Below, in pieces: positions 1 to 64,000 of a stretch of 64,000 nucleotides of DNA. The notes below the pieces were generated by a model. That model was not told the origin of the DNA. It saw nothing but the letters and a program-made list of their open reading frames with translations, and made no database searches. Position numbers and translations under genes: made by a program. Within the stretch, counting starts at the first letter, position 1. Each line of letters opens with the position of its first letter. This stretch comes from Macrostomum lignano (lineage: Eukaryota), in the NCBI GenBank assembly GCA_002269645.1, contig NIVC01000022.1, positions 372,001 to 436,000 of the forward strand. The letters run 5' to 3'.

Positions 1-459
1 GAAGGCAATGTGTATACTAGGATTTCCTAGCATACAATAAGGGTTTTACCATTTTTTAATATACATCAAGGTATATCCTGGCATATATAAATAGCAGCTA
101 AATTGTATTAAATGACAATTTTTGTATTGGCACACAAACCTAGCATACAAACAAGGTCTTGCCATTTTTTCTGGCATTAAACCCAGACCCAGCATATATA
201 CAATTAACATAAATATATGATCCAAACTATGACCTGGTAGAACAGCACGCTTGATAATGAGAAGTAAAAGAAAGGAGATTGCGAGCATTTTCATTAGAAC
301 GACATGTTTCGCCTAACTTTAGGCATCATCGGGCAGATTGGAATTTATTTAATTTAAGTCAAAACGAAGAGTATAAATACATTTCAGTGGCAGATAGTCA
401 GTGATGCACAAGATTGTAATAACAAAACACGGGGGGAGTCAACAGATCAAAACCGAGAC

Positions 460-494
<35 letters not shown>

Positions 495-2596
495 AAAAGA
501 GAGAGAGAAAGAGCCGGGTAGTGGGTGTACGTTTAGAACACTCTCAGGAGAGCATCGGCCCCGGAATAACCCAACTGTTTATTTAAAGTTGGTTGCCAGT
601 TTTTAATGTACATAGCTTCAATAATCTTAAGGCGATGATCGATATTGCAACTGTGTATGATAGTAAACTATGACCTGTACTGCCTAGGCCTATGCACCTT
701 CCCCTAAATCTGCCAAATGACTGATTAAAAATGAATTTGTAATCTTATCACTATCATTCTCATTTCCATTATAACTTAGGCCTAGGCCTATATTAGGACT
801 ATAATATTTATGTTATATAATATTTTGTGGTAGTAATAGACAAAGTCAAAAATAACTGTCAATAGGCCCAACCCTTAAGGCCTAGGCAGGCTTAGCTTGA
901 AAAGGAACTAAATAACATGTAGCTTAAGCATAGGCTCTAAGGTGGAAGGCCTAAGGGTTTGTTGGCATTAGGGGAATGCCAGTTTTAGGCAGTTGATATA
1001 CTGTTATACATTTGTACATTTGTGCAATTATTAGGGCCTTTTTAGTTAAAATAGGCCTAAGGAATTAAATAGATCTATGACTATGTACTATATATATAGA
1101 TATTATAATTTAATTATTAATTTACTATATTTTATTTAAAATTATTAATATAAGTTTAATGACCATAAGCTAATGCATGGTTTTAAACTTTAATTAGGCC
1201 TAACTATTTTGAGAGAGAGGTTTTGACGTTTGAGTTTATTTTCTCGAGTCAAACCCAATTTAATATAAAAAACTGCAAGTATGAGAGGTTTCCTTTCAAT
1301 TTTCAGTCATTTACACAAACTAAACCATTAAATTAAAACTATAACACAACATAGTGTACAAATTATCCGTATTATTATAACTTGATACCCATATTATGGC
1401 GCCGCCATCACCATAATTTCTGCACACCCAAATTTAAAAAGCTGGTGCTGGCCAGATATAGTGTAAACTTTTAATTGTAAGTCCTTAAAGGTACGATGTC
1501 CATTAAAACATAAAAAACTTTGAGTGTTTATTATATCATTTAGTTTGCAGATAAATTCGCAAAGTAAAAAATAAAATGTGTTATTCTGTGTTACGAAATT
1601 TAAATAAAATATAGATGAGAAATCAAGTACGACGTAATCAGTGGTATCTCCGATATCTCTCACCTGCTGCCGCACCTTACTCGCGCGCGCATATATAACG
1701 TAAAAATCGAACACAAATGGTTTGTTTTTTTGGCCCAAGGGTAGCTAGCCCCTATCCATGAATATGAATATGATTTACAGTCGTAGCTAATTAATTTCCT
1801 GTAACTCCCCATACTTCCCAAGTTCCCATAACATTTAAATTTAATGATGTTGAATCCAATCCAATGGCAACAGTTCTTCGATCATGCGTGTATTAATAAT
1901 GAAATAAAGAGTGACATCACTATAGTTTTGCTTACCTAACCCACCTAATTTAGGCTGAATATCACTATTAGACTATTCACTGATTCATTGACATTGTCAT
2001 TAGACATTTAGGCCTAAACTACAAGTAGGCACTCCAATCCCCAATCAGATTTTAAAAGTTTAAATTTCATTATTTTAAATTTTTTTCATTTAATAAATCT
2101 CATTTGCCTTAGGCCTAGTAAAAAGACTCCTTACTTAAAGCTTAATTTAAAAGATTAGGCACTATGATCATTTATTCTTAGCCTTAACTTAGGGGGCCTA
2201 ACTTGACTAATTTCTATGTCCAATATAATATTTTTAGGAAAATATATTAAAAAATAAATTATAAATATATATAATATAGATTGTCATTGCTCTAAGCCTT
2301 GATGAAGTCTAGATAGGCCTATACTTGTAAAGTTTTTTTTCTCAATGAAAAATGCCACACTTAGAGACATGGCCGTCATGCCCATAACATGGCAAACTTC
2401 TTATAATATAAAATTTGTAATAATCTGTAAGTGTAAGTTTGAATACTTACAGATATACCTATATATATATATACTTGCAGCTGATAATTATAATTTAATT
2501 TAATTTATTATTTCTTATTTTATTTTAATCAAAAAACTTAAAAAGTTCAAGAAAGAAAAAAATTCTCTTTGCTAAAAAAATTTAAATGAAAAAAAT

Positions 2597-2671
2597 GCTG
2601 ACCTCTTAGGATTCAAACCTTCCTACATGCAATCACAAGGCAATTGACATATCTACTAAGCCACCATTTGC
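2597..2671 (-). other. Degenerate tRNA-like / SINE-head sequence
   Basis: Minus strand has an A-box-like GTGGCTTAGTAG and a B-box-like GGTTTGAATCC at tRNA-like spacing. I could not fold a convincing cloverleaf. Confidence 0.35.
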
Positions 2672-2911
2672 TTATAAGAGAGCCCTACAAAAAATGCATT
2701 TTATATTGTTGATAATAGCCATGCATATAAGCTCCAATATTATAGACATGGCTGCCATGCCTATAACAGTATAAGTTATAAAGATTCCAAATGAAGAAAA
2801 GTATAAATTTTCCTCTATTTCAAATTTATGTTTGCCTTTTATTAATATAATTATGACTATATTGCAAAGTTATTCTAATAGGGCCTATTCAGTTGCAGAA
2901 ATATCTATTTT

Positions 2912-3561
2912 ATAAAGGAAGTGCTTATCCCCATGGTCCCATGCCAATAATTCCAATTTTATCCATACGGATCCATGTCAATAATTTTCAGCTTATCCCC
3001 ATGGCAGCTTATTCAAGTTATTAAAATAGCTACCACCATTCAAATCTATATAGGCCATGTAAATAATTCCAATTTTGTCCACATGGATCTGTGTCAATAA
3101 TTTTCAGCTTATCCCATGGCTAAAATTATGCATTTGTTTGTATTTAGTTTTGTGTACTGACATTAAATCAGTATTGTCATTATTATTTGCAATATTATTA
3201 TTATTTATTATTATTAATCATATATTGAAAGTTGAATTTTGCAAGTCTTATTTGCCTTGATCTTTGGGTCATTTGGTCATTCTAAGTAAAGCCGGTAGCT
3301 TAGCAAATATTTAAAATTAACCCTTTTAATGATGAAGTTTTAACAAAGTACTTGATACTATTCAGTATTTAATACATATAGTTTTTTAGAAGATTTGTAA
3401 AACAGTGAAAACAAAAAGACAATTTTTGAACAGATTCATTTTAAAGTTCTTTATTCCAATAAGCTACCATGGGGATAAGCTGGAAATTATCAACACAAAT
3501 CCATGTGGATAAAATTAGAATTATTGGCACGGGACCATGGGGATAAGCACTTCCTTTTATA
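2912..3561. mobile_element. MITE-like foldback element with ~100-bp imperfect inverted repeats
   Basis: 2912-3012 (ATAAAGGAAGTGCTTATCCCCATGGTCCC...) is the imperfect reverse complement of ~3458-3560. A partial extra direct copy lies at ~3055-3120. AT/TA-rich flanks, no ORF. Confidence 0.55.
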
Positions 3562-4409
3562 TATTTAAGTTGCTTATTGCTAATTAATTTAATTGTATAC
3601 ATTTCATGTTATAGTCTATAGCAAATAAAGTCTATTATAACTTTATAATCTAAATATTCTGGAAATTGTTTTGGATGTTGTAGGAGTATTTAATTATAGT
3701 TTGATCCTACCGTTTTATCACCAAAATTGTTGTAGAGGTTGGGGTTATACCAAATTGTTATAGAGGGGTTCTGAGAATTTTTTGGGTTTCAGGAAAAAAT
3801 GTTCAAATTCTACTATACCTTTTGCAATCAATTTCGTCATTTTTGCGTTCAATTTTGGCGCGAGCGCTAGTGTGCAGTCTAAACAACTGAGCCATAGACA
3901 CTGGGCAACTTTTGCATTCAAATTTGGCCTTTTTGCGTCCTATTTTGGCAGCTTACTGCATCAAACATACTTGCGGAGACAACTATAGGCCTGCTTTGGA
4001 GACAAATTTTTCATCCCACCCTCACTGAATGCAATCAAGTGAGAAAGTGTCTATGGCAAAAACATTCAAACTGTGCCCACAGTGCAGCCCATGTGATTGC
4101 GCTGCCAGCTTTTTGGCAGCAGGCTTAAAAAGGAGTTGTTGAGATTGTGTTACTCAGATAGGAAATGCTATTAATCTCAATAATCTCTTAAGAAGCTAAA
4201 AATACTGACCATGCAAGGCTTTCTATGTGTATTTATAGAATTTTTTATTCCCTCCCAGTATGGCTAGTTCAATCACTTTAAACCTATGTTACCATTCACT
4301 GCGTAACAATTATCAAGGCTTAGCAGACATGTCAACTGCTTATGCAATGAATTAAAATATGAAAACTTTTTTTCAGCTTAAAACAGCGGTTTAATCGCGG
4401 CGCACTGAC

Positions 4410-4598
4410 ATGGCCAAGTCCAAGAACCACACCAATCACAACCAGAACCGCAAGCACCACCGCAATGGCATTTACCGGCCAAAAAAGCAACGCTATCCCT
4501 CTCTGAAGGGCGTCGATCCGAAGTTCCTGAGGAACATGCGCTTCGCTAAGAAGCACAATAAGAACAGCTCGGCTGGCGCGGTCAAGGATAAGAAATAG
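4410..4598 (+). CDS. RPL29: 60S ribosomal protein L29 (62 aa, CDS intronless)
   Basis: [21 protein letters not shown]...[22 protein letters not shown] is the eL29 signature. An acceptor-like TTTTTTTCAG ends at 4376, 33 nt before the ATG. Confidence 0.97.
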
Positions 4599-4910
4599 AT
4601 GGCTTGGACTGGATGCCGTGCCATTTGCCTGGCATCACGGACTTGAGGCTCGCTTGACTTTAATGTGTCATGAAATATACTTGAATTGGCATCCAGAGGT
4701 TTAACTAAACCCTGCGTGCATGGCTTGATTAGCTTGACCTTGGAAACAAAGACCTCGGTATCTTCACTTATTCCATCATTAATTGCTCTGAAGTGCAGCT
4801 TGTTAAACTTATTGTACGGCTTCTGTAAAACTAGCTAGAAGTCCAGAACACGCAGGGAATAAGATAGATTTGCTAGCTTTTCCTCTTCTGCCCATCCACA
4901 GTTTCTTTAT

Positions 4911-5695
4911 TGTCCATCACCGATTTCCCTGTTCATCACTAATTTCCCTGTTGTTCATCACTGATTTCCCTGTTGTTCATCACTGATTTCCCTGTTGTTC
5001 ATCACTGATTTCCCTGTTGTTCATCACCGATTTCCCTGTTGTTCATCACTGATTTCCCTGTTGTACATCGCTGATTTCCCTGTTGTACATCACTGATTTC
5101 CCTGTTGTACATCGCTGATTTCCCTGTTGTTCATCACTGATTTCCCTGTTGTTCATCACTGATTTCCCTGTTGTCCATCACCGATTTCCCTGTTGTTCAT
5201 CACTGATTTCCCTGTTGTTCATCACTGATTTCCCTGTTGTTCATCACTGATTTCCCTGTTGTACATCACTGATTTCCCTGTTGTACATCACTGATTTCCC
5301 TGTTGTACATCGCTGATTTCCCTGTTGTTCATCACTGATTTCCCTGTTGTTCATCACTGATTTCCCTGTTGTCCATCACCGATTTCCCTGTTGTTCATCA
5401 CTGATTTCCCTGTTGTTCATCACTGATTTCCCTGTTGTTCATCACTGATTTCCCTGTTGTCCATGTCCAATTCCCCTGTTGTCCATATCCAATTCCCCTG
5501 TTGTCCGTATCCAATTCCCCTGTTGTCCATATCCAATTCCCCTGTTGTCCATATCCAATTCCCCTGTTGTCCGTATCCAATTCCCCTGTTGTCCATATCC
5601 AATTCCCCTGTTGTCCATATTCAATTCCCCTGTTGTCCATATCCAATTATCCTGCTGTCCATATCCAATCCCCCCTGTTGTCCATGTCTAATTGT
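4911..5695. repeat. 22-bp minisatellite (CTGATTTCCCTGTTGTTCATCA) grading into a related 22-bp unit (CCAATTCCCCTGTTGTCCATAT)
   Basis: Directly visible tandem units between RPL29 and the GALNT start codon. Confidence 0.95.
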
Positions 5696-5729
5696 CCACA
5701 AACTTTATGCGCTGAAGCCTCCAGCAGCC

Positions 5730-8700
5730 ATGCGCATTCGAGTCTACCGCAGCGCGCGCAACGCTCTACTTATAGCTGTCGGCCTAGTAGTAGTATATCT
5801 GTTTGTTCGCGGCATCAGCAGAAGCGACTATCCGAGTCCCGATAGCGCCAATGAGCGGCGCGCCGATGGCGCCGTGATCGCGGATACTGGCGTCGCTAAA
5901 AAGCTCGGTCAAGGAGACGATCGTCGACGGGATCCAGTGGCCAATAATCCGCCCGCTAATCCGGTGGCGCCGTCGCGGCAAGCCGCGCTAGTGGTGTCGT
6001 CGGATCACGACGAGTTTGTCGAAGCGCCGCCCGCCGACTCAGCCGACGGTGGCGACGCCCTGCAGCTGGTGGACTGGCACGATCACAAGGCCATCGCCAA
6101 GGAAAAGCAGCGGAAAGGCCCGGGTAGGCTGGGGCAGTCGTTATTGTCACGGATAAGTCATTCGATCTGATTCCTAATCATTATAATCTCAAAAGTTTGA
6201 TAAAGTCATTTTACTTGATCTAAATCCTAATAAAAAATGCGCAAATGCAAATCCTAATCCCCATACAAATTCAATAAATCCCATAGTAATCCTTACTTAT
6301 CCCAGTCTTAATCCTTACTAATCCCAGTTATAATCCTTATTCTTATCCCTGTTATAATCCTTATTCTACACTTTTTTTGCATTGCCACGTAGTCATGGTA
6401 CAATTTAATTTTGTCTCAAACTTGTCTGCTCGTCTATGGGTAAACTTTATTGACGCGTGCAGATTTAGCATTCAATTTCGGCAATCTGCATTCAAATTCA
6501 GCAAAACACATTCGATTTCCACAACAGACGAGTGTTCAATTTCATGTACAGTTTACATCCAAAGAGGCTTTGTCGATCCTTTCATTTCACTTCACCCCAG
6601 CTTTCTGTTTTTTCGACTGCAAGTGTAGATATCGAGCATAGATATGAGTGACGATGAGAACATTGAAGAAAATGCAGTGACGAAGAAATTGAGTCAGAAG
6701 AAGATGGTCGAGGACCATACGCACGAGTTTCTGACGGAGATAGAGCCCGCCTTATCGATGCCCACGAGACAGGGCAGGACTATTTACAACTTGCAGAGCT
6801 CATGAACATCAAGAGAGCCACCGCCTATTCAATAGTTCGATCAGGCCGTCGATATAAACGACCCATGGGCGGAAGGCGGTACTCAAAGTTCGATGAGGAG
6901 ATGCGCTGATGCGCTTCGCCGATCTAACAGTGAACGACAGCGTCACTCAGGACAAGTGTCTCCAGTGGTACAATACTGCTTCAGCTTTGTACCGAGAGCC
7001 TGGCCAGGATGCACATCAATGGGGGCTGAAGGGCCACACTTGACGTGACTTCGATTTTCTGCTTTTGTTCCCTATGACACTGTACATGTATTGGACGACA
7101 TTTGTTTCGTTTTACGTTTAGTTAATAAAATTTTGCTGAATTTGAATGCAGATTGCCGATTTTGAATGACAGCTTGCTGAAATTGAATGCGACTTTGGTT
7201 GAAATTGAATGCAAAAAGGTGTAATCCCTATTCTAATCCCAGTCATAATCCTTATTCTAATCCCAGTTATAATCCTTATTCTAATCCCAGTTATAATCCT
7301 TATTCTAATCCCAGTTATAATCCTTATTCTAATCTAATCCCAGTCATAATCCTTATTCTAATCCCAGTCATAATCCTTATTCTAATCCCAGTCATAATCC
7401 TTATTCTAATCCCAGTCATAATCCTTATTCTAATCCCAGTCATAATCCTTATTCTAATCCCAGTCATCATCCTGATTCTAATCCCTGTTATAATCCTTAT
7501 TCTAATTCCAGTCATCATCCTGATTCTAATCCCTGTTATAATCCTTATTCTAATTCCAGTTATAATCCTGATTCTAAATCCTGTTATAATCCTTATTCTA
7601 ATCCCAGTCATAATCCTGATTCTAATCCCAGTTATAATCATTATTCTAATCTAATCACAATCATAATCCTTATTCTAATCCCAGTCATAATCCTGATTCT
7701 AATTACTGTTATAATCCTTATTCTAATCCCAGTTATAATCATTATTCTAATCTAATCACAGTCATAATCCTTATTCTAATCCCAGTCATAATCCTGATTC
7801 TAATTACTGTTATAATCCTTATTCTAATCCCAGTTATAATCATTATTCTAATCTAATCACAGTCATAATCCTTATTCTAATCCCAGTCATAATCCTGATT
7901 CTAATTACTGTTATAATCCTTATTCTAATCCCAGTTATAATCCTTATTCTAATCTAATCCCAGTCATAATCCTTATTCTAATCCCTGTTATAATCCTTAT
8001 TCTAATACCAGTCATAATCCTTATTCTAATCCCTGTTATAATCCTTATTCTAATACCAGTCATAATCCTTATTCTAATCCCAGTTATAATCCTTATTCTA
8101 ATCCCAGTTATAATTCTTATTCTAATCCCAGTTATAATCCTTATTTTAATCCCAGTCATAATCATAATACAAGTGTGTGTATTATCCCAAGACGTATACT
8201 AATCCTAAACCCTATTCATATCCTGAATACCAAATCCCAATCCCCATATCCCTAATTTTAAAATGGAATTCGATCAGCCCAGCCTCTCAAGCGCCATATT
8301 TGCCACCTATAAAATCTGAGTTTTATCCCACAAACCCCACAGGCGAGCAGGGGCTGGCGTACAACCTGCCGGCCGACCAGGACAAGGCGGAAGTGGACCG
8401 GCTCTACCGGGCCAACGGCTACAACGGCTACCTGAGCGACCGGCTGTCTCTCTACCGATCTATTAAAGACTTGAGGCATCCGCAGTGCCTGACGCAGAAG
8501 TACCGGCGAAAGCTGCCCACAGCTGCCATTGTTATACCCTTCCATAATGAGCACTTCTCAACGCTGCTCAGGACTGTTGTGTCCTGTCGGCATCGGGCGC
8601 CGAGGGAACTGCTGAAGGAGATTATTCTGGGTGAGTTGGGCTCTTCTGGAGTATTTCCTTAGCACCATGACATCACTGCATACCCTACTTGAGTATCCCT

Positions 8701-11236
8701 GAACACCCTGTTTGAGTACCTGAACATTCTTCTTGAGAACCTCTAGGCACCCTACCTTGGTACCTTTAACACCCTTTTTCAAAGTTTTATAACCTTTGAA
8801 CGCTTCCACCTAAGCACCCTACCAATTACTCTACCTAAGCACCCTAACCATTTCTCCACCTGAGCACCCTACCCATTCCTCCACCTGAGCACCCTACCCA
8901 TTCCTCCACCTGAGCACCCTACCCATTCCTCCACCTGAGCACCCTACCCATTCCTCCACCTGAGCACCCTACCCATTCCTCCACCTGAGCACCCTACCCA
9001 TTCCTCCACCTGAGCACCCTACCCATTCCTCCACCTGAGCACCCTACCCATTCCTCCACCTGAGCACCCTACCCATTCCTCCACCTGAGCACCCTACCCA
9101 TTCCTCCACCTGAGCACCCTACCCATTCCTCCACCTGAGCACCCTACCCATTCCTCCACCTGAGCACCCTACCCATTCCTCCACCTGAGCACCCTACCCA
9201 TTCCTCCACCTGAGCACCCTACCAATTACTCTACCTGAATGCTTTTGGCCGACCTCTCCCACAGTGGACGACAACAGCAGCAAGCCGGAGCTGAAGACCC
9301 CCCTAGACGACTACCTGAAGGCGCACTTCGACAACGTATTCGTAGTCCGCGCCAAGCGACGCGAAGGCCTCATCCGAGCTCGCCTGCTGGGCGCCGAGCG
9401 GGTCACGGCCGACACCTTCATAGTGCTGGACTCGCACTGCGAGTGCGGCATCAACTGGCTGCCGCCGCTGCTCGACCCCATCGCCGAGAACTGGCGCACC
9501 GCCGTCTGTCCGTTTGTCGACATCATCGACTTCGACAATTATGAGATCCGGCCGCAGGACGAAGGCGCCCGCGGCTCCTGGGACTGGCAGTTCTTCTACA
9601 AGCGGCTGCCGCTGCTGCCGGAGGACCGCCTGCACCCGGCCAGGCCGTTCGCCAGCCCCGTGATGGCCGGCGGCCTCTTCGCCATCAGCACGAAATTCTT
9701 TCGCGAGCTGGGCGGCTACGACCCTGGCCTGGACATCTGGGGCGGCGAGCAGTACGAGCTGAGCTTCAAGATCTGGCAGTGCCACGGCCGCATGCTGGAC
9801 GCTCCTTGCTCCCGGGTGGCGCACATCTATAGGAAATTCGCACCCTTCCCGAATCCCGGCATTGGCGACTTTCTGGGCAGGAATTTCAAACGGGTGGCCG
9901 AGGTGAGGCTGGCTACTGGCTTGATTGTTGGTAGCCTTAAGCTTGGTTCGAGTTTTGTTTATTGCACTAAGTCCAGGGTAGATGTAATTTTATTGCTGAT
10001 TGTATCTAAGCTAAGATAATTGTACTTTTATTGCTGATTTGTATCAAAGTATAAGATAAATGTACTTTTATTGCCGTTGGTACCTAAGTCTAAGATGGGT
10101 GTACTTTTATTGCCGAAGATGGGTGTACTTTTATTGCCGATGGTGCCCTGTACCCAAGTCTAGGATGAATGGTTGTACTTTTTGATGGTTACCAAGTATA
10201 GGATGAATGTAGGATGCTGATAGTACCCAAGTCTAGGATGAATGTACTTTTATTGCTGATGGTATATCCAAGCTTACGATGGATGTACTTTTATTGATGA
10301 TACCTAAGTCTTTGATGGGATGCACTTTTATTAATGACGCACAAGTCTAGAATAAGTAAGTACGGACTTTTAACAATGGACAGACAAAATCTATGTTCAC
10401 GTGAAGTCATCAAACAGTGCCGCTCCCAACCAATCGCAGGTGTGGATGGACGAGTACAAGGAGTACTTGTACAAGCGCAAGCAGCCCTACTACAGCAACG
10501 TTCAAACCGGCAACATCACCGCCCAGAAGGAGATCCGCCGTCAGCTGAAGTGCAAAAGTTTCCGCTGGTTCATGGAGAAGGTAGCCTTCGACCAGCCGAA
10601 GCATTTCCCCCTGGTGGAGCCCGCGCCAGCCGCCAGCGGTGAGGTAAAAAATGTCGGCAACGGGCTCTGCTTGGATACGAAATTTCGAGGCGAGCACGCC
10701 AAGATCGAGGTTGACAAGTGCCTGGGCGACGGAGGGCAAGGCGAACAAAGACTGGTGCTGACCTACCGGAAGGATATCCGGCCGGACAAGAAAGACGTCT
10801 GCTTCGATGTGCCAAACAATGCTGATAGGGCGCCGGTTATTCTGTTTGGCTGCCACGGATTTCAAGGCAACCAGTGGTGGAAACTGATCGTCAACACTGG
10901 ACAGGTAAATGGTGTTGTTTCGATACATATCGGGATATTTGTTGTTTCGATACATATCGGTACATCAATTATTGTTTCGATACATATCGGGACATTAGTA
11001 ATGATTTCAATACATATCGGGCTATAGTGAAAGCTCAACCCTAACTTTCTAACTACCGCCAGCTGAAGCATCCGGTGACCGACAAGTGCCTGGATTCGGA
11101 CAAAGCGAACCGCGAGGTGTTCGTCAGCTACTGCGATCCGGCCAAGGACACCCAGCGCTGGAAATGGCAGTTCGTGAACGCCACGCTGGCTAACGGAGAC
11201 GCCGCCCTGCCGGACGGCGAGCTGCGCATGAACTGA
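5730..11236 (+). CDS. GALNT10-like: Polypeptide N-acetylgalactosaminyltransferase, GALNT10/pgant6-like (GALNT-A, 652 aa, 5 exons)
   Basis: Exons 5730-6123, 8343-8630, 9265-9902, 10440-10904, 11063-11236. All junctions are GT-AG, phases are consistent, and the 1959 nt end in TGA. Type II TM segment, DWHD...GPGEQG stem, IPFHNE, DSHCE (DxH), [21 protein letters not shown], and three ricin repeats (CLD/CFD/CLD). Confidence 0.93.
6290..8165. repeat. 24-bp minisatellite (TAATCCTTATTCTAATCCCAGTCA) in GALNT-A intron 1, interrupted by a transposon at 6369-7221
   Basis: Tandem units on both sides of the insertion. They explain the spurious ILILIPVI and GIRIRIMT ORFs. Confidence 0.93.
6369..7221 (+). 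mobile_element. Internally deleted Tc1/mariner-IS630-like DNA transposon (853 bp)
   Basis: TA|CACTTTTTTTGCATT...AATGCAAAAAGGTG|TA gives a TA duplication. An internal 29-bp perfect inverted repeat (TCGGCAATCTGCATTCAAATTCAGCAAAA) and repeated GAAATTGAATGC motifs are present. A frameshifted remnant from ~6644 to 6909 reads [42 protein letters not shown] (HTH-like). No DDE core. Confidence 0.7.
8810..9238. repeat. 25-bp minisatellite (CCACCTGAGCACCCTACCCATTCCT) in GALNT-A intron 2
   Basis: Near-perfect tandem copies ending ~25 nt before the acceptor. Confidence 0.95.
10000..10375. repeat. Degenerate tandem repeat (GTACTTTTATTGC...CTAAGTCTAGGATG) in GALNT-A intron 3
   Basis: Recurrent GTACTTTTATTG motif at ~40-50 bp spacing. 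Confidence 0.7.
10912..11023. repeat. Four 27-30-bp units (GTTTCGATACATATCGG core) in GALNT-A intron 4
   Basis: Visible tandem copies filling most of a 158-nt intron. Confidence 0.85.
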
Positions 11237-11359
11237 ACTCGATTAGGGGCAGTGAGCACTGCTCTCTTGTTCCTGATCTGTCCCTGCAATGACTGGCCCT
11301 AATCTGCCATTATTAATCCTTCATAATCCTTATTAGTCTTTCTTGATCCTCTTTCAACT

Positions 11360-12835
11360 GTCTCCCCAATTCTCTCTCAAAGGCCTCCCTAATCTTCTCT
11401 CAAAGGCCTCCCCAATTCTCTCTCAAAGGCCTCCCTAATCTTCTCTCAAAGGCCTCCCCAATTCTCTCTCAAAGGCCTCCCTAATTCTCTCTCAAAGGCC
11501 TCCCTAATTCTCTCTCAAAGGCCTCCCTAATCTTCTCTCAAAGGCCTCCCCAATTCTCTCTCAAAGGCCTCCCTAATTCTCTCTCAAAGGCCTCCCTAAT
11601 CTTCTCTCAAAGGCCTCCCTAATCTTCTCTCAAAGGCCTCCCTAATCTTCTCTCAAAGGCCTCCCTAATCTTCTCTCAAAGGCCTCCCTAATCTTCTCTC
11701 AAAGGCCTCCCTAATTCTCTCTCAAAGGCCTCCCTAATTCTCTCTCAAAGGCCTCCCTAATTCTCTCTCAAAGGCCTCCCTAATCTTCTCTCAAAGGCCT
11801 CTCTAATCCTCTCTTAAAGGCCTCCCTAATCTTCTCTCAAAGGCCTCCCCAATTCTCTCTCAAAGGCCTCCCTAATTCTCTCTCAAAGGCCTCCCTAATT
11901 CTCTCTCAAAGGCCTCCCTAATCTTCTCTCAAAGGCCTCCCCAATTCTCTCTCAAAGGCCTCCCTAATCTTCTCTCAAAGGCCTCCCTAATCTTCTCTCA
12001 AAGGCCTCCCTAATCTTCTCTCAAAGGCCTCCCTAATCTTCTCTCAAAGGCCTCCCTAATCTTCTCTCAAAGGCCTCCCTAATCTTCTCTCAAAGGCCTC
12101 CCTAATCTTCTCTCAAAGGCCTCCCTAATCTTCTCTCAAAGGCCTCCCTAATCTTCTCTCAAAGGCCTCCCTAATCTTCTCTCAAAGGCCTCCCTAATCT
12201 TCTCTCAAAGGCCTCCCTAATCTTCTCTCAAAGGCCTCCCTAATCTTCTCTCAAAGGCCTCCCTAATCTTCTCTCAAAGGCCTCCCTAATCTTCTCTCAA
12301 AGGCCTCCCTAATCTTCTCTCAAAGGCCTCCCTAATCTTCTCTCAAAGGCCTCCCTAATCTTCTCTCAAAGGCCTCCCTAATCTTCTCTCAAAGGCCTCC
12401 CTAATCTTCTCTCAAAGGCCTCCCTAATCTTCTCTCAAAGGCCTCCCTAATCTTCTCTCAAAGGCCTCCCTAATCTTCTCTCAAAGGCCTCCCTAATCTT
12501 CTCTCAAAGGCCTCCCTAATCTTCTCTCAAAGGCCTCCCTAATCTTCTCTCAAAGGCCTCCCTAATCTTCTCTCAAAGGCCTCCCTAATCTTCTCTCAAA
12601 GGCCTCCCTAATCTTCTCTCAAAGGCCTCCCTAATCTTCTCTCAAAGGCCTCCCTAATCTTCTCTCAAAGGCCTCCCTAATCTTCTCTCAAAGGCCTCCC
12701 TAATCTTCTCTCAAAGGCCTCCCTAATCTTCTCTCAAAGGCCTCCCTAATCTTCTCTCAAAGGCCTCCCTAATCTTCTCTCAAAGCCTCCTCAATTCTCT
12801 CTTAAAGGCCTCCCTAATCCTCTCTTAAAGACCCT
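11360..12835. repeat. 23-bp minisatellite (CCTAATCTTCTCTCAAAGGCCTC) between the convergent GALNT genes
   Basis: About 60 tandem copies with a highly homogeneous centre. Confidence 0.96.
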
Positions 12836-13869
12836 AATTCGCCCTTTTCTAATAATAGTTTTCATGAAGCATTGCTTGATCGATATAATGGAATCTCGCT
12901 GGCTGTTTTGAAAGCAGCGCAGGCGTAACCGAGGCCAAACATGACAATTCTTCTAGTTGCTGCTGCTGCCTTGCAAGATTAGTTTGTCTTTTATTAATTT
13001 TAACCTGACTCATGCGACTTAACTACTGGATTTATGACACAGTTTTCATTTATCTTAGTTTTCTTAGAACTACGTGCCTTTATAGTTTTTGTTAATTTGC
13101 TCTTGTTTATCGCCGATGGGCTTAGGCTGGGTCTTAGCGAAATCATATATCTGACCTGTTTATCTGTTTTTTAACTGGTTCACTTTTTTGTACTCTTTAC
13201 ATATACAATCTTTTTCTATGGAGGTCACTACCGTGTTTGCCTTTTTATGCTATGATATGATATATGAACTTGCCTGTTTTGCACTTTTATGAGCTGGTTG
13301 TTGATTAGTTTCGCTTTATGTCGGTTTTTTGCGCTTTTTATCACTTTAGGCTGCCTTCCCAGACATTTTTTTGGTGATGCTTTTCTGAGGTGAGGCGTTT
13401 GCTGTCAAAGTCACAATTTCTGATTTCTTATTGAAACCTGTGCAAAGTGCCTCTCCACTGGCCTGGCTGCATATGAGCGCATCTTCCATGCCAAAAGGTT
13501 TGTCACACAAAAATACATGTGCTCGTAAATTATATGCCGCAGCGTTATTTATTGACAGTTAAAATTAACAATAACAATAACTAACAATCCTCCGTGAGAG
13601 TTCAGCGTCTTGTTCTATTTCTGGTATATTAATCAGTCCATTGTTGGCACTTGGCGCTGTGTGCGAGTTGATTTTCAGTAAGGCACATCGATTATTGATA
13701 TTCCAGTGCGAATTCAAAATGCATTTTAGAGGCATACACAGAGATTCTTGGTGATTCACATTAGAAATAGGATAAATATTTGTGGCCAAAGTAAAAATAT
13801 CACTGCGAATTTCACATACAGTTAGACAAGTTTGAAAGCGGTGATTTAGATATTGATAACAGATACTTT

Positions 13870-14672
13870 AGCTGTCTGACAGGTAATTCAGCTGTCTGAC
13901 AGGTAATTCAGCTGTCTAACAGGTAATTCAGCTGTCTAACAGGTAATTCAGCTGTCTAACAGGTAATTCAGCTGTCTAACAGGTAATTCAGCTGTCTGAC
14001 AGGTAATTCAGCTGTCTAACAGGTAATTCAGCTGTCTAACAGGTAATTCAGCTGTCTAACAGGTAATTCAGCTGTCTAACAGGTAATTTAGCTGTCTAAC
14101 AGGTAATTCAGCTGTCTAACAGGTAATTCAGCTGTCTAACAGGTAATTCAGCTGTCTGACAGATACTTTAGCTGTCTAACAGATACCTCAGATGTCTAAC
14201 ACACATCTCAGCTGTCTAACACACACCTCAGCTGTCTAACAGATACCTCAGATGTCTAACACACATCTCAGCTGTCTAACACACAGCTCAGCTGTCTAAC
14301 ACACACCTCAGCTGTCTAACAGATACCTCAGATGTCTAACACACACCTCAGCTGTCTAACAGATACCTCAGTTGTCTAACACACACCTCAGCTGTCTAAC
14401 AGATACCTCAGTTGTCTAACACACACCTCAGCTGTCTAACAGATACCTCAGATGTCTAACACACCTCAGCTGTCTAAAACACCTCAGATTTCTAACACAC
14501 ACCTAAGCTGTCTAACACACACCTCAGCTGTCTAACACACACCTCAGATGTCTAACACACACCTCAGCTGTCTAACACACACCTCAGATGTCTAACACAC
14601 CTCAGATATCTAACAGATACCTCAGCTGTCTAAAACACACCTCAGATATCTAACACACACCTCAGCTGTCTG
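13870..14672. repeat. 20-bp minisatellite (CAGGTAATTCAGCTGTCTAA grading to CACACCTCAGCTGTCTAACA)
   Basis: Visible tandem units with a polar change in unit sequence along the array. Confidence 0.94.
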
Positions 14673-14750
14673 CCACAAGTTTAAACCCACAGCCCACCTG
14701 TTCAATAGGTCAGTTAACCGCAATGAAAGCGGGGAGGGGCAATAAATCAA

Positions 14751-17700
14751 TCAGGCGGCGGACACCCAGGCCCAGCGCTGGGCCGAGTCGGCCTTGCTGC
14801 ACGGGACCAGCGCCAGCTGCTCCAGCCGCGAGTCCAGCGCCACGCAGCGACTACTTGGCACGTGCCGCAGGCGGCCGATATCCGGGAAATACTTGAAGTA
14901 CTGGTTGCCTCGCATGCCGTGGCAAGCAAACAGCTGGACGGCCCGACCGTCGGGCACGTCAAAGCAGCGCTCTGGCGGCGAGGCGTGGACGCGGATTTCG
15001 TCCCGCTCGCTGAGGTGCAGCAGCGTGGCGCCGCCACCGTCGCCGCAGGTGGTCATCGAGGGCTTGCTGTTGCCGGTTGCCACCGCCACGCACCTGCGGG
15101 GCTCAGGGTGCAAGCAGTTCTGCCCAGTCTGCTGATTCTTGAGAACATACTGTACAGGCGCGCGGGTACTGTATGCAGTCATACGAATAGGCAAACTCAC
15201 AGGGTGTACAGCGGGCTGAATTTCTAAGCGTTAGGCATGTACACTCTGTGCTTTGAATGTTTTCCCTGTGATAGATAAACATACTGTATATAGCTACATT
15301 AGCAGCTTGGCGCCAGATGCACATGCTTTAAATTAGCAGCTAGATGCACATGCTGTACATTAGCAGCTTGGCGCCAGATGCACATGCTGTACATTAGCAG
15401 CTTGGCGCCAGACGCACATGCTGTACACACCTATACAGTGCATAGAACTTCGCCGCTGTCACCATAGAGATTAAGTCAATCAGCTGATTCAGCTCGCTCA
15501 CCTATTTGCCGACTCGGCCTTCAAAAAGCCCGTCAAAGACTTTGCGGGCTTTCTGTACGGATAAAACTTCGGCTGATCGAAGGCCACATTCTTCATGTAC
15601 CACTCGAAGTTGTGACACTTCAGCCGCTCCCGGATGGCCCTCTGCTTGGTGAGGTCGCCAGCATCCACCAGGCGGTACTGCTCCTCATTGTTCGTGCTGT
15701 ACAGCTGCTCCTTGTACTCGTCCATCCACACCTCGGCCACCCGCTTGAAATTTCTAGTGATAAAATCTCCCAAGTTGCTGGGGTTTTTGTAGGGCATGAA
15801 GTTGCGGTAGATGTGCGCCACCCGGGAGCAGGGCGCGTCCAGCATGCGGCCGCCGCACTGCCAGATCTTGAAGCTCAGCTCGTACTGCTCGCCTGCGACG
15901 GTTCGGAGTTGAAGGGGATAAGCTGCTTCAGTGAGACTGCGGACAGGGTCTTCTTGAGAGGGACAGGGTCTTCCTGAGAGGGACAGGGTCTTCCTGAGAG
16001 GGACAGGGTCTTCCTGAGAGGGACAGGGTCTTCCTGAGAGGGACAGGGTCTTCCTGAGAGGGACAGGGTCTTCCTGAGAGGGACAGGGTCTTCCTGAGAG
16101 GGACAGGGTCTTCCTGAGAGGGACAGGGTCTTCCTGAGAGGGACAGGGTCTTCCTGAGAGGGACAGGGTCTTCCTGAGAGGGACAGGGTCTTCCTGAGAG
16201 GGACAGGGTCTTCCTGAGAGGGACAGGGTCTTCCTGAGAGGGACAGGGTCTTCCTGAGAGGGACAGGGTCTCCCTGAGTCCCGATTTCGAGACAGTGCAG
16301 GACTATGTGAAGTTTTGTGGATGGTCCTCAGGTGTTCTCAAATCTTCAGAGAGACACCCAAGGTCCCATCTTAAATCTTCACAAAGACACCCAAGGTCCA
16401 ATCTCAAAGCTACACGGGGTCCATCTCAAATCTTCACAAGGACACCCAAGGTCCAATCTCAAAGCTACACGGGGTCCATCTCAAATCTTCACAAAGACAC
16501 CCCAAGGTCCAATCTCAAAGCTACACGGGGTCCATCTTAAATCTTCACAAAGACACCCAAGGTCCAATCTCAAAGCTACACGGGTCCATCTCAAATCTTC
16601 ACAAAGACACCCCAAGGTCCAATCTCAAAGCTACACGGGGTCCATCTTAAATCTTCACAAAGACACCCAAGGTCCAATCTCAAAGCTACACGGGGTCCAT
16701 CTTAAATCTTCACAAAGACACCCAAGGTCCAATCTCAAAGCTACACGGGGTCCATCTCAAATCTTCACAAAGACACCCCAAGGTCCAATCTCAAAGCTAC
16801 ACGGGGTCCATCTTATATCTTCACAAAGACACCCAAGGTCCAATCTCAAAGCTACACGGGGTCCATCTCAAATCTTCACAAAGAAACCCCAAGGTCCAAT
16901 CTCAAAGCTACACGGGGTCCATCTCAAATCTTCACAAAGACACCCCAAGGTTCAATCTCAAAGCTACACGGGGTCCATCTCAAATCTTCACAAAGACACC
17001 CCAAGGTCCAATCTCAAAGCTACACGGGGTCCATCTCAAATCTTCACAAAGAAACCCCAAGGTCCAATCTCAAAGCTACACGGGGTCCATCTTAAATCTT
17101 CACAAAGACACCCCAAGGTCCAATCTCAAAGCTACACGGGGTCCATCTCAAATCTTCACAAAGACACCCCAAGGTCCAATCTCAAAGCTACACGGGGTCC
17201 ATCTCAGATCTTCACAAAGACACCCCAAGGTCCAATCTCAAAGCTACACGGGGTCCATCTCAAATCTTCACAAAGACACCCAAGGTCAAATCTCAAAGCT
17301 ACACGGGGTCCATCTTAAATCTTCACAAAGACACCCAAGATCCAATCTCAAAGCTACACGGGGTCCATCTCAAATCTTCACAAAGACACCCAAGGTCTAA
17401 TCTCAAAGCTACCCAAGGTCCATCTCAGATCTTCACAAAGACACCCCAAGGTCCAATCTCAAATCTTCACAAAGACACCCAAGGTCCAATCTCAAAGCTA
17501 CCCAAGGTCCAATCTCAAATCTTCACAAAGACACCAGAGGTCCAATCTCAAAGCTACCCATGGTCCAATCTCAAATCTTCACAAAGACACCCAAGGTCCA
17601 ATCTCAAAGCTACACGGGGTCCATCTCAGATCTTCACAAAGACACCCCAAGGTCCAATCTCAAAGCTACACGGGGTCCATCTCAGATCTTCACAAAGACA

Positions 17701-20700
17701 CCCCAAGGTCCAATCTCAAAGCTACACGGGGTCCATCTCAAATCTTCACAAAGACACCCAAGGTCAAATCTCAAAGCTACACGGGGTCCATCTTAAATCT
17801 TCACAAAGACACCCAAGATCCAATCTCAAAGCTACACGGGGTCCATCTCAAATCTTCACAAAGACACCCAAGGTCCAATCTCAAAGCTACCCAAGGTCCA
17901 TCTCAAATCTTCACAAAGACACCCAAGATCCAATCTCAAAGCTACCCAAGGTCCATCTCAAATCTTCACAAAGACACCCAAGGTCCAATCTCAAAGCTAC
18001 ACGGGGTCCATCTCAAATCTTCACAAAGACACCCAAGGTCCAATCTCAAAGCTACACGGGGTCCATCTCAAATCTTCACAAAGACACCCAAGGTCCAATC
18101 TCAAAGCTACACGGGGTCCATCTCAAATCTTCACAAAGACACCCAAGGTCCAATCTCAAATCTTCACAAAGACACCAGAGGTCCAATCTCAAATCTTCAC
18201 GGGGTCCATCTCAAATCTTCACAAAGACACCAGAGGCCCACCTCAACGCTTCACAAAGACACCAGAGGTCCAATTTCAAATCTTCACGGGGTCCATCTCA
18301 AATCTTCACAAAGACACCAGAGGCCCACCTCAACGCTTCACAAAGACACCAGAGGTCCAATTTCAAATCTTAACAAAGACACCAGAGGCCCACCTCAACG
18401 CTTCACAAAGACACCAGAGGTCCAATTTCAAATCTTAACAAAGACCCAATAGGTCCATCTCAAAGGCACCAGTCACAAACCTCCCCAGATGTCCAGGCCG
18501 CTGTCGTATCCTCCCAACTCGTTGAACCAGCGCCGCGTCATAGCGAAGAGGCCGCCGGCCATGACGGGGCTGGCGAAGGGCTCCGCACGGTGCCGCAGGC
18601 TCTCCGACAGCAGCGGCAGCCGCTTGTAGTGGAAGCTGTTCCAGCTCCAGCTGCCCCGCGCGCCCGTGTCCTGCGACCGGATCTCGAAGGTCTCCTGGTC
18701 GATGACGTCGATGAACGGGCAGACGACGGTGCGGTAGTCCTCGGCGATGGGGTGCAGCAGCGGTGGCAGCCAGTTGACGCCACACTCGCAGTGCGAGTCC
18801 ATCACGATGACGACGTCGGCTGTGACGGCGGCGATGCCGCGCATGCGGGCGCGGATCAGGCCTTCGCGCTTGGGGGCGCGCAGCACCCGGGCGAAGCCGC
18901 TCTGGGGGAAGTGCTTGGCCAGGGCCGCCTCCAGCGGGCCGCCCAGCGCCGGCTTCTGGCTGGCGTCGTCAACCAGGATGATCTCCGTGAGCAGCTGAGG
19001 CGGCGCCCTGGCGCGGCAGGACACGGCGGTGCGGAGCAGGGTGGACAGGTGCTCCTCGTGAAAGGGGATGACGAGTGCAGCCGTGGGCAGACGGCGGTAG
19101 TGCAGCTGCGAGCGGCACTCGGGGTAGCGCAGGTCGGGTATTGACCGGTCCAGGGCGATGCTGTCGCTCAGCAGTGCGTTGAAGCCGTTGGCCTGGAACA
19201 GGTCGGCCTTCTGGCGGGCGCTGGCAGACGCAGGCAGGGAGGCCGGGCGGCCGCCCTCGCCGAGGCCGGAGCGTCGCGAGTCCGCCTCGATGGCGGCGTA
19301 GTCGTGCCAGTCTTTCAGCGCTGACCGGGGGTGAAGATGGATGCGCGTCAGATATACAAAAATATTCTGTCTGCTCACAGACGGGCTTTTTTTCGAGGGG
19401 CTAATTTTTGTCAAGGGCGGGGCGAGAGCCCTACTGATGATATTTTAGCGCCAATTTAGCGCCGCATACGGCACTTTAGCGCCAATTTAGCGCCGCATAC
19501 GGCACTTTAGCGCCAATTTAGCGCCACAGGTGACACTTTAGCGCCTATTCAGCGCCGCATACGGCACTTTAGCGCCACAAGTGACACTTTAGCACCAATT
19601 TAGCGCCACAGGTGACACTTTAGCGCCAATTCAGCGCCGCATACGGCTCTTTAGCGCCAATTTAGCGCCACAGGTGACATTTAAGCACCGCAGGTGACAC
19701 TTTAGCGCGAATTTAGCGCCGCATACGGCACTTTAGCGCCAATTCAACGCCGTAGGTGACATTTTAGCGCCAATTTAGCGCCACAGGTGACACTTAAGCG
19801 CCAGTTAAGCGCCGCAGGTGACACTTTAGCGCCAATTTAGCGCCACAGGTGACACTTAAGCGCCGCAGGTGACACTTAAGCGCCAGTTAAGCGCCACAGG
19901 TGACACTTAAGCGCCAATTTAGCGCCGCAAGTGACACTTAAGCGCCGCAGGTGACACTTTAGCGCCAATTCAACGCCGTAGGAGACATTTTAGTGCCAAT
20001 TTAGCGCCACAGGTGACACTTAAGCGCCAATTTAGCGCCGCAAGTGACACTTAAGCGCCGCAGGTGACACTTTAGCGCCAATTCAACGCCGTAGGAGACA
20101 TTTTAGTGCCAATTTAGCGCCACAGGTGACACTTAAGCGCCAATTTAGCGTCGCAGGTGACATTTTGGCGCCAATTTAGCGCCGCAGATGACACTCTAGC
20201 GCCAATGTAGCGCCGCAGGTGACACTCTAGCGCCAATTTAGCGCCGCAGGTGACATTTTGGCGCCAATTTAGCGCCGCAGGTGACACTCTAGCGCCAATT
20301 TAGCACCACAGGGGACACTTAAGCGCCAATTTAGCGCCACAAGTGACACCTTAAAGACTTTAGCGCCTATTTACGTGCAGATAGAATTTTGACTTTAATT
20401 AATTAAAATACACTACACTTAAATTCAATAATTGTTCACCAAGACCGAAATAATAAACTTCAAAGAGGAGTTAACATGCTAGTCTATTATATTACATTTT
20501 TCTAGTTAAAGAGCACCAGTGCTAGTAGCACATTTTACTCTTTAATATCTGTATTTATATATCTGTCAAGCATATCTGTGTGTTGAAATCTAACCGAACT
20601 CACAGTGCGAATGCCTGTCGCCCCGCCTAGGCGAGTGGCCGCCCCAGCCCCACCAGCCCAGCAGCAGCAGGCCCAGCAGCAGGAGCAGCAGAGGCGACTT

Positions 20701-20757
20701 CAACCGTCTCGGTAATTTTGGCAGCCTACGGCGTAATCGCAGAACGGTGGACTGCAT
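14751..20757 (-). CDS. GALNT10-like: Second polypeptide N-acetylgalactosaminyltransferase, GALNT10/pgant6-like (GALNT-B, 575 aa, 4 exons)
   Basis: Exons 20757-20604 (MQSTVLRLRRRLPKLPRRLKSPLLLLLLGLLLLGWWGW, type II anchor, in-frame TAG just upstream), 19320-18481, 15892-15502, 15093-14751. GT-AG junctions, phases 1/1/2, 1728 nt. Motifs [36 protein letters not shown] and a ricin domain. The last acceptor was chosen because it matches phase 2 and aligns with the GALNT-A lectin. Confidence 0.9.
15295..15425. repeat. 34-bp tandem repeat (TACATTAGCAGCTTGGCGCCAGATGCACATGCTG) in GALNT-B intron 3
   Basis: 3-4 visible copies. Confidence 0.85.
15948..16278. repeat. 20-bp minisatellite (GGACAGGGTCTTCCTGAGAG) in GALNT-B intron 2
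   Basis: 15 perfect copies (15961-16260) plus degenerate edge units. Confidence 0.97.
16335..18465. repeat. 55-56-bp dimeric minisatellite in GALNT-B intron 2
   Basis: The unit is two related GGTCC(A)ATCTCAAA subunits. It runs almost to the splice donor and explains spurious ORF 16317-17318. Confidence 0.95.
19440..20370. repeat. Variable-unit minisatellite (TTTAGCGCC / GCAGGTGACAC modules) in GALNT-B intron 1
   Basis: Dozens of TTTAGCGCC/TTAAGCGCC and CAGGTGACAC modules. Confidence 0.92.
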
Positions 20758-22184
20758 GATCGGCTAGCTGGTAGAGAGGGCCCGGACTTCGGAGGGACCA
20801 GCAGTGAGATGGTGATGGAGCTCCCAGGAAGTTGAATGTGCAGAGAGAGAGCAGCTCTGGCTGACTTAGCTGCAGTTAGTAGAACTACTATAATAGTGAA
20901 TGGAAGTGAATGGAAGGTGTTCACCGCAGCCTGGCCAATGCCAGTGGAAATGCTGCTGTTCGCCAAATGGAGAGGAGATAACGGCCGGGTAGAGAGAGGA
21001 GAGAAAGGCAGATTTAGTGTCTCGTCACCTAAACAGTATAGTTCGCCTATGTACATTCAAGCTGAGTGTACACTGGGAGGGGGGCAGGGGTGAGGGGGCA
21101 AACCCACCACCTCATTTCTTCACACAGAAGCCAGCTCTACTTCTTTATTTCTTTCTGACCAACAACAGATTTACTCTTACAATACATGTGCCAGTATGTG
21201 TATATAGCAAATAACACAAACCAAATATCATAAACTCGAAATATCATAGCTCCGAAAGTTCTAGCAATATCCAACACTATTTGGTTTTCGGAGTTATGAT
21301 ATTTCGGGTTTATGACATGACACGCCCCCCTTTTTGGTCCCCCCCTTGGCTACGCCTCAGGGCCAGAGTATAGTGTATTAGTACAAGTTTAGCTCGAAAA
21401 TCAATGGAAATATTTAATTGCATATTTTTGAATTGGTCGAGACGCAACTTGAGTGCAAGAGCGAGATTCAAAAGCAAAAAGCAAGCAAGTCAGCAAATAG
21501 CAACCCGATTGTTTACCATATGCATTTTGTTTTTTGTAGAAAATGAAAATGTGATTGTATTTGACAATGTAATTTTTTTAAAAATCGGTTCGTTCTATTG
21601 AATTTTTTAATTTAGAGAATGCTGCTTTTAAAAAAACGAATCCAGACAGACAAACAGGGTGACAGACCGACAGACAGAGACACAGAAACAAGCAAGCGGA
21701 CACAATCCATTGGAAAGACAGACACTCAGTGGACGAACAACACACTAGGCTAGGAAGACAATTTCCTGGCAGCCAACAAGGCCCTTTCAGTATTAGCACA
21801 GATAATCCGATGGTCCAGCTCAGCTCCCTCCGAGAGCGTTAGCGGCTGCACAACCGCCAGCTGCAGCCCTGCAGTTTATATCTGCCAACAATGTGATTCC
21901 CAATATACAAGCAGGTTCTGCAGGTCTACTGTGGCAACAGCGATATAATCCGCACAGTGAGCCAGCGACCATCTGTTGCCGGAAATCCTTGCGGCACTGC
22001 ATAAAGGGGGGGGGCGCACACCGAAATCTGAGGCCATTCAAGCGCGGGGCAAAGCGGCAGGCGAATGCGGCTCACAGAGCTCCACACCGAGACCACATGG
22101 CATTTGCACGGAAGCGCTTTGGAATTGATCGATTCCCCTGTAGTGAGGCAGAGAGCACCTTAATAAGAGCTCTGGCCGCTCTAG

Positions 22185-22800
22185 GCTGACGCAGAATCTT
22201 ACCGGGAGATTTCCATTATTAATCAAGAATCTCATCATGAGATTACACAGGTTGACGCAGAATCTTACCGGGAGATTTCCATTATTAATCAAGAATCTCA
22301 TCATGAGATTACACAGGTTGACGCAGAATCTTACTCCGGAGATTTCCATTATTAATCAAGAATCTCACCTTGAGACTACGCAGGTTGACGCAGAATCTTA
22401 CCCGGGGAGAATCTCACCATGAGAATACGCAGGTTGACGCAGAATCTTACCCGGGGAGAATCTCACCTTGAGAATACGCAGGTTGACGCAGAATCTTACC
22501 CGGGGAGAATCTCACCATGAGAATACGCAGGTTGACGCAGAATCTTACCCGGGGAGAATCTCACCTTGAGAATACGCAGGTTGACGCAGAATCTTACCCG
22601 GGGAGAATCTCACCATGAGAATACGCAGGTTGACGCATAATCTTACCCGGGGAGAATCTCACCATGAGAATACGCAGGTTGACGCATAATCTTACCCGGG
22701 GAGAATCTCACCATGAGAATACGCAGGTTGACGCAGAATATTACCCGGGGAGAATCTCACCATGAGAATACGCAGGTTGACGCAGAATCTTACCCGGAGA
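22185..22800. repeat. Tandem repeat, ~65-bp units changing to 49-bp units (GGTTGACGCAGAATCTTACCCGGGGAGAATCTCACCATGAGAATACGCA)
   Basis: Directly visible periodicity. Confidence 0.92.
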
Positions 22801-23374
22801 TTCTCCTTGATATTTTATAATCAACAGAATTTCACCCTGAGATTTCCATCGTGGACGGAATCTCACCCTGAGATTTCATAAATGAGACAGAATCTTTGCA
22901 GCACGCTATCTCACTCTAATAAATATTTTTTGCGTACTAAAAAACACGACCAAAATAGATATTAAAGACAAATTCGTATTTCATTACTGAATTCCAACCT
23001 TGAGTAGTAAAGCACGCAGTTTTACAGTATATTTACTCAGCGAAACGAATGCTCGCAAATACCGCAGTTTCAGTTAAACCAGCAGATCGATTGCCGAAAT
23101 TAGTGTCGCAGAACTTCGCGGCTCGAATCTACAGCGGGAAATTGCATTTCCATCGCTGACAAGGCCGCCTTTGCGTGATTGAATTTCAGAGAAACCCTGT
23201 ACTCGTGTGCAGCAGTGCAGTGGAAAGTGGGACAAGTGGCTGCAGTGGTGCCTGTTGCTGCCTGAAGGACTCCGTTGCATTGGAATAAGACTGGGAGGCC
23301 TTAGGGAGTAGGGGGTGAATGAGGGAGTGAGGGTGACTGAGTAAAGGAGTGAATGAGGGAGTGAGGGTGACTGA

Positions 23375-26200
23375 GTAGCTTGAGGGGCGATTCTCAAGTG
23401 AGAGTAGCTGAGGGGCGATTCTCAAGTGAGAGTAGCTGAGGGGCGATTCTCAAGTGAGAGTAGCTGAGGGAAGATTATCAAGTGAGAGTAGCTGAGGGAA
23501 GATTCTCAAATTCTCAAGTGAGAGCAGCTGAGGGGCGATTTTCAAGTGAGAGCAGCTGAGGGAAGATTCTCGAATTCTCAAGTGAGAGCAGCTGAGGGGC
23601 GATTTTCAAGTGAGAGTAGCTGAGGGAAGATTCTCAAATTCTCAAGTAAGAGTAGCTGAGGGAAGATTCTCAAATTCTCAAGTGAGAGCAGCTGAGGGAA
23701 GATTCTCAAATTCTCAAGTGAGAGCAGCTGAGGGGCGATTCTCAAGTGAGAGTAGCTGAGGGAAGATTCTCGAATTCTCAAGTGAGAGCAGCTGAGGGGC
23801 GATTTTCAAGTGAGAGTAGCTGAGGGAAGATTCTCAAATTCTCAAGTGAGAGCAGCTGAGGGAAGATTCTCAAATTCTCAAGTGAGAGCAGCTGAGGGGC
23901 GATTCTCAAGTGAGAGCAGCTGAGGGGCGATTCTCAAGTGAGAGTAGCTGAGGGGCGATTCTCAAGTGAGAGCAGCTGAGGGAAGATTCTCAAGTGAGAG
24001 TAGATGAGGGAAGATTCTCGAATTCTCAAGTGAGAGTAGCTGAGGGGCGATTCTCAAGTGAGAGTAGCTGAGGGGCGATTCTCAAGTGAGAGTAGCTGAG
24101 GGGCGATTCTCAAGTGAGAGTAGCTGAGGGGCGATTCTCAAGTGAGAGTAGCTGAGGGGCGATTCTCAAGTGAGAGTAGATGAGGGAAGATTCTCGAATT
24201 CTCAAGTGAGAGCAGCTGAGGGAAGATTCTCAAGTGAGAGTAGCTGAGGGAAGATTCTCGAATTCTCAAGTGAGAGCAGCTGAGGGGCGATTTTCAAGTG
24301 AGAGTAGCTGAGGGAAGATTCTCAAATTCTCAAGTGAGAGCAGCTGAGGGAAGATTCTCAAATTCTCAAGTGAGAGCAGCTGAGGGGCGATTCTCAAGTG
24401 AGAGCAGCTGAGGGGCGATTCTCAAGTGAGAGTAGCTGAGGGGCGATTCTCAAGTGAGAGCAGCTGAGGGAAGATTCTCAAGTGAGAGTAGATGAGGGAA
24501 GATTCTCGAATTCTCAAGTGAGAGTAGCTGAGGGGCGATTCTTAAGTGAGAGTAGCTGAGGGGCGATTCTCAAGTGAGAGTAGCTGAGGGGCGATTCTCA
24601 AGTGAGAGTAGCTGAGGGGCGATTCTCAAGTGAGAGTAGATGAGGGAAGATTCTCGAATTCTCAAGTGAGAGCAGCTGAGGGGCGATTCTCAAGTGAGAG
24701 CAGCTGAGGGGCGATTCTCAAGTGAGAGCAGCTGAGGGAAGATTCTCGAATTCTCAAGTGAGAGCAGCTGAGGGAAGATTCTCGAATTCTCAAGTGAGAG
24801 TAGCTGAGGGGCGATTCTCAAGTGAGAGTAGCTGAGGGGCGATTCTCAAGTGAGAGCAGCTGAGGGAAGATTCTTGAATTCTCAAGTGAGAGTAGCTGAG
24901 GGGCGATTTTCAAGTGAGAGCAGCTGAGGGAAGATTCTCAAGTGAGAGCAGCTGAGGGAAGATTCTCGAATTCTCAAGTGAGAGTAGCTGAGGGGCGATT
25001 CTCAAGTGAGAGCAGCTGAGGGAAGATTCTCGAATTCTCAAGTGAGAGTAGCTGAGGGGCGATTCTCAAATGAGAGCAGCTGAGGGAAGATTCTCAAATT
25101 CTCAAGTGAGAGCAGCTGAGGGAAGATTCTCAAGTGAGAGCAGCTGAGGGAAGATTCTCGAATTCTCAAGTGAGAGTAGCTGAGGGGCGATTCTCAAGTG
25201 AGAGCAGCTGAGGGAAGATTCTCGAATTTTCAAGTGAGAGTAGCTGAGGGGCGATTTTCAAGTGAGAGCAGCTGAGGGAAGATTCTCAAATTCTCAAGTG
25301 AGAGTAGCTGAGGGAAGATTCTTAAGTGAGAGTAGCTGAGGGAAGATTCTCGAATTCTCAAGTGAGAGTAGCTGAGGGAAGATTCTCAAGTGAGAGTAGC
25401 TGAGGGAAGATTCTCGAATTCTCAAGTGAGAGTAGCTGAGGGGCGATTCTCAAGTGAGAGTAGCTGAGGGGCGATTTTCAAGTGAGAGCAGCTGAGGGAA
25501 GATTCTCAAATTCTCAAGTGAGAGTAGCTGAGGGAAGATTCTTAAGTGAGAGTAGCTGAGGGAAGATTCTCGAATTCTCAAGTGAGAGTAGCTGAGGGAA
25601 GATTCTCAAGTGAGAGTAGCTGAGGGAAGATTCTCGAATTCTCAAGTGAGAGTAGCTGAGGGGCGATTCTCAGGTGAGAGTAGCTTGAGGGGCGATTCTC
25701 AAGTGAGAGTAGCTTGAGGGGCGATTCTCAAGTGAGAGTAGCTGAGGGGTGATTCTCAAGTGAGAGTAGCTGAGTGGCGCTTCTCAGGTGAGAGTAGCTT
25801 GAGGGGCGATTCTCAAGTGAGAGTAGCTGAGGGGCGATTCTCAAGTGAGAGTAGCTTGAGGGGCGATTCTCAAGTGAGAGTAGCTTGAGGGGCGATTCTC
25901 AAGTGAGAGTAGCTTGAGGGGCGATTCTCAAGTGAGAGTAGCTGAGGGGCGATTCTCAAGTGAGAGTAGCTGAGTGGCGATTCTCAGGTGAGAGTAGCTT
26001 GAGGGGCGATTCTCAAGTGAGAGTAGCTGAGGGGCGATTCTCAAGTGAGAGTAGCTGAGGGGCGATTCTATAGTGAGAGTAGCTGAGGGGCGATTCTCAA
26101 GTGAGAGTAGCTTGAGGGGCGATTCTCAAGTGAGAGTAGCTGAGGGGCGATTCTCAAGTGAGAGTAGCCGAGGGGCGATTCTCAAGTGAGAGTAGCCGAG
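23375..26200. repeat. 28/36-37-bp minisatellite (GAGGGGCGATTCTCAAGTGAGAGTAGCT and GAGGGAAGATTCTCGAATTCTCAAGTGAGAGCAGCT) containing HSE motifs
   Basis: About 2.8 kb of tandem units. The long variant contains gGAAgaTTCtcGAAt. Confidence 0.95.
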
Positions 26201-26674
26201 GTTCTCAAGCCAAAATGTCAAAGTCTGTTAGCAGGGCGTTAGCAGCGAGTTACGGCAATCAATCTGTCGGTGACAAAAAAGTTTCGATGCCACTGGCAAA
26301 TCGATGGCCCTCGCGGCTCCGCTTGTTGCACTTTAAAGTCAGTCAGATGTCCGCAAAATGTCCCCCGCTCCGTCCAGCCTCACTTTCTCGACATCATCGC
26401 AGCCTGAGCAATAACTTAGTATACGGGCCTGGGCCCGCTCCGCTCACTCAATAATCCCCTCCCATCTTCTCCGAAATCCCCTTAACTTGCTTCAATCGAG
26501 GGAGAGGAGAGAGCGGCGAGAGGCGGAGATTGATGAAAAGTGCAAACGCAACTTGAGATGTTGGATTTTCTGAGAGTCAAAATAACGAAGTCAAAAAGAG
26601 ATGTAGGGAGAGAGAGGAGAAAGGGGAGAGAGGGGAAAATCGGTCCCAACTCCCGGTAGCATCAGCTGTCAACT

Positions 26675-27376
26675 TCAAGCCTCATCATCCTTCAGCCGGG
26701 CCTGCTCGTTGGCCAATGGCGCGACGGCGGCAGTCGGCGGCACCACAGCGGCGGCATACTTGGTTGCCAGGCCGCCCAGCGACTCTGCCGACCCGATGGC
26801 CGACCGAAGTTCGTTGAAGAAGGCGGCCAACCGAGCGGAGTTGTGCTCCATCAGCAGGATGCTGGCCAGAATCTCGTTGCTCAGGCTGAGGTGCGCCAGG
26901 TAGCTGAGACTGAACTGGCGGCAGCAGCGGCAGCAGCAGCCGGGGTCCAGCGGCCGGTCTGTGGCCGTCAGCAGCTCAACGTCGCCGACATGAAGCCACC
27001 AGCTGCCGCCTGTCACCGAGGTGAGCCAGGCCAAGCCTCGACGGGTCAGCAAAGCCGGCAGGCTGCCGTCAAAGAGGTCGAAACCGAGCTCCGCTGCCCG
27101 GATGATGTCTGCGGGGTGCACCAGGCCAGGGAAGTAGAGCGGACGCGGCGGCTGGGAGCGCTGCTGCTGCTGCAGGGCCTCGGTCAGCACAGACTCGCAT
27201 TGTGCAAGGCGAAAGTCTTCCACTGGCTGGTTGTAGTAGCTGTGGGAGAAGTTAGTTAATTAGTTAGTTAGTTAGTTAGCTAGTTAGTTAGTTAGTTAGT
27301 TGGTTAGTTAGTTAGTTAGTTAGCTAGCTAGTTAGTTAGTTAGTTAGTTGGTTAGTTAGTTAGTTAGTTAGTTAGC

Positions 27377-27440
<64 letters not shown>

Positions 27441-27513
27441 CAGTTAGTTAGTTAGTTAGCTAGTTAGTTAGTTAGATAGTTAGTTAGTTAGTCAGTTAGT
27501 CAGTCAGTTAGTC

Positions 27514-27552
<39 letters not shown>

Positions 27553-27625
27553 CAGTTAGTTAGTTAGTTAGATAGTTAGTTAGTTAGATAGTTAGTTAGT
27601 TAGTCAGTTAGTCAGTCAGTTAGTC

Positions 27626-27684
<59 letters not shown>

Positions 27685-27705
27685 CAGTTAGTCAGTCAGT
27701 TAGTC

Positions 27706-27776
<71 letters not shown>

Positions 27777-28465
27777 CAGTTAGTCAGTCAGTTAGCCAGA
27801 CCACCGCTGACTCACCGGAAGCCCTCCACAACGAGTCCGTCGGCGCCGCGCGACTCGAGCTCGCGCAGGCAGCGCAGCCGCTCCTCGGCGCTGTAGCCGC
27901 CGACCCAGCTGGCCATCAGGGCGGGGCCCCCGCCGCCCAGACCCCCCTGCTGCTCCAGCGCCGTCACAAACCGATCGTAGAACGCCAGGCTGCGGTCGAC
28001 AGACTTCCGGGCGCGTTTCCGGCCGTCGCCGTCGCGAATTTCGCAGTCGGCCAGCGGCTGCACCAGCTCCGGGCTCGTCAGCAGAGTGAGCTCCGCCTGC
28101 AGTTCCACAGTCAGCGGCGCCTTGCCGGAGCGAGTCGGAAGGCCGACGTGCTGCGCGGTGACACCGGGAGTGGGGTAGTAGTCCAGGTGGTCGGTCAGGG
28201 ACAGCAGCAGCTGCCTGTCCGGGCGCAGGCGGCACAACTGGCGCAGGTTGCCGGCCTGGCGCAGCAGGGCGAGCTTGTCCAGCCAGTGGTTCAGCGGAGT
28301 CAGCAGGATGCCAGCTGGCGACTGCGGCAGGTGCGGGTCCGAGCCGCAGCGGTTGTAGATCAGATAGCCGGGCGTTGCCATGGCGACCGGGTGGTCGGGG
28401 CCGCCGGACAGAGCTAGGTGTCCGAGACGTGCCCGGCCGGAGCTGGCCGAGACAGTAAACCGCAT
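26675..28465 (-). CDS. QTRT2: Queuine tRNA-ribosyltransferase accessory subunit 2 (404 aa, 2 exons)
   Basis: Exons 28465-27816 and 27239-26675 with a phase-2 GT-AG intron, 1215 nt. TPGYLIYNRCGSDPHL, RKSVDRSL, GGYSAEERLR, PRPLYFPG...DLFDGSLP and the Zn-site GCCCRCCRQFSLSYLAHL...EILASILLMEHN match QTRT2/QTRTD1 rather than catalytic QTRT1. Confidence 0.92.
27250..27795. repeat. (GTTA)n/(GTCA)n tetranucleotide microsatellite filling the QTRT2 intron
   Basis: About 545 of the 576 intron nucleotides. Confidence 0.97.
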
Positions 28466-28612
28466 TATTTTAGCGCCGATTTAAATCTGGTCTGGAAAAT
28501 GTGCAGGTAGAAATGGAGTTAACATCTGGTTTAGTTTAGTTTTGCAATGTTATTGCTTAGGCATAACTCGATTGGCGAGATCAAGCCACAGGAACGGGCC
28601 AGGAGCAGAGAG

Positions 28613-28614
<2 letters not shown>

Positions 28615-28696
<82 letters not shown>

Positions 28697-28844
28697 GGCA
28701 GACAGGCAGACAGGCAGGCAGGCAGGCAGGCAGACAGACAGACACTAAGACAGAAAGACAGGCAGGCAGACAGACAGACAGAAAGGCAGGCAGGCAGGCA
28801 GGCAGGCAGGCAGACACTAAGACAGACAGACACTAAGACAGAAA

Positions 28845-28905
<61 letters not shown>

Positions 28906-28940
28906 ACACTAAGACAGACAGACACTAAGACAGACAGACA
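28615..28940. repeat. (GACA)n/(GGCA)n microsatellite upstream of QTRT2
   Basis: Directly visible. Confidence 0.96.
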
Positions 28941-29644
28941 GTTTCTTCACTGTTGCCCCCAAGTTCATGTACAACGTACAAGGGTTGGCCCTCAAGGGCG
29001 TTAATCACATGAGCAGACAGCCAATTTAGCCAAATTAGCTCGTACGCGTAATGTGACTGCACGTGGAATCGAGCCTGGGCCGCTGGCACATGGGAGCCCC
29101 GGGCTAGACCACTGGGGTACGGCCCCTGTGGACTAGCCTGTACCATAAGTCTATAATAACTCAAATGCTAAACACTTGTAATTAAAGAACTCAAACAACG
29201 CAGCAGTATCAAAATTGATTTGACATGAAACAAAATGTTTAAAATGAACATTGATACATCATATTAGCATGAGATATTTATTACTCAGGACAACAATGCG
29301 AAGCAGTATTGAATAAGTAAGCAGTTATAATCCACGTACATGAGCAGGTGGGCGGCGCAGTATAACGCAACGCAGTTCAATAAAACGAAGTTATTCAGAT
29401 CCGCTGATTAAAAAATTCGACACCAAAAAAATTGTTTTAAAATGTTTTGGCGCCGTTCGTTATGAGCTCTATTTATGAACCAATGCTGACAAGAAGTCGA
29501 GTTAAAAGTACACGCGAAACTAAGTAGCTGCAGGCAAAAATTGGAACAAGCAATTATCTGTGCAAAGTTGCTCGGTAGAATTTCTGCCAAAGTCGCTTGA
29601 GAAATTTTGAGGGTAGCGCAGATGAGACAGTGAGCGGAGTTGGA

Positions 29645-29995
29645 TGCATTCATATCTAACAGGGGCCCATATCTAACAGGTGCCCATATCTGACAAGTGT
29701 CCATATCTAACAGGGGCCCATATCTAACATGTGCTCATATCTAACAGATTCCCATATCTGACAAGTGTTCATATCTAACAGGGGCCATATCTAACATGTG
29801 CTCATATTTAACAGGTGCCCATATCTAATAGGGGCCCATATCTAACAGGTGTTCATATCTAACAAGAGCCGTATCTAACAGGTGTTCATATCTAACAGGT
29901 GTTCAATCTAACAGGGGCCATATTTAAAATGTGTACGTGTACATATCTAACAGTTGTACATATCTAACAGGTGTTCATAACTACTAACAGGTGTT
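29645..29995. repeat. 17-18-bp degenerate tandem repeat (CATATCTAACAGGGGCC / CATATCTAACAGGTGTT)
   Basis: Recurrent CATATCTAACA core. Confidence 0.88.
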
Positions 29996-30604
29996 CACGG
30001 CGATGATATGCACTTCAACCCCGCACTCCATCCACCATAAAAGTCAGCAGTGGGCTAATCTCACGCTCGCAGCTCGGAGGCTGAGGGGATGAAGGATGCC
30101 AGGCGGAAGTGGCCCACATTTTGAGACCAGTCTGTGCAGATATACGCAGGCAAACGCGGAGCCAAGGGCATCACATCCGGGAACGTGATAAGGAATTCAC
30201 GTCAAACAAACAAAAAAGCGATGCGGGATATTAAATTCGATTTTGCGTTGACAACAGCCAGCAATCAAGGTACTACTTGGGAATCTGTAAATGCACACGG
30301 GGTTCAAGGTGACAAAGCTCTTGAGATGAAGATTTCTGCTTGTTTGAAAAAGCAATTCGAACAGCAATAAAAAGCACTGGGATGAGACTGGGAGTGAAGC
30401 ATTGAGATTAACAAACTGGTGCGGTCACTGAACACTCGTTGCTGCGCATGGTTACTGGGACTAGGGGCTGGAAGCACTGGCGGAGATTGGATCTTCTAGG
30501 AACTTCTAGAATCTAATCTTTTCGAATAGCAATTAAAATCTCAACCTCCTTTCCTCCAAATCTCCATGAAATAGAATCAGATTTAATATACGCTCGTAAA
30601 ACTC

Positions 30605-31095
30605 ATGTAACTATAATCCAATCTCACTCAACTATAATCCAATCTCACTCAACTAGAATCCAATCTCACTCAATTAGAATCCAATCTCACTCAACTAGAA
30701 TCCAATCTCACTCAACTAGAATCCAATCTCACTCAACTAGAATCCAATCTCACTCAATTAGAATCCAATCTCACCCAATTAGAATCCAATCTCACCCAAT
30801 TAGAATCCAATCTCACCCAATTAGAATCCAATCTTACTAAATTAGAATCCAATCTCACCCAATTGGAATCCAATCTCACCCAATTAGAATCCAATCTCAC
30901 CCAATTAGAATCCAATCTCACCCAATTAGAATCCAATCTCACCCAATTAGAATCCAATCTTACTAAATTATAATCCAATCTCACCCAATTGGAATCCAAT
31001 CTCACCCAATTAGAATCCAATCTCACCCAATTAGAATCCAATCTCACCCAATTAGAATCCAATCTCACCTAATTAGAATCCAGTCTCACTAATCC
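30605..31095. repeat. 21-bp minisatellite (TTAGAATCCAATCTCACCCAA) immediately 3' of EGFR
   Basis: Visible tandem copies. They explain the spurious VRLDSNW ORF. Confidence 0.95.
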
Positions 31096-31181
31096 AATCC
31101 TGACTCTGACTAACCACGCAGAAATGCGATATTTAGTCTCACTTTTTACACGCCCGCGGCTCACAAGCCAACACAGTTTTA

Positions 31182-34100
31182 TCAAACAGGCGGAGGTGGA
31201 GGCGGCGCAGGCGGCGACCGAGCGCTTCTGGTGCTGCTGGATCGGCGGGACAGCGGGGGCGGCGGCGGCGGCGGTGCCCTGGGCCCGTTAGCGCTGGGCC
31301 TGCCGTTGCCCGGGGAAATGGAGTAGGCCGGTCCCCCTGGCGGACTTCGCGTCGAGTTGAAGAAATACTCCGGATTCTGAAAGGTCGGCGTCTCCACCGT
31401 GGCGGCCAACGGTGGAGGCGGCAACGGCGGCGGCGACGGCGGCGGCGACGACGGCAGCGCCGGCAGCGGCCCGCGCGAGGCCGAGGAGCCGCCACGTTGC
31501 AGGCTGATGGGCTGCAGGTAGCCTTCTGGCGAGTCGGCGCCCTGATGGCACGGATCCGAGGTGTACGAGTTGTCGTTGAACACAAATTTCTGGGGCTGCC
31601 TGCCGCTGCTGCTGGCCTTGCGGCTGTGCGGCGGGGGCGGCGGGGGCAGCGGCGACTGTCTGGCTGGCAGAGTCGTCGCCGTAGCTGACGCCGACGTCGA
31701 TGGACCGTCGACGAAGGCAGTCTCGGCCTCGGCAAACACGTGGTCGCTGCTGCTGCCGCCGCCGCCGAGGCTGGCGTCGAGATAGTCGATGCTGGGACTG
31801 GTTGCCGCGGCGCCGCCGCCCGCCGCCGCCATCTCGGTGCCCTGCTCGTGATGGTCGAGGGTTGTGTAGCTGAGCTCCGGCTGCCGGAAGGCGGCGGCAG
31901 CGGCGGCCGCGGCCGAGGACGGCGACCGGACCGGCTGGTGCCGGGGCGGCGATTCGTTGCCCTCCTCGCACCCGCTGGACTGCCGCTCTGCCGACGAGCC
32001 GGCCTCCGAGTTGCTGCTCCTAGAAGCGTTGCGGGCAAACCGGTCGCCCTGGATGTACACGTAGCGAGCGGGGTCGGTGGCCATCTTCTTGAACTCGATC
32101 TCCACAGAGTCGAAGCTCGGCCTGTGCTGGTCGTTGAGCATCCAGCACTTGATCATGACCATGTAGACATCGAGCGTGCAGATCGGCGGCTGCGGCAGGC
32201 GCTCGCCTTTCTCAAGGTAGTCGGCGATGTCCTTCGGCTTCACGTTGGCGTAGGGCGGCTCGCCGAAGGTGAAAATCTCCCACAGGGTGACGCCGTAGGA
32301 CCAGACGTCGGACTTGTGCGAGAACCGGCGGGACACCAGTGACTCCAGGGCGAGCCACTTCACCGGCAGTTTGCCCCCAGAGGCCGTGTAGGCCTCGTTG
32401 GGCTCGTCAAGCAGTTTGGCGAGGCCGAAGTCGGTGATCTTGACGTTCTTAGCGGAGGCGACCAGCACGTTGCGGCAGGCCAAGTCCCGGTGGATGATCT
32501 GGCAGCGCTCCAGGTAGGCCATGCCGCTGGCGATCTGGGCCGCGTAGCGCAGCAGGTGGCTGCTGCCAATCTGTGAGGTGTCTTTGCGAGCCCTCAGGTA
32601 GTCCCTGAGATTGCCCATCGGCATGAACTGCGTGATGAGCTGCAGCGGCTGCGTCATGCAGATGCCCACCAGGCGGACGCAGTGCGGATGGTCCACCGAG
32701 GCCATGATCTTGCTCTCCTCCAGCAGCTCGCTAGACATGCCGGTGTCCCCGGAGTCCGTCAGGATCTTGATCGCCACCGAGATTTTCCTGTGCTCCGCCT
32801 CGGAGATCCACTCGCCTTTGTAGACGGTGCCGAATGCGCCCGAGCCGACCTCGCGGCCGCGGACGAGCTCCTTCTCCGAGATGGTGATGAGGCTGCCGCG
32901 ATTGGGCAGCGTGGAACCGTCCGGCGGCTTCAGCGGCTCCAGGTCGTCGTCCGCCGACTGGTCGAACGCCGTCCGCTTGCCGCGCTTCGCCCCGTCCCGC
33001 TGCTGCATCCAGTAGCAGACGAAAGCGGCGATCACGGCGATGATCAGCACCACCAGGGCGAGAACAACCGCCACGGCGACTGTTGAAGAAGCTTGAAACA
33101 GGCTGGAGTCCTCGTGCTCGATGTCGCGCACCTCAAGCGGACTGCTGGAGCAGGTCCAGGCCCTCAGTGGGTCATAGAACACCTGGTACGAATGCGTCTC
33201 CGGGCAGCGTTCGACGCAGGTGAAGGCGGAGCTCTCCGGCCTGGAGTAGTTCAGCAGCTGCACGTAGGCGGCTCGCCCGCACTTGTGGCAGTCCTGGCTC
33301 TGGCTGCTCGGCCCCGTACAATTGCTGCACAACTGATGGCACGGCAGGCAGGTGCGATTCGAGTGCACCGGGTAGTAGCCGATCGGACACGTGCCTTTTT
33401 CGTCCCGGCCGGAGCAGCGGACACCCACGCGGGCTGGTGGCTCCTCGCTGGCCGAAGGAGCAATCGTGTAGTAGCGACACTCTGAGCAGTCCGACGCGCT
33501 CTCCGAGCAGCGGAGGCATCTCGGGTCGCACTTCCGGCAGATGGACACGGACAGCGAAGCGCGCTTCTGCAGACTGAGAAAGTCGTCTAACAGGCCGTCG
33601 CTCTGCTCCCGGTTGGGGTCCAGAGCGGACAGGTAGTGCCCGATGGGGCAGGAGTCGGCCAGGCGGTGGCACTGCAACACCAGGCTGGAGTCGGTTGGCG
33701 ACAGCTTGATCGGCATGATGAGGGTGCAGAACTGGCAGCCGCCCTGGCCAACTATGGTGGCATTGCCAGTGCAGGTTGGCAGGCCGAGGCCCACCTTGGC
33801 GCACACCTGGGGACACTTGCGACAGACTCTGTTGGAGTCCGGGTACTGATAGTCACGGTTGCAGCTGGGGAGGCACTGGCTGCCATCAAGGTAGAGACCC
33901 GGAACGCAGCGGCTGCAGTCCGTGCTGGTCGGGCCTGTGCAGCCTGCGCAGCTGCGGTGGCAGGGGCTGCAGACCCGCTCGCTGACGTTGCCGACGCCCA
34001 GCTGAACGCTCCGGCCAGAGTCGAACCAACCGGGCGCTGTCGGCGGCGAGGCGGCAACGACGTCGCAGGCGGACGCGCAGACGTTGCCCGCCCGGACGCC

Positions 34101-35822
34101 GGTGCAGCGGACGCAGGCGTCGGGCCCGGGGCCCCAGCAGCCGTAGCTCCGGTCGCACTGACTGTGGCAGGCGGCGGGTTGGCTGTAGGGGCAGCCGGAA
34201 CGCAGCTGGCCATTTTTAAGCTTCTCAGCAATGGCATTATCGATTCTCACTAAGCCGTTCTTCGAAGCGTTTCTGAACTGGATCAAGCCGTCCGCGAAGG
34301 CCCGGTCGGATGGCAGGAAGCCGGGGCAGTAGGCAAATGTAATGTTGGAAGAAGCGGTTGGCCTGGGCATCAGGGAGATTATGATTTCTGTAGAGATGAC
34401 GTGGCGCAAGGAGGAGAGGCCCAGGAACTGGATGTGCTCGGAGTTCACAAAGACGTGCTCCATTGAGCGGCCGGGTGTCACGTCCAGGCGCTCCAGCTTG
34501 GACAAGAAGGTCAAGTTGGTGACTTCGGGAAAGTCGCGCAGGTTGATTTGCGCACTGCCGCGGAGCACGCGGAGCCGGCTGAACATCTTGTACAGCTGGG
34601 ACAGCGTCAGCCGCCTCGCGCCGAATAAACCCTTCTCCGAGAAGCAGACAGAATTGATGGCGAATTGGCCGATGTACTCCGTGCAGAGTCGGCTCTCATT
34701 AGTCAAGCCCTCCATCAGTGGGTTATCGACTCCGCAGATGAAGGAGGCCGAGTCGACGGGCGCCCGGCAGATGTGCGAGGCCACGGTCGGCACGCACTGG
34801 TTGTCGGCGTTGGCCGAGAGTCCGTCGGTGCACTTGCTGACGCAGGCGTCCACCTGGATGAAGAAAGAATCCGGGCAGCGGGCGGCGCACACGGGCCCGT
34901 AGGAGAAGAGTTTCGTGGCCGACTGAATGTGCTGCGTCTTTGCCGGGTCGTAGACGGTCTTCAGGCTGCAGGTGTCCACGCAGGTGCCGTTGGAGTTGAA
35001 CTTCCGGCAGCCGAAGCACTGATTGGACTGGACGCCGAAGCAGCCGCCGAGGCACTGTTCGGAGCAGCAGCGCTCTGTCTTGGCCGATTCCATGAAGCAG
35101 CGCTGCCGAGGGCACTCCCGCTGGGACACGGAGATGCAGCGGGACCGGGCCTGGCACTGGTCCGGCCCGGGGCCCCAGCAGTGCCGCCGGCCGTCGCTGG
35201 GCCATACCGGACAGTCCGGGTGGCAGCGGTCGGCTAATCCTGTGCAGTTCGTACTCGGTTTGACAGTCTGGATGCGAGTGTCGCGAAACAGCTCCTCACT
35301 GTTGATGAATTTCTGCAGGTAGCAGTCGGTGACGTTTTCCAGGTAGATGTTGCCCTGGCCGATGTAGCGCAGGCTGCGCAGGTCCAGCGGCGGCTGCTTC
35401 AGCCGGCAGGATTTATCGGTGTGCAGCACAACAAGGCTGGAGTTGCCCAGATGCGTCGAATACGAGCAGTCGCGGCCGCGGATGATGCGCAGGCTTTTGA
35501 AAGAGAGCGGCGTCGAGTAGCAGGAGCCGATAATCCACAAGCAGCCGGTGATCTCCTCGATGTCGTCCAGGAAGCTGAAGTCAAAGCTCTTATTAGCCGC
35601 TTTGAGTTCGTTCTCGTCAATGTCAAGAATGTGCACGTGGCCGATGACGAACTTGCAGCTGGAGAGGCGCTTGCGCAGGAGAACCATGTTACTGAGGCTA
35701 CCAGTGCCCGTCAGGTCGGCTTCCTTGGTGCCTGAGCACACCGGGGGATTGTAGGCGGCCTCGTTGAGCACAACCCAGCTGCTCAGCAGGACCAGGCAGA
35801 CTGATCGGTATAAGCTGGACAT
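31182..35822 (-). CDS. EGFR: EGFR/ErbB-family receptor tyrosine kinase, single-exon CDS (1546 aa)
   Basis: Signal peptide, L domains, furin-like Cys-rich repeats, TM (VAVAVVLALVVLIIAVIAAFVCYW), kinase GSGAFGTVYKG / VAIK / HRDLACRN / DFGLAK / LPVKWLALES, and a C-tail with FQNPEYF and polyproline. Confidence 0.96.
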   Translation of the reverse strand: MSSLYRSVCLVLLSSWVVLNEAAYNPPVCSGTKEADLTGTGSLSNMVLLRKRLSSCKFVIGHVHILDIDENELKAANKSFDFSFLDDIEEITGCLWIIGSCYSTPLSFKSLRIIRGRDCSYSTHLGNSSLVVLHTDKSCRLKQPPLDLRSLRYIGQGNIYLENVTDCYLQKFINSEELFRDTRIQTVKPSTNCTGLADRCHPDCPVWPSDGRRHCWGPGPDQCQARSRCISVSQRECPRQRCFMESAKTERCCSEQCLGGCFGVQSNQCFGCRKFNSNGTCVDTCSLKTVYDPAKTQHIQSATKLFSYGPVCAARCPDSFFIQVDACVSKCTDGLSANADNQCVPTVASHICRAPVDSASFICGVDNPLMEGLTNESRLCTEYIGQFAINSVCFSEKGLFGARRLTLSQLYKMFSRLRVLRGSAQINLRDFPEVTNLTFLSKLERLDVTPGRSMEHVFVNSEHIQFLGLSSLRHVISTEIIISLMPRPTASSNITFAYCPGFLPSDRAFADGLIQFRNASKNGLVRIDNAIAEKLKNGQLRSGCPYSQPAACHSQCDRSYGCWGPGPDACVRCTGVRAGNVCASACDVVAASPPTAPGWFDSGRSVQLGVGNVSERVCSPCHRSCAGCTGPTSTDCSRCVPGLYLDGSQCLPSCNRDYQYPDSNRVCRKCPQVCAKVGLGLPTCTGNATIVGQGGCQFCTLIMPIKLSPTDSSLVLQCHRLADSCPIGHYLSALDPNREQSDGLLDDFLSLQKRASLSVSICRKCDPRCLRCSESASDCSECRYYTIAPSASEEPPARVGVRCSGRDEKGTCPIGYYPVHSNRTCLPCHQLCSNCTGPSSQSQDCHKCGRAAYVQLLNYSRPESSAFTCVERCPETHSYQVFYDPLRAWTCSSSPLEVRDIEHEDSSLFQASSTVAVAVVLALVVLIIAVIAAFVCYWMQQRDGAKRGKRTAFDQSADDDLEPLKPPDGSTLPNRGSLITISEKELVRGREVGSGAFGTVYKGEWISEAEHRKISVAIKILTDSGDTGMSSELLEESKIMASVDHPHCVRLVGICMTQPLQLITQFMPMGNLRDYLRARKDTSQIGSSHLLRYAAQIASGMAYLERCQIIHRDLACRNVLVASAKNVKITDFGLAKLLDEPNEAYTASGGKLPVKWLALESLVSRRFSHKSDVWSYGVTLWEIFTFGEPPYANVKPKDIADYLEKGERLPQPPICTLDVYMVMIKCWMLNDQHRPSFDSVEIEFKKMATDPARYVYIQGDRFARNASRSSNSEAGSSAERQSSGCEEGNESPPRHQPVRSPSSAAAAAAAAFRQPELSYTTLDHHEQGTEMAAAGGGAAATSPSIDYLDASLGGGGSSSDHVFAEAETAFVDGPSTSASATATTLPARQSPLPPPPPPHSRKASSSGRQPQKFVFNDNSYTSDPCHQGADSPEGYLQPISLQRGGSSASRGPLPALPSSPPPSPPPLPPPPLAATVETPTFQNPEYFFNSTRSPPGGPAYSISPGNGRPSANGPRAPPPPPPPLSRRSSSTRSARSPPAPPPPPPV

Positions 35823-37299
35823 TGTTCAGATGTATGGACCGAGATTTTCTTAGTAACGGCGACGGCCCATCGAGGCGAAGAGGCGCAAGGCAGTTCGGGT
35901 TCGGCCGCGGGGAAAGCAGAGATTTGCAGACAGAGTAACAGAAGATAACACACAGACGCAACGCCAAGAGGACCCTTGACTCTCTTGCTCTGGCACTCTG
36001 CTCTGCTCTGCCTGTTCGCTCCATGCCGCGGAAAGCCTTCTTCGCTTCGGTTTGTAAAGCAGCCAACTGCGCCCACCCGCCCCAGCTCCGCTGGCGGCCA
36101 ATGAGAAGCCGGCAAGGGTGTCTCGGACTCTACGGAGTCAGCAGGGACAGAAAGAAATGAAAGCCAAGTCTCCGTCATACCAAAAGAGGTGTAGGTGTAT
36201 TATAGAGAGCTTCTCTGTCTGCTGATACCGGGGGCCATGGAACTCCGATTAAGCCTGGCATCTGGATTAGAAACTGGTTAATTGCCAGGTCAGCAGTGTG
36301 CAATCATTGCTGAGAAGCGGAAGTCTTGGGCGACAAGCAGCAATTGGTTGGGTAGTCACAGCTATAGTTAGCAGTCTGACCGTCAGACCTCATCCTCGAA
36401 GCTTTATTAAATATGAGGCAGGCCAGTTGATTGCTTGCTCGGCAAACTCCCGCCCAGGAAGCCTCTCTATCCTTTGAAACTTCATGCACAATAGCAATCC
36501 AGCCCGAATATTTGCCTCTTCTCAGCTCTCATCTCTCTCTCTCTCTCTCTCATCTCCTCTCCTTTTATCTCCCAACTTATCTCTCATCTCATCTCTCCTC
36601 TCTAGCTTCTCTCCTCCATTCTCTCTGTTTTTTCCTCTGTACTCTGGCCCGCTGCCATGAGCTGGATTCTTTATCTGGCCATCTCTGGCTCTGGGCCTCT
36701 CCAGATTCTGCCCGCAGTTCTCCCTGCTCCAGGGCGGCCGAGGCCACTCCGCAATGACTTTCAGACCAGCCAGAGACGAGACCAAAACGGTCACTCGGTG
36801 AACAATGAGCAGGCGGGGGGGAGCTGAGATGCGGTTAATAATTTCGCTCAGCCAATTTTGAGTGCCCAGATGATGCAGATACTAAACAGACAGGCGGACA
36901 GCTGGGGTGAGGCCAGATTCGCAAGCTGAAGAAGAAAAATAATGGAATTTGTGCGCTGGAGCAGGAGGCAAATAAGAGCGAACAAAGCCTTGGCCAGCGA
37001 GCTGTGTACGCGGGCCACGTCTCACTCACCCCAGCAGGTCTCTGTACTCAGGTTGGGTTGGGTGCAAATAGCACAGGGCCAAAATTATCTATGAGCACAC
37101 TGGGCTCGCGCTGTACAGCTTGAGGCAGCTCAGCTGTCACAAATTCTAATAGTTTTTTAACCACGCCTGTGCTGCGGAGTTTTTATCTATAGCTGGAATT
37201 TAAACATTTGCGCCCAAGTATGGAAACAGTGCGAGCGTAGGGCTCGTGTGTAATGCTGCTTTCCATACAGAGGGCTGAAAGCTGCGCTGGGATATTGTG

Positions 37300-39830
37300 T
37301 GATTCAGATCATAGATGGGAGATGAAAGAGATGAAGACGAGAGGCTGTGTGATTCAGATCACAGATGGGAGATGAGAGAGATGAAGACGAGAGGCTGTGT
37401 GATTCAGATCACAGATGGGAGATGAGAGAGATGAAGACGAGAGGCTGTGTGATTCAGATCACAGATGGGAGGTGAGAGATGAAGACGAGAGGCTGTGTGA
37501 TTCAGATCACAGATGAGAGAGATGAAGACGAGAGGCTGTGTGATTCAGATCACAGATGACAGGTGAGAGATGAAGACGAGAGGCTGTGTGATTCAGATCA
37601 CAGATGACAGGTGAGAGATGAAGACGAGAGGCTGTGTGATTCAGATAATAGATGACAGGTGAGAGATGAAGACGAGAGGCTGTGTGATTCAGATCACAGA
37701 TGACAGGTGAGAGATGAAGACGAGAGGCTGTGTGATTCAGATCACAGATGACAGGTGAGAGATGAAGACGAGAGGCTGTGTGATTCAGATCATAGATGAC
37801 AGGTGAGAGATGAAGACGAGAGGCTGTGTGATTCAGATCATAGATGACAGGTGAGAGATGAAGACGAGAGGCTGTGTGATTCAGATCATAGATGACAGGT
37901 GAGAGATGAAGACGAGAGGCTGTGTGATTCAGATAATAGATGACAGGTGAGAGATGAAGACGAGAGGCTGTGTGATTCAGATCATAGATGACAGGTGAGA
38001 GATGAAGACGAGAGGCTGTGTGATTCAGATCACAGATGACAGGTGAGAGATGAAGACGAGAGGCTGTGTGATTCAGATCATAGATGACAGGTGAGAGATG
38101 AAGACGAGAGGCTGTGTGATTCAGATCATAGATGGGAGATGAGAGAGATGAAGACGAGAGGCTGTGTGATTCAGATCACAGATGACAGGTGAGAGATGAA
38201 GACGAGAGGCTGTGTGATTCAGATCATAGATGGGAGATGAGAGAGATGAAGACGAGAGGCTGTGTGATTCAGATCACAGATGACAGGTGAGAGATGAAGA
38301 CGAGAGGCTGTGTGATTCAGATAATAGATGACAGGTGAGAGATGAAGACGAGAGGCTGTGTGATTCAGATCATAGATGGGAGATGAGAGAGATGAAGACG
38401 AGAGGCTGTGTGATTCAGATCATAGATGGGAGATGAGAGAGATGAAGACGAGAGGCTGTGTGATTCAGATCATAGATGGGAGATGAGAGAGATGAAGACG
38501 AGAGGCTGTGTGATTCAGATAATAGATGACAGGTGAGAGATGAAGACGAGAGGCTGTGTGATTCAGATCACAGATGACAGGTGAGAGATGAAGACGAGAG
38601 GCTGTGTGATTCAGATCACAGATGACAGGTGAGAGATGAAGACGAGAGGCTGTCTGATTCAGATAATAGATGACAGGTGAGAGATGAAGACGAGAGGCTG
38701 TGTGATTCAGATCATAGATGACAGGTGAGAGATGAAGACGAGAGGCTGTGTGATTCAGATCATAGATGACAGGTGAGAGATGAAGACGAGAGGCTGTGTG
38801 ATTCAGATAATAGATGACAGGTGAGAGATGAAGACGAGAGGCTGTGTGATTCAGATCATAGATGACAGGTGAGAGATGAAGACGAGAGGCTGTGTGATTC
38901 AGATCACAGATGACAGGTGAGAGATGAAGACGAGAGGCTGTGTGATTCAGATCATAGATGACAGGTGAGAGATGAAGACGAGAGGCTGTGTGATTCAGAT
39001 CATAGATGACAGGTGAGAGATGAAGACGAGAGGCTGTGTGATTCAGATAATAGATGACAGGTGAGAGATGAAGACGAGAGGCTGTGTGATTCAGATCATA
39101 GATGACAGGTGAGAGATGAAGACGAGAGGCTGTGTGATTCAGATCATAGATGACAGGTGAGAGATGAAGACGAGAGGCTGTGTGATTCAGATCACAGATG
39201 ACAGGTGAGAGATGAAGACGAGAGGCTGTGTGATTCAGATCATAGATGACAGGTGAGAGATGAAGACGAGAGGCTGTGTGATTCAGATCATAGATGGGAG
39301 ATGAGAGAGATGAAGACGAGAGGCTGTGTGATTCAGATAATAGATGACAGGTGAGAGATGAAGACGAGAGGCTGTGTGATTCAGATCACAGATGACAGGT
39401 GAGAGATGAAGACGAGAGGCTGTGTGATTCAGATCACAGATGACAGGTGAGAGATGAAGACGAGAGGCTGTCTGATTCAGATAATAGATGACAGGTGAGA
39501 GATGAAGACGAGAGGCTGTGTGATTCAGATCATAGATGACAGGTGAGAGATGAAGACGAGAGGCTGTGTGATTCAGATCATAGATGGGAGATGAGAGAGA
39601 TGAAGACGAGAGGCTGTGTGATTCAGATCATAGATGGGAGATGAGAGAGATGAAGACGAGAGGCTGTGTGATTCAGATAATAGATGACAGGTGAGAGATG
39701 AAGACGAGAGGCTGTGTGATTCAGATCACAGATGACAGGTGAGAGATGAAGACGAGAGGCTGTGTGATTCAGATAATAGATGACAGGTGAGAGATGAAGA
39801 CGAGAGGCTGTGTGATTCAGATCATAGATT
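37300..39830. repeat. 48-bp minisatellite (TGTGATTCAGATCATAGATGACAGGTGAGAGATGAAGACGAGAGGCTG) upstream of EGFR
   Basis: Roughly 50 tandem copies. Confidence 0.97.
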
Positions 39831-40589
39831 AGAAATGAGAAAAGCATACAAAAAGAGGAGAGCCAATACACAGGATGGAGCAGACAAGAGTGCAGAGAAG
39901 ACACATCGCACAACGTGATGAAGCAGAACGCAAAGGAGGCAGGCAGACGCAAAAGGCGGGGGGACACGGAGATAGGGAGTGAGCAATAAATAATGAGCGG
40001 TCCACCAGCTGCAATGACGGCAGGATTCGGCTTGAGAGTTTCCATCCCGGTCTCTAATGAAAATAAAGGCGGAGAGAAGGCAGAGAGACTCCAGCGGCAG
40101 AACTTGGCCCAGCGAGGGCATTCGAGATTTTATTTACTAAGGAGGGGAGAAGGGGAGAGGAGGTCAGGAGACGCGGGCCTGAGAAGTCAATTATAGTGTT
40201 ATCAGCTGGGCTGGGCAGTGGCGATCTCCAACTTAAATAGGAGAGCAGAATCCGAGCGCCAGGGCCGGCCCAGTGAGCTGACAGACACCTCAGATAAAGA
40301 AGCTCGGTTATAATAATGCGAGTCAGTGGGTTGAAGATTTATACTAAATTTGACTTCGATTTTGAATGCGTCATGGACTGGAAGCCTGCGGCGCAGAAGA
40401 TAAGCCAAACCTGGCAACTAGAAATTGGAAGCGAGTTGAAACAAAGCCTAGAGAATGCATGGATCATCAGGAAACTTTCACAAATGCTAGGCCACGCAAA
40501 CTTAGAACTCCTCCGCAATGCAAAGCACTACAGGAAATCTAAATAACAACAACAGAAACCCCAAAACCACTGCGGAAACCCCCAAAAGC

Positions 40590-43032
40590 TAGGCAGAATC
40601 TACAAAAACCACTGCAGAACTACACAAACTACTGAAGAAACTACACAAACTACTGAAAAATCTACACAAACTACTGCAGGAACTACACAAACTACTGCAG
40701 AAACTACACAAACTACTGAAGAAACTACACAAACTACTGAAAAATCTACACAAACTACTGCAGAATCTACAAAAACCACTGCAGAAACTACACAAACTAC
40801 TGCAAAATCTACACAAACTACTGCAGAATCTACAAAAACCACTGCAGAACTACACAAACTACTGAAGAAACTACACAAACTACTGAAGAAACTACACAAA
40901 CTACTGAAGAAACTACACAAACTACTGAAGAAACTACACAAACTACTGAAAAATCTACACAAACTACTGCAGAAACTACACAAACTACTGCAGAAACTAC
41001 ACAAACTACTGCAAAATCTACACAAACTACTGCAGAATCTACAAAAACCACTGCAGAACTACACAAACTACTGAAGAAACTACACAAACTACTGAAGAAA
41101 CTACACAAACTACTGAAAAATCTACACAAACTACTGCAGAAACTACACAAACTACTGCAAAACCTACACAAACTACTGCAAAACCTACACAAACTACTGG
41201 CAAAATCTAAACAAACTACAGACAAAATCTAAACAAACCACTGCAGAAACTACACAAACTACTGCAAAATCTACACAAACTACTGCAAAACCTACACAAA
41301 CTACTGGCAAAATCTACACAAACTACTGCAGAAACTACACAAACTACTGCAAAATCTACACAAACCACTGCAAAATCTACACAAACTACTGCAGAAACTA
41401 CACAAGCCACTGCAGAAACTACACAAACTACTGCAAAACCTACACAAACTACAGGCAAAATCTAAACAAACTACTGCAGAAACTACACAAACTACTGCAA
41501 AATCTACACAAACCACTGCAGAAACTACACAAGCCACTGCAAAACCTACACAAACTACTGCAAAATCTACACAAACCACAGCAAAATCTACACAAACCAC
41601 TGCAGAAACTACACAAACTACTGCAAAAACTACACAAGCCACTGCAAAACCTACACAAACCACAGCAAAATCTACACAAACCACTGCAGAAACTACACAA
41701 GCCACTGCAAAACCTACACAAACCACAGCAAAATCTACACAAACCACTGCAGAAACTACACAAACTACTGCAAAAACTACACAAACTACTGCAAAACCTA
41801 CACAAACTACAGGCAAAATCTAAACAAACTACTGCAGAAACTACACAAACCACTGCAGAAACTACACAAACTACAGGCAAAATCTAAACAAACTACTGCA
41901 GAAACTACACAAACCACTGCAGAAACTACACAAACTACAGGCAAAATCTAAACAAACTACTGCAGAAACTACACAAACTACTGCAGAAGCTACACAAACT
42001 ACTGCAGAAGCTACACAAACTACAGCAGAAACTACACAAACCACTGCAGAAACTACACAAAGCACTGCAGAAACTACACAAACTACTGCAAAAACTACAC
42101 AAACTACTGCAAAACCTACACAAACTACAGGCAAAATCTAAACAAACCACTGCAGAAACTACACAAACCACTGCAGAAACTACACAAACCACTGCAGAAA
42201 CTACACAAAGCACTGCAGAAACTACACAAACCACTGCAGAAACTACACAAACCACTGCAGAAACTACACAAACCACTGCAGAAACTACACAAACCACTGC
42301 AGAAACTACACAAACCACTGCAGAAACTACACAAACCACTGCAGAAACTACACAAACCACTGCAGAAACTACACAAACCACTGCAGAAACTACACAAACT
42401 ACTGCAGAAGCTACACAAACCACTGCAGAAACTACACAAACCACTGCAGAAACTACACAAACTACTGCAGAAGCTACACAAACCACTGCAGAAACTACAC
42501 AAACCACTGCAGAAACTACACAAACTACTGAAAAATCTACACAAACTACTGCAGGAACTACACAAACTACTGCAGAAACTACACAAACTACTGAAGAAAC
42601 TACACAAACTACTGAAAAATCTACACAAACTACTGCAGAATCTACAAAAACCACTGCAGAAACTACACAAACTACTGCAAAATCTACACAAACTACTGCA
42701 GAATCTACAAAAACCACTGCAGAACTACACAAACTACTGAAGAAACTACACAAACTACTGAAGAAACTACACAAACTACTGAAGAAACTACACAAACTAC
42801 TGAAGAAACTACACAAACTACTGAAAAATCTACACAAACTACTGCAGAAACTACACAAACTACTGCAGAAACTACACAAACTACTGCAAAATCTACACAA
42901 ACTACTGCAGAATCTACAAAAACCACTGCAGAACTACACAAACTACTGAAGAAACTACACAAACTACTGAAGAAACTACACAAACTACTGAAAAATCTAC
43001 ACAAACTACTGCAGAAACTACACAAACTACTG
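40590..43032. repeat. 21-bp minisatellite (ACTGCAGAAACTACACAAACT), left of the transposon, with a 1875-bp higher-order duplication
   Basis: Tandem units with 20- and 22-bp variants. Identical ORF-track translations recur at an offset of 1875 bp. Confidence 0.95.
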
Positions 43033-46000
43033 CACGCCTCCCCTGAAGAGAGAGTTTGGTCAATGAAATATACCCTAAAAAATATTGATTTCCCATGAAT
43101 CTATGACCCAACAGAAGTCCAAAAAAGCAATAGTTGAAATCCTATCGCATTGTCTGCATAGTGTACAGGTATGCTAATTAGTACAGTGATTTTTAGTACC
43201 AGGTAGGTACTACAAGAAGAACAAGAAGGTCTGAGAGAACATGGCAACCATCCTGCAGCAACGAAAATGCTAAAACAAGGTAGAATTTACGTTTCTGTTC
43301 ATTCTCTGTCACTTATGGTTCATTAATAGTATTTTTATTACCTGTCTATACCTGACTGAGATTAATTTACACATGGAGCTTGTGTTTCCCTAGTAACGTT
43401 TTCAATTTTTTAAAGTTTTTGAAGCAGTGCAGCGATAGACTGGCACTGAGAGTCAAAACAAAGCCAGTAACTATTGAAGAGAGAAAAGTTTCGCAAAAAC
43501 AGAAAGCATAAGCAGAGGTCATTGGGAATTACAAGCTTATTTTGGCGGCAAATGACTACACGGGTAGAATAACTAGAGTAAAATAGCTAGAATAGTTGAG
43601 GGCAAACCCGAATTCAAGTTCCAGCTACTGTGATACAGTACCATTACATGTACTTCAAGCACTTCATTTCATAGAAGGCCTTAAAACCTGCGACAACTTT
43701 CTGCTTTACCCAATACAAACATACGAGTTTAGTGGGTTGTCAAAATACAAGCATTGAATGTAACAGCAAAACCAATGTACTAACTACTAACTACTTTTTT
43801 CAACAGTTTACTTGTAGTTATCTTGGCAGTAGTAAATTGGAATTTGCAAGTTACAAGTTATGACATATTTGGCTCAGATGTGAAATGAATTATAGTTTAT
43901 GATGGATTGCAGTAGACACGTGCTATACTGAGGATGATTTAGGGGGCGCTTATAGCGCTGCCAGGTGGCTTCGAAGTCACTGTGGGCTGATTCAACAGCC
44001 TGTTCACTAAAGCTGCCAAGCCCCTTGCCATACTTGCCGCAGAACGCTGGCACATGGTCAAAAAGCGCGTGCATCTTTGGCGTAACTGAAAGCTCGAGGT
44101 ACCTACATGTCGTCTGGAAGCGAGCAATGTAGAGACTGTAATCAGCTGCCAGACTTTGGCCAAAGCAAGCTTCGCGCACAGCGTTGAAGTCTTGAAGTGC
44201 TGTTGCGTAGAGCTTCAGGTGTGGAGGCAGCACGCTCCACAGCTCACTCGCCTTCAGAAGGAGCTTTTTGCACGCTGGGCCCTCCAGGCAACCTCCATGA
44301 TACTGCTGCCTGCAGATGCCTGCTTCATAGGCCCACTCGTAGGCCTTGTTGCCACCCCAGCTTGCATTGAGAGCATCAAGCAATCGGTTCACAATGCCAA
44401 GCATCATGTGCAGCTCTGGCGGTGGTACCACGTCCAGCAGTTCAGCAGAATCGCTCCCAGGTAGCAGTGGAGGCTGGACGCAGTTGGCAAAGTTTTTGGC
44501 TAGAGGCTGGTGTCCACCAGCTGCCTGAAACTCACTTGCCAGGTGTCGAATTGAGCCGAGCGTCCTCCTTTGTGCTGGTACTTCCCATGGAGGCCTGCCC
44601 TCACAGTACAGGCAGGGATGCGATGAAGAATGGCTCTGGATCCCGCTGATTATGTTTGCCAGTTTAAAATCGCAGGCCAACGTGAAGTTAATGGAGCTGA
44701 TGTCGATGGTTGACATTAGTACACTAACGTTCTGGTAGCATTCTTTGACATCCTCAACAAGGGCCAGGATGAGGATCTTTTTCACTCCAGAGTCCATAAA
44801 TCGGTTAAATTGGGCAGACGAAGTGCATCCTCTGCCATCCACAGTAACGCTGACGCACACCTTTAAGGAATTGCCTCCTCCATCAATCGCAAGTTTCACT
44901 CTCTGGTGCATCTCAGCAGTGCCTCTCGAGTTACTGACATGCGCCAGAAAAGCGTATACATCCCGGCAGAACACGACAGACCGTTCGATCACACACTCTT
45001 GTCCATTAGGCTGTTTGCGGAAAAACTGCCGCTGCTCAGCTGTAAAAAACTTGGCGACACTCTGACCTTCAGCAAACAGAAACTCCTTCAGCCCAGACTG
45101 CACGGCCTTTTTGCTGCCGGACGCTTCTCTGATCACTTGAGCCGCACGTAGCGTCTGACTGGTGCTGAGGTTGAGTGCAGTCTTTACGGCTCGCATAGTG
45201 CTATGCTGGACCGACGCAATCTCGGTAGTTGATGTACCAGCCACTTGAACTTGGAGTGGGCGCCCACCTGTGCCAGAAGTCAGGCTTGCAGTTGCTAAGG
45301 AGCCAGAAGAGGTGGCTACACCCAGCTTCTCACGCAGAAGACCGCAGGCTACGTGCTCCCTTGAGTAGGGGCTTAGGGCATCAAGATAGCGCAGTTTTGC
45401 CGCCTGTCCACACTGGTGCCTCAATCCACGTGCCACTGGCGATGAGCACGTCTCACAGCGTTTGACGACACTGTCTTCCATCGGCCCAGGTGCCTTATTT
45501 GGAGGGCGACCAAGTGGCGTCGCAATACCAGCAGCAGACTCATCTGGCATGAAAGGGTGATATACAGCCACATTCTTGTTGGCTCTGCTGGAGCCCACAT
45601 GGCACACCCAGCAGTTGCAATCGGGGCGTTCGCGAGTGAGTGGCGGAAGACAGCGCAGATCTGCAATAACTTGCTCGTAGGGCATTTTTGGCGGCAGAGG
45701 TGTTGGTGCAGGGCTGCTTTGTGACATCAGCTTGATTCTGCAGGAGTTGCAGATGCTTAAAGGCAGAAATCCACGATGGTCAGCGAAGCCTGGCAGCACA
45801 TGGCATTCAATCAGCGCTTCAAGAGTGGCTGTCAGCGGTCGGTCTCCCTTCCGAAAGCACAAGATGCACACACATCTTCGATTTTCTTCATGTGAGCGCT
45901 TGTTGTTTGGCATTGTTCTGGAGCAGCCAGTGTCGCGGTATTTTTTTATTATTCTTTCTTGTATTTCTACCTGCACGCTCAATTAGTCTAATATATTGCA

Positions 46001-46804
46001 TGCATATTTATGTAGCTCATACGTACATTCCCCCAAATTATTGATCGCCCCACCCCATATCACACTCAATCGTGTATTGTACACTTTCACTCAGCTTATA
46101 AATGTCGACCTAGAGTATCTCACTCAAATATACCCTTTTCATTTTCATAGCTACAGTTGTCTCACTTACAGTAACTTTAATTTCAGTAAAAGTTTAGTAA
46201 AAGTGTAGCAGCTGCTGCTTGCTATTTCTTTTTGTTCTGAAGAAAACACTGGAATTAACTTGTCTCCTAGTTCTGACTGCCTCATCATCTGGAGATGTCT
46301 GTGGGCCAAATAGCTTATTGAAACAGAAAGAAAAGTCTGCAGCCAGAATATTGAATTCAATTTATTTTGAGCCACGAGCATATACATGTAAATACGCTCG
46401 TACAATGATAAGTGTGAAGATACACGCCCTGGTGTGAATTCAGCACAATATAGTATGCAAAAACATAATTTTCAGGTGTACACAGGTATGGACAGGTGAT
46501 AAAAATACTATTAATGAACCATAAGTGACAGAGAATGAACAGAAACGTAAATTCTACCTTGTTTTAGCATTTTCGTTGCTGCAGGATGGTTGCCATGTTC
46601 TCTCAGACCTTCTTGTTCTTCTTGTAGTACCTACCTGGTACTAAAAATCACTGTACTAATTAGCATACCTGTACACTATGCAGACAATGCGATAGGATTT
46701 CAACTATTGCTTTTTTGGACTTCTGTTGGGTCATAGATTCATGGGAAATCAATATTTTTTAGGGTATATTTCATTGACCAAACTCTCTCTTCAGGGGAGG
46801 CGTG
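43033..46804 (-). mobile_element. Full-length Chapaev DNA transposon (3772 bp)
   Basis: TIRs 43033-43354 and 46483-46804 (322 bp, 2 mismatches by eye), CAC...GTG termini, 4-bp TSD ACTG (43029-43032 and 46805-46808), and one intact transposase ORF. These are the hallmarks of the Chapaev superfamily. Confidence 0.88.
43874..45913 (-). CDS. Chapaev transposase (679 aa from the first ATG; open frame extends to 45982)
   Basis: N-terminal H-x7-C-x2-C...C-x2-C...C-x-C-x2-C (Chapa-type zinc finger), IDGGG (D1), CDFK (D2, D-x70-D), C-x2-C after D2, PELH, TPKMH...H, and SEQAVES (E, 221-225 residues after D2). No stops or frameshifts. Confidence 0.88.
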   Translation of the reverse strand: MPNNKRSHEENRRCVCILCFRKGDRPLTATLEALIECHVLPGFADHRGFLPLSICNSCRIKLMSQSSPAPTPLPPKMPYEQVIADLRCLPPLTRERPDCNCWVCHVGSSRANKNVAVYHPFMPDESAAGIATPLGRPPNKAPGPMEDSVVKRCETCSSPVARGLRHQCGQAAKLRYLDALSPYSREHVACGLLREKLGVATSSGSLATASLTSGTGGRPLQVQVAGTSTTEIASVQHSTMRAVKTALNLSTSQTLRAAQVIREASGSKKAVQSGLKEFLFAEGQSVAKFFTAEQRQFFRKQPNGQECVIERSVVFCRDVYAFLAHVSNSRGTAEMHQRVKLAIDGGGNSLKVCVSVTVDGRGCTSSAQFNRFMDSGVKKILILALVEDVKECYQNVSVLMSTIDISSINFTLACDFKLANIISGIQSHSSSHPCLYCEGRPPWEVPAQRRTLGSIRHLASEFQAAGGHQPLAKNFANCVQPPLLPGSDSAELLDVVPPPELHMMLGIVNRLLDALNASWGGNKAYEWAYEAGICRQQYHGGCLEGPACKKLLLKASELWSVLPPHLKLYATALQDFNAVREACFGQSLAADYSLYIARFQTTCRYLELSVTPKMHALFDHVPAFCGKYGKGLGSFSEQAVESAHSDFEATWQRYKRPLNHPQYSTCLLQSIINYNSFHI

Positions 46805-48245
46805 ACTGCAAAACCTACACAAACTACTGCAAAACCTACACAAACTACTGGCAAAATCTAAACAAACTACAGACAAAATCTAAACAAACCACTGCAGAAA
46901 CTACACAAACTACTGCAAAATCTACACAAACTACTGCAAAACCTACACAAACTACTGGCAAAATCTACACAAACTACTGCAGAAACTACACAAACTACTG
47001 CAAAATCTACACAAACCACTGCAAAATCTACACAAACTACTGCAGAAACTACACAAGCCACTGCAGAAACTACACAAACTACTGCAAAACCTACACAAAC
47101 TACAGGCAAAATCTAAACAAACTACTGCAGAAACTACACAAACTACTGCAAAATCTACACAAACCACTGCAGAAACTACACAAGCCACTGCAAAACCTAC
47201 ACAAACTACTGCAAAATCTACACAAACCACAGCAAAATCTACACAAACCACTGCAGAAACTACACAAACTACTGCAAAAACTACACAAGCCACTGCAAAA
47301 CCTACACAAACCACAGCAAAATCTACACAAACCACTGCAGAAACTACACAAGCCACTGCAAAACCTACACAAACCACAGCAAAATCTACACAAACCACTG
47401 CAGAAACTACACAAACTACTGCAAAAACTACACAAACTACTGCAAAACCTACACAAACTACAGGCAAAATCTAAACAAACTACTGCAGAAACTACACAAA
47501 CCACTGCAGAAACTACACAAACTACAGGCAAAATCTAAACAAACTACTGCAGAAACTACACAAACCACTGCAGAAACTACACAAACTACAGGCAAAATCT
47601 AAACAAACTACTGCAGAAACTACACAAACTACTGCAGAAGCTACACAAACTACTGCAGAAGCTACACAAACTACAGCAGAAACTACACAAACCACTGCAG
47701 AAACTACACAAAGCACTGCAGAAACTACACAAACTACTGCAAAAACTACACAAACTACTGCAAAACCTACACAAACTACAGGCAAAATCTAAACAAACCA
47801 CTGCAGAAACTACACAAACCACTGCAGAAACTACACAAACCACTGCAGAAACTACACAAAGCACTGCAGAAACTACACAAACCACTGCAGAAACTACACA
47901 AACCACTGCAGAAACTACACAAACCACTGCAGAAACTACACAAACCACTGCAGAAACTACACAAACTACTGCAGAAGCTACACAAACCACTGCAGAAACT
48001 ACACAAACCACTGCAGAAACTACACAAACCACTGCAGAAACTACACAAACTACTGCAGAAACTACACAAACTACTGCAGAAACTACACAAACCACAGCAG
48101 AAACTACACAAACCACTGCAGAAACTACACAAACCACAGCAGAAACTACACAAACCACTGCAGAAACTACACAAACCACTGCAGAAACTACACAAACCAC
48201 AGCAGAAACTACACAAACCACTGCAGAAACTACACAAACCACAGC
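46805..48245. repeat. Continuation of the 21-bp minisatellite, right of the transposon
   Basis: Matches 41154 onward at an offset of 5651 bp (1875+3772+4). Confidence 0.95.
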
Positions 48246-48594
48246 TATGTTGTTCCACAGCTTCCAGAAGTAGAAAATTTAGCCTGTGTATGCAGTTTGC
48301 ACACAATAGGTAGTTCTACAAAACCCGCTTATCTGACGGAGAATATCTTCATTCTAAAGAATAAGCCACGCTAGCAACAAACTGCCCCCGTTATTATCCT
48401 TTCTACCTTTCTAGCCTTCTGAAAAGCGTATCATTTACTTTTATACTGAATTTCTAACTCTATTTACTAAAAATGAAAACTCAAAGCTGTTTCTGCGAGT
48501 CATAAAAATGAATGCGCCTCACTAGGATGGCTTCCTGCAGCTGGGATGAAGGCGTCTTTGCTGAGTGAAGGGCATTCTGTACTTCTCTGGCACT

Positions 48595-49642
48595 CATGCG
48601 CCCTTTCTGGCTCTCCTGAGCCCTTTCTGCCCCCTCCCTTGCGCCTTTTCTGGCACCCCCGCGCTCTTTCTGGCACCCCTGCGCCCTTTCTGGCACCCCG
48701 CGCTCTTTCTGGCACCCCTGCGCTCTTTCTGGCACCCCTGCGCTCTTTCTGGCACCCCTGCGCTTTCTGACACCCCTGCGCCTTTTCTGGCACCCCTGCG
48801 CTCTTTCTGGCACCCCTGCGCCCTTTCTGGCACCCCTGCGCTCTTTCTGGCACCCCTGCGCTCTTTCTGGCACCCCTGCGCCTTTTCTGGCTCCCCTGCG
48901 CTCTTTCTGGCACCCCGGAACCCTTTCTGGCACCCCTGCGCCCTTTTTGGCACCCCTGCGCTCTTTCTGGCACCCCTGCGCCCTTTCTGGCACCCCTGCG
49001 CTCTTTCTGGCACCCCTGCGCCTTTTCTGGCTCCCCTGCGCTCTTTCTGGCACCCCGGAACCCTTTCTGGCACCCCTGCGCCCTTTTTGGCACCCCTGCG
49101 CTCTTTCTGGCACCCCTGCGCCCTTTCTGGCACCCCTGCGCTCTTTCTGGCACCCCTGCGCTCTTTCTGGCACCCCGGAACCCTTTCTGGCACCCCTGCG
49201 CTCTTTCTGGCACCCCTGCGCTCTTTCTGGCACCCCTGCGCCCTTTTTGGCACCCCTAAACCCTTTCTGGCACCCCGGAACCCTTTCTGGCACCCCTGAG
49301 CCCTTTCTGGCACCCCTGAGCCCTTTCTGGCACCCCTGAGCCCTTTCTGGCACCCCTGAGCCCTTTCTGGCACCCCGGAACCCTTTCTGGCACCCCTGAG
49401 CCCTTTCTGGCACCCCTGAGCCCTTTCTGGCACCCCTGAGCCCTTTCTGGCACCCCTGAGCCCTTTCTGGCACCCCTGCGCCCTTTCTGGCACCCCTGAG
49501 CCCTTTCTGGCACCCCTGAGCCCTTTCTGGCACCCCTGCGCCCTTTCTGGCACCCCTGAGCCCTTTCTGGCACCCCTAAACCCTTTCTGGCACCCCGGAA
49601 CCCTTTCTGGCACCCCTGAGCCCTTTCTGGCACCCCTGCGCC
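48595..49642. repeat. 20-bp minisatellite (CTTTCTGGCACCCCTGCGCC / ...GAGCC)
   Basis: Visible tandem copies. They explain the GVPERAQGCQK ORFs. Confidence 0.96.
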
Positions 49643-50214
49643 TTTATAGGTTTCCTGCAACCTACTATTCGAGAAGTGTCTAATACTGAAAGACCTGCTT
49701 TTAATCAATTAATTAAAGTCTACGCAGGCGCCAAAGCTGCCCCATTTGCAGGACAATTAGCAGTTGTTATTCACGTTTGAAAAACTCAAACAATTCTACA
49801 GTCTTGCGAGAGTCGGAGCGAGCGGGAAAAGTAAACAAGAGTTATTTTGCTTTATCCTGTTGCCTAGGATATTGAATTATGCAAATCAGACAGCTGGTAG
49901 CGCAGCCCTATCATTATTGCGCTGATCCGTACTTCCAACTTCCGGTCTGAAGATGAGAGTCTGTTTGAGCAGGAAGCTAATCAACAGAGAGATGTCGCAT
50001 TAAGTACAAGATATCCAAATTGACAACAATCATTTTTCAATTTAGAAAATCTTTCAATGCCACGAGGAGGCTGCAGGAGTCGCCTACTTTATATGCGGGA
50101 AACTCTGCTTTAGCAACAGGCAGCAAGAAGTTTCAGAGGGAAGCCAGCTTTGCAAGGTGTCGGGAAAGTAAACAATGTATCAGGTAGTATAATAAGGATT
50201 GTGCGTTGGGGAGG

Positions 50215-50652
50215 ATGTGGTAATGTCAGTGAGGATGTGGGGTGTCAGTGAGGATGTGGGAATGTCAGTGAGGATGTGAGGGTGTCAGTGAGGATGTGGG
50301 AATGTCAGTGAGGATGTGGGGATGTCAGTGAGGATGTGGGATGTCAGTGAGGATGTGAGGGTGTCAGTGAGGATGTGGGGATGTCAGTGAGGATGTGGGA
50401 TGTCAGTGAGAATGGGGGATGTCAGTGAGGATGTGGGAATGTCAGTGAGGATGTGGGAATGTCAGTGAGGATGTGGGGATGTCAGTGAGGATGTGGGGAT
50501 GTCAGTGAGGATGTGGGGATGTCAGTGAGGATGTGGGGATGTCAGTGAGGATATGGGAATGTCAGTGAGAATGGGGGATGTCAGTGAGGATGTGGGGATG
50601 TCAGTGAGGATGTGGGGATGTCAGTGAGGATGTGGGGATGTTAGTGAGGATG
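50215..50652. repeat. 20-bp minisatellite (GTCAGTGAGGATGTGGGGAT)
   Basis: Visible tandem copies. Confidence 0.95.
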
Positions 50653-51064
50653 TTAGTAATAATATCAGTGGGGAAGTGAGGACAGCAATAGGAGGTTCGT
50701 ACTTTATTCGGTGAAAATAAAGAACATAGGAGTTTCAACAGAAAAAAAACCGGTAGTAGCAAAAAGCGGCCGTCTCTCTGCACTCATCTTTTTCAGGAGG
50801 AAGGGGACCCGCGACAAGCCAGTTCTGTTCACCGAGGCCCCGACAGCCAGATTGAGATTTTTTGTTTTTAAAAAAATCGAGCTTCAAGTTCGCAAACAGG
50901 GGTTTTTAAAAATCAAGTCTAAAAAGTAAAAATCTTGTTTAACTCGACACGGGCTTTGAACTGCAGGGGCGGAAAGGAGTTGATTTGAACTCAATAACAG
51001 GAACGGCTCAGGCAGGCTCAGAGAAAACAGAACAGCAAAAACGAGGAGTTGGCTAAAGCTACTT

Positions 51065-51430
51065 TTACTGAGAGTAAGAGAGGAGAGTAGAGAGGAGAGA
51101 GAGGAGAAGGGAGAGGGAGAGAGGAGAGGAGAGAGGAGAAATAGGGTATGAGAGTAGAGAGAAGAGGAAAGAGAGGACACAAGAGGAGAGATAAGAGAAG
51201 AGGAGAGATGGGAGGGGAGTGGGGAGAGTAGAGAGGAGAGGAAAGAGTAGAGAGGAGAGAGAGGAGAAGGGAGAGTAGAGAGAAGTAGAGATGAGATGGG
51301 AGAAGGGAGATGGAGAGAGTAGAAAGAAGAGGAAAGAGAGGAGCACGAGAGATAAGAGAAGAGAGATGAGAGATGAGGAGGGGAGGGGAGATGAGAGGAA
51401 TGTAAAGAGAAGCAGATGAGAAGGGAGAGA
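51065..51430. repeat. GA-rich low-complexity tract
   Basis: Almost purely purine on the + strand. Confidence 0.9.
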
Positions 51431-52164
51431 GGAGGGTAGAGAGAAGCAGAAGCAGAGGCAAAGGTAGTATCGCAGATGGGAGGGGTGGCCGTGGGGAGAG
51501 AGCTGAGAAGATACAATAATGAAAAGAGAGGTGCAGATTGAAGCAGGTTAGAAGCAGAGAAAAATACTCACGGAAGAAGTGTTTAAAAAGCATATTTGAG
51601 TCGGGAAAAGCTGATGGACACTCAGTGACGGATAAAGAAGCTTAAAAGCCACAAAAGCATTTTGTTAGCGTCTTTTAAAAGGCAGACAGAAAGTCGCTGT
51701 TGGCGGGGCAGCAGAGGGCCGCGGTATTAGGGAAAACGGAAGACTCTCACCATTAGGCAGGGAGCGGGCAGTTCCATCCGCATCTGCTCTGCCCCGCGCA
51801 GAGCAAACTTTTCATGCATAATAAATGCCGTAATTATATAAAAGTATGATTTAGCCTACCATAAGCATATTGCAACTCATACTAATGTATTTAATAAAAC
51901 TCCTGCGCATAAATATAACTTATGTTTACAAGGCATAAACCTATCTAAAGGCTATCTAAACGAGAGGCCTGGCTGGCAAAAGGCAGGCGAAACACTTCCT
52001 AATAGGGATAGCTAGTTATAACCTGTCCTGAATGGCGAGCGCAACGATACGATTAATTAAGATTATGTCAATCAATTCTAAGGTGCCCCAGGCTACTATT
52101 CTGTTAATCTGTAGTTCACCTCGTCCTTTAGGTCATTAGAACTTCATACTATGAATTGGAAGAT

Positions 52165-52720
52165 CATGACCCTGTCTTTACGGCAGTCATGACACTAGGG
52201 CAGTCATGACCCTGTGTTTAGAGCAGTCATGACCTGTGCTGTGTTTAGGGCAGTCATGACCCTGTCTTTAGGGCAGTCATGACCTGTGTTTAGGGCAGAC
52301 ATGACCCTGTGTTTAGGGCAGACATGACCCTGTGTTTAGGGCAGACATGACCCTGTGTTTAGGGCAGACATGACCCTGTGTTTAGGGCAGTCATGACCCT
52401 GTCTTTAGGGCAGACATGACCCTGTGTTTAGGGCAGTCATGACCTGTGTTTAGGGCAGTCATGACCTGTGTTTAGGGCAGTCATAACCCTGTGTTTAGGG
52501 CAGTCATGACCCTGTGTTTAGGGCAGTCATGACCCTGTGTTTAGGGCAGTCATGACCCTGTGTTTAGGGCAGTCAGGACTCTACGGCAGTCATAACCCTG
52601 TTTCGGGAGGTCATTACCCTGCTATGGGAGGTCCTAGCCCTGCTATGAGAGGTCATGGCCCTGCTATGAGAGGTCATGGCCCTGCTATGAGAGGCCATGA
52701 CCCTGTATTACTAGGCCATG
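52165..52720. repeat. 23-bp minisatellite (AGGGCAGTCATGACCCTGTGTTT) with a degenerate 20-bp tail
   Basis: Visible units containing the palindrome GTCATGAC. Confidence 0.92.
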
Positions 52721-53714
52721 GCCTCTCATAGCATTACTATTTTACTCATGTATTACTAGGCCGTGACTCCGGCTCATGGAATGTCATAAGCCCGAGGCTT
52801 CTGGGTCATAGCAAGAAAGAGTCATATATACTTGTCTTGCAGGTCAGTGTAAAGCACTAGGTCAGAGTCAATAACTGCAGACACGCGACATACTACTCTA
52901 AACTATGCACCAGTAAGGTATGAGCGCAAGCAAAAATAAGCAAGTCAAGTGGAAAAGTTAAATGCAAATTTATCAATATTGGCCAACAATAGGCTTCAAT
53001 GTAATAAAGCAGTGAGGAACACCGAGCTCACCATAACAGTAATATTCTGCAGCGTTATAGACTGACTCTATTGCCAATAGTTAACTATACAGAAATATAA
53101 TATTCGAAGGAGAAAATGGCGCACTTTAAGGACACTGGAAGCTGGACAACTAACCAAGGAAAGACAATTAAATTGTCAAATCTACCGAAAGCAGGGCTTA
53201 GTAAATTCTGGTAAAGCTAGTTACTATGCATACTAAATTATGCACATAGTAGGGCTCATAGCCTTTTATTCTGAACTACTCACAAATTATTGTCTAAAGC
53301 CAATTCCAAAATATTCGCATCGTATACTACTCAGAAAATGCGTTGAGTAGTGCGCTGTATGGTCCAAAACAATTCTACGAAATAAAAGCGACTTGAGCAA
53401 CGCACAATTCAGAAGAGTAGGCGGGGTTGAAAGCTTTCTCTCAGCTAAAATACAGCAAAAAAAGATAAAAAAACAGGTCGATCTAAAAGGAAACAAAACA
53501 ATGTCACCGAGAATCGCTGAAGCTTCTTTTCAAAACTATCGCAGCATAAGGAAATGATAAAATATGATGAAAAAATTCAGCAATCAAAATATGACTGAAA
53601 ATTTGCGCGGCTAAAATGGGACGATAAAATGGCATCTGACTCCCGGTTCTTGGGGGCGGATAGGGGGGGGGGTTCTTGGGGCGGATAGGGGAGGTTCTTG
53701 GGTGGATAGGTGAG

Positions 53715-54248
53715 CAGCGGTAATAGAGATGGATAAAGAGCGGAAGTAGATGGATAAAGAGCGGCAGTAGAGGTGGATAAAGAGGGGCAGTAGAGGTGGA
53801 TAAAGAGCGGCAGTAGGTGGATAAAGAGCGGCAGTAGAAGTGGATAAAGAGCGGCAGTAGGTGGATAAAGAGCGGGAGTAGGTGGATAAAGAGCGGCAGT
53901 AAAGTGTGGATAAAGAGCGGCAGTAAAGTGTGGATAAAGAGCGGCAGTAAAGTGTGGATAAAGAGCGGCAGTAAAGTGTGGATAAAGAGCGACAGTAAAG
54001 TGTGGATAAAGAGCGGCAGTAGAAGTGGATAAAGAGCGGCAGTAGGTGGATAAAGAGCGGCAGTAGAAGTGGATAAAGAGCGGCAGTAGAAGTGGATAAA
54101 GAGCGGCAGTAGGTGGATAAAGAGCGGGAGTAGGTGGATAAAGAGCTGCAGTAGGTGGATAAAGAGCGGCAGTAGAAGTGGATAAAGAGCGGCAGTAGGT
54201 GGATAAAGAGCGGCAGTAGGTGGATAAAGAGCGGCAGTAGGTGGATAA
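53715..54248. repeat. 21-24-bp minisatellite (GTGGATAAAGAGCGGCAGTA core) just 3' of the receptor gene
   Basis: Visible tandem copies. Confidence 0.94.
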
Positions 54249-54323
54249 GCAGCAACTCAAAACTCGGATGCTGATGCCAACAGAGGCCATTGAAAAGCCA
54301 GTTGGGTGCGCAGGACAATGGAT

Positions 54324-57300
54324 TCAATCTTGACCTGCAGCAGCCCCTAAAAGCCCCGCAGTCCGCTGCTTGACCCCCAGCGCTCCGAGTCGCTGGCCAG
54401 GTTCCGGGTGCCACAGCGCTGCCAGCAGGCCGTCAGCGAGGACGCGACAGACGGGACCGCCGGCCAGCCAGGCGTCAGCAGGCAGGGCGGGCCTGGCGCA
54501 CCGCGGCCGGCACACCAGCTGGCGCATGTCATCCAGGCTGGGATTGGCTGGCGCCCACTCGGCGTAGGGCAGACTGTAGGGCCCGAGGCAGCGCTGGCCG
54601 ACCTCCCACAGCACCAAGCCGAGGGCGTACAAGTCGGCCTGCTGGAGGTTCGCGAAGCTGCCGAGCGCCGGACCGCCGTCAAGGAGCTCTGGGCTCAGGT
54701 AGCGCACAGTGCCAACTCGCCTGCGGTTTCGCACAAAATCAAAGGATTGAAAACCCTTCCCACAACTTCATGGGAAAGATATACAATTGAACTCAATGGG
54801 GATTCAACTCCCACAATTGAACTCAATGGGGATTGAAATCCCACAATGTAACTCAATGGGGATGAAAATCCCACAATGTAACTTAATGGGGATGAAAATC
54901 CCACAATGTAACTCAATGTGGATTGAAATCCCACAATGTAACTCAATGGGGATTGAAATCCCACAATGTAACTCAATGGGGATTGAAATCCCACAATGTA
55001 ACTCAATGGGGATTGAAATCCCACAATGTAACTCAATGGGAATAAAATTCCACAATGAAACTCAATGAGGAATAAAATCCCACAGTGAAACTCAATGGGG
55101 ATTAAAATCCCACAATGTAACTCAATGGGGATTAAAATCCCACAATGTAACTCAATGGGGATTAAAATCCCACAATGTAACTCAATGGGGATGAAAATCC
55201 CACAATGTAACTCAATGGGGATTGAAATCCCACAATGTAACTCAATGGGGATTGAAATCCCACAATGTAACTCAATGGGGATTGAAATCCCACAATGTAA
55301 CTCAATGGGGATTGAAATCCTACAATGTAACTCAATGGGGATTGAAATCCCACAATGTAACTCAATGGGGATTGAAATCCCACAATGTAACTAACTCAAT
55401 GGGGATTGAAATCCCACAATGTAACTAACTCAATGGGGATTGAAATCCCACAATGTAACTAACTCAATGGGGATTGAAATCCCACAATGTAACTAACTCA
55501 ATGGGGATTGAAATCCCACAATGTAACTAACTCAATGGGGATTGAAATCCCACAATGTAACTCAATGGGGATTGAAATCCCACAATGTAACTCAATGGGG
55601 ATTGAAATCCCACAATGTAACTAACTCAATGGGGATTGAAATCCCACAATGTAACTCAATGGGGATTGAAATCCCACAATGTAACTCAATGGGGATTGAA
55701 ATCCCACAATGTAACTCAATGGGGATTGAAATCCCACAATGTAACTCAATGGGGATTGAAATCCCACAATGTAACTCAATGGGGATTGAAATCCCACAAT
55801 GTAACTCAATGGGGATTGAAATCCTACAATGTAACTCAATGGGGATTGAAATCCCACAATGTAACTCAATGGGGATTGAAATCCCACAATGTAACTAACT
55901 CAATGGGGATTGAAATCCCACAATGTAACTAACTCAATGGGGATTGAAATCCCACAATGTAACTAACTCAATGGGGATTGAAATCCCACAATGTAACTAA
56001 CTCAATGGGATTGAAATCCCACAATGTAACTAACTCAATGGGGATTGAAATCCCACAATGTAACTCAATGGGGATTGAAATCCCACAATGTAACTCAATG
56101 GGGATTGAAATCCCACAATGTAACTAACTCAATGGGGATTGAAATCCCACAATGTAACTCAATGGGGATTGAAATCCCACAATGTAACTCAATGGGGATT
56201 GAAATCCCACAATGTAACTCAATGGGGATTGAAATCCCACAATGTAACTCAATGGGGATTGAAATCCCACAATGTAACTAACTCAATGGGGATTGAAATC
56301 CCACAATGTAACTCAATGGGGATTGAAATCCCACAATGTAACTAACTCAATGGGGATTGAAATCCCACAATGTAACTCAATGGGGATTGAAATCCCACAA
56401 TGTAACTCAATGGGGATTGAAATCCCACAATGTAACTCAATGGGGATTGAAATCCCACAATGTAACTCAATGGGGATTGAAATCCCACAATGTAACTTAA
56501 TGGGGACGAAAATCCCACAATCCAACATGACAACATAATGGGGATTAAGACCTAAAAATCGGTTCAATGAGAATTAAAATTAAAGAGGCAGAAAGAGACA
56601 GACCTGTCCCCATCCCGCCGCAGCTCGTCAGTCTCCCTGACGGCCAGTCCGAAGTCCGCCAGGCAGCAGGTGAGGTCGGCCTTCACCAGAATATTATTCG
56701 ATTTCACGTCGCAGTGTGCGATGCCGGGCTTAACGAAACCGGCCGAGATGAGCTCGGTGTGCAGGTGGGCCAGGCCGGTCACAATGCTGTGGCACATGCC
56801 GGCCGCCACCCGACAGCTGATGCTGTGCTCCATCAGGTAGGTCTGGCCAATGAGAATGGGGCAGAGTGAATCTCAGCTCTGAGATTATCACTGACACATA
56901 ATCTCACACCTGTACCGATAGTCTGGGATTATCACTGACACGGATAATCTCACACCTGTACCGATAGTCTGGGATTATCACTGACACGGATAATCTCACA
57001 CCTGTACCGATAGTCTGAGATTATCACTGACACAGATAATCTCACACCTGTACCGATAGTCTGGGATTATCACTGACACAGATAATCTCACACCTGTACC
57101 GATAGTCTGGGATTATCACTGACAGATAATCTCACACCTGTACCCATAGAGTCTGAAATCATCACTGACACAGATAATCTCACACCTGTACCCATAGAGT
57201 ATGAGATTTTCACTGACACAGATAATCTCACACCTGTACGGATAGATTCTGATATATATTATCACTGACACAGATAATCTTACACCTGTACCCATAGAAT

Positions 57301-57877
57301 ATGAGATTATCACTGACACAGATAATCTCACACCTGTACCGACACTAAAAGGATATCAAATGACGGAGAATAGCTATGGCTATAAAGGGCGACCACCCTC
57401 ATCCCCCAACGCAGCCGCAGACCTGCAGGGACCCGTTGGCATGGTAATCGGTGATCAGCCACAGCTGAGTTTCCCAGCCGGCGTCCACGTTGTCAATAGC
57501 GATGAAGCCCAGGATGCTGGGGTGCGCCAGGCCAGGCGTGGCGTAGATCTCGCCTTCCCGAGACCAGGAGGCCTCCGCTCGGCTGTGAAAAATCTTCACC
57601 GCCACCGTGTCGCTGACCTCTCCGGTGCGCCACGTGCCCTGCGATGACAGACGGGAGCAATGGGATTTTGATGGACTTATGTCTGTCTGTCTGTCCGTCT
57701 GTTTTAGTGTCTGTCTGTCCGTCTGTTTTAGTGTCTGTCTGTCCGTCTGTTTTAGTGTCTGTCTGTCTGGCTGTCCGTCTGTTTTGTGTCTGTCTGTCTG
57801 TCTGTCTGGCTGTCCGTCTGTTTTAGTGTCTGTCTGTCTGTCTGTCTAGCTGTCCGTCTGTTTTAGTGTCTGTCTGT

Positions 57878-57908
<31 letters not shown>

Positions 57909-57913
57909 TTTAG

Positions 57914-57944
<31 letters not shown>

Positions 57945-58040
57945 CTGTCTGGCTGTCCGTCTGTTTTAGTGTCTGTCTGTCTGTCTGTCTGTTTTAGTGT
58001 CTGTCTGTTGTCTGTCTGTCTGTTTGTCTGTCTGTTTTAG

Positions 58041-58071
<31 letters not shown>

Positions 58072-58123
58072 TTTAGTGTCTGTCTGTTGTCTGTCTGTCT
58101 GTTTGTCTGTCCGTCTGTTTTAG

Positions 58124-58174
<51 letters not shown>

Positions 58175-58242
58175 TTTAGTGTCTGTCTGTCTGTCTGTTT
58201 TAATGTCTGTCTGTCTGTCCGTCTGTTTTAGTGTCTGTCTGT

Positions 58243-58276
<34 letters not shown>

Positions 58277-58426
58277 GCTGTCCGTCTGTTTTAGTGTCTG
58301 TCTGTCTGTCCGTCTGTTTTAGTGTCTGTCTGTCTGTTTTAGTGTCTGTCTGTCTGTCTGGCTGTCCGTCTGTTTTAGTGTCTGTCTGTCTGTCTGTCTA
58401 TCTGTCTGTCTGTCCGTCTGCTTTAG

Positions 58427-58457
<31 letters not shown>

Positions 58458-58550
58458 TTTAGTGTCTTTCTGTCTGTCTGGCTGGCTGTCTGTTTTAGTG
58501 TCTGTCTGTCTGTCCGTCTGCTTTAGTGTCTGTCTGTCTGTCTGTTTTAG

Positions 58551-58581
<31 letters not shown>

Positions 58582-58653
58582 TTTAGTGTCTGTCTGTCTG
58601 TCTGTTTTAATGTCTGTCTGTCTGTCTGTCCGTCTGTTTTAGTGTCTGTCTGT

Positions 58654-58689
<36 letters not shown>

Positions 58690-59553
58690 CGTCTGTTTTA
58701 GTGTCTGTCTGTCTGTCCGTCTGTTTTAGTGTCTGTCTGTCTGGCTGTCCGTCTGTTTTAGTGTCTGTCTGTCTTAATGTCTTAGTGTTTGTACGTCTGG
58801 CAGTCTGACTATCTCTGTCTGTCCGTCTGTCCCTCTGTCTTAGTGACGTTAGTGTATGTCTTACGAGCGTAGAGCCTGTGCTCCAGGCCTCCATCTCTCA
58901 CCCTGAAAACCTGGCCAAACCGGCCCTGCCCGACCGGGCAATCCACAGTGGTGTCCCTGGCGATGGTCCGCCTAACCAGGTGCGGATTTCCGTAGCCGCT
59001 GCTGGAACAGCCCTGCTGCTGCTGCTGCCGCCAAACCGACGCCAGCTCATGCTGATGAAGCCGACCCTCGGCCCCAGCCTCCTGCTCCTGGTGCAGCCGC
59101 TGCATCAGCACATTTTGATCTCGCACGCTGTCGGCATCGGCGGCGCCACCCCGCCGGCCTCGGAAGAGCCGCATCCGGGCCAGCAGGCGGTTCAGCTTGT
59201 CGCGCCTCGGCAGGCCGCCGCAGCGCTGGCAGGCGAGGACCAGGCCGGCGGCGGCAGTGGCCAGGGCCGCCAGTCCTACGAAGCCGGCGACAGCGCTGGC
59301 GAACGCCGAGGCCGCCGTCCAGCCGCCTGGCTGCCTGGGCGGGCCGAAGCGCAGCTGGCTTAAATTGGAGAGCCGCACCGCCTGCTGCTGAGCATCGATC
59401 AGCGGCATCGCTTCGGCCAGGTTGCAGAGACTGCCGTTTTTGCAACAATTTCTGCCCGGCGACAGGTGGCAAAATGAGCCAGCTAGCAGAGACACCGTGG
59501 CGTCGGACTCGGCAGATGGGGAGTCAGCAATTAACTGGCGGCGAGTCAGGCAC
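54324..59553 (-). CDS. TGFBR1-like: TGF-beta/activin type I receptor serine/threonine kinase, exons 2-5 (ALK4/5/7-like, divergent)
   Basis: Exons 59553-58902 (CLT...[13 protein letters not shown]-like [19 protein letters not shown]), 57638-57423 ([16 protein letters not shown]45 [18 protein letters not shown]), 56842-56604 ([18 protein letters not shown]) and 54720-54324 ([23 protein letters not shown]). Phases 0/0/2 are consistent. The signal peptide must lie on an upstream exon. Confidence 0.92.
54790..56535. repeat. 30-bp (34-bp variant) minisatellite (AATGGGGATTGAAATCCCACAATGTAACTC) filling receptor intron 4
   Basis: Contiguous tandem copies with an internal GGGATT-GA-AATCCC palindrome and no spacers. 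Confidence 0.96.
56880..57345. repeat. 46-bp minisatellite (GATTATCACTGACACAGATAATCTCACACCTGTACCGATAGTCTGG) in receptor intron 3
   Basis: About 10 copies with an internal GAGATTATC...GATAATCTC hairpin. Confidence 0.93.
57682..58790. repeat. (CTGT)n microsatellite interspersed with GTTTTAGT in receptor intron 2
   Basis: Directly visible. Confidence 0.96.
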
Positions 59554-59555
59554 CT

Positions 59556-60400
59556 GGGTGTTTTGGGGAGATTACAGGCATGGGGAGCAGTCTGTCAGCT
59601 GGGTGTCTTGGGGAGATTAGAGACATGGGGAGCAGTAGTGTATTGGGGAGATTAGAGACATGGGGAGCAGTAGTGTATTGGGGAGATAAGAGACATGTGG
59701 AGCAGTCTGTGAGCTAAGTGTATTGGGGAGATTAGAGACATGGGGAGCAGTCTGTCAGCTAAGTGTATTGGGGAGATTACAGGCATGGGGAGCAGTCTGT
59801 CAGCTGGGTGTCTTTGGGAGATTAGAGACATGGGGAGCAGTCTGTCAGCTGGGTGTTTTGGGGAGATTAGAGACATGTGGAGCAGTCTGTCAGCTAAGTG
59901 TATTGGGGAGATTAGAGGCATGGAAAGCAGTCTGTCAGCTAAGTGTATTGGGGAGATTAGAGACATGGGGAGCAGTCTGTCAGCTAAGTGTATTGGGGAG
60001 ATTAGAGGCATGGAAAGCAGTCTGTGAGCTAAGTGTATTGGGGAGATTAGAGGCATGGAAAGCAGTCTGTGAGCTAAGTGTATTGGGGAGATTACAGGCA
60101 TGAAAAGCAGTCTGTGAGCTAAGTGTATTGGGGAGATTACAGGCATGGAAAGCAGTCTGTGAGCTAAGTGTATTGGGGAGATTACAGGCATGAAAAGCAG
60201 TCTGTGAGCTAAGTGTATTGGGGAGATTAGAGGCATGGAAAGCAGTCTGTGAGCTAAGTGTATTGGGGAGATTACAGGCATGGAAAGCAGTCTGTGAGCT
60301 AAGTGTATTGGGGAGATTAGAGACATGGGGAGCAGTCTGTCAGCTAAGTGTATTGGGGAGATTAGAGGCATGAAAAGCAGTCTGTGAGCTGGGTGTTTTC
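59556..60400. repeat. 46-bp minisatellite (GGGAGATTAGAGGCATGGAAAGCAGTCTGTGAGCTAAGTGTATTGG) abutting the exon-2 acceptor
   Basis: About 18 copies. The terminal unit supplies AAAACACCCAG on the minus strand. Confidence 0.94.
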
Positions 60401-60641
60401 TGTTTTTTGTTGTCTGTGAGCGCGGTGCAACACAATATGACATTTGGTGCTGCACTTAGAATCTATGTCAAAACAGTCAAGCGCAGAATGGCCTAAATGT
60501 CATAAGTTAGCAAAGTTATTTGGAATGCTTCACGTAACAGTGCTGCTTATGTGTGCCACCACTGCTAAAGCAATGCAAAGTGCCAAAAAGTAGCTTTATT
60601 GTCACAATGCCTCTTGGGCCCAGGTGTGCACTTGGTCTCTT

Positions 60642-60783
60642 CATTCATACTTTTACATAGATCATTTGTAGACATATAGCATTTTGAATGCTCTAAAGGA
60701 AAATTTATAGTATAGCATAGTGGTTTATTAATAAGGTGAAGAAACTGCTGTTTTACATCTTCAAAACATGACTCATTTCTTTT
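60642..60783 (-). pseudogene. Duplicated 142-bp fragment of the 62936-63522 exon (pseudo-exon)
   Basis: Aligns to 63111-63252 with 6 substitutions (4 non-synonymous, including CC to CY). An in-frame TAG lies just upstream. Confidence 0.8.
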
Positions 60784-60844
60784 CAAGAGTGACCCCTTAG
60801 TACATTTTTGCTAGACCCTTGATGTGCATATATGCATTCTTAGA

Positions 60845-61486
60845 TCCTATTGGAATAAGTTGACAAAACGCAGACGACCATCCATTGCATTTTCAGATTT
60901 TCCTGGTGTCACGTCGCGCGACAGTGGTGTCAAGTAGTGTGTTGCTTTGTGCGACAGTGTGGCAACTTGGCAGCTGGCATTGTCATGTGTTGCATTGCAG
61001 CCTGGATCTGCAGCCAAAACCTTGAAAACTGTGTTTCATTGTAATCTGTTCATGGACTTGTTTCTCAGTATTTAAATGTTTCAAACATGTTTGATAATAA
61101 CTAGTTTTTGAATTGTTTTTTTATTTTGACAATGAAGTAACTAATACTTCAAATATAATTTTTAGAAATGTCACTTGTTAGTTACAACGTGTGCACTGTT
61201 TTTCTAACTGCTGTACCTTTGTTGTTTTACTTCTTATTGTTTTTAAATTTCATTTCTTTTTCTGCGAAATTGAAAAGAATGCTTTTGTCCTTCGCCCCAT
61301 GGTCTTGGTCTTGGCTGCGTGGCTGCTATGGCATCCCCCCAGTCATTTGGTCAACAGACATTGGTGTTGTGTCGCGTGTTGCTGCCCCCTAGTCAACAAA
61401 ATTTGGTGTTGTGTTGCGCTTTTGAGGGCACAATTTTGGCACCCGTGTTGCGCATCTGCGGGTTTTTGAAACTTATTCCAATAGGG
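60845..61486. mobile_element. MITE-like element with imperfect TIRs ((T/C)CCTATTGGAATAAGTT...)
   Basis: The left end at 60845 is the reverse complement of AACTTATTCCAATAGGG ending at 61486. TCTTAGA flanks both sides. No ORF of note. Confidence 0.55.
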
Positions 61487-61569
61487 TCTTAGATTTTATT
61501 TTTAGTATACAGGACTAAAATAAGGGATGAAAGGATTACAGTCATTTCAGTAACAAGATATTTTGGTAA

Positions 61570-62590
61570 TAATTGTTTCGGTGACAAGCAAAAGTCATTT
61601 TGGTGACAAGAAAATACCTTTTGGTGATAGCCATTCTGTTTTTAAACAAAATAAAATAATAATAATAAGCCATTTTAAGGGATATCAAGCCTTAACTTTT
61701 TCATAATTTTCTGGGATGGTTGAACATTGCTTTATTTAATTTTGTTTATTTACAATTTCAGAATTGCAATCTTTTATATTGATATGTTTTCCTATCCAAT
61801 TCCAATTGTGTCTAGTGAATATTAGGAGTCGGATGTGATCACAATCGTGATCACAATTTTGTGAATTCACGACCATTTTTTTCACGATCGTTATTTTCTT
61901 GAAACCCGTTCACGACAGTCGTGAATTTCCACTTTATTATATTTTTATTAGAAGTATAACTTTTCTACTTGGTTTACCAAAATATGTTAACACAAATGTG
62001 TAAAAGAGTAATAAATTTTAAATTTGTTGACTTGAGAGCATTAACGAGTACCTATTATCAATTTATAAATATTTCTTTTCTTGTTTTGTTATTTTCAAAA
62101 CTTGTAACTTACAAGCTCAAAATACATGTATGCAGTTATAAATTCACAATCACGATCACGCCCAACTTTGAAAATTTCACAAAATTTCATGCCCAACCAA
62201 AATTTTCTACTCGTCCGACCTCTAGTGAATATATCTACTTTTCTTATAGTCAGCATTTAATGATCTCTATAGGTTTATGGTTTATGTGTCTGAATATTCT
62301 GAGACAATTCAAAATGATCTGCATAGAAAGAAAACCATATAATTAGTTTAATTTCTTTTCCTACATATACTAATCTATTGATGGAAATTTTCAAATATGA
62401 ACAAAGCATGAATCTTAACAAAATAACTATAAGCTAATATTATTAAGCACCTTCTGCCACTAAAATGACTATAATTATAAATTCTTTAATTTTAAAAGCA
62501 ACTTGTCACCAAAATGACTATTTGTCACCAAAACATCTGTCACCAAAATGACTTGTTACTAAAACAACTAGTACTCGGATAAAATGACTC
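61570..62590. mobile_element. Foldback-like element with reiterated GTCACCAAAATGAC motifs and a possible nested ~400-bp insert
   Basis: AGTCATTTTGGTGACAA copies at ~61570-61630 are mirrored by TTGTCACCAAAATGACT copies at ~62500-62590. A direct repeat TCTAGTGAATAT lies at 61811 and 62221. Confidence 0.45.
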
Positions 62591-62935
62591 ACTACATAAA
62601 CAAAGTCTTCAAGGAAGAAGTAATATTTGTTTTTTACAAGTATATTAGTTTTGCAATAGTTTTTACTATTAAATGAAAAATTAAAATGTTAAAAAAGTTA
62701 TTACTATAAAATTCTTAGAAATTATAATTGTAAACATTTATGATTTAGTATTTGCATATTCACTCAAAATAGACTATATAGTTATAAAAAAAAGAATAAT
62801 AAAATGTGAAGACCTCACTGGCTTATGCCAATATATTTATTGCCAAATTTGGGGTGGGTTCACAGTATTTCATAGTAGGCCTAAAATAAAAAAATAATTA
62901 ATTAAAAGTAGTTAATACAAGTCAAAAGAACTTAC

Positions 62936-63522
62936 CCAAATGATACATAATTTAATGTTAGTATATTTTTGTTCCATACTTTGCAAAAATTTAAAGTTTG
63001 TTTATCATTATGTAAGTTATTACATTCTGTGTATTGATAAAGCTGCTGATTGCAAATTGTATTTATAGCCAAGCTATTGCCATTGGCATTATAATTTAAT
63101 ATCCTTTTAACATTCATACTTTTACATAGATCATTTGTAGACATATAGCATTTTGAATGCTCTAAAGGCAAATTTATAGTACAGCATAGTGGCTTATTAA
63201 TAAGGTGACGAAACTGCTGTTTAACATCTTTAAAACATGACTCATTTCTTTTTATGTAAGATCCATTTTCAACCATTACACAAGAATATAGCTGGTGAAA
63301 CATAATTGAAACATGCACATTACTATTCCATGCTTTGATCATATCGGATGAAATTAGATTTTGTTGACAATATGAATAGTCATTCTTAGGTTCAAAAGAT
63401 TCCATCGAAACCGGAAAATCCATAATATGGGGCGAGTAAACACAAATTGAAGTTCGACACAAACATTCTTCACACACAAAGTACAGAATGCTAATTATGA
63501 GAATAATTTTCGTTGAATACAT
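62936..63522 (-). CDS. Signal-peptide, Cys-rich exon; probable exon 1 of the type I receptor (full model 696 aa)
   Basis: MYSTKIILIISILYFVCEECLC signal, 14 Cys in 196 codons, ends at TTTGG|GTAAGT (phase 2). This matches the phase needed by the exon at 59553, and the join gives C-x16-C (FCKVWNKNILTLNYVSFG|CL). The link is inferred, not proven. Confidence 0.65.
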
Positions 63523-64000
63523 AGGTACTAATTATATAATATTATAAATTAAACACATAAATAATCGTAAATTAGGATATTATAGGATATCGGAATGATG
63601 TAAAAGCCTTACCACTCGCTGCACCTGCCTGTGTTCCCTTTAGAAAGTGTTGTTCTAAGAAACTAAGCAAGTTAAAATAGTAAAAATAAAAACAAAACAA
63701 TTTGATATAAAAAGTTTAGCTGAGATATATATTTATTTAAAAATTATTATTTTTTAAATTGATTTTTAAGTGTCATGAATTTTTTAATTTAACTTCTTAT
63801 GGCAATATTCGCATTTTTAACTCTATAATTTATTAGAAATGAACTAAAAAGCGCTCACTATTGAATTAGAAGCAGCCAATTCAGTGAAAATCACGACATC
63901 GTGCCTTTATAACTTGCTGGTAATGATGCTTACTGATGTTATTGATGCTTGATTATGTATGCTTCTGTTTTTTTTTATTAGAGGCAGGGGGTTGTGTGCA

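Follow-up and report, generated by a model that had tools for sequence, protein, structure and literature searches.

A type I TGF-beta-family receptor gene of Macrostomum lignano with an AT-rich first exon and a long, lineage-specific ectodomain

The minus strand of the window (the whole 64,000-nucleotide stretch of DNA analysed) carries a Macrostomum lignano gene of five exons (Table 1), which together encode a product of 696 aa. This joined product agrees at every residue with GenBank PAA93745.1 (P0001; BOX15_Mlig032202g1), and the deposited gene, 9199 nt in length, corresponds to positions 63522-54324. The join between exons 1 and 2 is therefore already a public gene model, and the gene itself is already in GenBank. 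The gene models of this assembly were derived from genome-guided RNA-seq assembly (StringTie/TACO/TBONE, with ORFs from TransDecoder) (PMC5730564), and by this indirect route—the method of the deposited annotation—BOX15_Mlig032202g1 has transcript support as an expressed gene. Literature searches found no description of BOX15_Mlig032202g1 or of Macrostomum type I receptors: the gene is known, and its lineage-specific ectodomain is so far undescribed.

Table 1. Features of the receptor gene (positions within the window; aa, residue of the 696-aa product; a slash marks the splice point).
Feature	Position	Strand	Remarks
Exon 1	62936..63522	-	Start codon 63520-63522; ends with first 2 bases of Gly196
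Exon 1, signal peptide	aa 1 to ~22, 63457-63522	-	By hydropathy
Exon 1, N-terminal Cys-rich module	Cys27-Cys133; then Cys157/167/180	-	
Phase-2 donor, GT of GG/GTAAGT	62934..62935	-	Same donor in homeolog L003 and paralog L001 (AGCTGG/gtaagt)
Intron 1, 3382 nt	59554..62935	-	Contains AT-to-GC compositional boundary
Copy of exon 1 interior (source 63111-63267)	60642..60798	-	92% identical; frame still open; homeolog has the copy too
Exon 2	58902..59553	-	Cys197, Cys-box, TM helix, juxtamembrane region, GS motif, glycine loop
Cys-box C224-x7-CC-x5-CN	59421-59471	-	Exon 2
TM helix	aa 274-303, 59232-59321	-	Exon 2
Degenerate GS motif (17 residues)	58956-59006	-	Exon 2
Glycine loop GQGRFGQV	58908-58931	-	Exon 2
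Exon 3	57423..57638	-	VAVK lysine 57588-57605
L45 loop (13 residues)	57465-57503	-	Exon 3
Exon 4	56604..56842	-	Catalytic loop HCDVKSNN 56693-56716 (HRD to HCD); DFG 56648-56656
Exon 5	54324..54720	-	Activation segment to SPE 54687-54695, C-lobe, stop TGA 54324-54326

The first exon begins with an ATG and stays open for 195 full codons and two further bases, up to TTTGG/GTAAGT; its 196 codons compare with 133 codons for the longest M-ORF among 2000 shuffles of positions 62000-64000. Intron 1 ends in the acceptor cccag/G at 59554/59553, and the frame reads on across Gly196, which is split in phase 2, as FG/CLTRRQ... into the Cys-box, the transmembrane (TM) helix, the GS motif and the kinase. 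On a Kyte-Doolittle hydropathy plot just two peaks stand out, residues 3-24 and residues 275-305, consistent with a signal peptide and a single TM helix; the sole signal peptide thus comes from exon 1, as do about 175 extracellular residues. A preliminary description of this DNA had proposed that an upstream exon with a signal peptide and a phase-2 GG/GTAAGT donor splices to position 59553. Each part of that proposal is borne out, the exon's own features by hydropathy and by a donor shared with a homeolog and a paralog, and the splice by the identity with PAA93745.1 together with the homeolog, the paralog and an intron-free contig (all described below). The AT-rich exon is thereby confirmed as the true first (5') exon of a type I TGF-beta-family receptor gene.

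Within intron 1 lie a pair of TIR elements, a copy of 157 nt from the interior of exon 1 and, directly next to the acceptor, a 45-nt minisatellite. The 157-nt copy is a candidate cassette exon, in that an AG acceptor would suit the frame; its sole phase-compatible donor, CAA/GTGCAC, is weak.

The assignment to TGF-beta type I receptors, also made in the preliminary description, holds on several grounds: a tblastn match to ALK5, best matches that carry the names TGFBR1/ACVR1, the kinase domains PF00069/PF07714 on the full product and, in the exon-2 product, a borderline match to the GS motif (PF08515; 21.4 bits, cut-off 21.3, E=1.8e-4). The kinase, 45-47% identical to insect TGFBR1/ACVR1, has the catalytic Lys, the alphaC Glu, the catalytic Asp/Asn and DFG (a 17-residue stretch and DFG were located in the product), and the Arg of HRD is replaced by Cys both here and in the homeolog. 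An 11-residue L45 sequence shares D, N, D, G, T and Q with ADNKDNGTWTQ (TGFBR1/Baboon) and only D, T and Q with the ACVR1-type SDMTSRNSCTQ. In a neighbour-joining tree (100 bootstraps), the family to which the receptor belongs forms its own long branch (92/100), placed with no type I subgroup and never grouped with TGFBR1 or ACVR1. The GS core reads SSSGYG in this copy, and the paralogs have the canonical TGSGSG/TGSGAG; given HCD for HRD and SSSGYG for SGSGSG, this copy may represent a duplicate that is drifting in function. The Cys-box CCKNGSLCN (residues 232-240) is invariant across all family members and agrees with the definition CC-x5-8-CN (PMC10073696).

A search for relatives with the same architecture, as the preliminary description had recommended, recovered a homeolog, paralogs and Logan contigs, all inside this flatworm lineage. 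The homeolog (P0063/L003) has an identical five-exon structure with the same splice sites, and its exon 1 is 97.8% identical to that of our gene (flanks, about 92%), with five synonymous and five non-synonymous changes plus one in-frame indel of 3 nt; every Cys is kept. One paralog (P0005/L001), 35% identical overall, has a first exon encoding aa 1-174 followed by a 9.5-kb intron, and its donor, GG/gtaagt, is likewise in phase 2 and lies in the Gly aligned with Gly196; the two ectodomains align by BLASTP at E=3e-7, collinearly across the junction. A third family member is represented by Logan contigs from two SRA runs (L004/L005), which are intron-free and contain one uninterrupted 815-aa ORF with signal peptide, N-terminal module, Cys-box, GS motif and kinase. 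The same architecture is thus present on three separate assembly contigs as well as on independent Logan contigs. Paralogs that are 35-41% identical overall share the N-terminal module, the position and phase of the intron and an AT-rich exon 1, with their N-terminal modules mutually only 20-25% identical. A profile of the ectodomain, searched with hmmsearch against 1.84 billion representative proteins, retrieved only three clusters, all of them family members. The long ectodomain defines a small Macrostomum-restricted family, the Logan runs being taken as Macrostomum or close relatives; this family comprises at least three paralog lineages, all of which share the position of the intron, an AT-rich exon 1 and a core of 12 cysteines.

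That the ectodomain is unusually long and Cys-rich, as first described, is correct and is conserved within the family: the mature ectodomain has about 250 aa and 16 Cys, more than twice the usual type I length, and begins with a module of some 110-130 aa with eight conserved Cys. In this copy residues 157-240 contain another eight, spaced C-x9-C-x12-C-x16-C-x26-C-x7-CC-x5-CN, and the FC...CC...CN pattern announced for the sequence after the join is indeed there. The ALK5-like C-x16-C hairpin stands as a spacing (C180-x16-C197) and falls as a general feature, being specific to this copy: Cys180 is absent from all paralogs, as is Cys167, and Cys197 is absent from two of three. The second Cys of PLCC and the Cys that follows the junction Gly are both present in this receptor and in L004 and both missing from P0005. 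From this covariation of Cys114 and Cys197, which appear to be gained or lost together across what are only three lineages, we infer that the module and the Cys-box region probably form one disulfide-linked unit rather than two independent domains.

The preliminary description went further and saw in the ectodomain two tandem three-finger folds of the Ly6/activin-receptor type, the N-terminal module being a second ligand-binding domain. The eight Cys of residues 157-240 can be fitted to a minimal three-finger pattern, and the N-terminal module has eight conserved Cys of its own, but paralogs lack some of the former cysteines, as noted above, and searches gave the idea no further support. None of six family ectodomains matched Activin_recp (PF01064) or UPAR_LY6 in Pfam at E<=10; in hhalign comparisons with 11 canonical type I ectodomains only the Cys-box (11 columns) aligned, with a probability of 0.1%, and the N-terminal module by itself gave no alignment; sequence and profile searches of the PDB returned only a chance match to a peroxidase-related protein (E=0.69); and no internal duplication was found between the N-terminal module and the proximal part. 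HMMER found no relative of the N-terminal module outside the family among the 1.84 billion proteins and reached no canonical receptor. The suggested AlphaFold modelling did not help, since both AlphaFold2 models, of the whole ectodomain (5-row alignment, pLDDT 31.2) and of the N-terminal module alone (four rows, 36.5), are unusable; at these confidences it is weak evidence that both place a helix-hairpin-helix, not an all-beta finger, at residues 59-108. A hydrophobic-moment test of four conserved segments for helix or strand character found only C96-C113 helical in appearance. We therefore regard tandem three-finger folds as improbable. All that can be recognised of the canonical three-finger activin-receptor domain is its last two disulfides, those of the Cys-box.

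The composition of the gene changes sharply along its length, as first described: exon 1 has a GC content of 0.29 and a GC3 of 0.26, against 0.63-0.71 and 0.77-0.85 in exons 2-5, and GC3 is 0.80-0.88 in the other genes of the window. Coding sequences of M. lignano have 58.7% GC compared with 45.9% for the genome (PMC6739440), and it is exon 1 that is the outlier, because GC-rich codons are the norm in this species. The step is real and family-wide, recurring in the L004 transcript (0.39-0.41, then 0.69-0.88) and at L001 (0.32, then 0.46-0.58). At both loci studied, exon 1 lies inside a long AT-rich block, the composition of which it matches. Expression level is not the cause of the step, because both parts belong to one mRNA. 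The rise in GC3 from 0.26 to about 0.8 within a single transcript, a step that old paralogs have conserved, amounts to a clean natural experiment on the forces behind GC-rich codon usage in M. lignano.

The contrast had been read as a hint of exon capture or chimeric origin. It is no sign of chimerism, since GC-rich third positions are the norm and every exon 1 matches its AT-rich block. The extreme difference in composition within 4 kb and the transposon insertions in intron 1 would be in keeping with recent capture of an AT-rich ORF from another gene, or with an annotation or assembly chimera, but recent capture can be excluded, since every family member has this architecture, and the reading as a whole has a negligible probability: the architecture recurs on three separate contigs of the assembly and on Logan contigs, the position, phase and donor of the intron are identical in a paralog of 35% identity, the ectodomain alignment crosses the junction, Cys residues covary across it, and the only signal peptide of the receptor is the one in exon 1.

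An older acquisition, in which the family ancestor gained the N-terminal module exon from AT-rich non-coding or transposon-derived DNA, or de novo, upstream of a type I receptor whose fingers 1-2 later decayed, with a composition that continued to reflect both origin and location, is doubtful, though less so than tandem three-finger folds. It would agree with a module that has no homologue outside the family, with a codon composition equal to that of the surrounding non-coding DNA (0.26-0.29 versus 0.27), with the long intron that parts the module from the rest at both loci, and with the module fragment copied inside intron 1 beside transposon insertions. However, N-terminal modules that are only 20-25% identical imply that synonymous sites have long been saturated, so that any 'unameliorated' signal of origin should have vanished; the present local context accounts equally well for the composition; and there is no known donor sequence, rapid divergence of the ancestral ectodomain being the alternative. 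Also less likely than not is the proposal that, in a flatworm lineage, a new disulfide-rich fold some 130 aa long and without relatives elsewhere took the place of most of the ancestral three-finger ligand-binding domain, only the Cys-box being kept, and that the exon retained its AT-rich synonymous sites across old paralogs although genes of this genome are otherwise strongly GC3-rich. Were this so, ligands or co-receptors would be recognised in a new way in an otherwise very conserved pathway, and the persistent AT-rich exon would suggest that codon composition is driven at the scale of single exons and according to their position.

By analogy with other members of the type I family, the single-pass receptor would bind a TGF-beta/activin-type ligand through its remodelled ectodomain, would be phosphorylated at the GS region by a type II receptor and would be expected to reach a Smad2/3-type R-Smad by way of an ALK5/DAF-1-like L45 loop. 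We consider it likely that the account as a whole—an expressed, divergent type I receptor with a phase-2 splice between exons 1 and 2, a Macrostomum-restricted ectodomain, an exon-1 composition matching that of the surrounding block, and signalling of this kind—is correct.

Like ALK4/5/7, Baboon and DAF-1, the receptor is a single-pass protein with a signal peptide, a CC-x5-CN Cys-box just outside the membrane, a GS-type motif and then LVRRTIAR immediately ahead of the kinase, and an L45 loop of the form DN-D-G--TQ, as in ADNKDNGTWTQ. Unlike them, its family has a mature ectodomain of about 250 aa (theirs has about 100 aa), with no Activin_recp match, and 12-16 Cys rather than 10, the N-terminal Cys lacking the C-x-C-x2-C spacing; this copy differs in addition by its SSSGYG core and its HCD for HRD. 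The type I receptors of parasitic flatworms (Echinococcus EmTR1/3/4 and Schistosoma SmTbetaRI) are divergent proteins of 721-772 aa, their 5' gene models often wrong, and are defined by a GS box and a Cys-box preceded by several Cys (PMC10073696). As described, these have 6-7 Cys before the Cys-box, no canonical signal peptide and extra length that is mostly juxtamembrane, whereas the Macrostomum receptor has 9-12 mature Cys before the box, a clear signal peptide and extra length that is extracellular; the ectodomain profile did not match their sequences in the 1.84-billion-protein search. DAF-1-like Strongyloides receptors (672-676 aa) were considered as a long-ectodomain precedent and set aside, their CYC...CC...CN domain being canonical and their extra length lying elsewhere. 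Tandem Cys-rich extracellular modules ending in CC-x-CN are found in uPAR and C4.4A, multi-domain proteins of the three-finger/Ly6-uPAR type, but no sequence, profile or usable structural tie links the N-terminal module to that fold. In architecture, TGF-beta type I receptors, whose three-finger ectodomain spans about 100 aa, belong to the most conserved receptors of metazoans. A clade in which this part has been remodelled and is 2.5-fold longer, in a regenerating flatworm that serves as a transgenic model, offers an accessible case of rebuilt ligand recognition.

The type I receptor gene on the reverse strand of the window (Macrostomum lignano genomic DNA, contig NIVC01000022.1 of GCA_002269645.1) is already deposited and belongs to a known receptor class; its ectodomain is undescribed and restricted to this lineage, and the gene contains a compositional step that is conserved. 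Its kinase exons were located with human ALK5 (used only as a probe), and exons 2–5 have AG/GT at all boundaries and a frame unbroken to the stop codon. Upstream, an AT-rich ORF of 196 codons (133 for the longest methionine-initiated ORF when the surrounding 2 kb were shuffled 2000 times; surrounding GC 27–29%) can be joined to exon 2 in phase 2, GG/G forming Gly196, to give a protein of 696 aa. This join, proposed in the preliminary description, is correct to the base: the product is 100% identical across 696 aa to PAA93745.1 (BOX15_Mlig032202g1), and 63522–54324 (9199 nt) is the deposited gene span, so that the join is already the public gene model. Exon 1 also serves, as had been expected of it, as the source of the signal peptide, encoding the single signal-peptide-like hydrophobic segment detected by hydropathy; the second and last hydrophobic peak is the transmembrane segment (residues 275–305). 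No mention of BOX15_Mlig032202g1 or of Macrostomum type I receptors was found in the literature searched.

Coordinates of the receptor gene, its intronic elements, and other ORFs in the window
Feature	Position	Strand	Remarks
Exon 1	63522–62936	-	ATG-initiated ORF; ends TTTGG/GTAAGT
Exon 2	59553–58902	-	tblastn and splice-site inspection
Exon 3	57638–57423	-	tblastn and splice-site inspection
Exon 4	56842–56604	-	tblastn and splice-site inspection
Exon 5	54720–54324	-	tblastn and splice-site inspection; frame ends TGA
Copy of exon-1 interior (63111–63267)	60642–60798	-	157 nt, 92% identity, intron 1, frame still open
MITE-like element	60838–61493		656 nt; TIRs about 25 nt; TCTTAGA(T) target-site duplication
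Second TIR-bounded element	61590–62522		21-nt arms, 95% complementary
Nested insertion in second TIR element	61822–62221		about 400 nt; missing from homeolog
EGFR-type receptor tyrosine kinase	31182–35822	-	uninterrupted 1546-aa ORF; GC3 0.85; Recep_L, Furin-like, GF_recep_IV, PK_Tyr
Polypeptide GalNAc-transferase-like ORF	9264–10019	+	GC-rich; Glycos_transf_2 and Glyco_transf_7C
Polypeptide GalNAc-transferase-like ORF	18473–19414	-	GC-rich; Glycos_transf_2 and Glyco_transf_7C
702-aa ORF	43874–45982	-	GC3 0.54 (intermediate); no match in Pfam search; Cys/His-rich N-terminal motifs

The gene models of GCA_002269645.1 were built on RNA-seq reads assembled with guidance from the genome (StringTie/TACO, TBONE, TransDecoder) (PMC5730564), and spliced reads therefore presumably underlie the deposited exon 1–exon 2 junction. 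At the sequence level, the join is backed by four independent lines: a homeolog, a paralog, a collinear alignment, and an uninterrupted ORF. The homeolog, on another contig, has the same five exons with identical splice-site contexts; its exon 1 is 97.8% identical to that of the receptor (flanks roughly 92%), differing by five synonymous and five non-synonymous codon changes and one in-frame 3-nt indel, and retains all cysteines. In the paralog BOX15_Mlig028938g1 (35% overall identity), exon 1 encodes residues 1–174, ends in AGCTGG/gtaagt in phase 2, and is followed by a 9.5-kb intron; its phase-2 glycine aligns with Gly196, and the two ectodomains form a single collinear BLASTP alignment spanning the junction (E=3e-7). 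A third family member, represented by the Logan contigs L004 and L005 (two SRA runs), has the signal peptide, the N-terminal module, the cysteine box described below, the GS motif, and the kinase in a single 815-aa ORF, for which the gene caller had placed the start at an internal methionine. Because this uninterrupted ORF covers a stretch that occupies five exons in M. lignano, the contig looks like a spliced mRNA.

A sharp compositional boundary within one gene, one of the possibilities raised beforehand, is what we observe: GC3 is 0.26 in exon 1 vs 0.77–0.85 in exons 2–5, and 0.80–0.88 in other genes of the window (the EGFR-like ORF and two GT2-type exons). Codon usage in M. lignano is GC-rich (GC of 58.7% in coding sequences vs 45.9% in the genome) (PMC6739440); therefore the kinase exons follow the species norm, from which exon 1 departs, with third positions that match the composition of nearby non-coding DNA (0.27). 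Exon 1 is embedded, at each of the two genomic loci, in AT-rich sequence extending over at least 10 kb, and the AT/GC boundary is reached inside intron 1 or at its end. The step recurs in the L004 transcript (0.39–0.41 over the first 600 nt, then 0.69–0.88) and, more weakly, in the paralog (0.32, then 0.46–0.58). The contrast had also been taken as a hint of exon capture or chimerism, which as a recent event is excluded because paralogs this old have both the gene architecture and the contrast in common; the N-terminal module could conceivably have been acquired, or have arisen de novo, long ago.

Beyond the signal peptide, the ectodomain has 16 cysteines (27, 52, 81, 96, 113, 114, 125, 133, 157, 167, 180, 197, 224, 232, 233, and 239), 12 of them family-wide. 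The known pattern is limited to the last four, C224-x7-CC-x5-CN, an instance of the cysteine box (CC-x5-8-CN) that is the defining mark of TGF-beta receptor ectodomains (PMC10073696). The suggestion that the ectodomain consists of two tandem three-finger folds is unsupported, the searches recognising the cysteine box at most: Pfam gave nothing at E≤10 for six family ectodomains, PDB sequence and profile searches with the ectodomain gave no match, and hhalign of the family against 11 canonical type I ectodomains aligned 11 cysteine-box columns at a probability of 0.1%, and nothing for the N-terminal module (Cys27–Cys133) alone; no internal repeat was found in the ectodomain. Two AlphaFold2 runs gave low-confidence models (pLDDT 31.2 and 36.5), both with a predicted helix-hairpin-helix at residues 59–108, which speaks weakly against a finger made wholly of beta strands. 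An hmmsearch of 1.84 billion representative proteins with the ectodomain profile returned three clusters, every one from this receptor family. The exon-1 product is AT-biased and rich in Asn, Lys, and Ile; a word-indexed search with it missed even the receptor itself in the same database, and negatives from that search are uninformative.

The ALK5-like hairpin spacing noted earlier, Cys180-x16-Cys197, is present in this copy, but all paralogs lack Cys167 and Cys180, and two of three lack Cys197. Cys114 (the second cysteine of PLCC) and Cys197 are both present in the receptor and in L004, and both absent from the paralog BOX15_Mlig028938g1. Given this joint occurrence and cysteine parity, the simplest reading across three lineages would be an extra Cys114–Cys197 disulfide linking the exon-1 module with the exon-2 part, and a copy-specific Cys167–Cys180 pair.

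The intronic copy of the exon-1 interior also occurs in the homeolog (locus L003, about 7690–7850), within a 434-nt block 96% identical between receptor and homeolog, above the neighbouring intron. In the homeolog's copy, the CC and NL of exon 1 are preserved, suggestive of gene conversion; the copy could be a decaying fragment or a candidate cassette exon. The MITE-like element is cleanly missing from the homeolog and is thus a recent insertion in the receptor copy, and ATATTCACTAGA occurs once in the homeolog, at a site without the nested insertion. Minisatellites that differ from intron to intron (a 45-nt unit, units of about 30 and about 48 nt, and GACA-rich repeats) largely fill all introns of the gene (59537–60511, 54783–56560, 56878–57342, and 57650–58850), the 45-nt array reaching the exon-2 acceptor; arrays in the homeolog match in position and differ in copy number.

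Elsewhere in the window, the EGFR-type gene appears intronless, the two GalNAc-transferase-like ORFs could belong to two separate genes as exons or could represent an inverted duplication, and the 702-aa ORF may be transposon-derived.

The kinase has VAVK, the alphaC glutamate, and SPE, and is preceded by a GS motif barely over the Pfam threshold (21.4 vs 21.3 bits). In the receptor and its homeolog, this motif reads SSSGYG rather than SGSGSG (58956–59006, reverse strand), and the catalytic loop has HCD for HRD (56693–56716, reverse strand), whereas the paralogs keep HRD and TGSGSG; these substitutions may reflect functional drift or different regulation. Insect TGFBR1 and ACVR1 (45–47% identity) are the best named matches from beyond Macrostomum, and in a neighbour-joining tree the Macrostomum receptors form a monophyletic group on a long branch (92/100) that joins neither the TGFBR1 nor the ACVR1 subgroup. 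The L45 loop is far closer to the TGFBR1/Baboon/DAF-1 type (ADNKDNGTWTQ) than to the ACVR1 type (SDMTSRNSCTQ).
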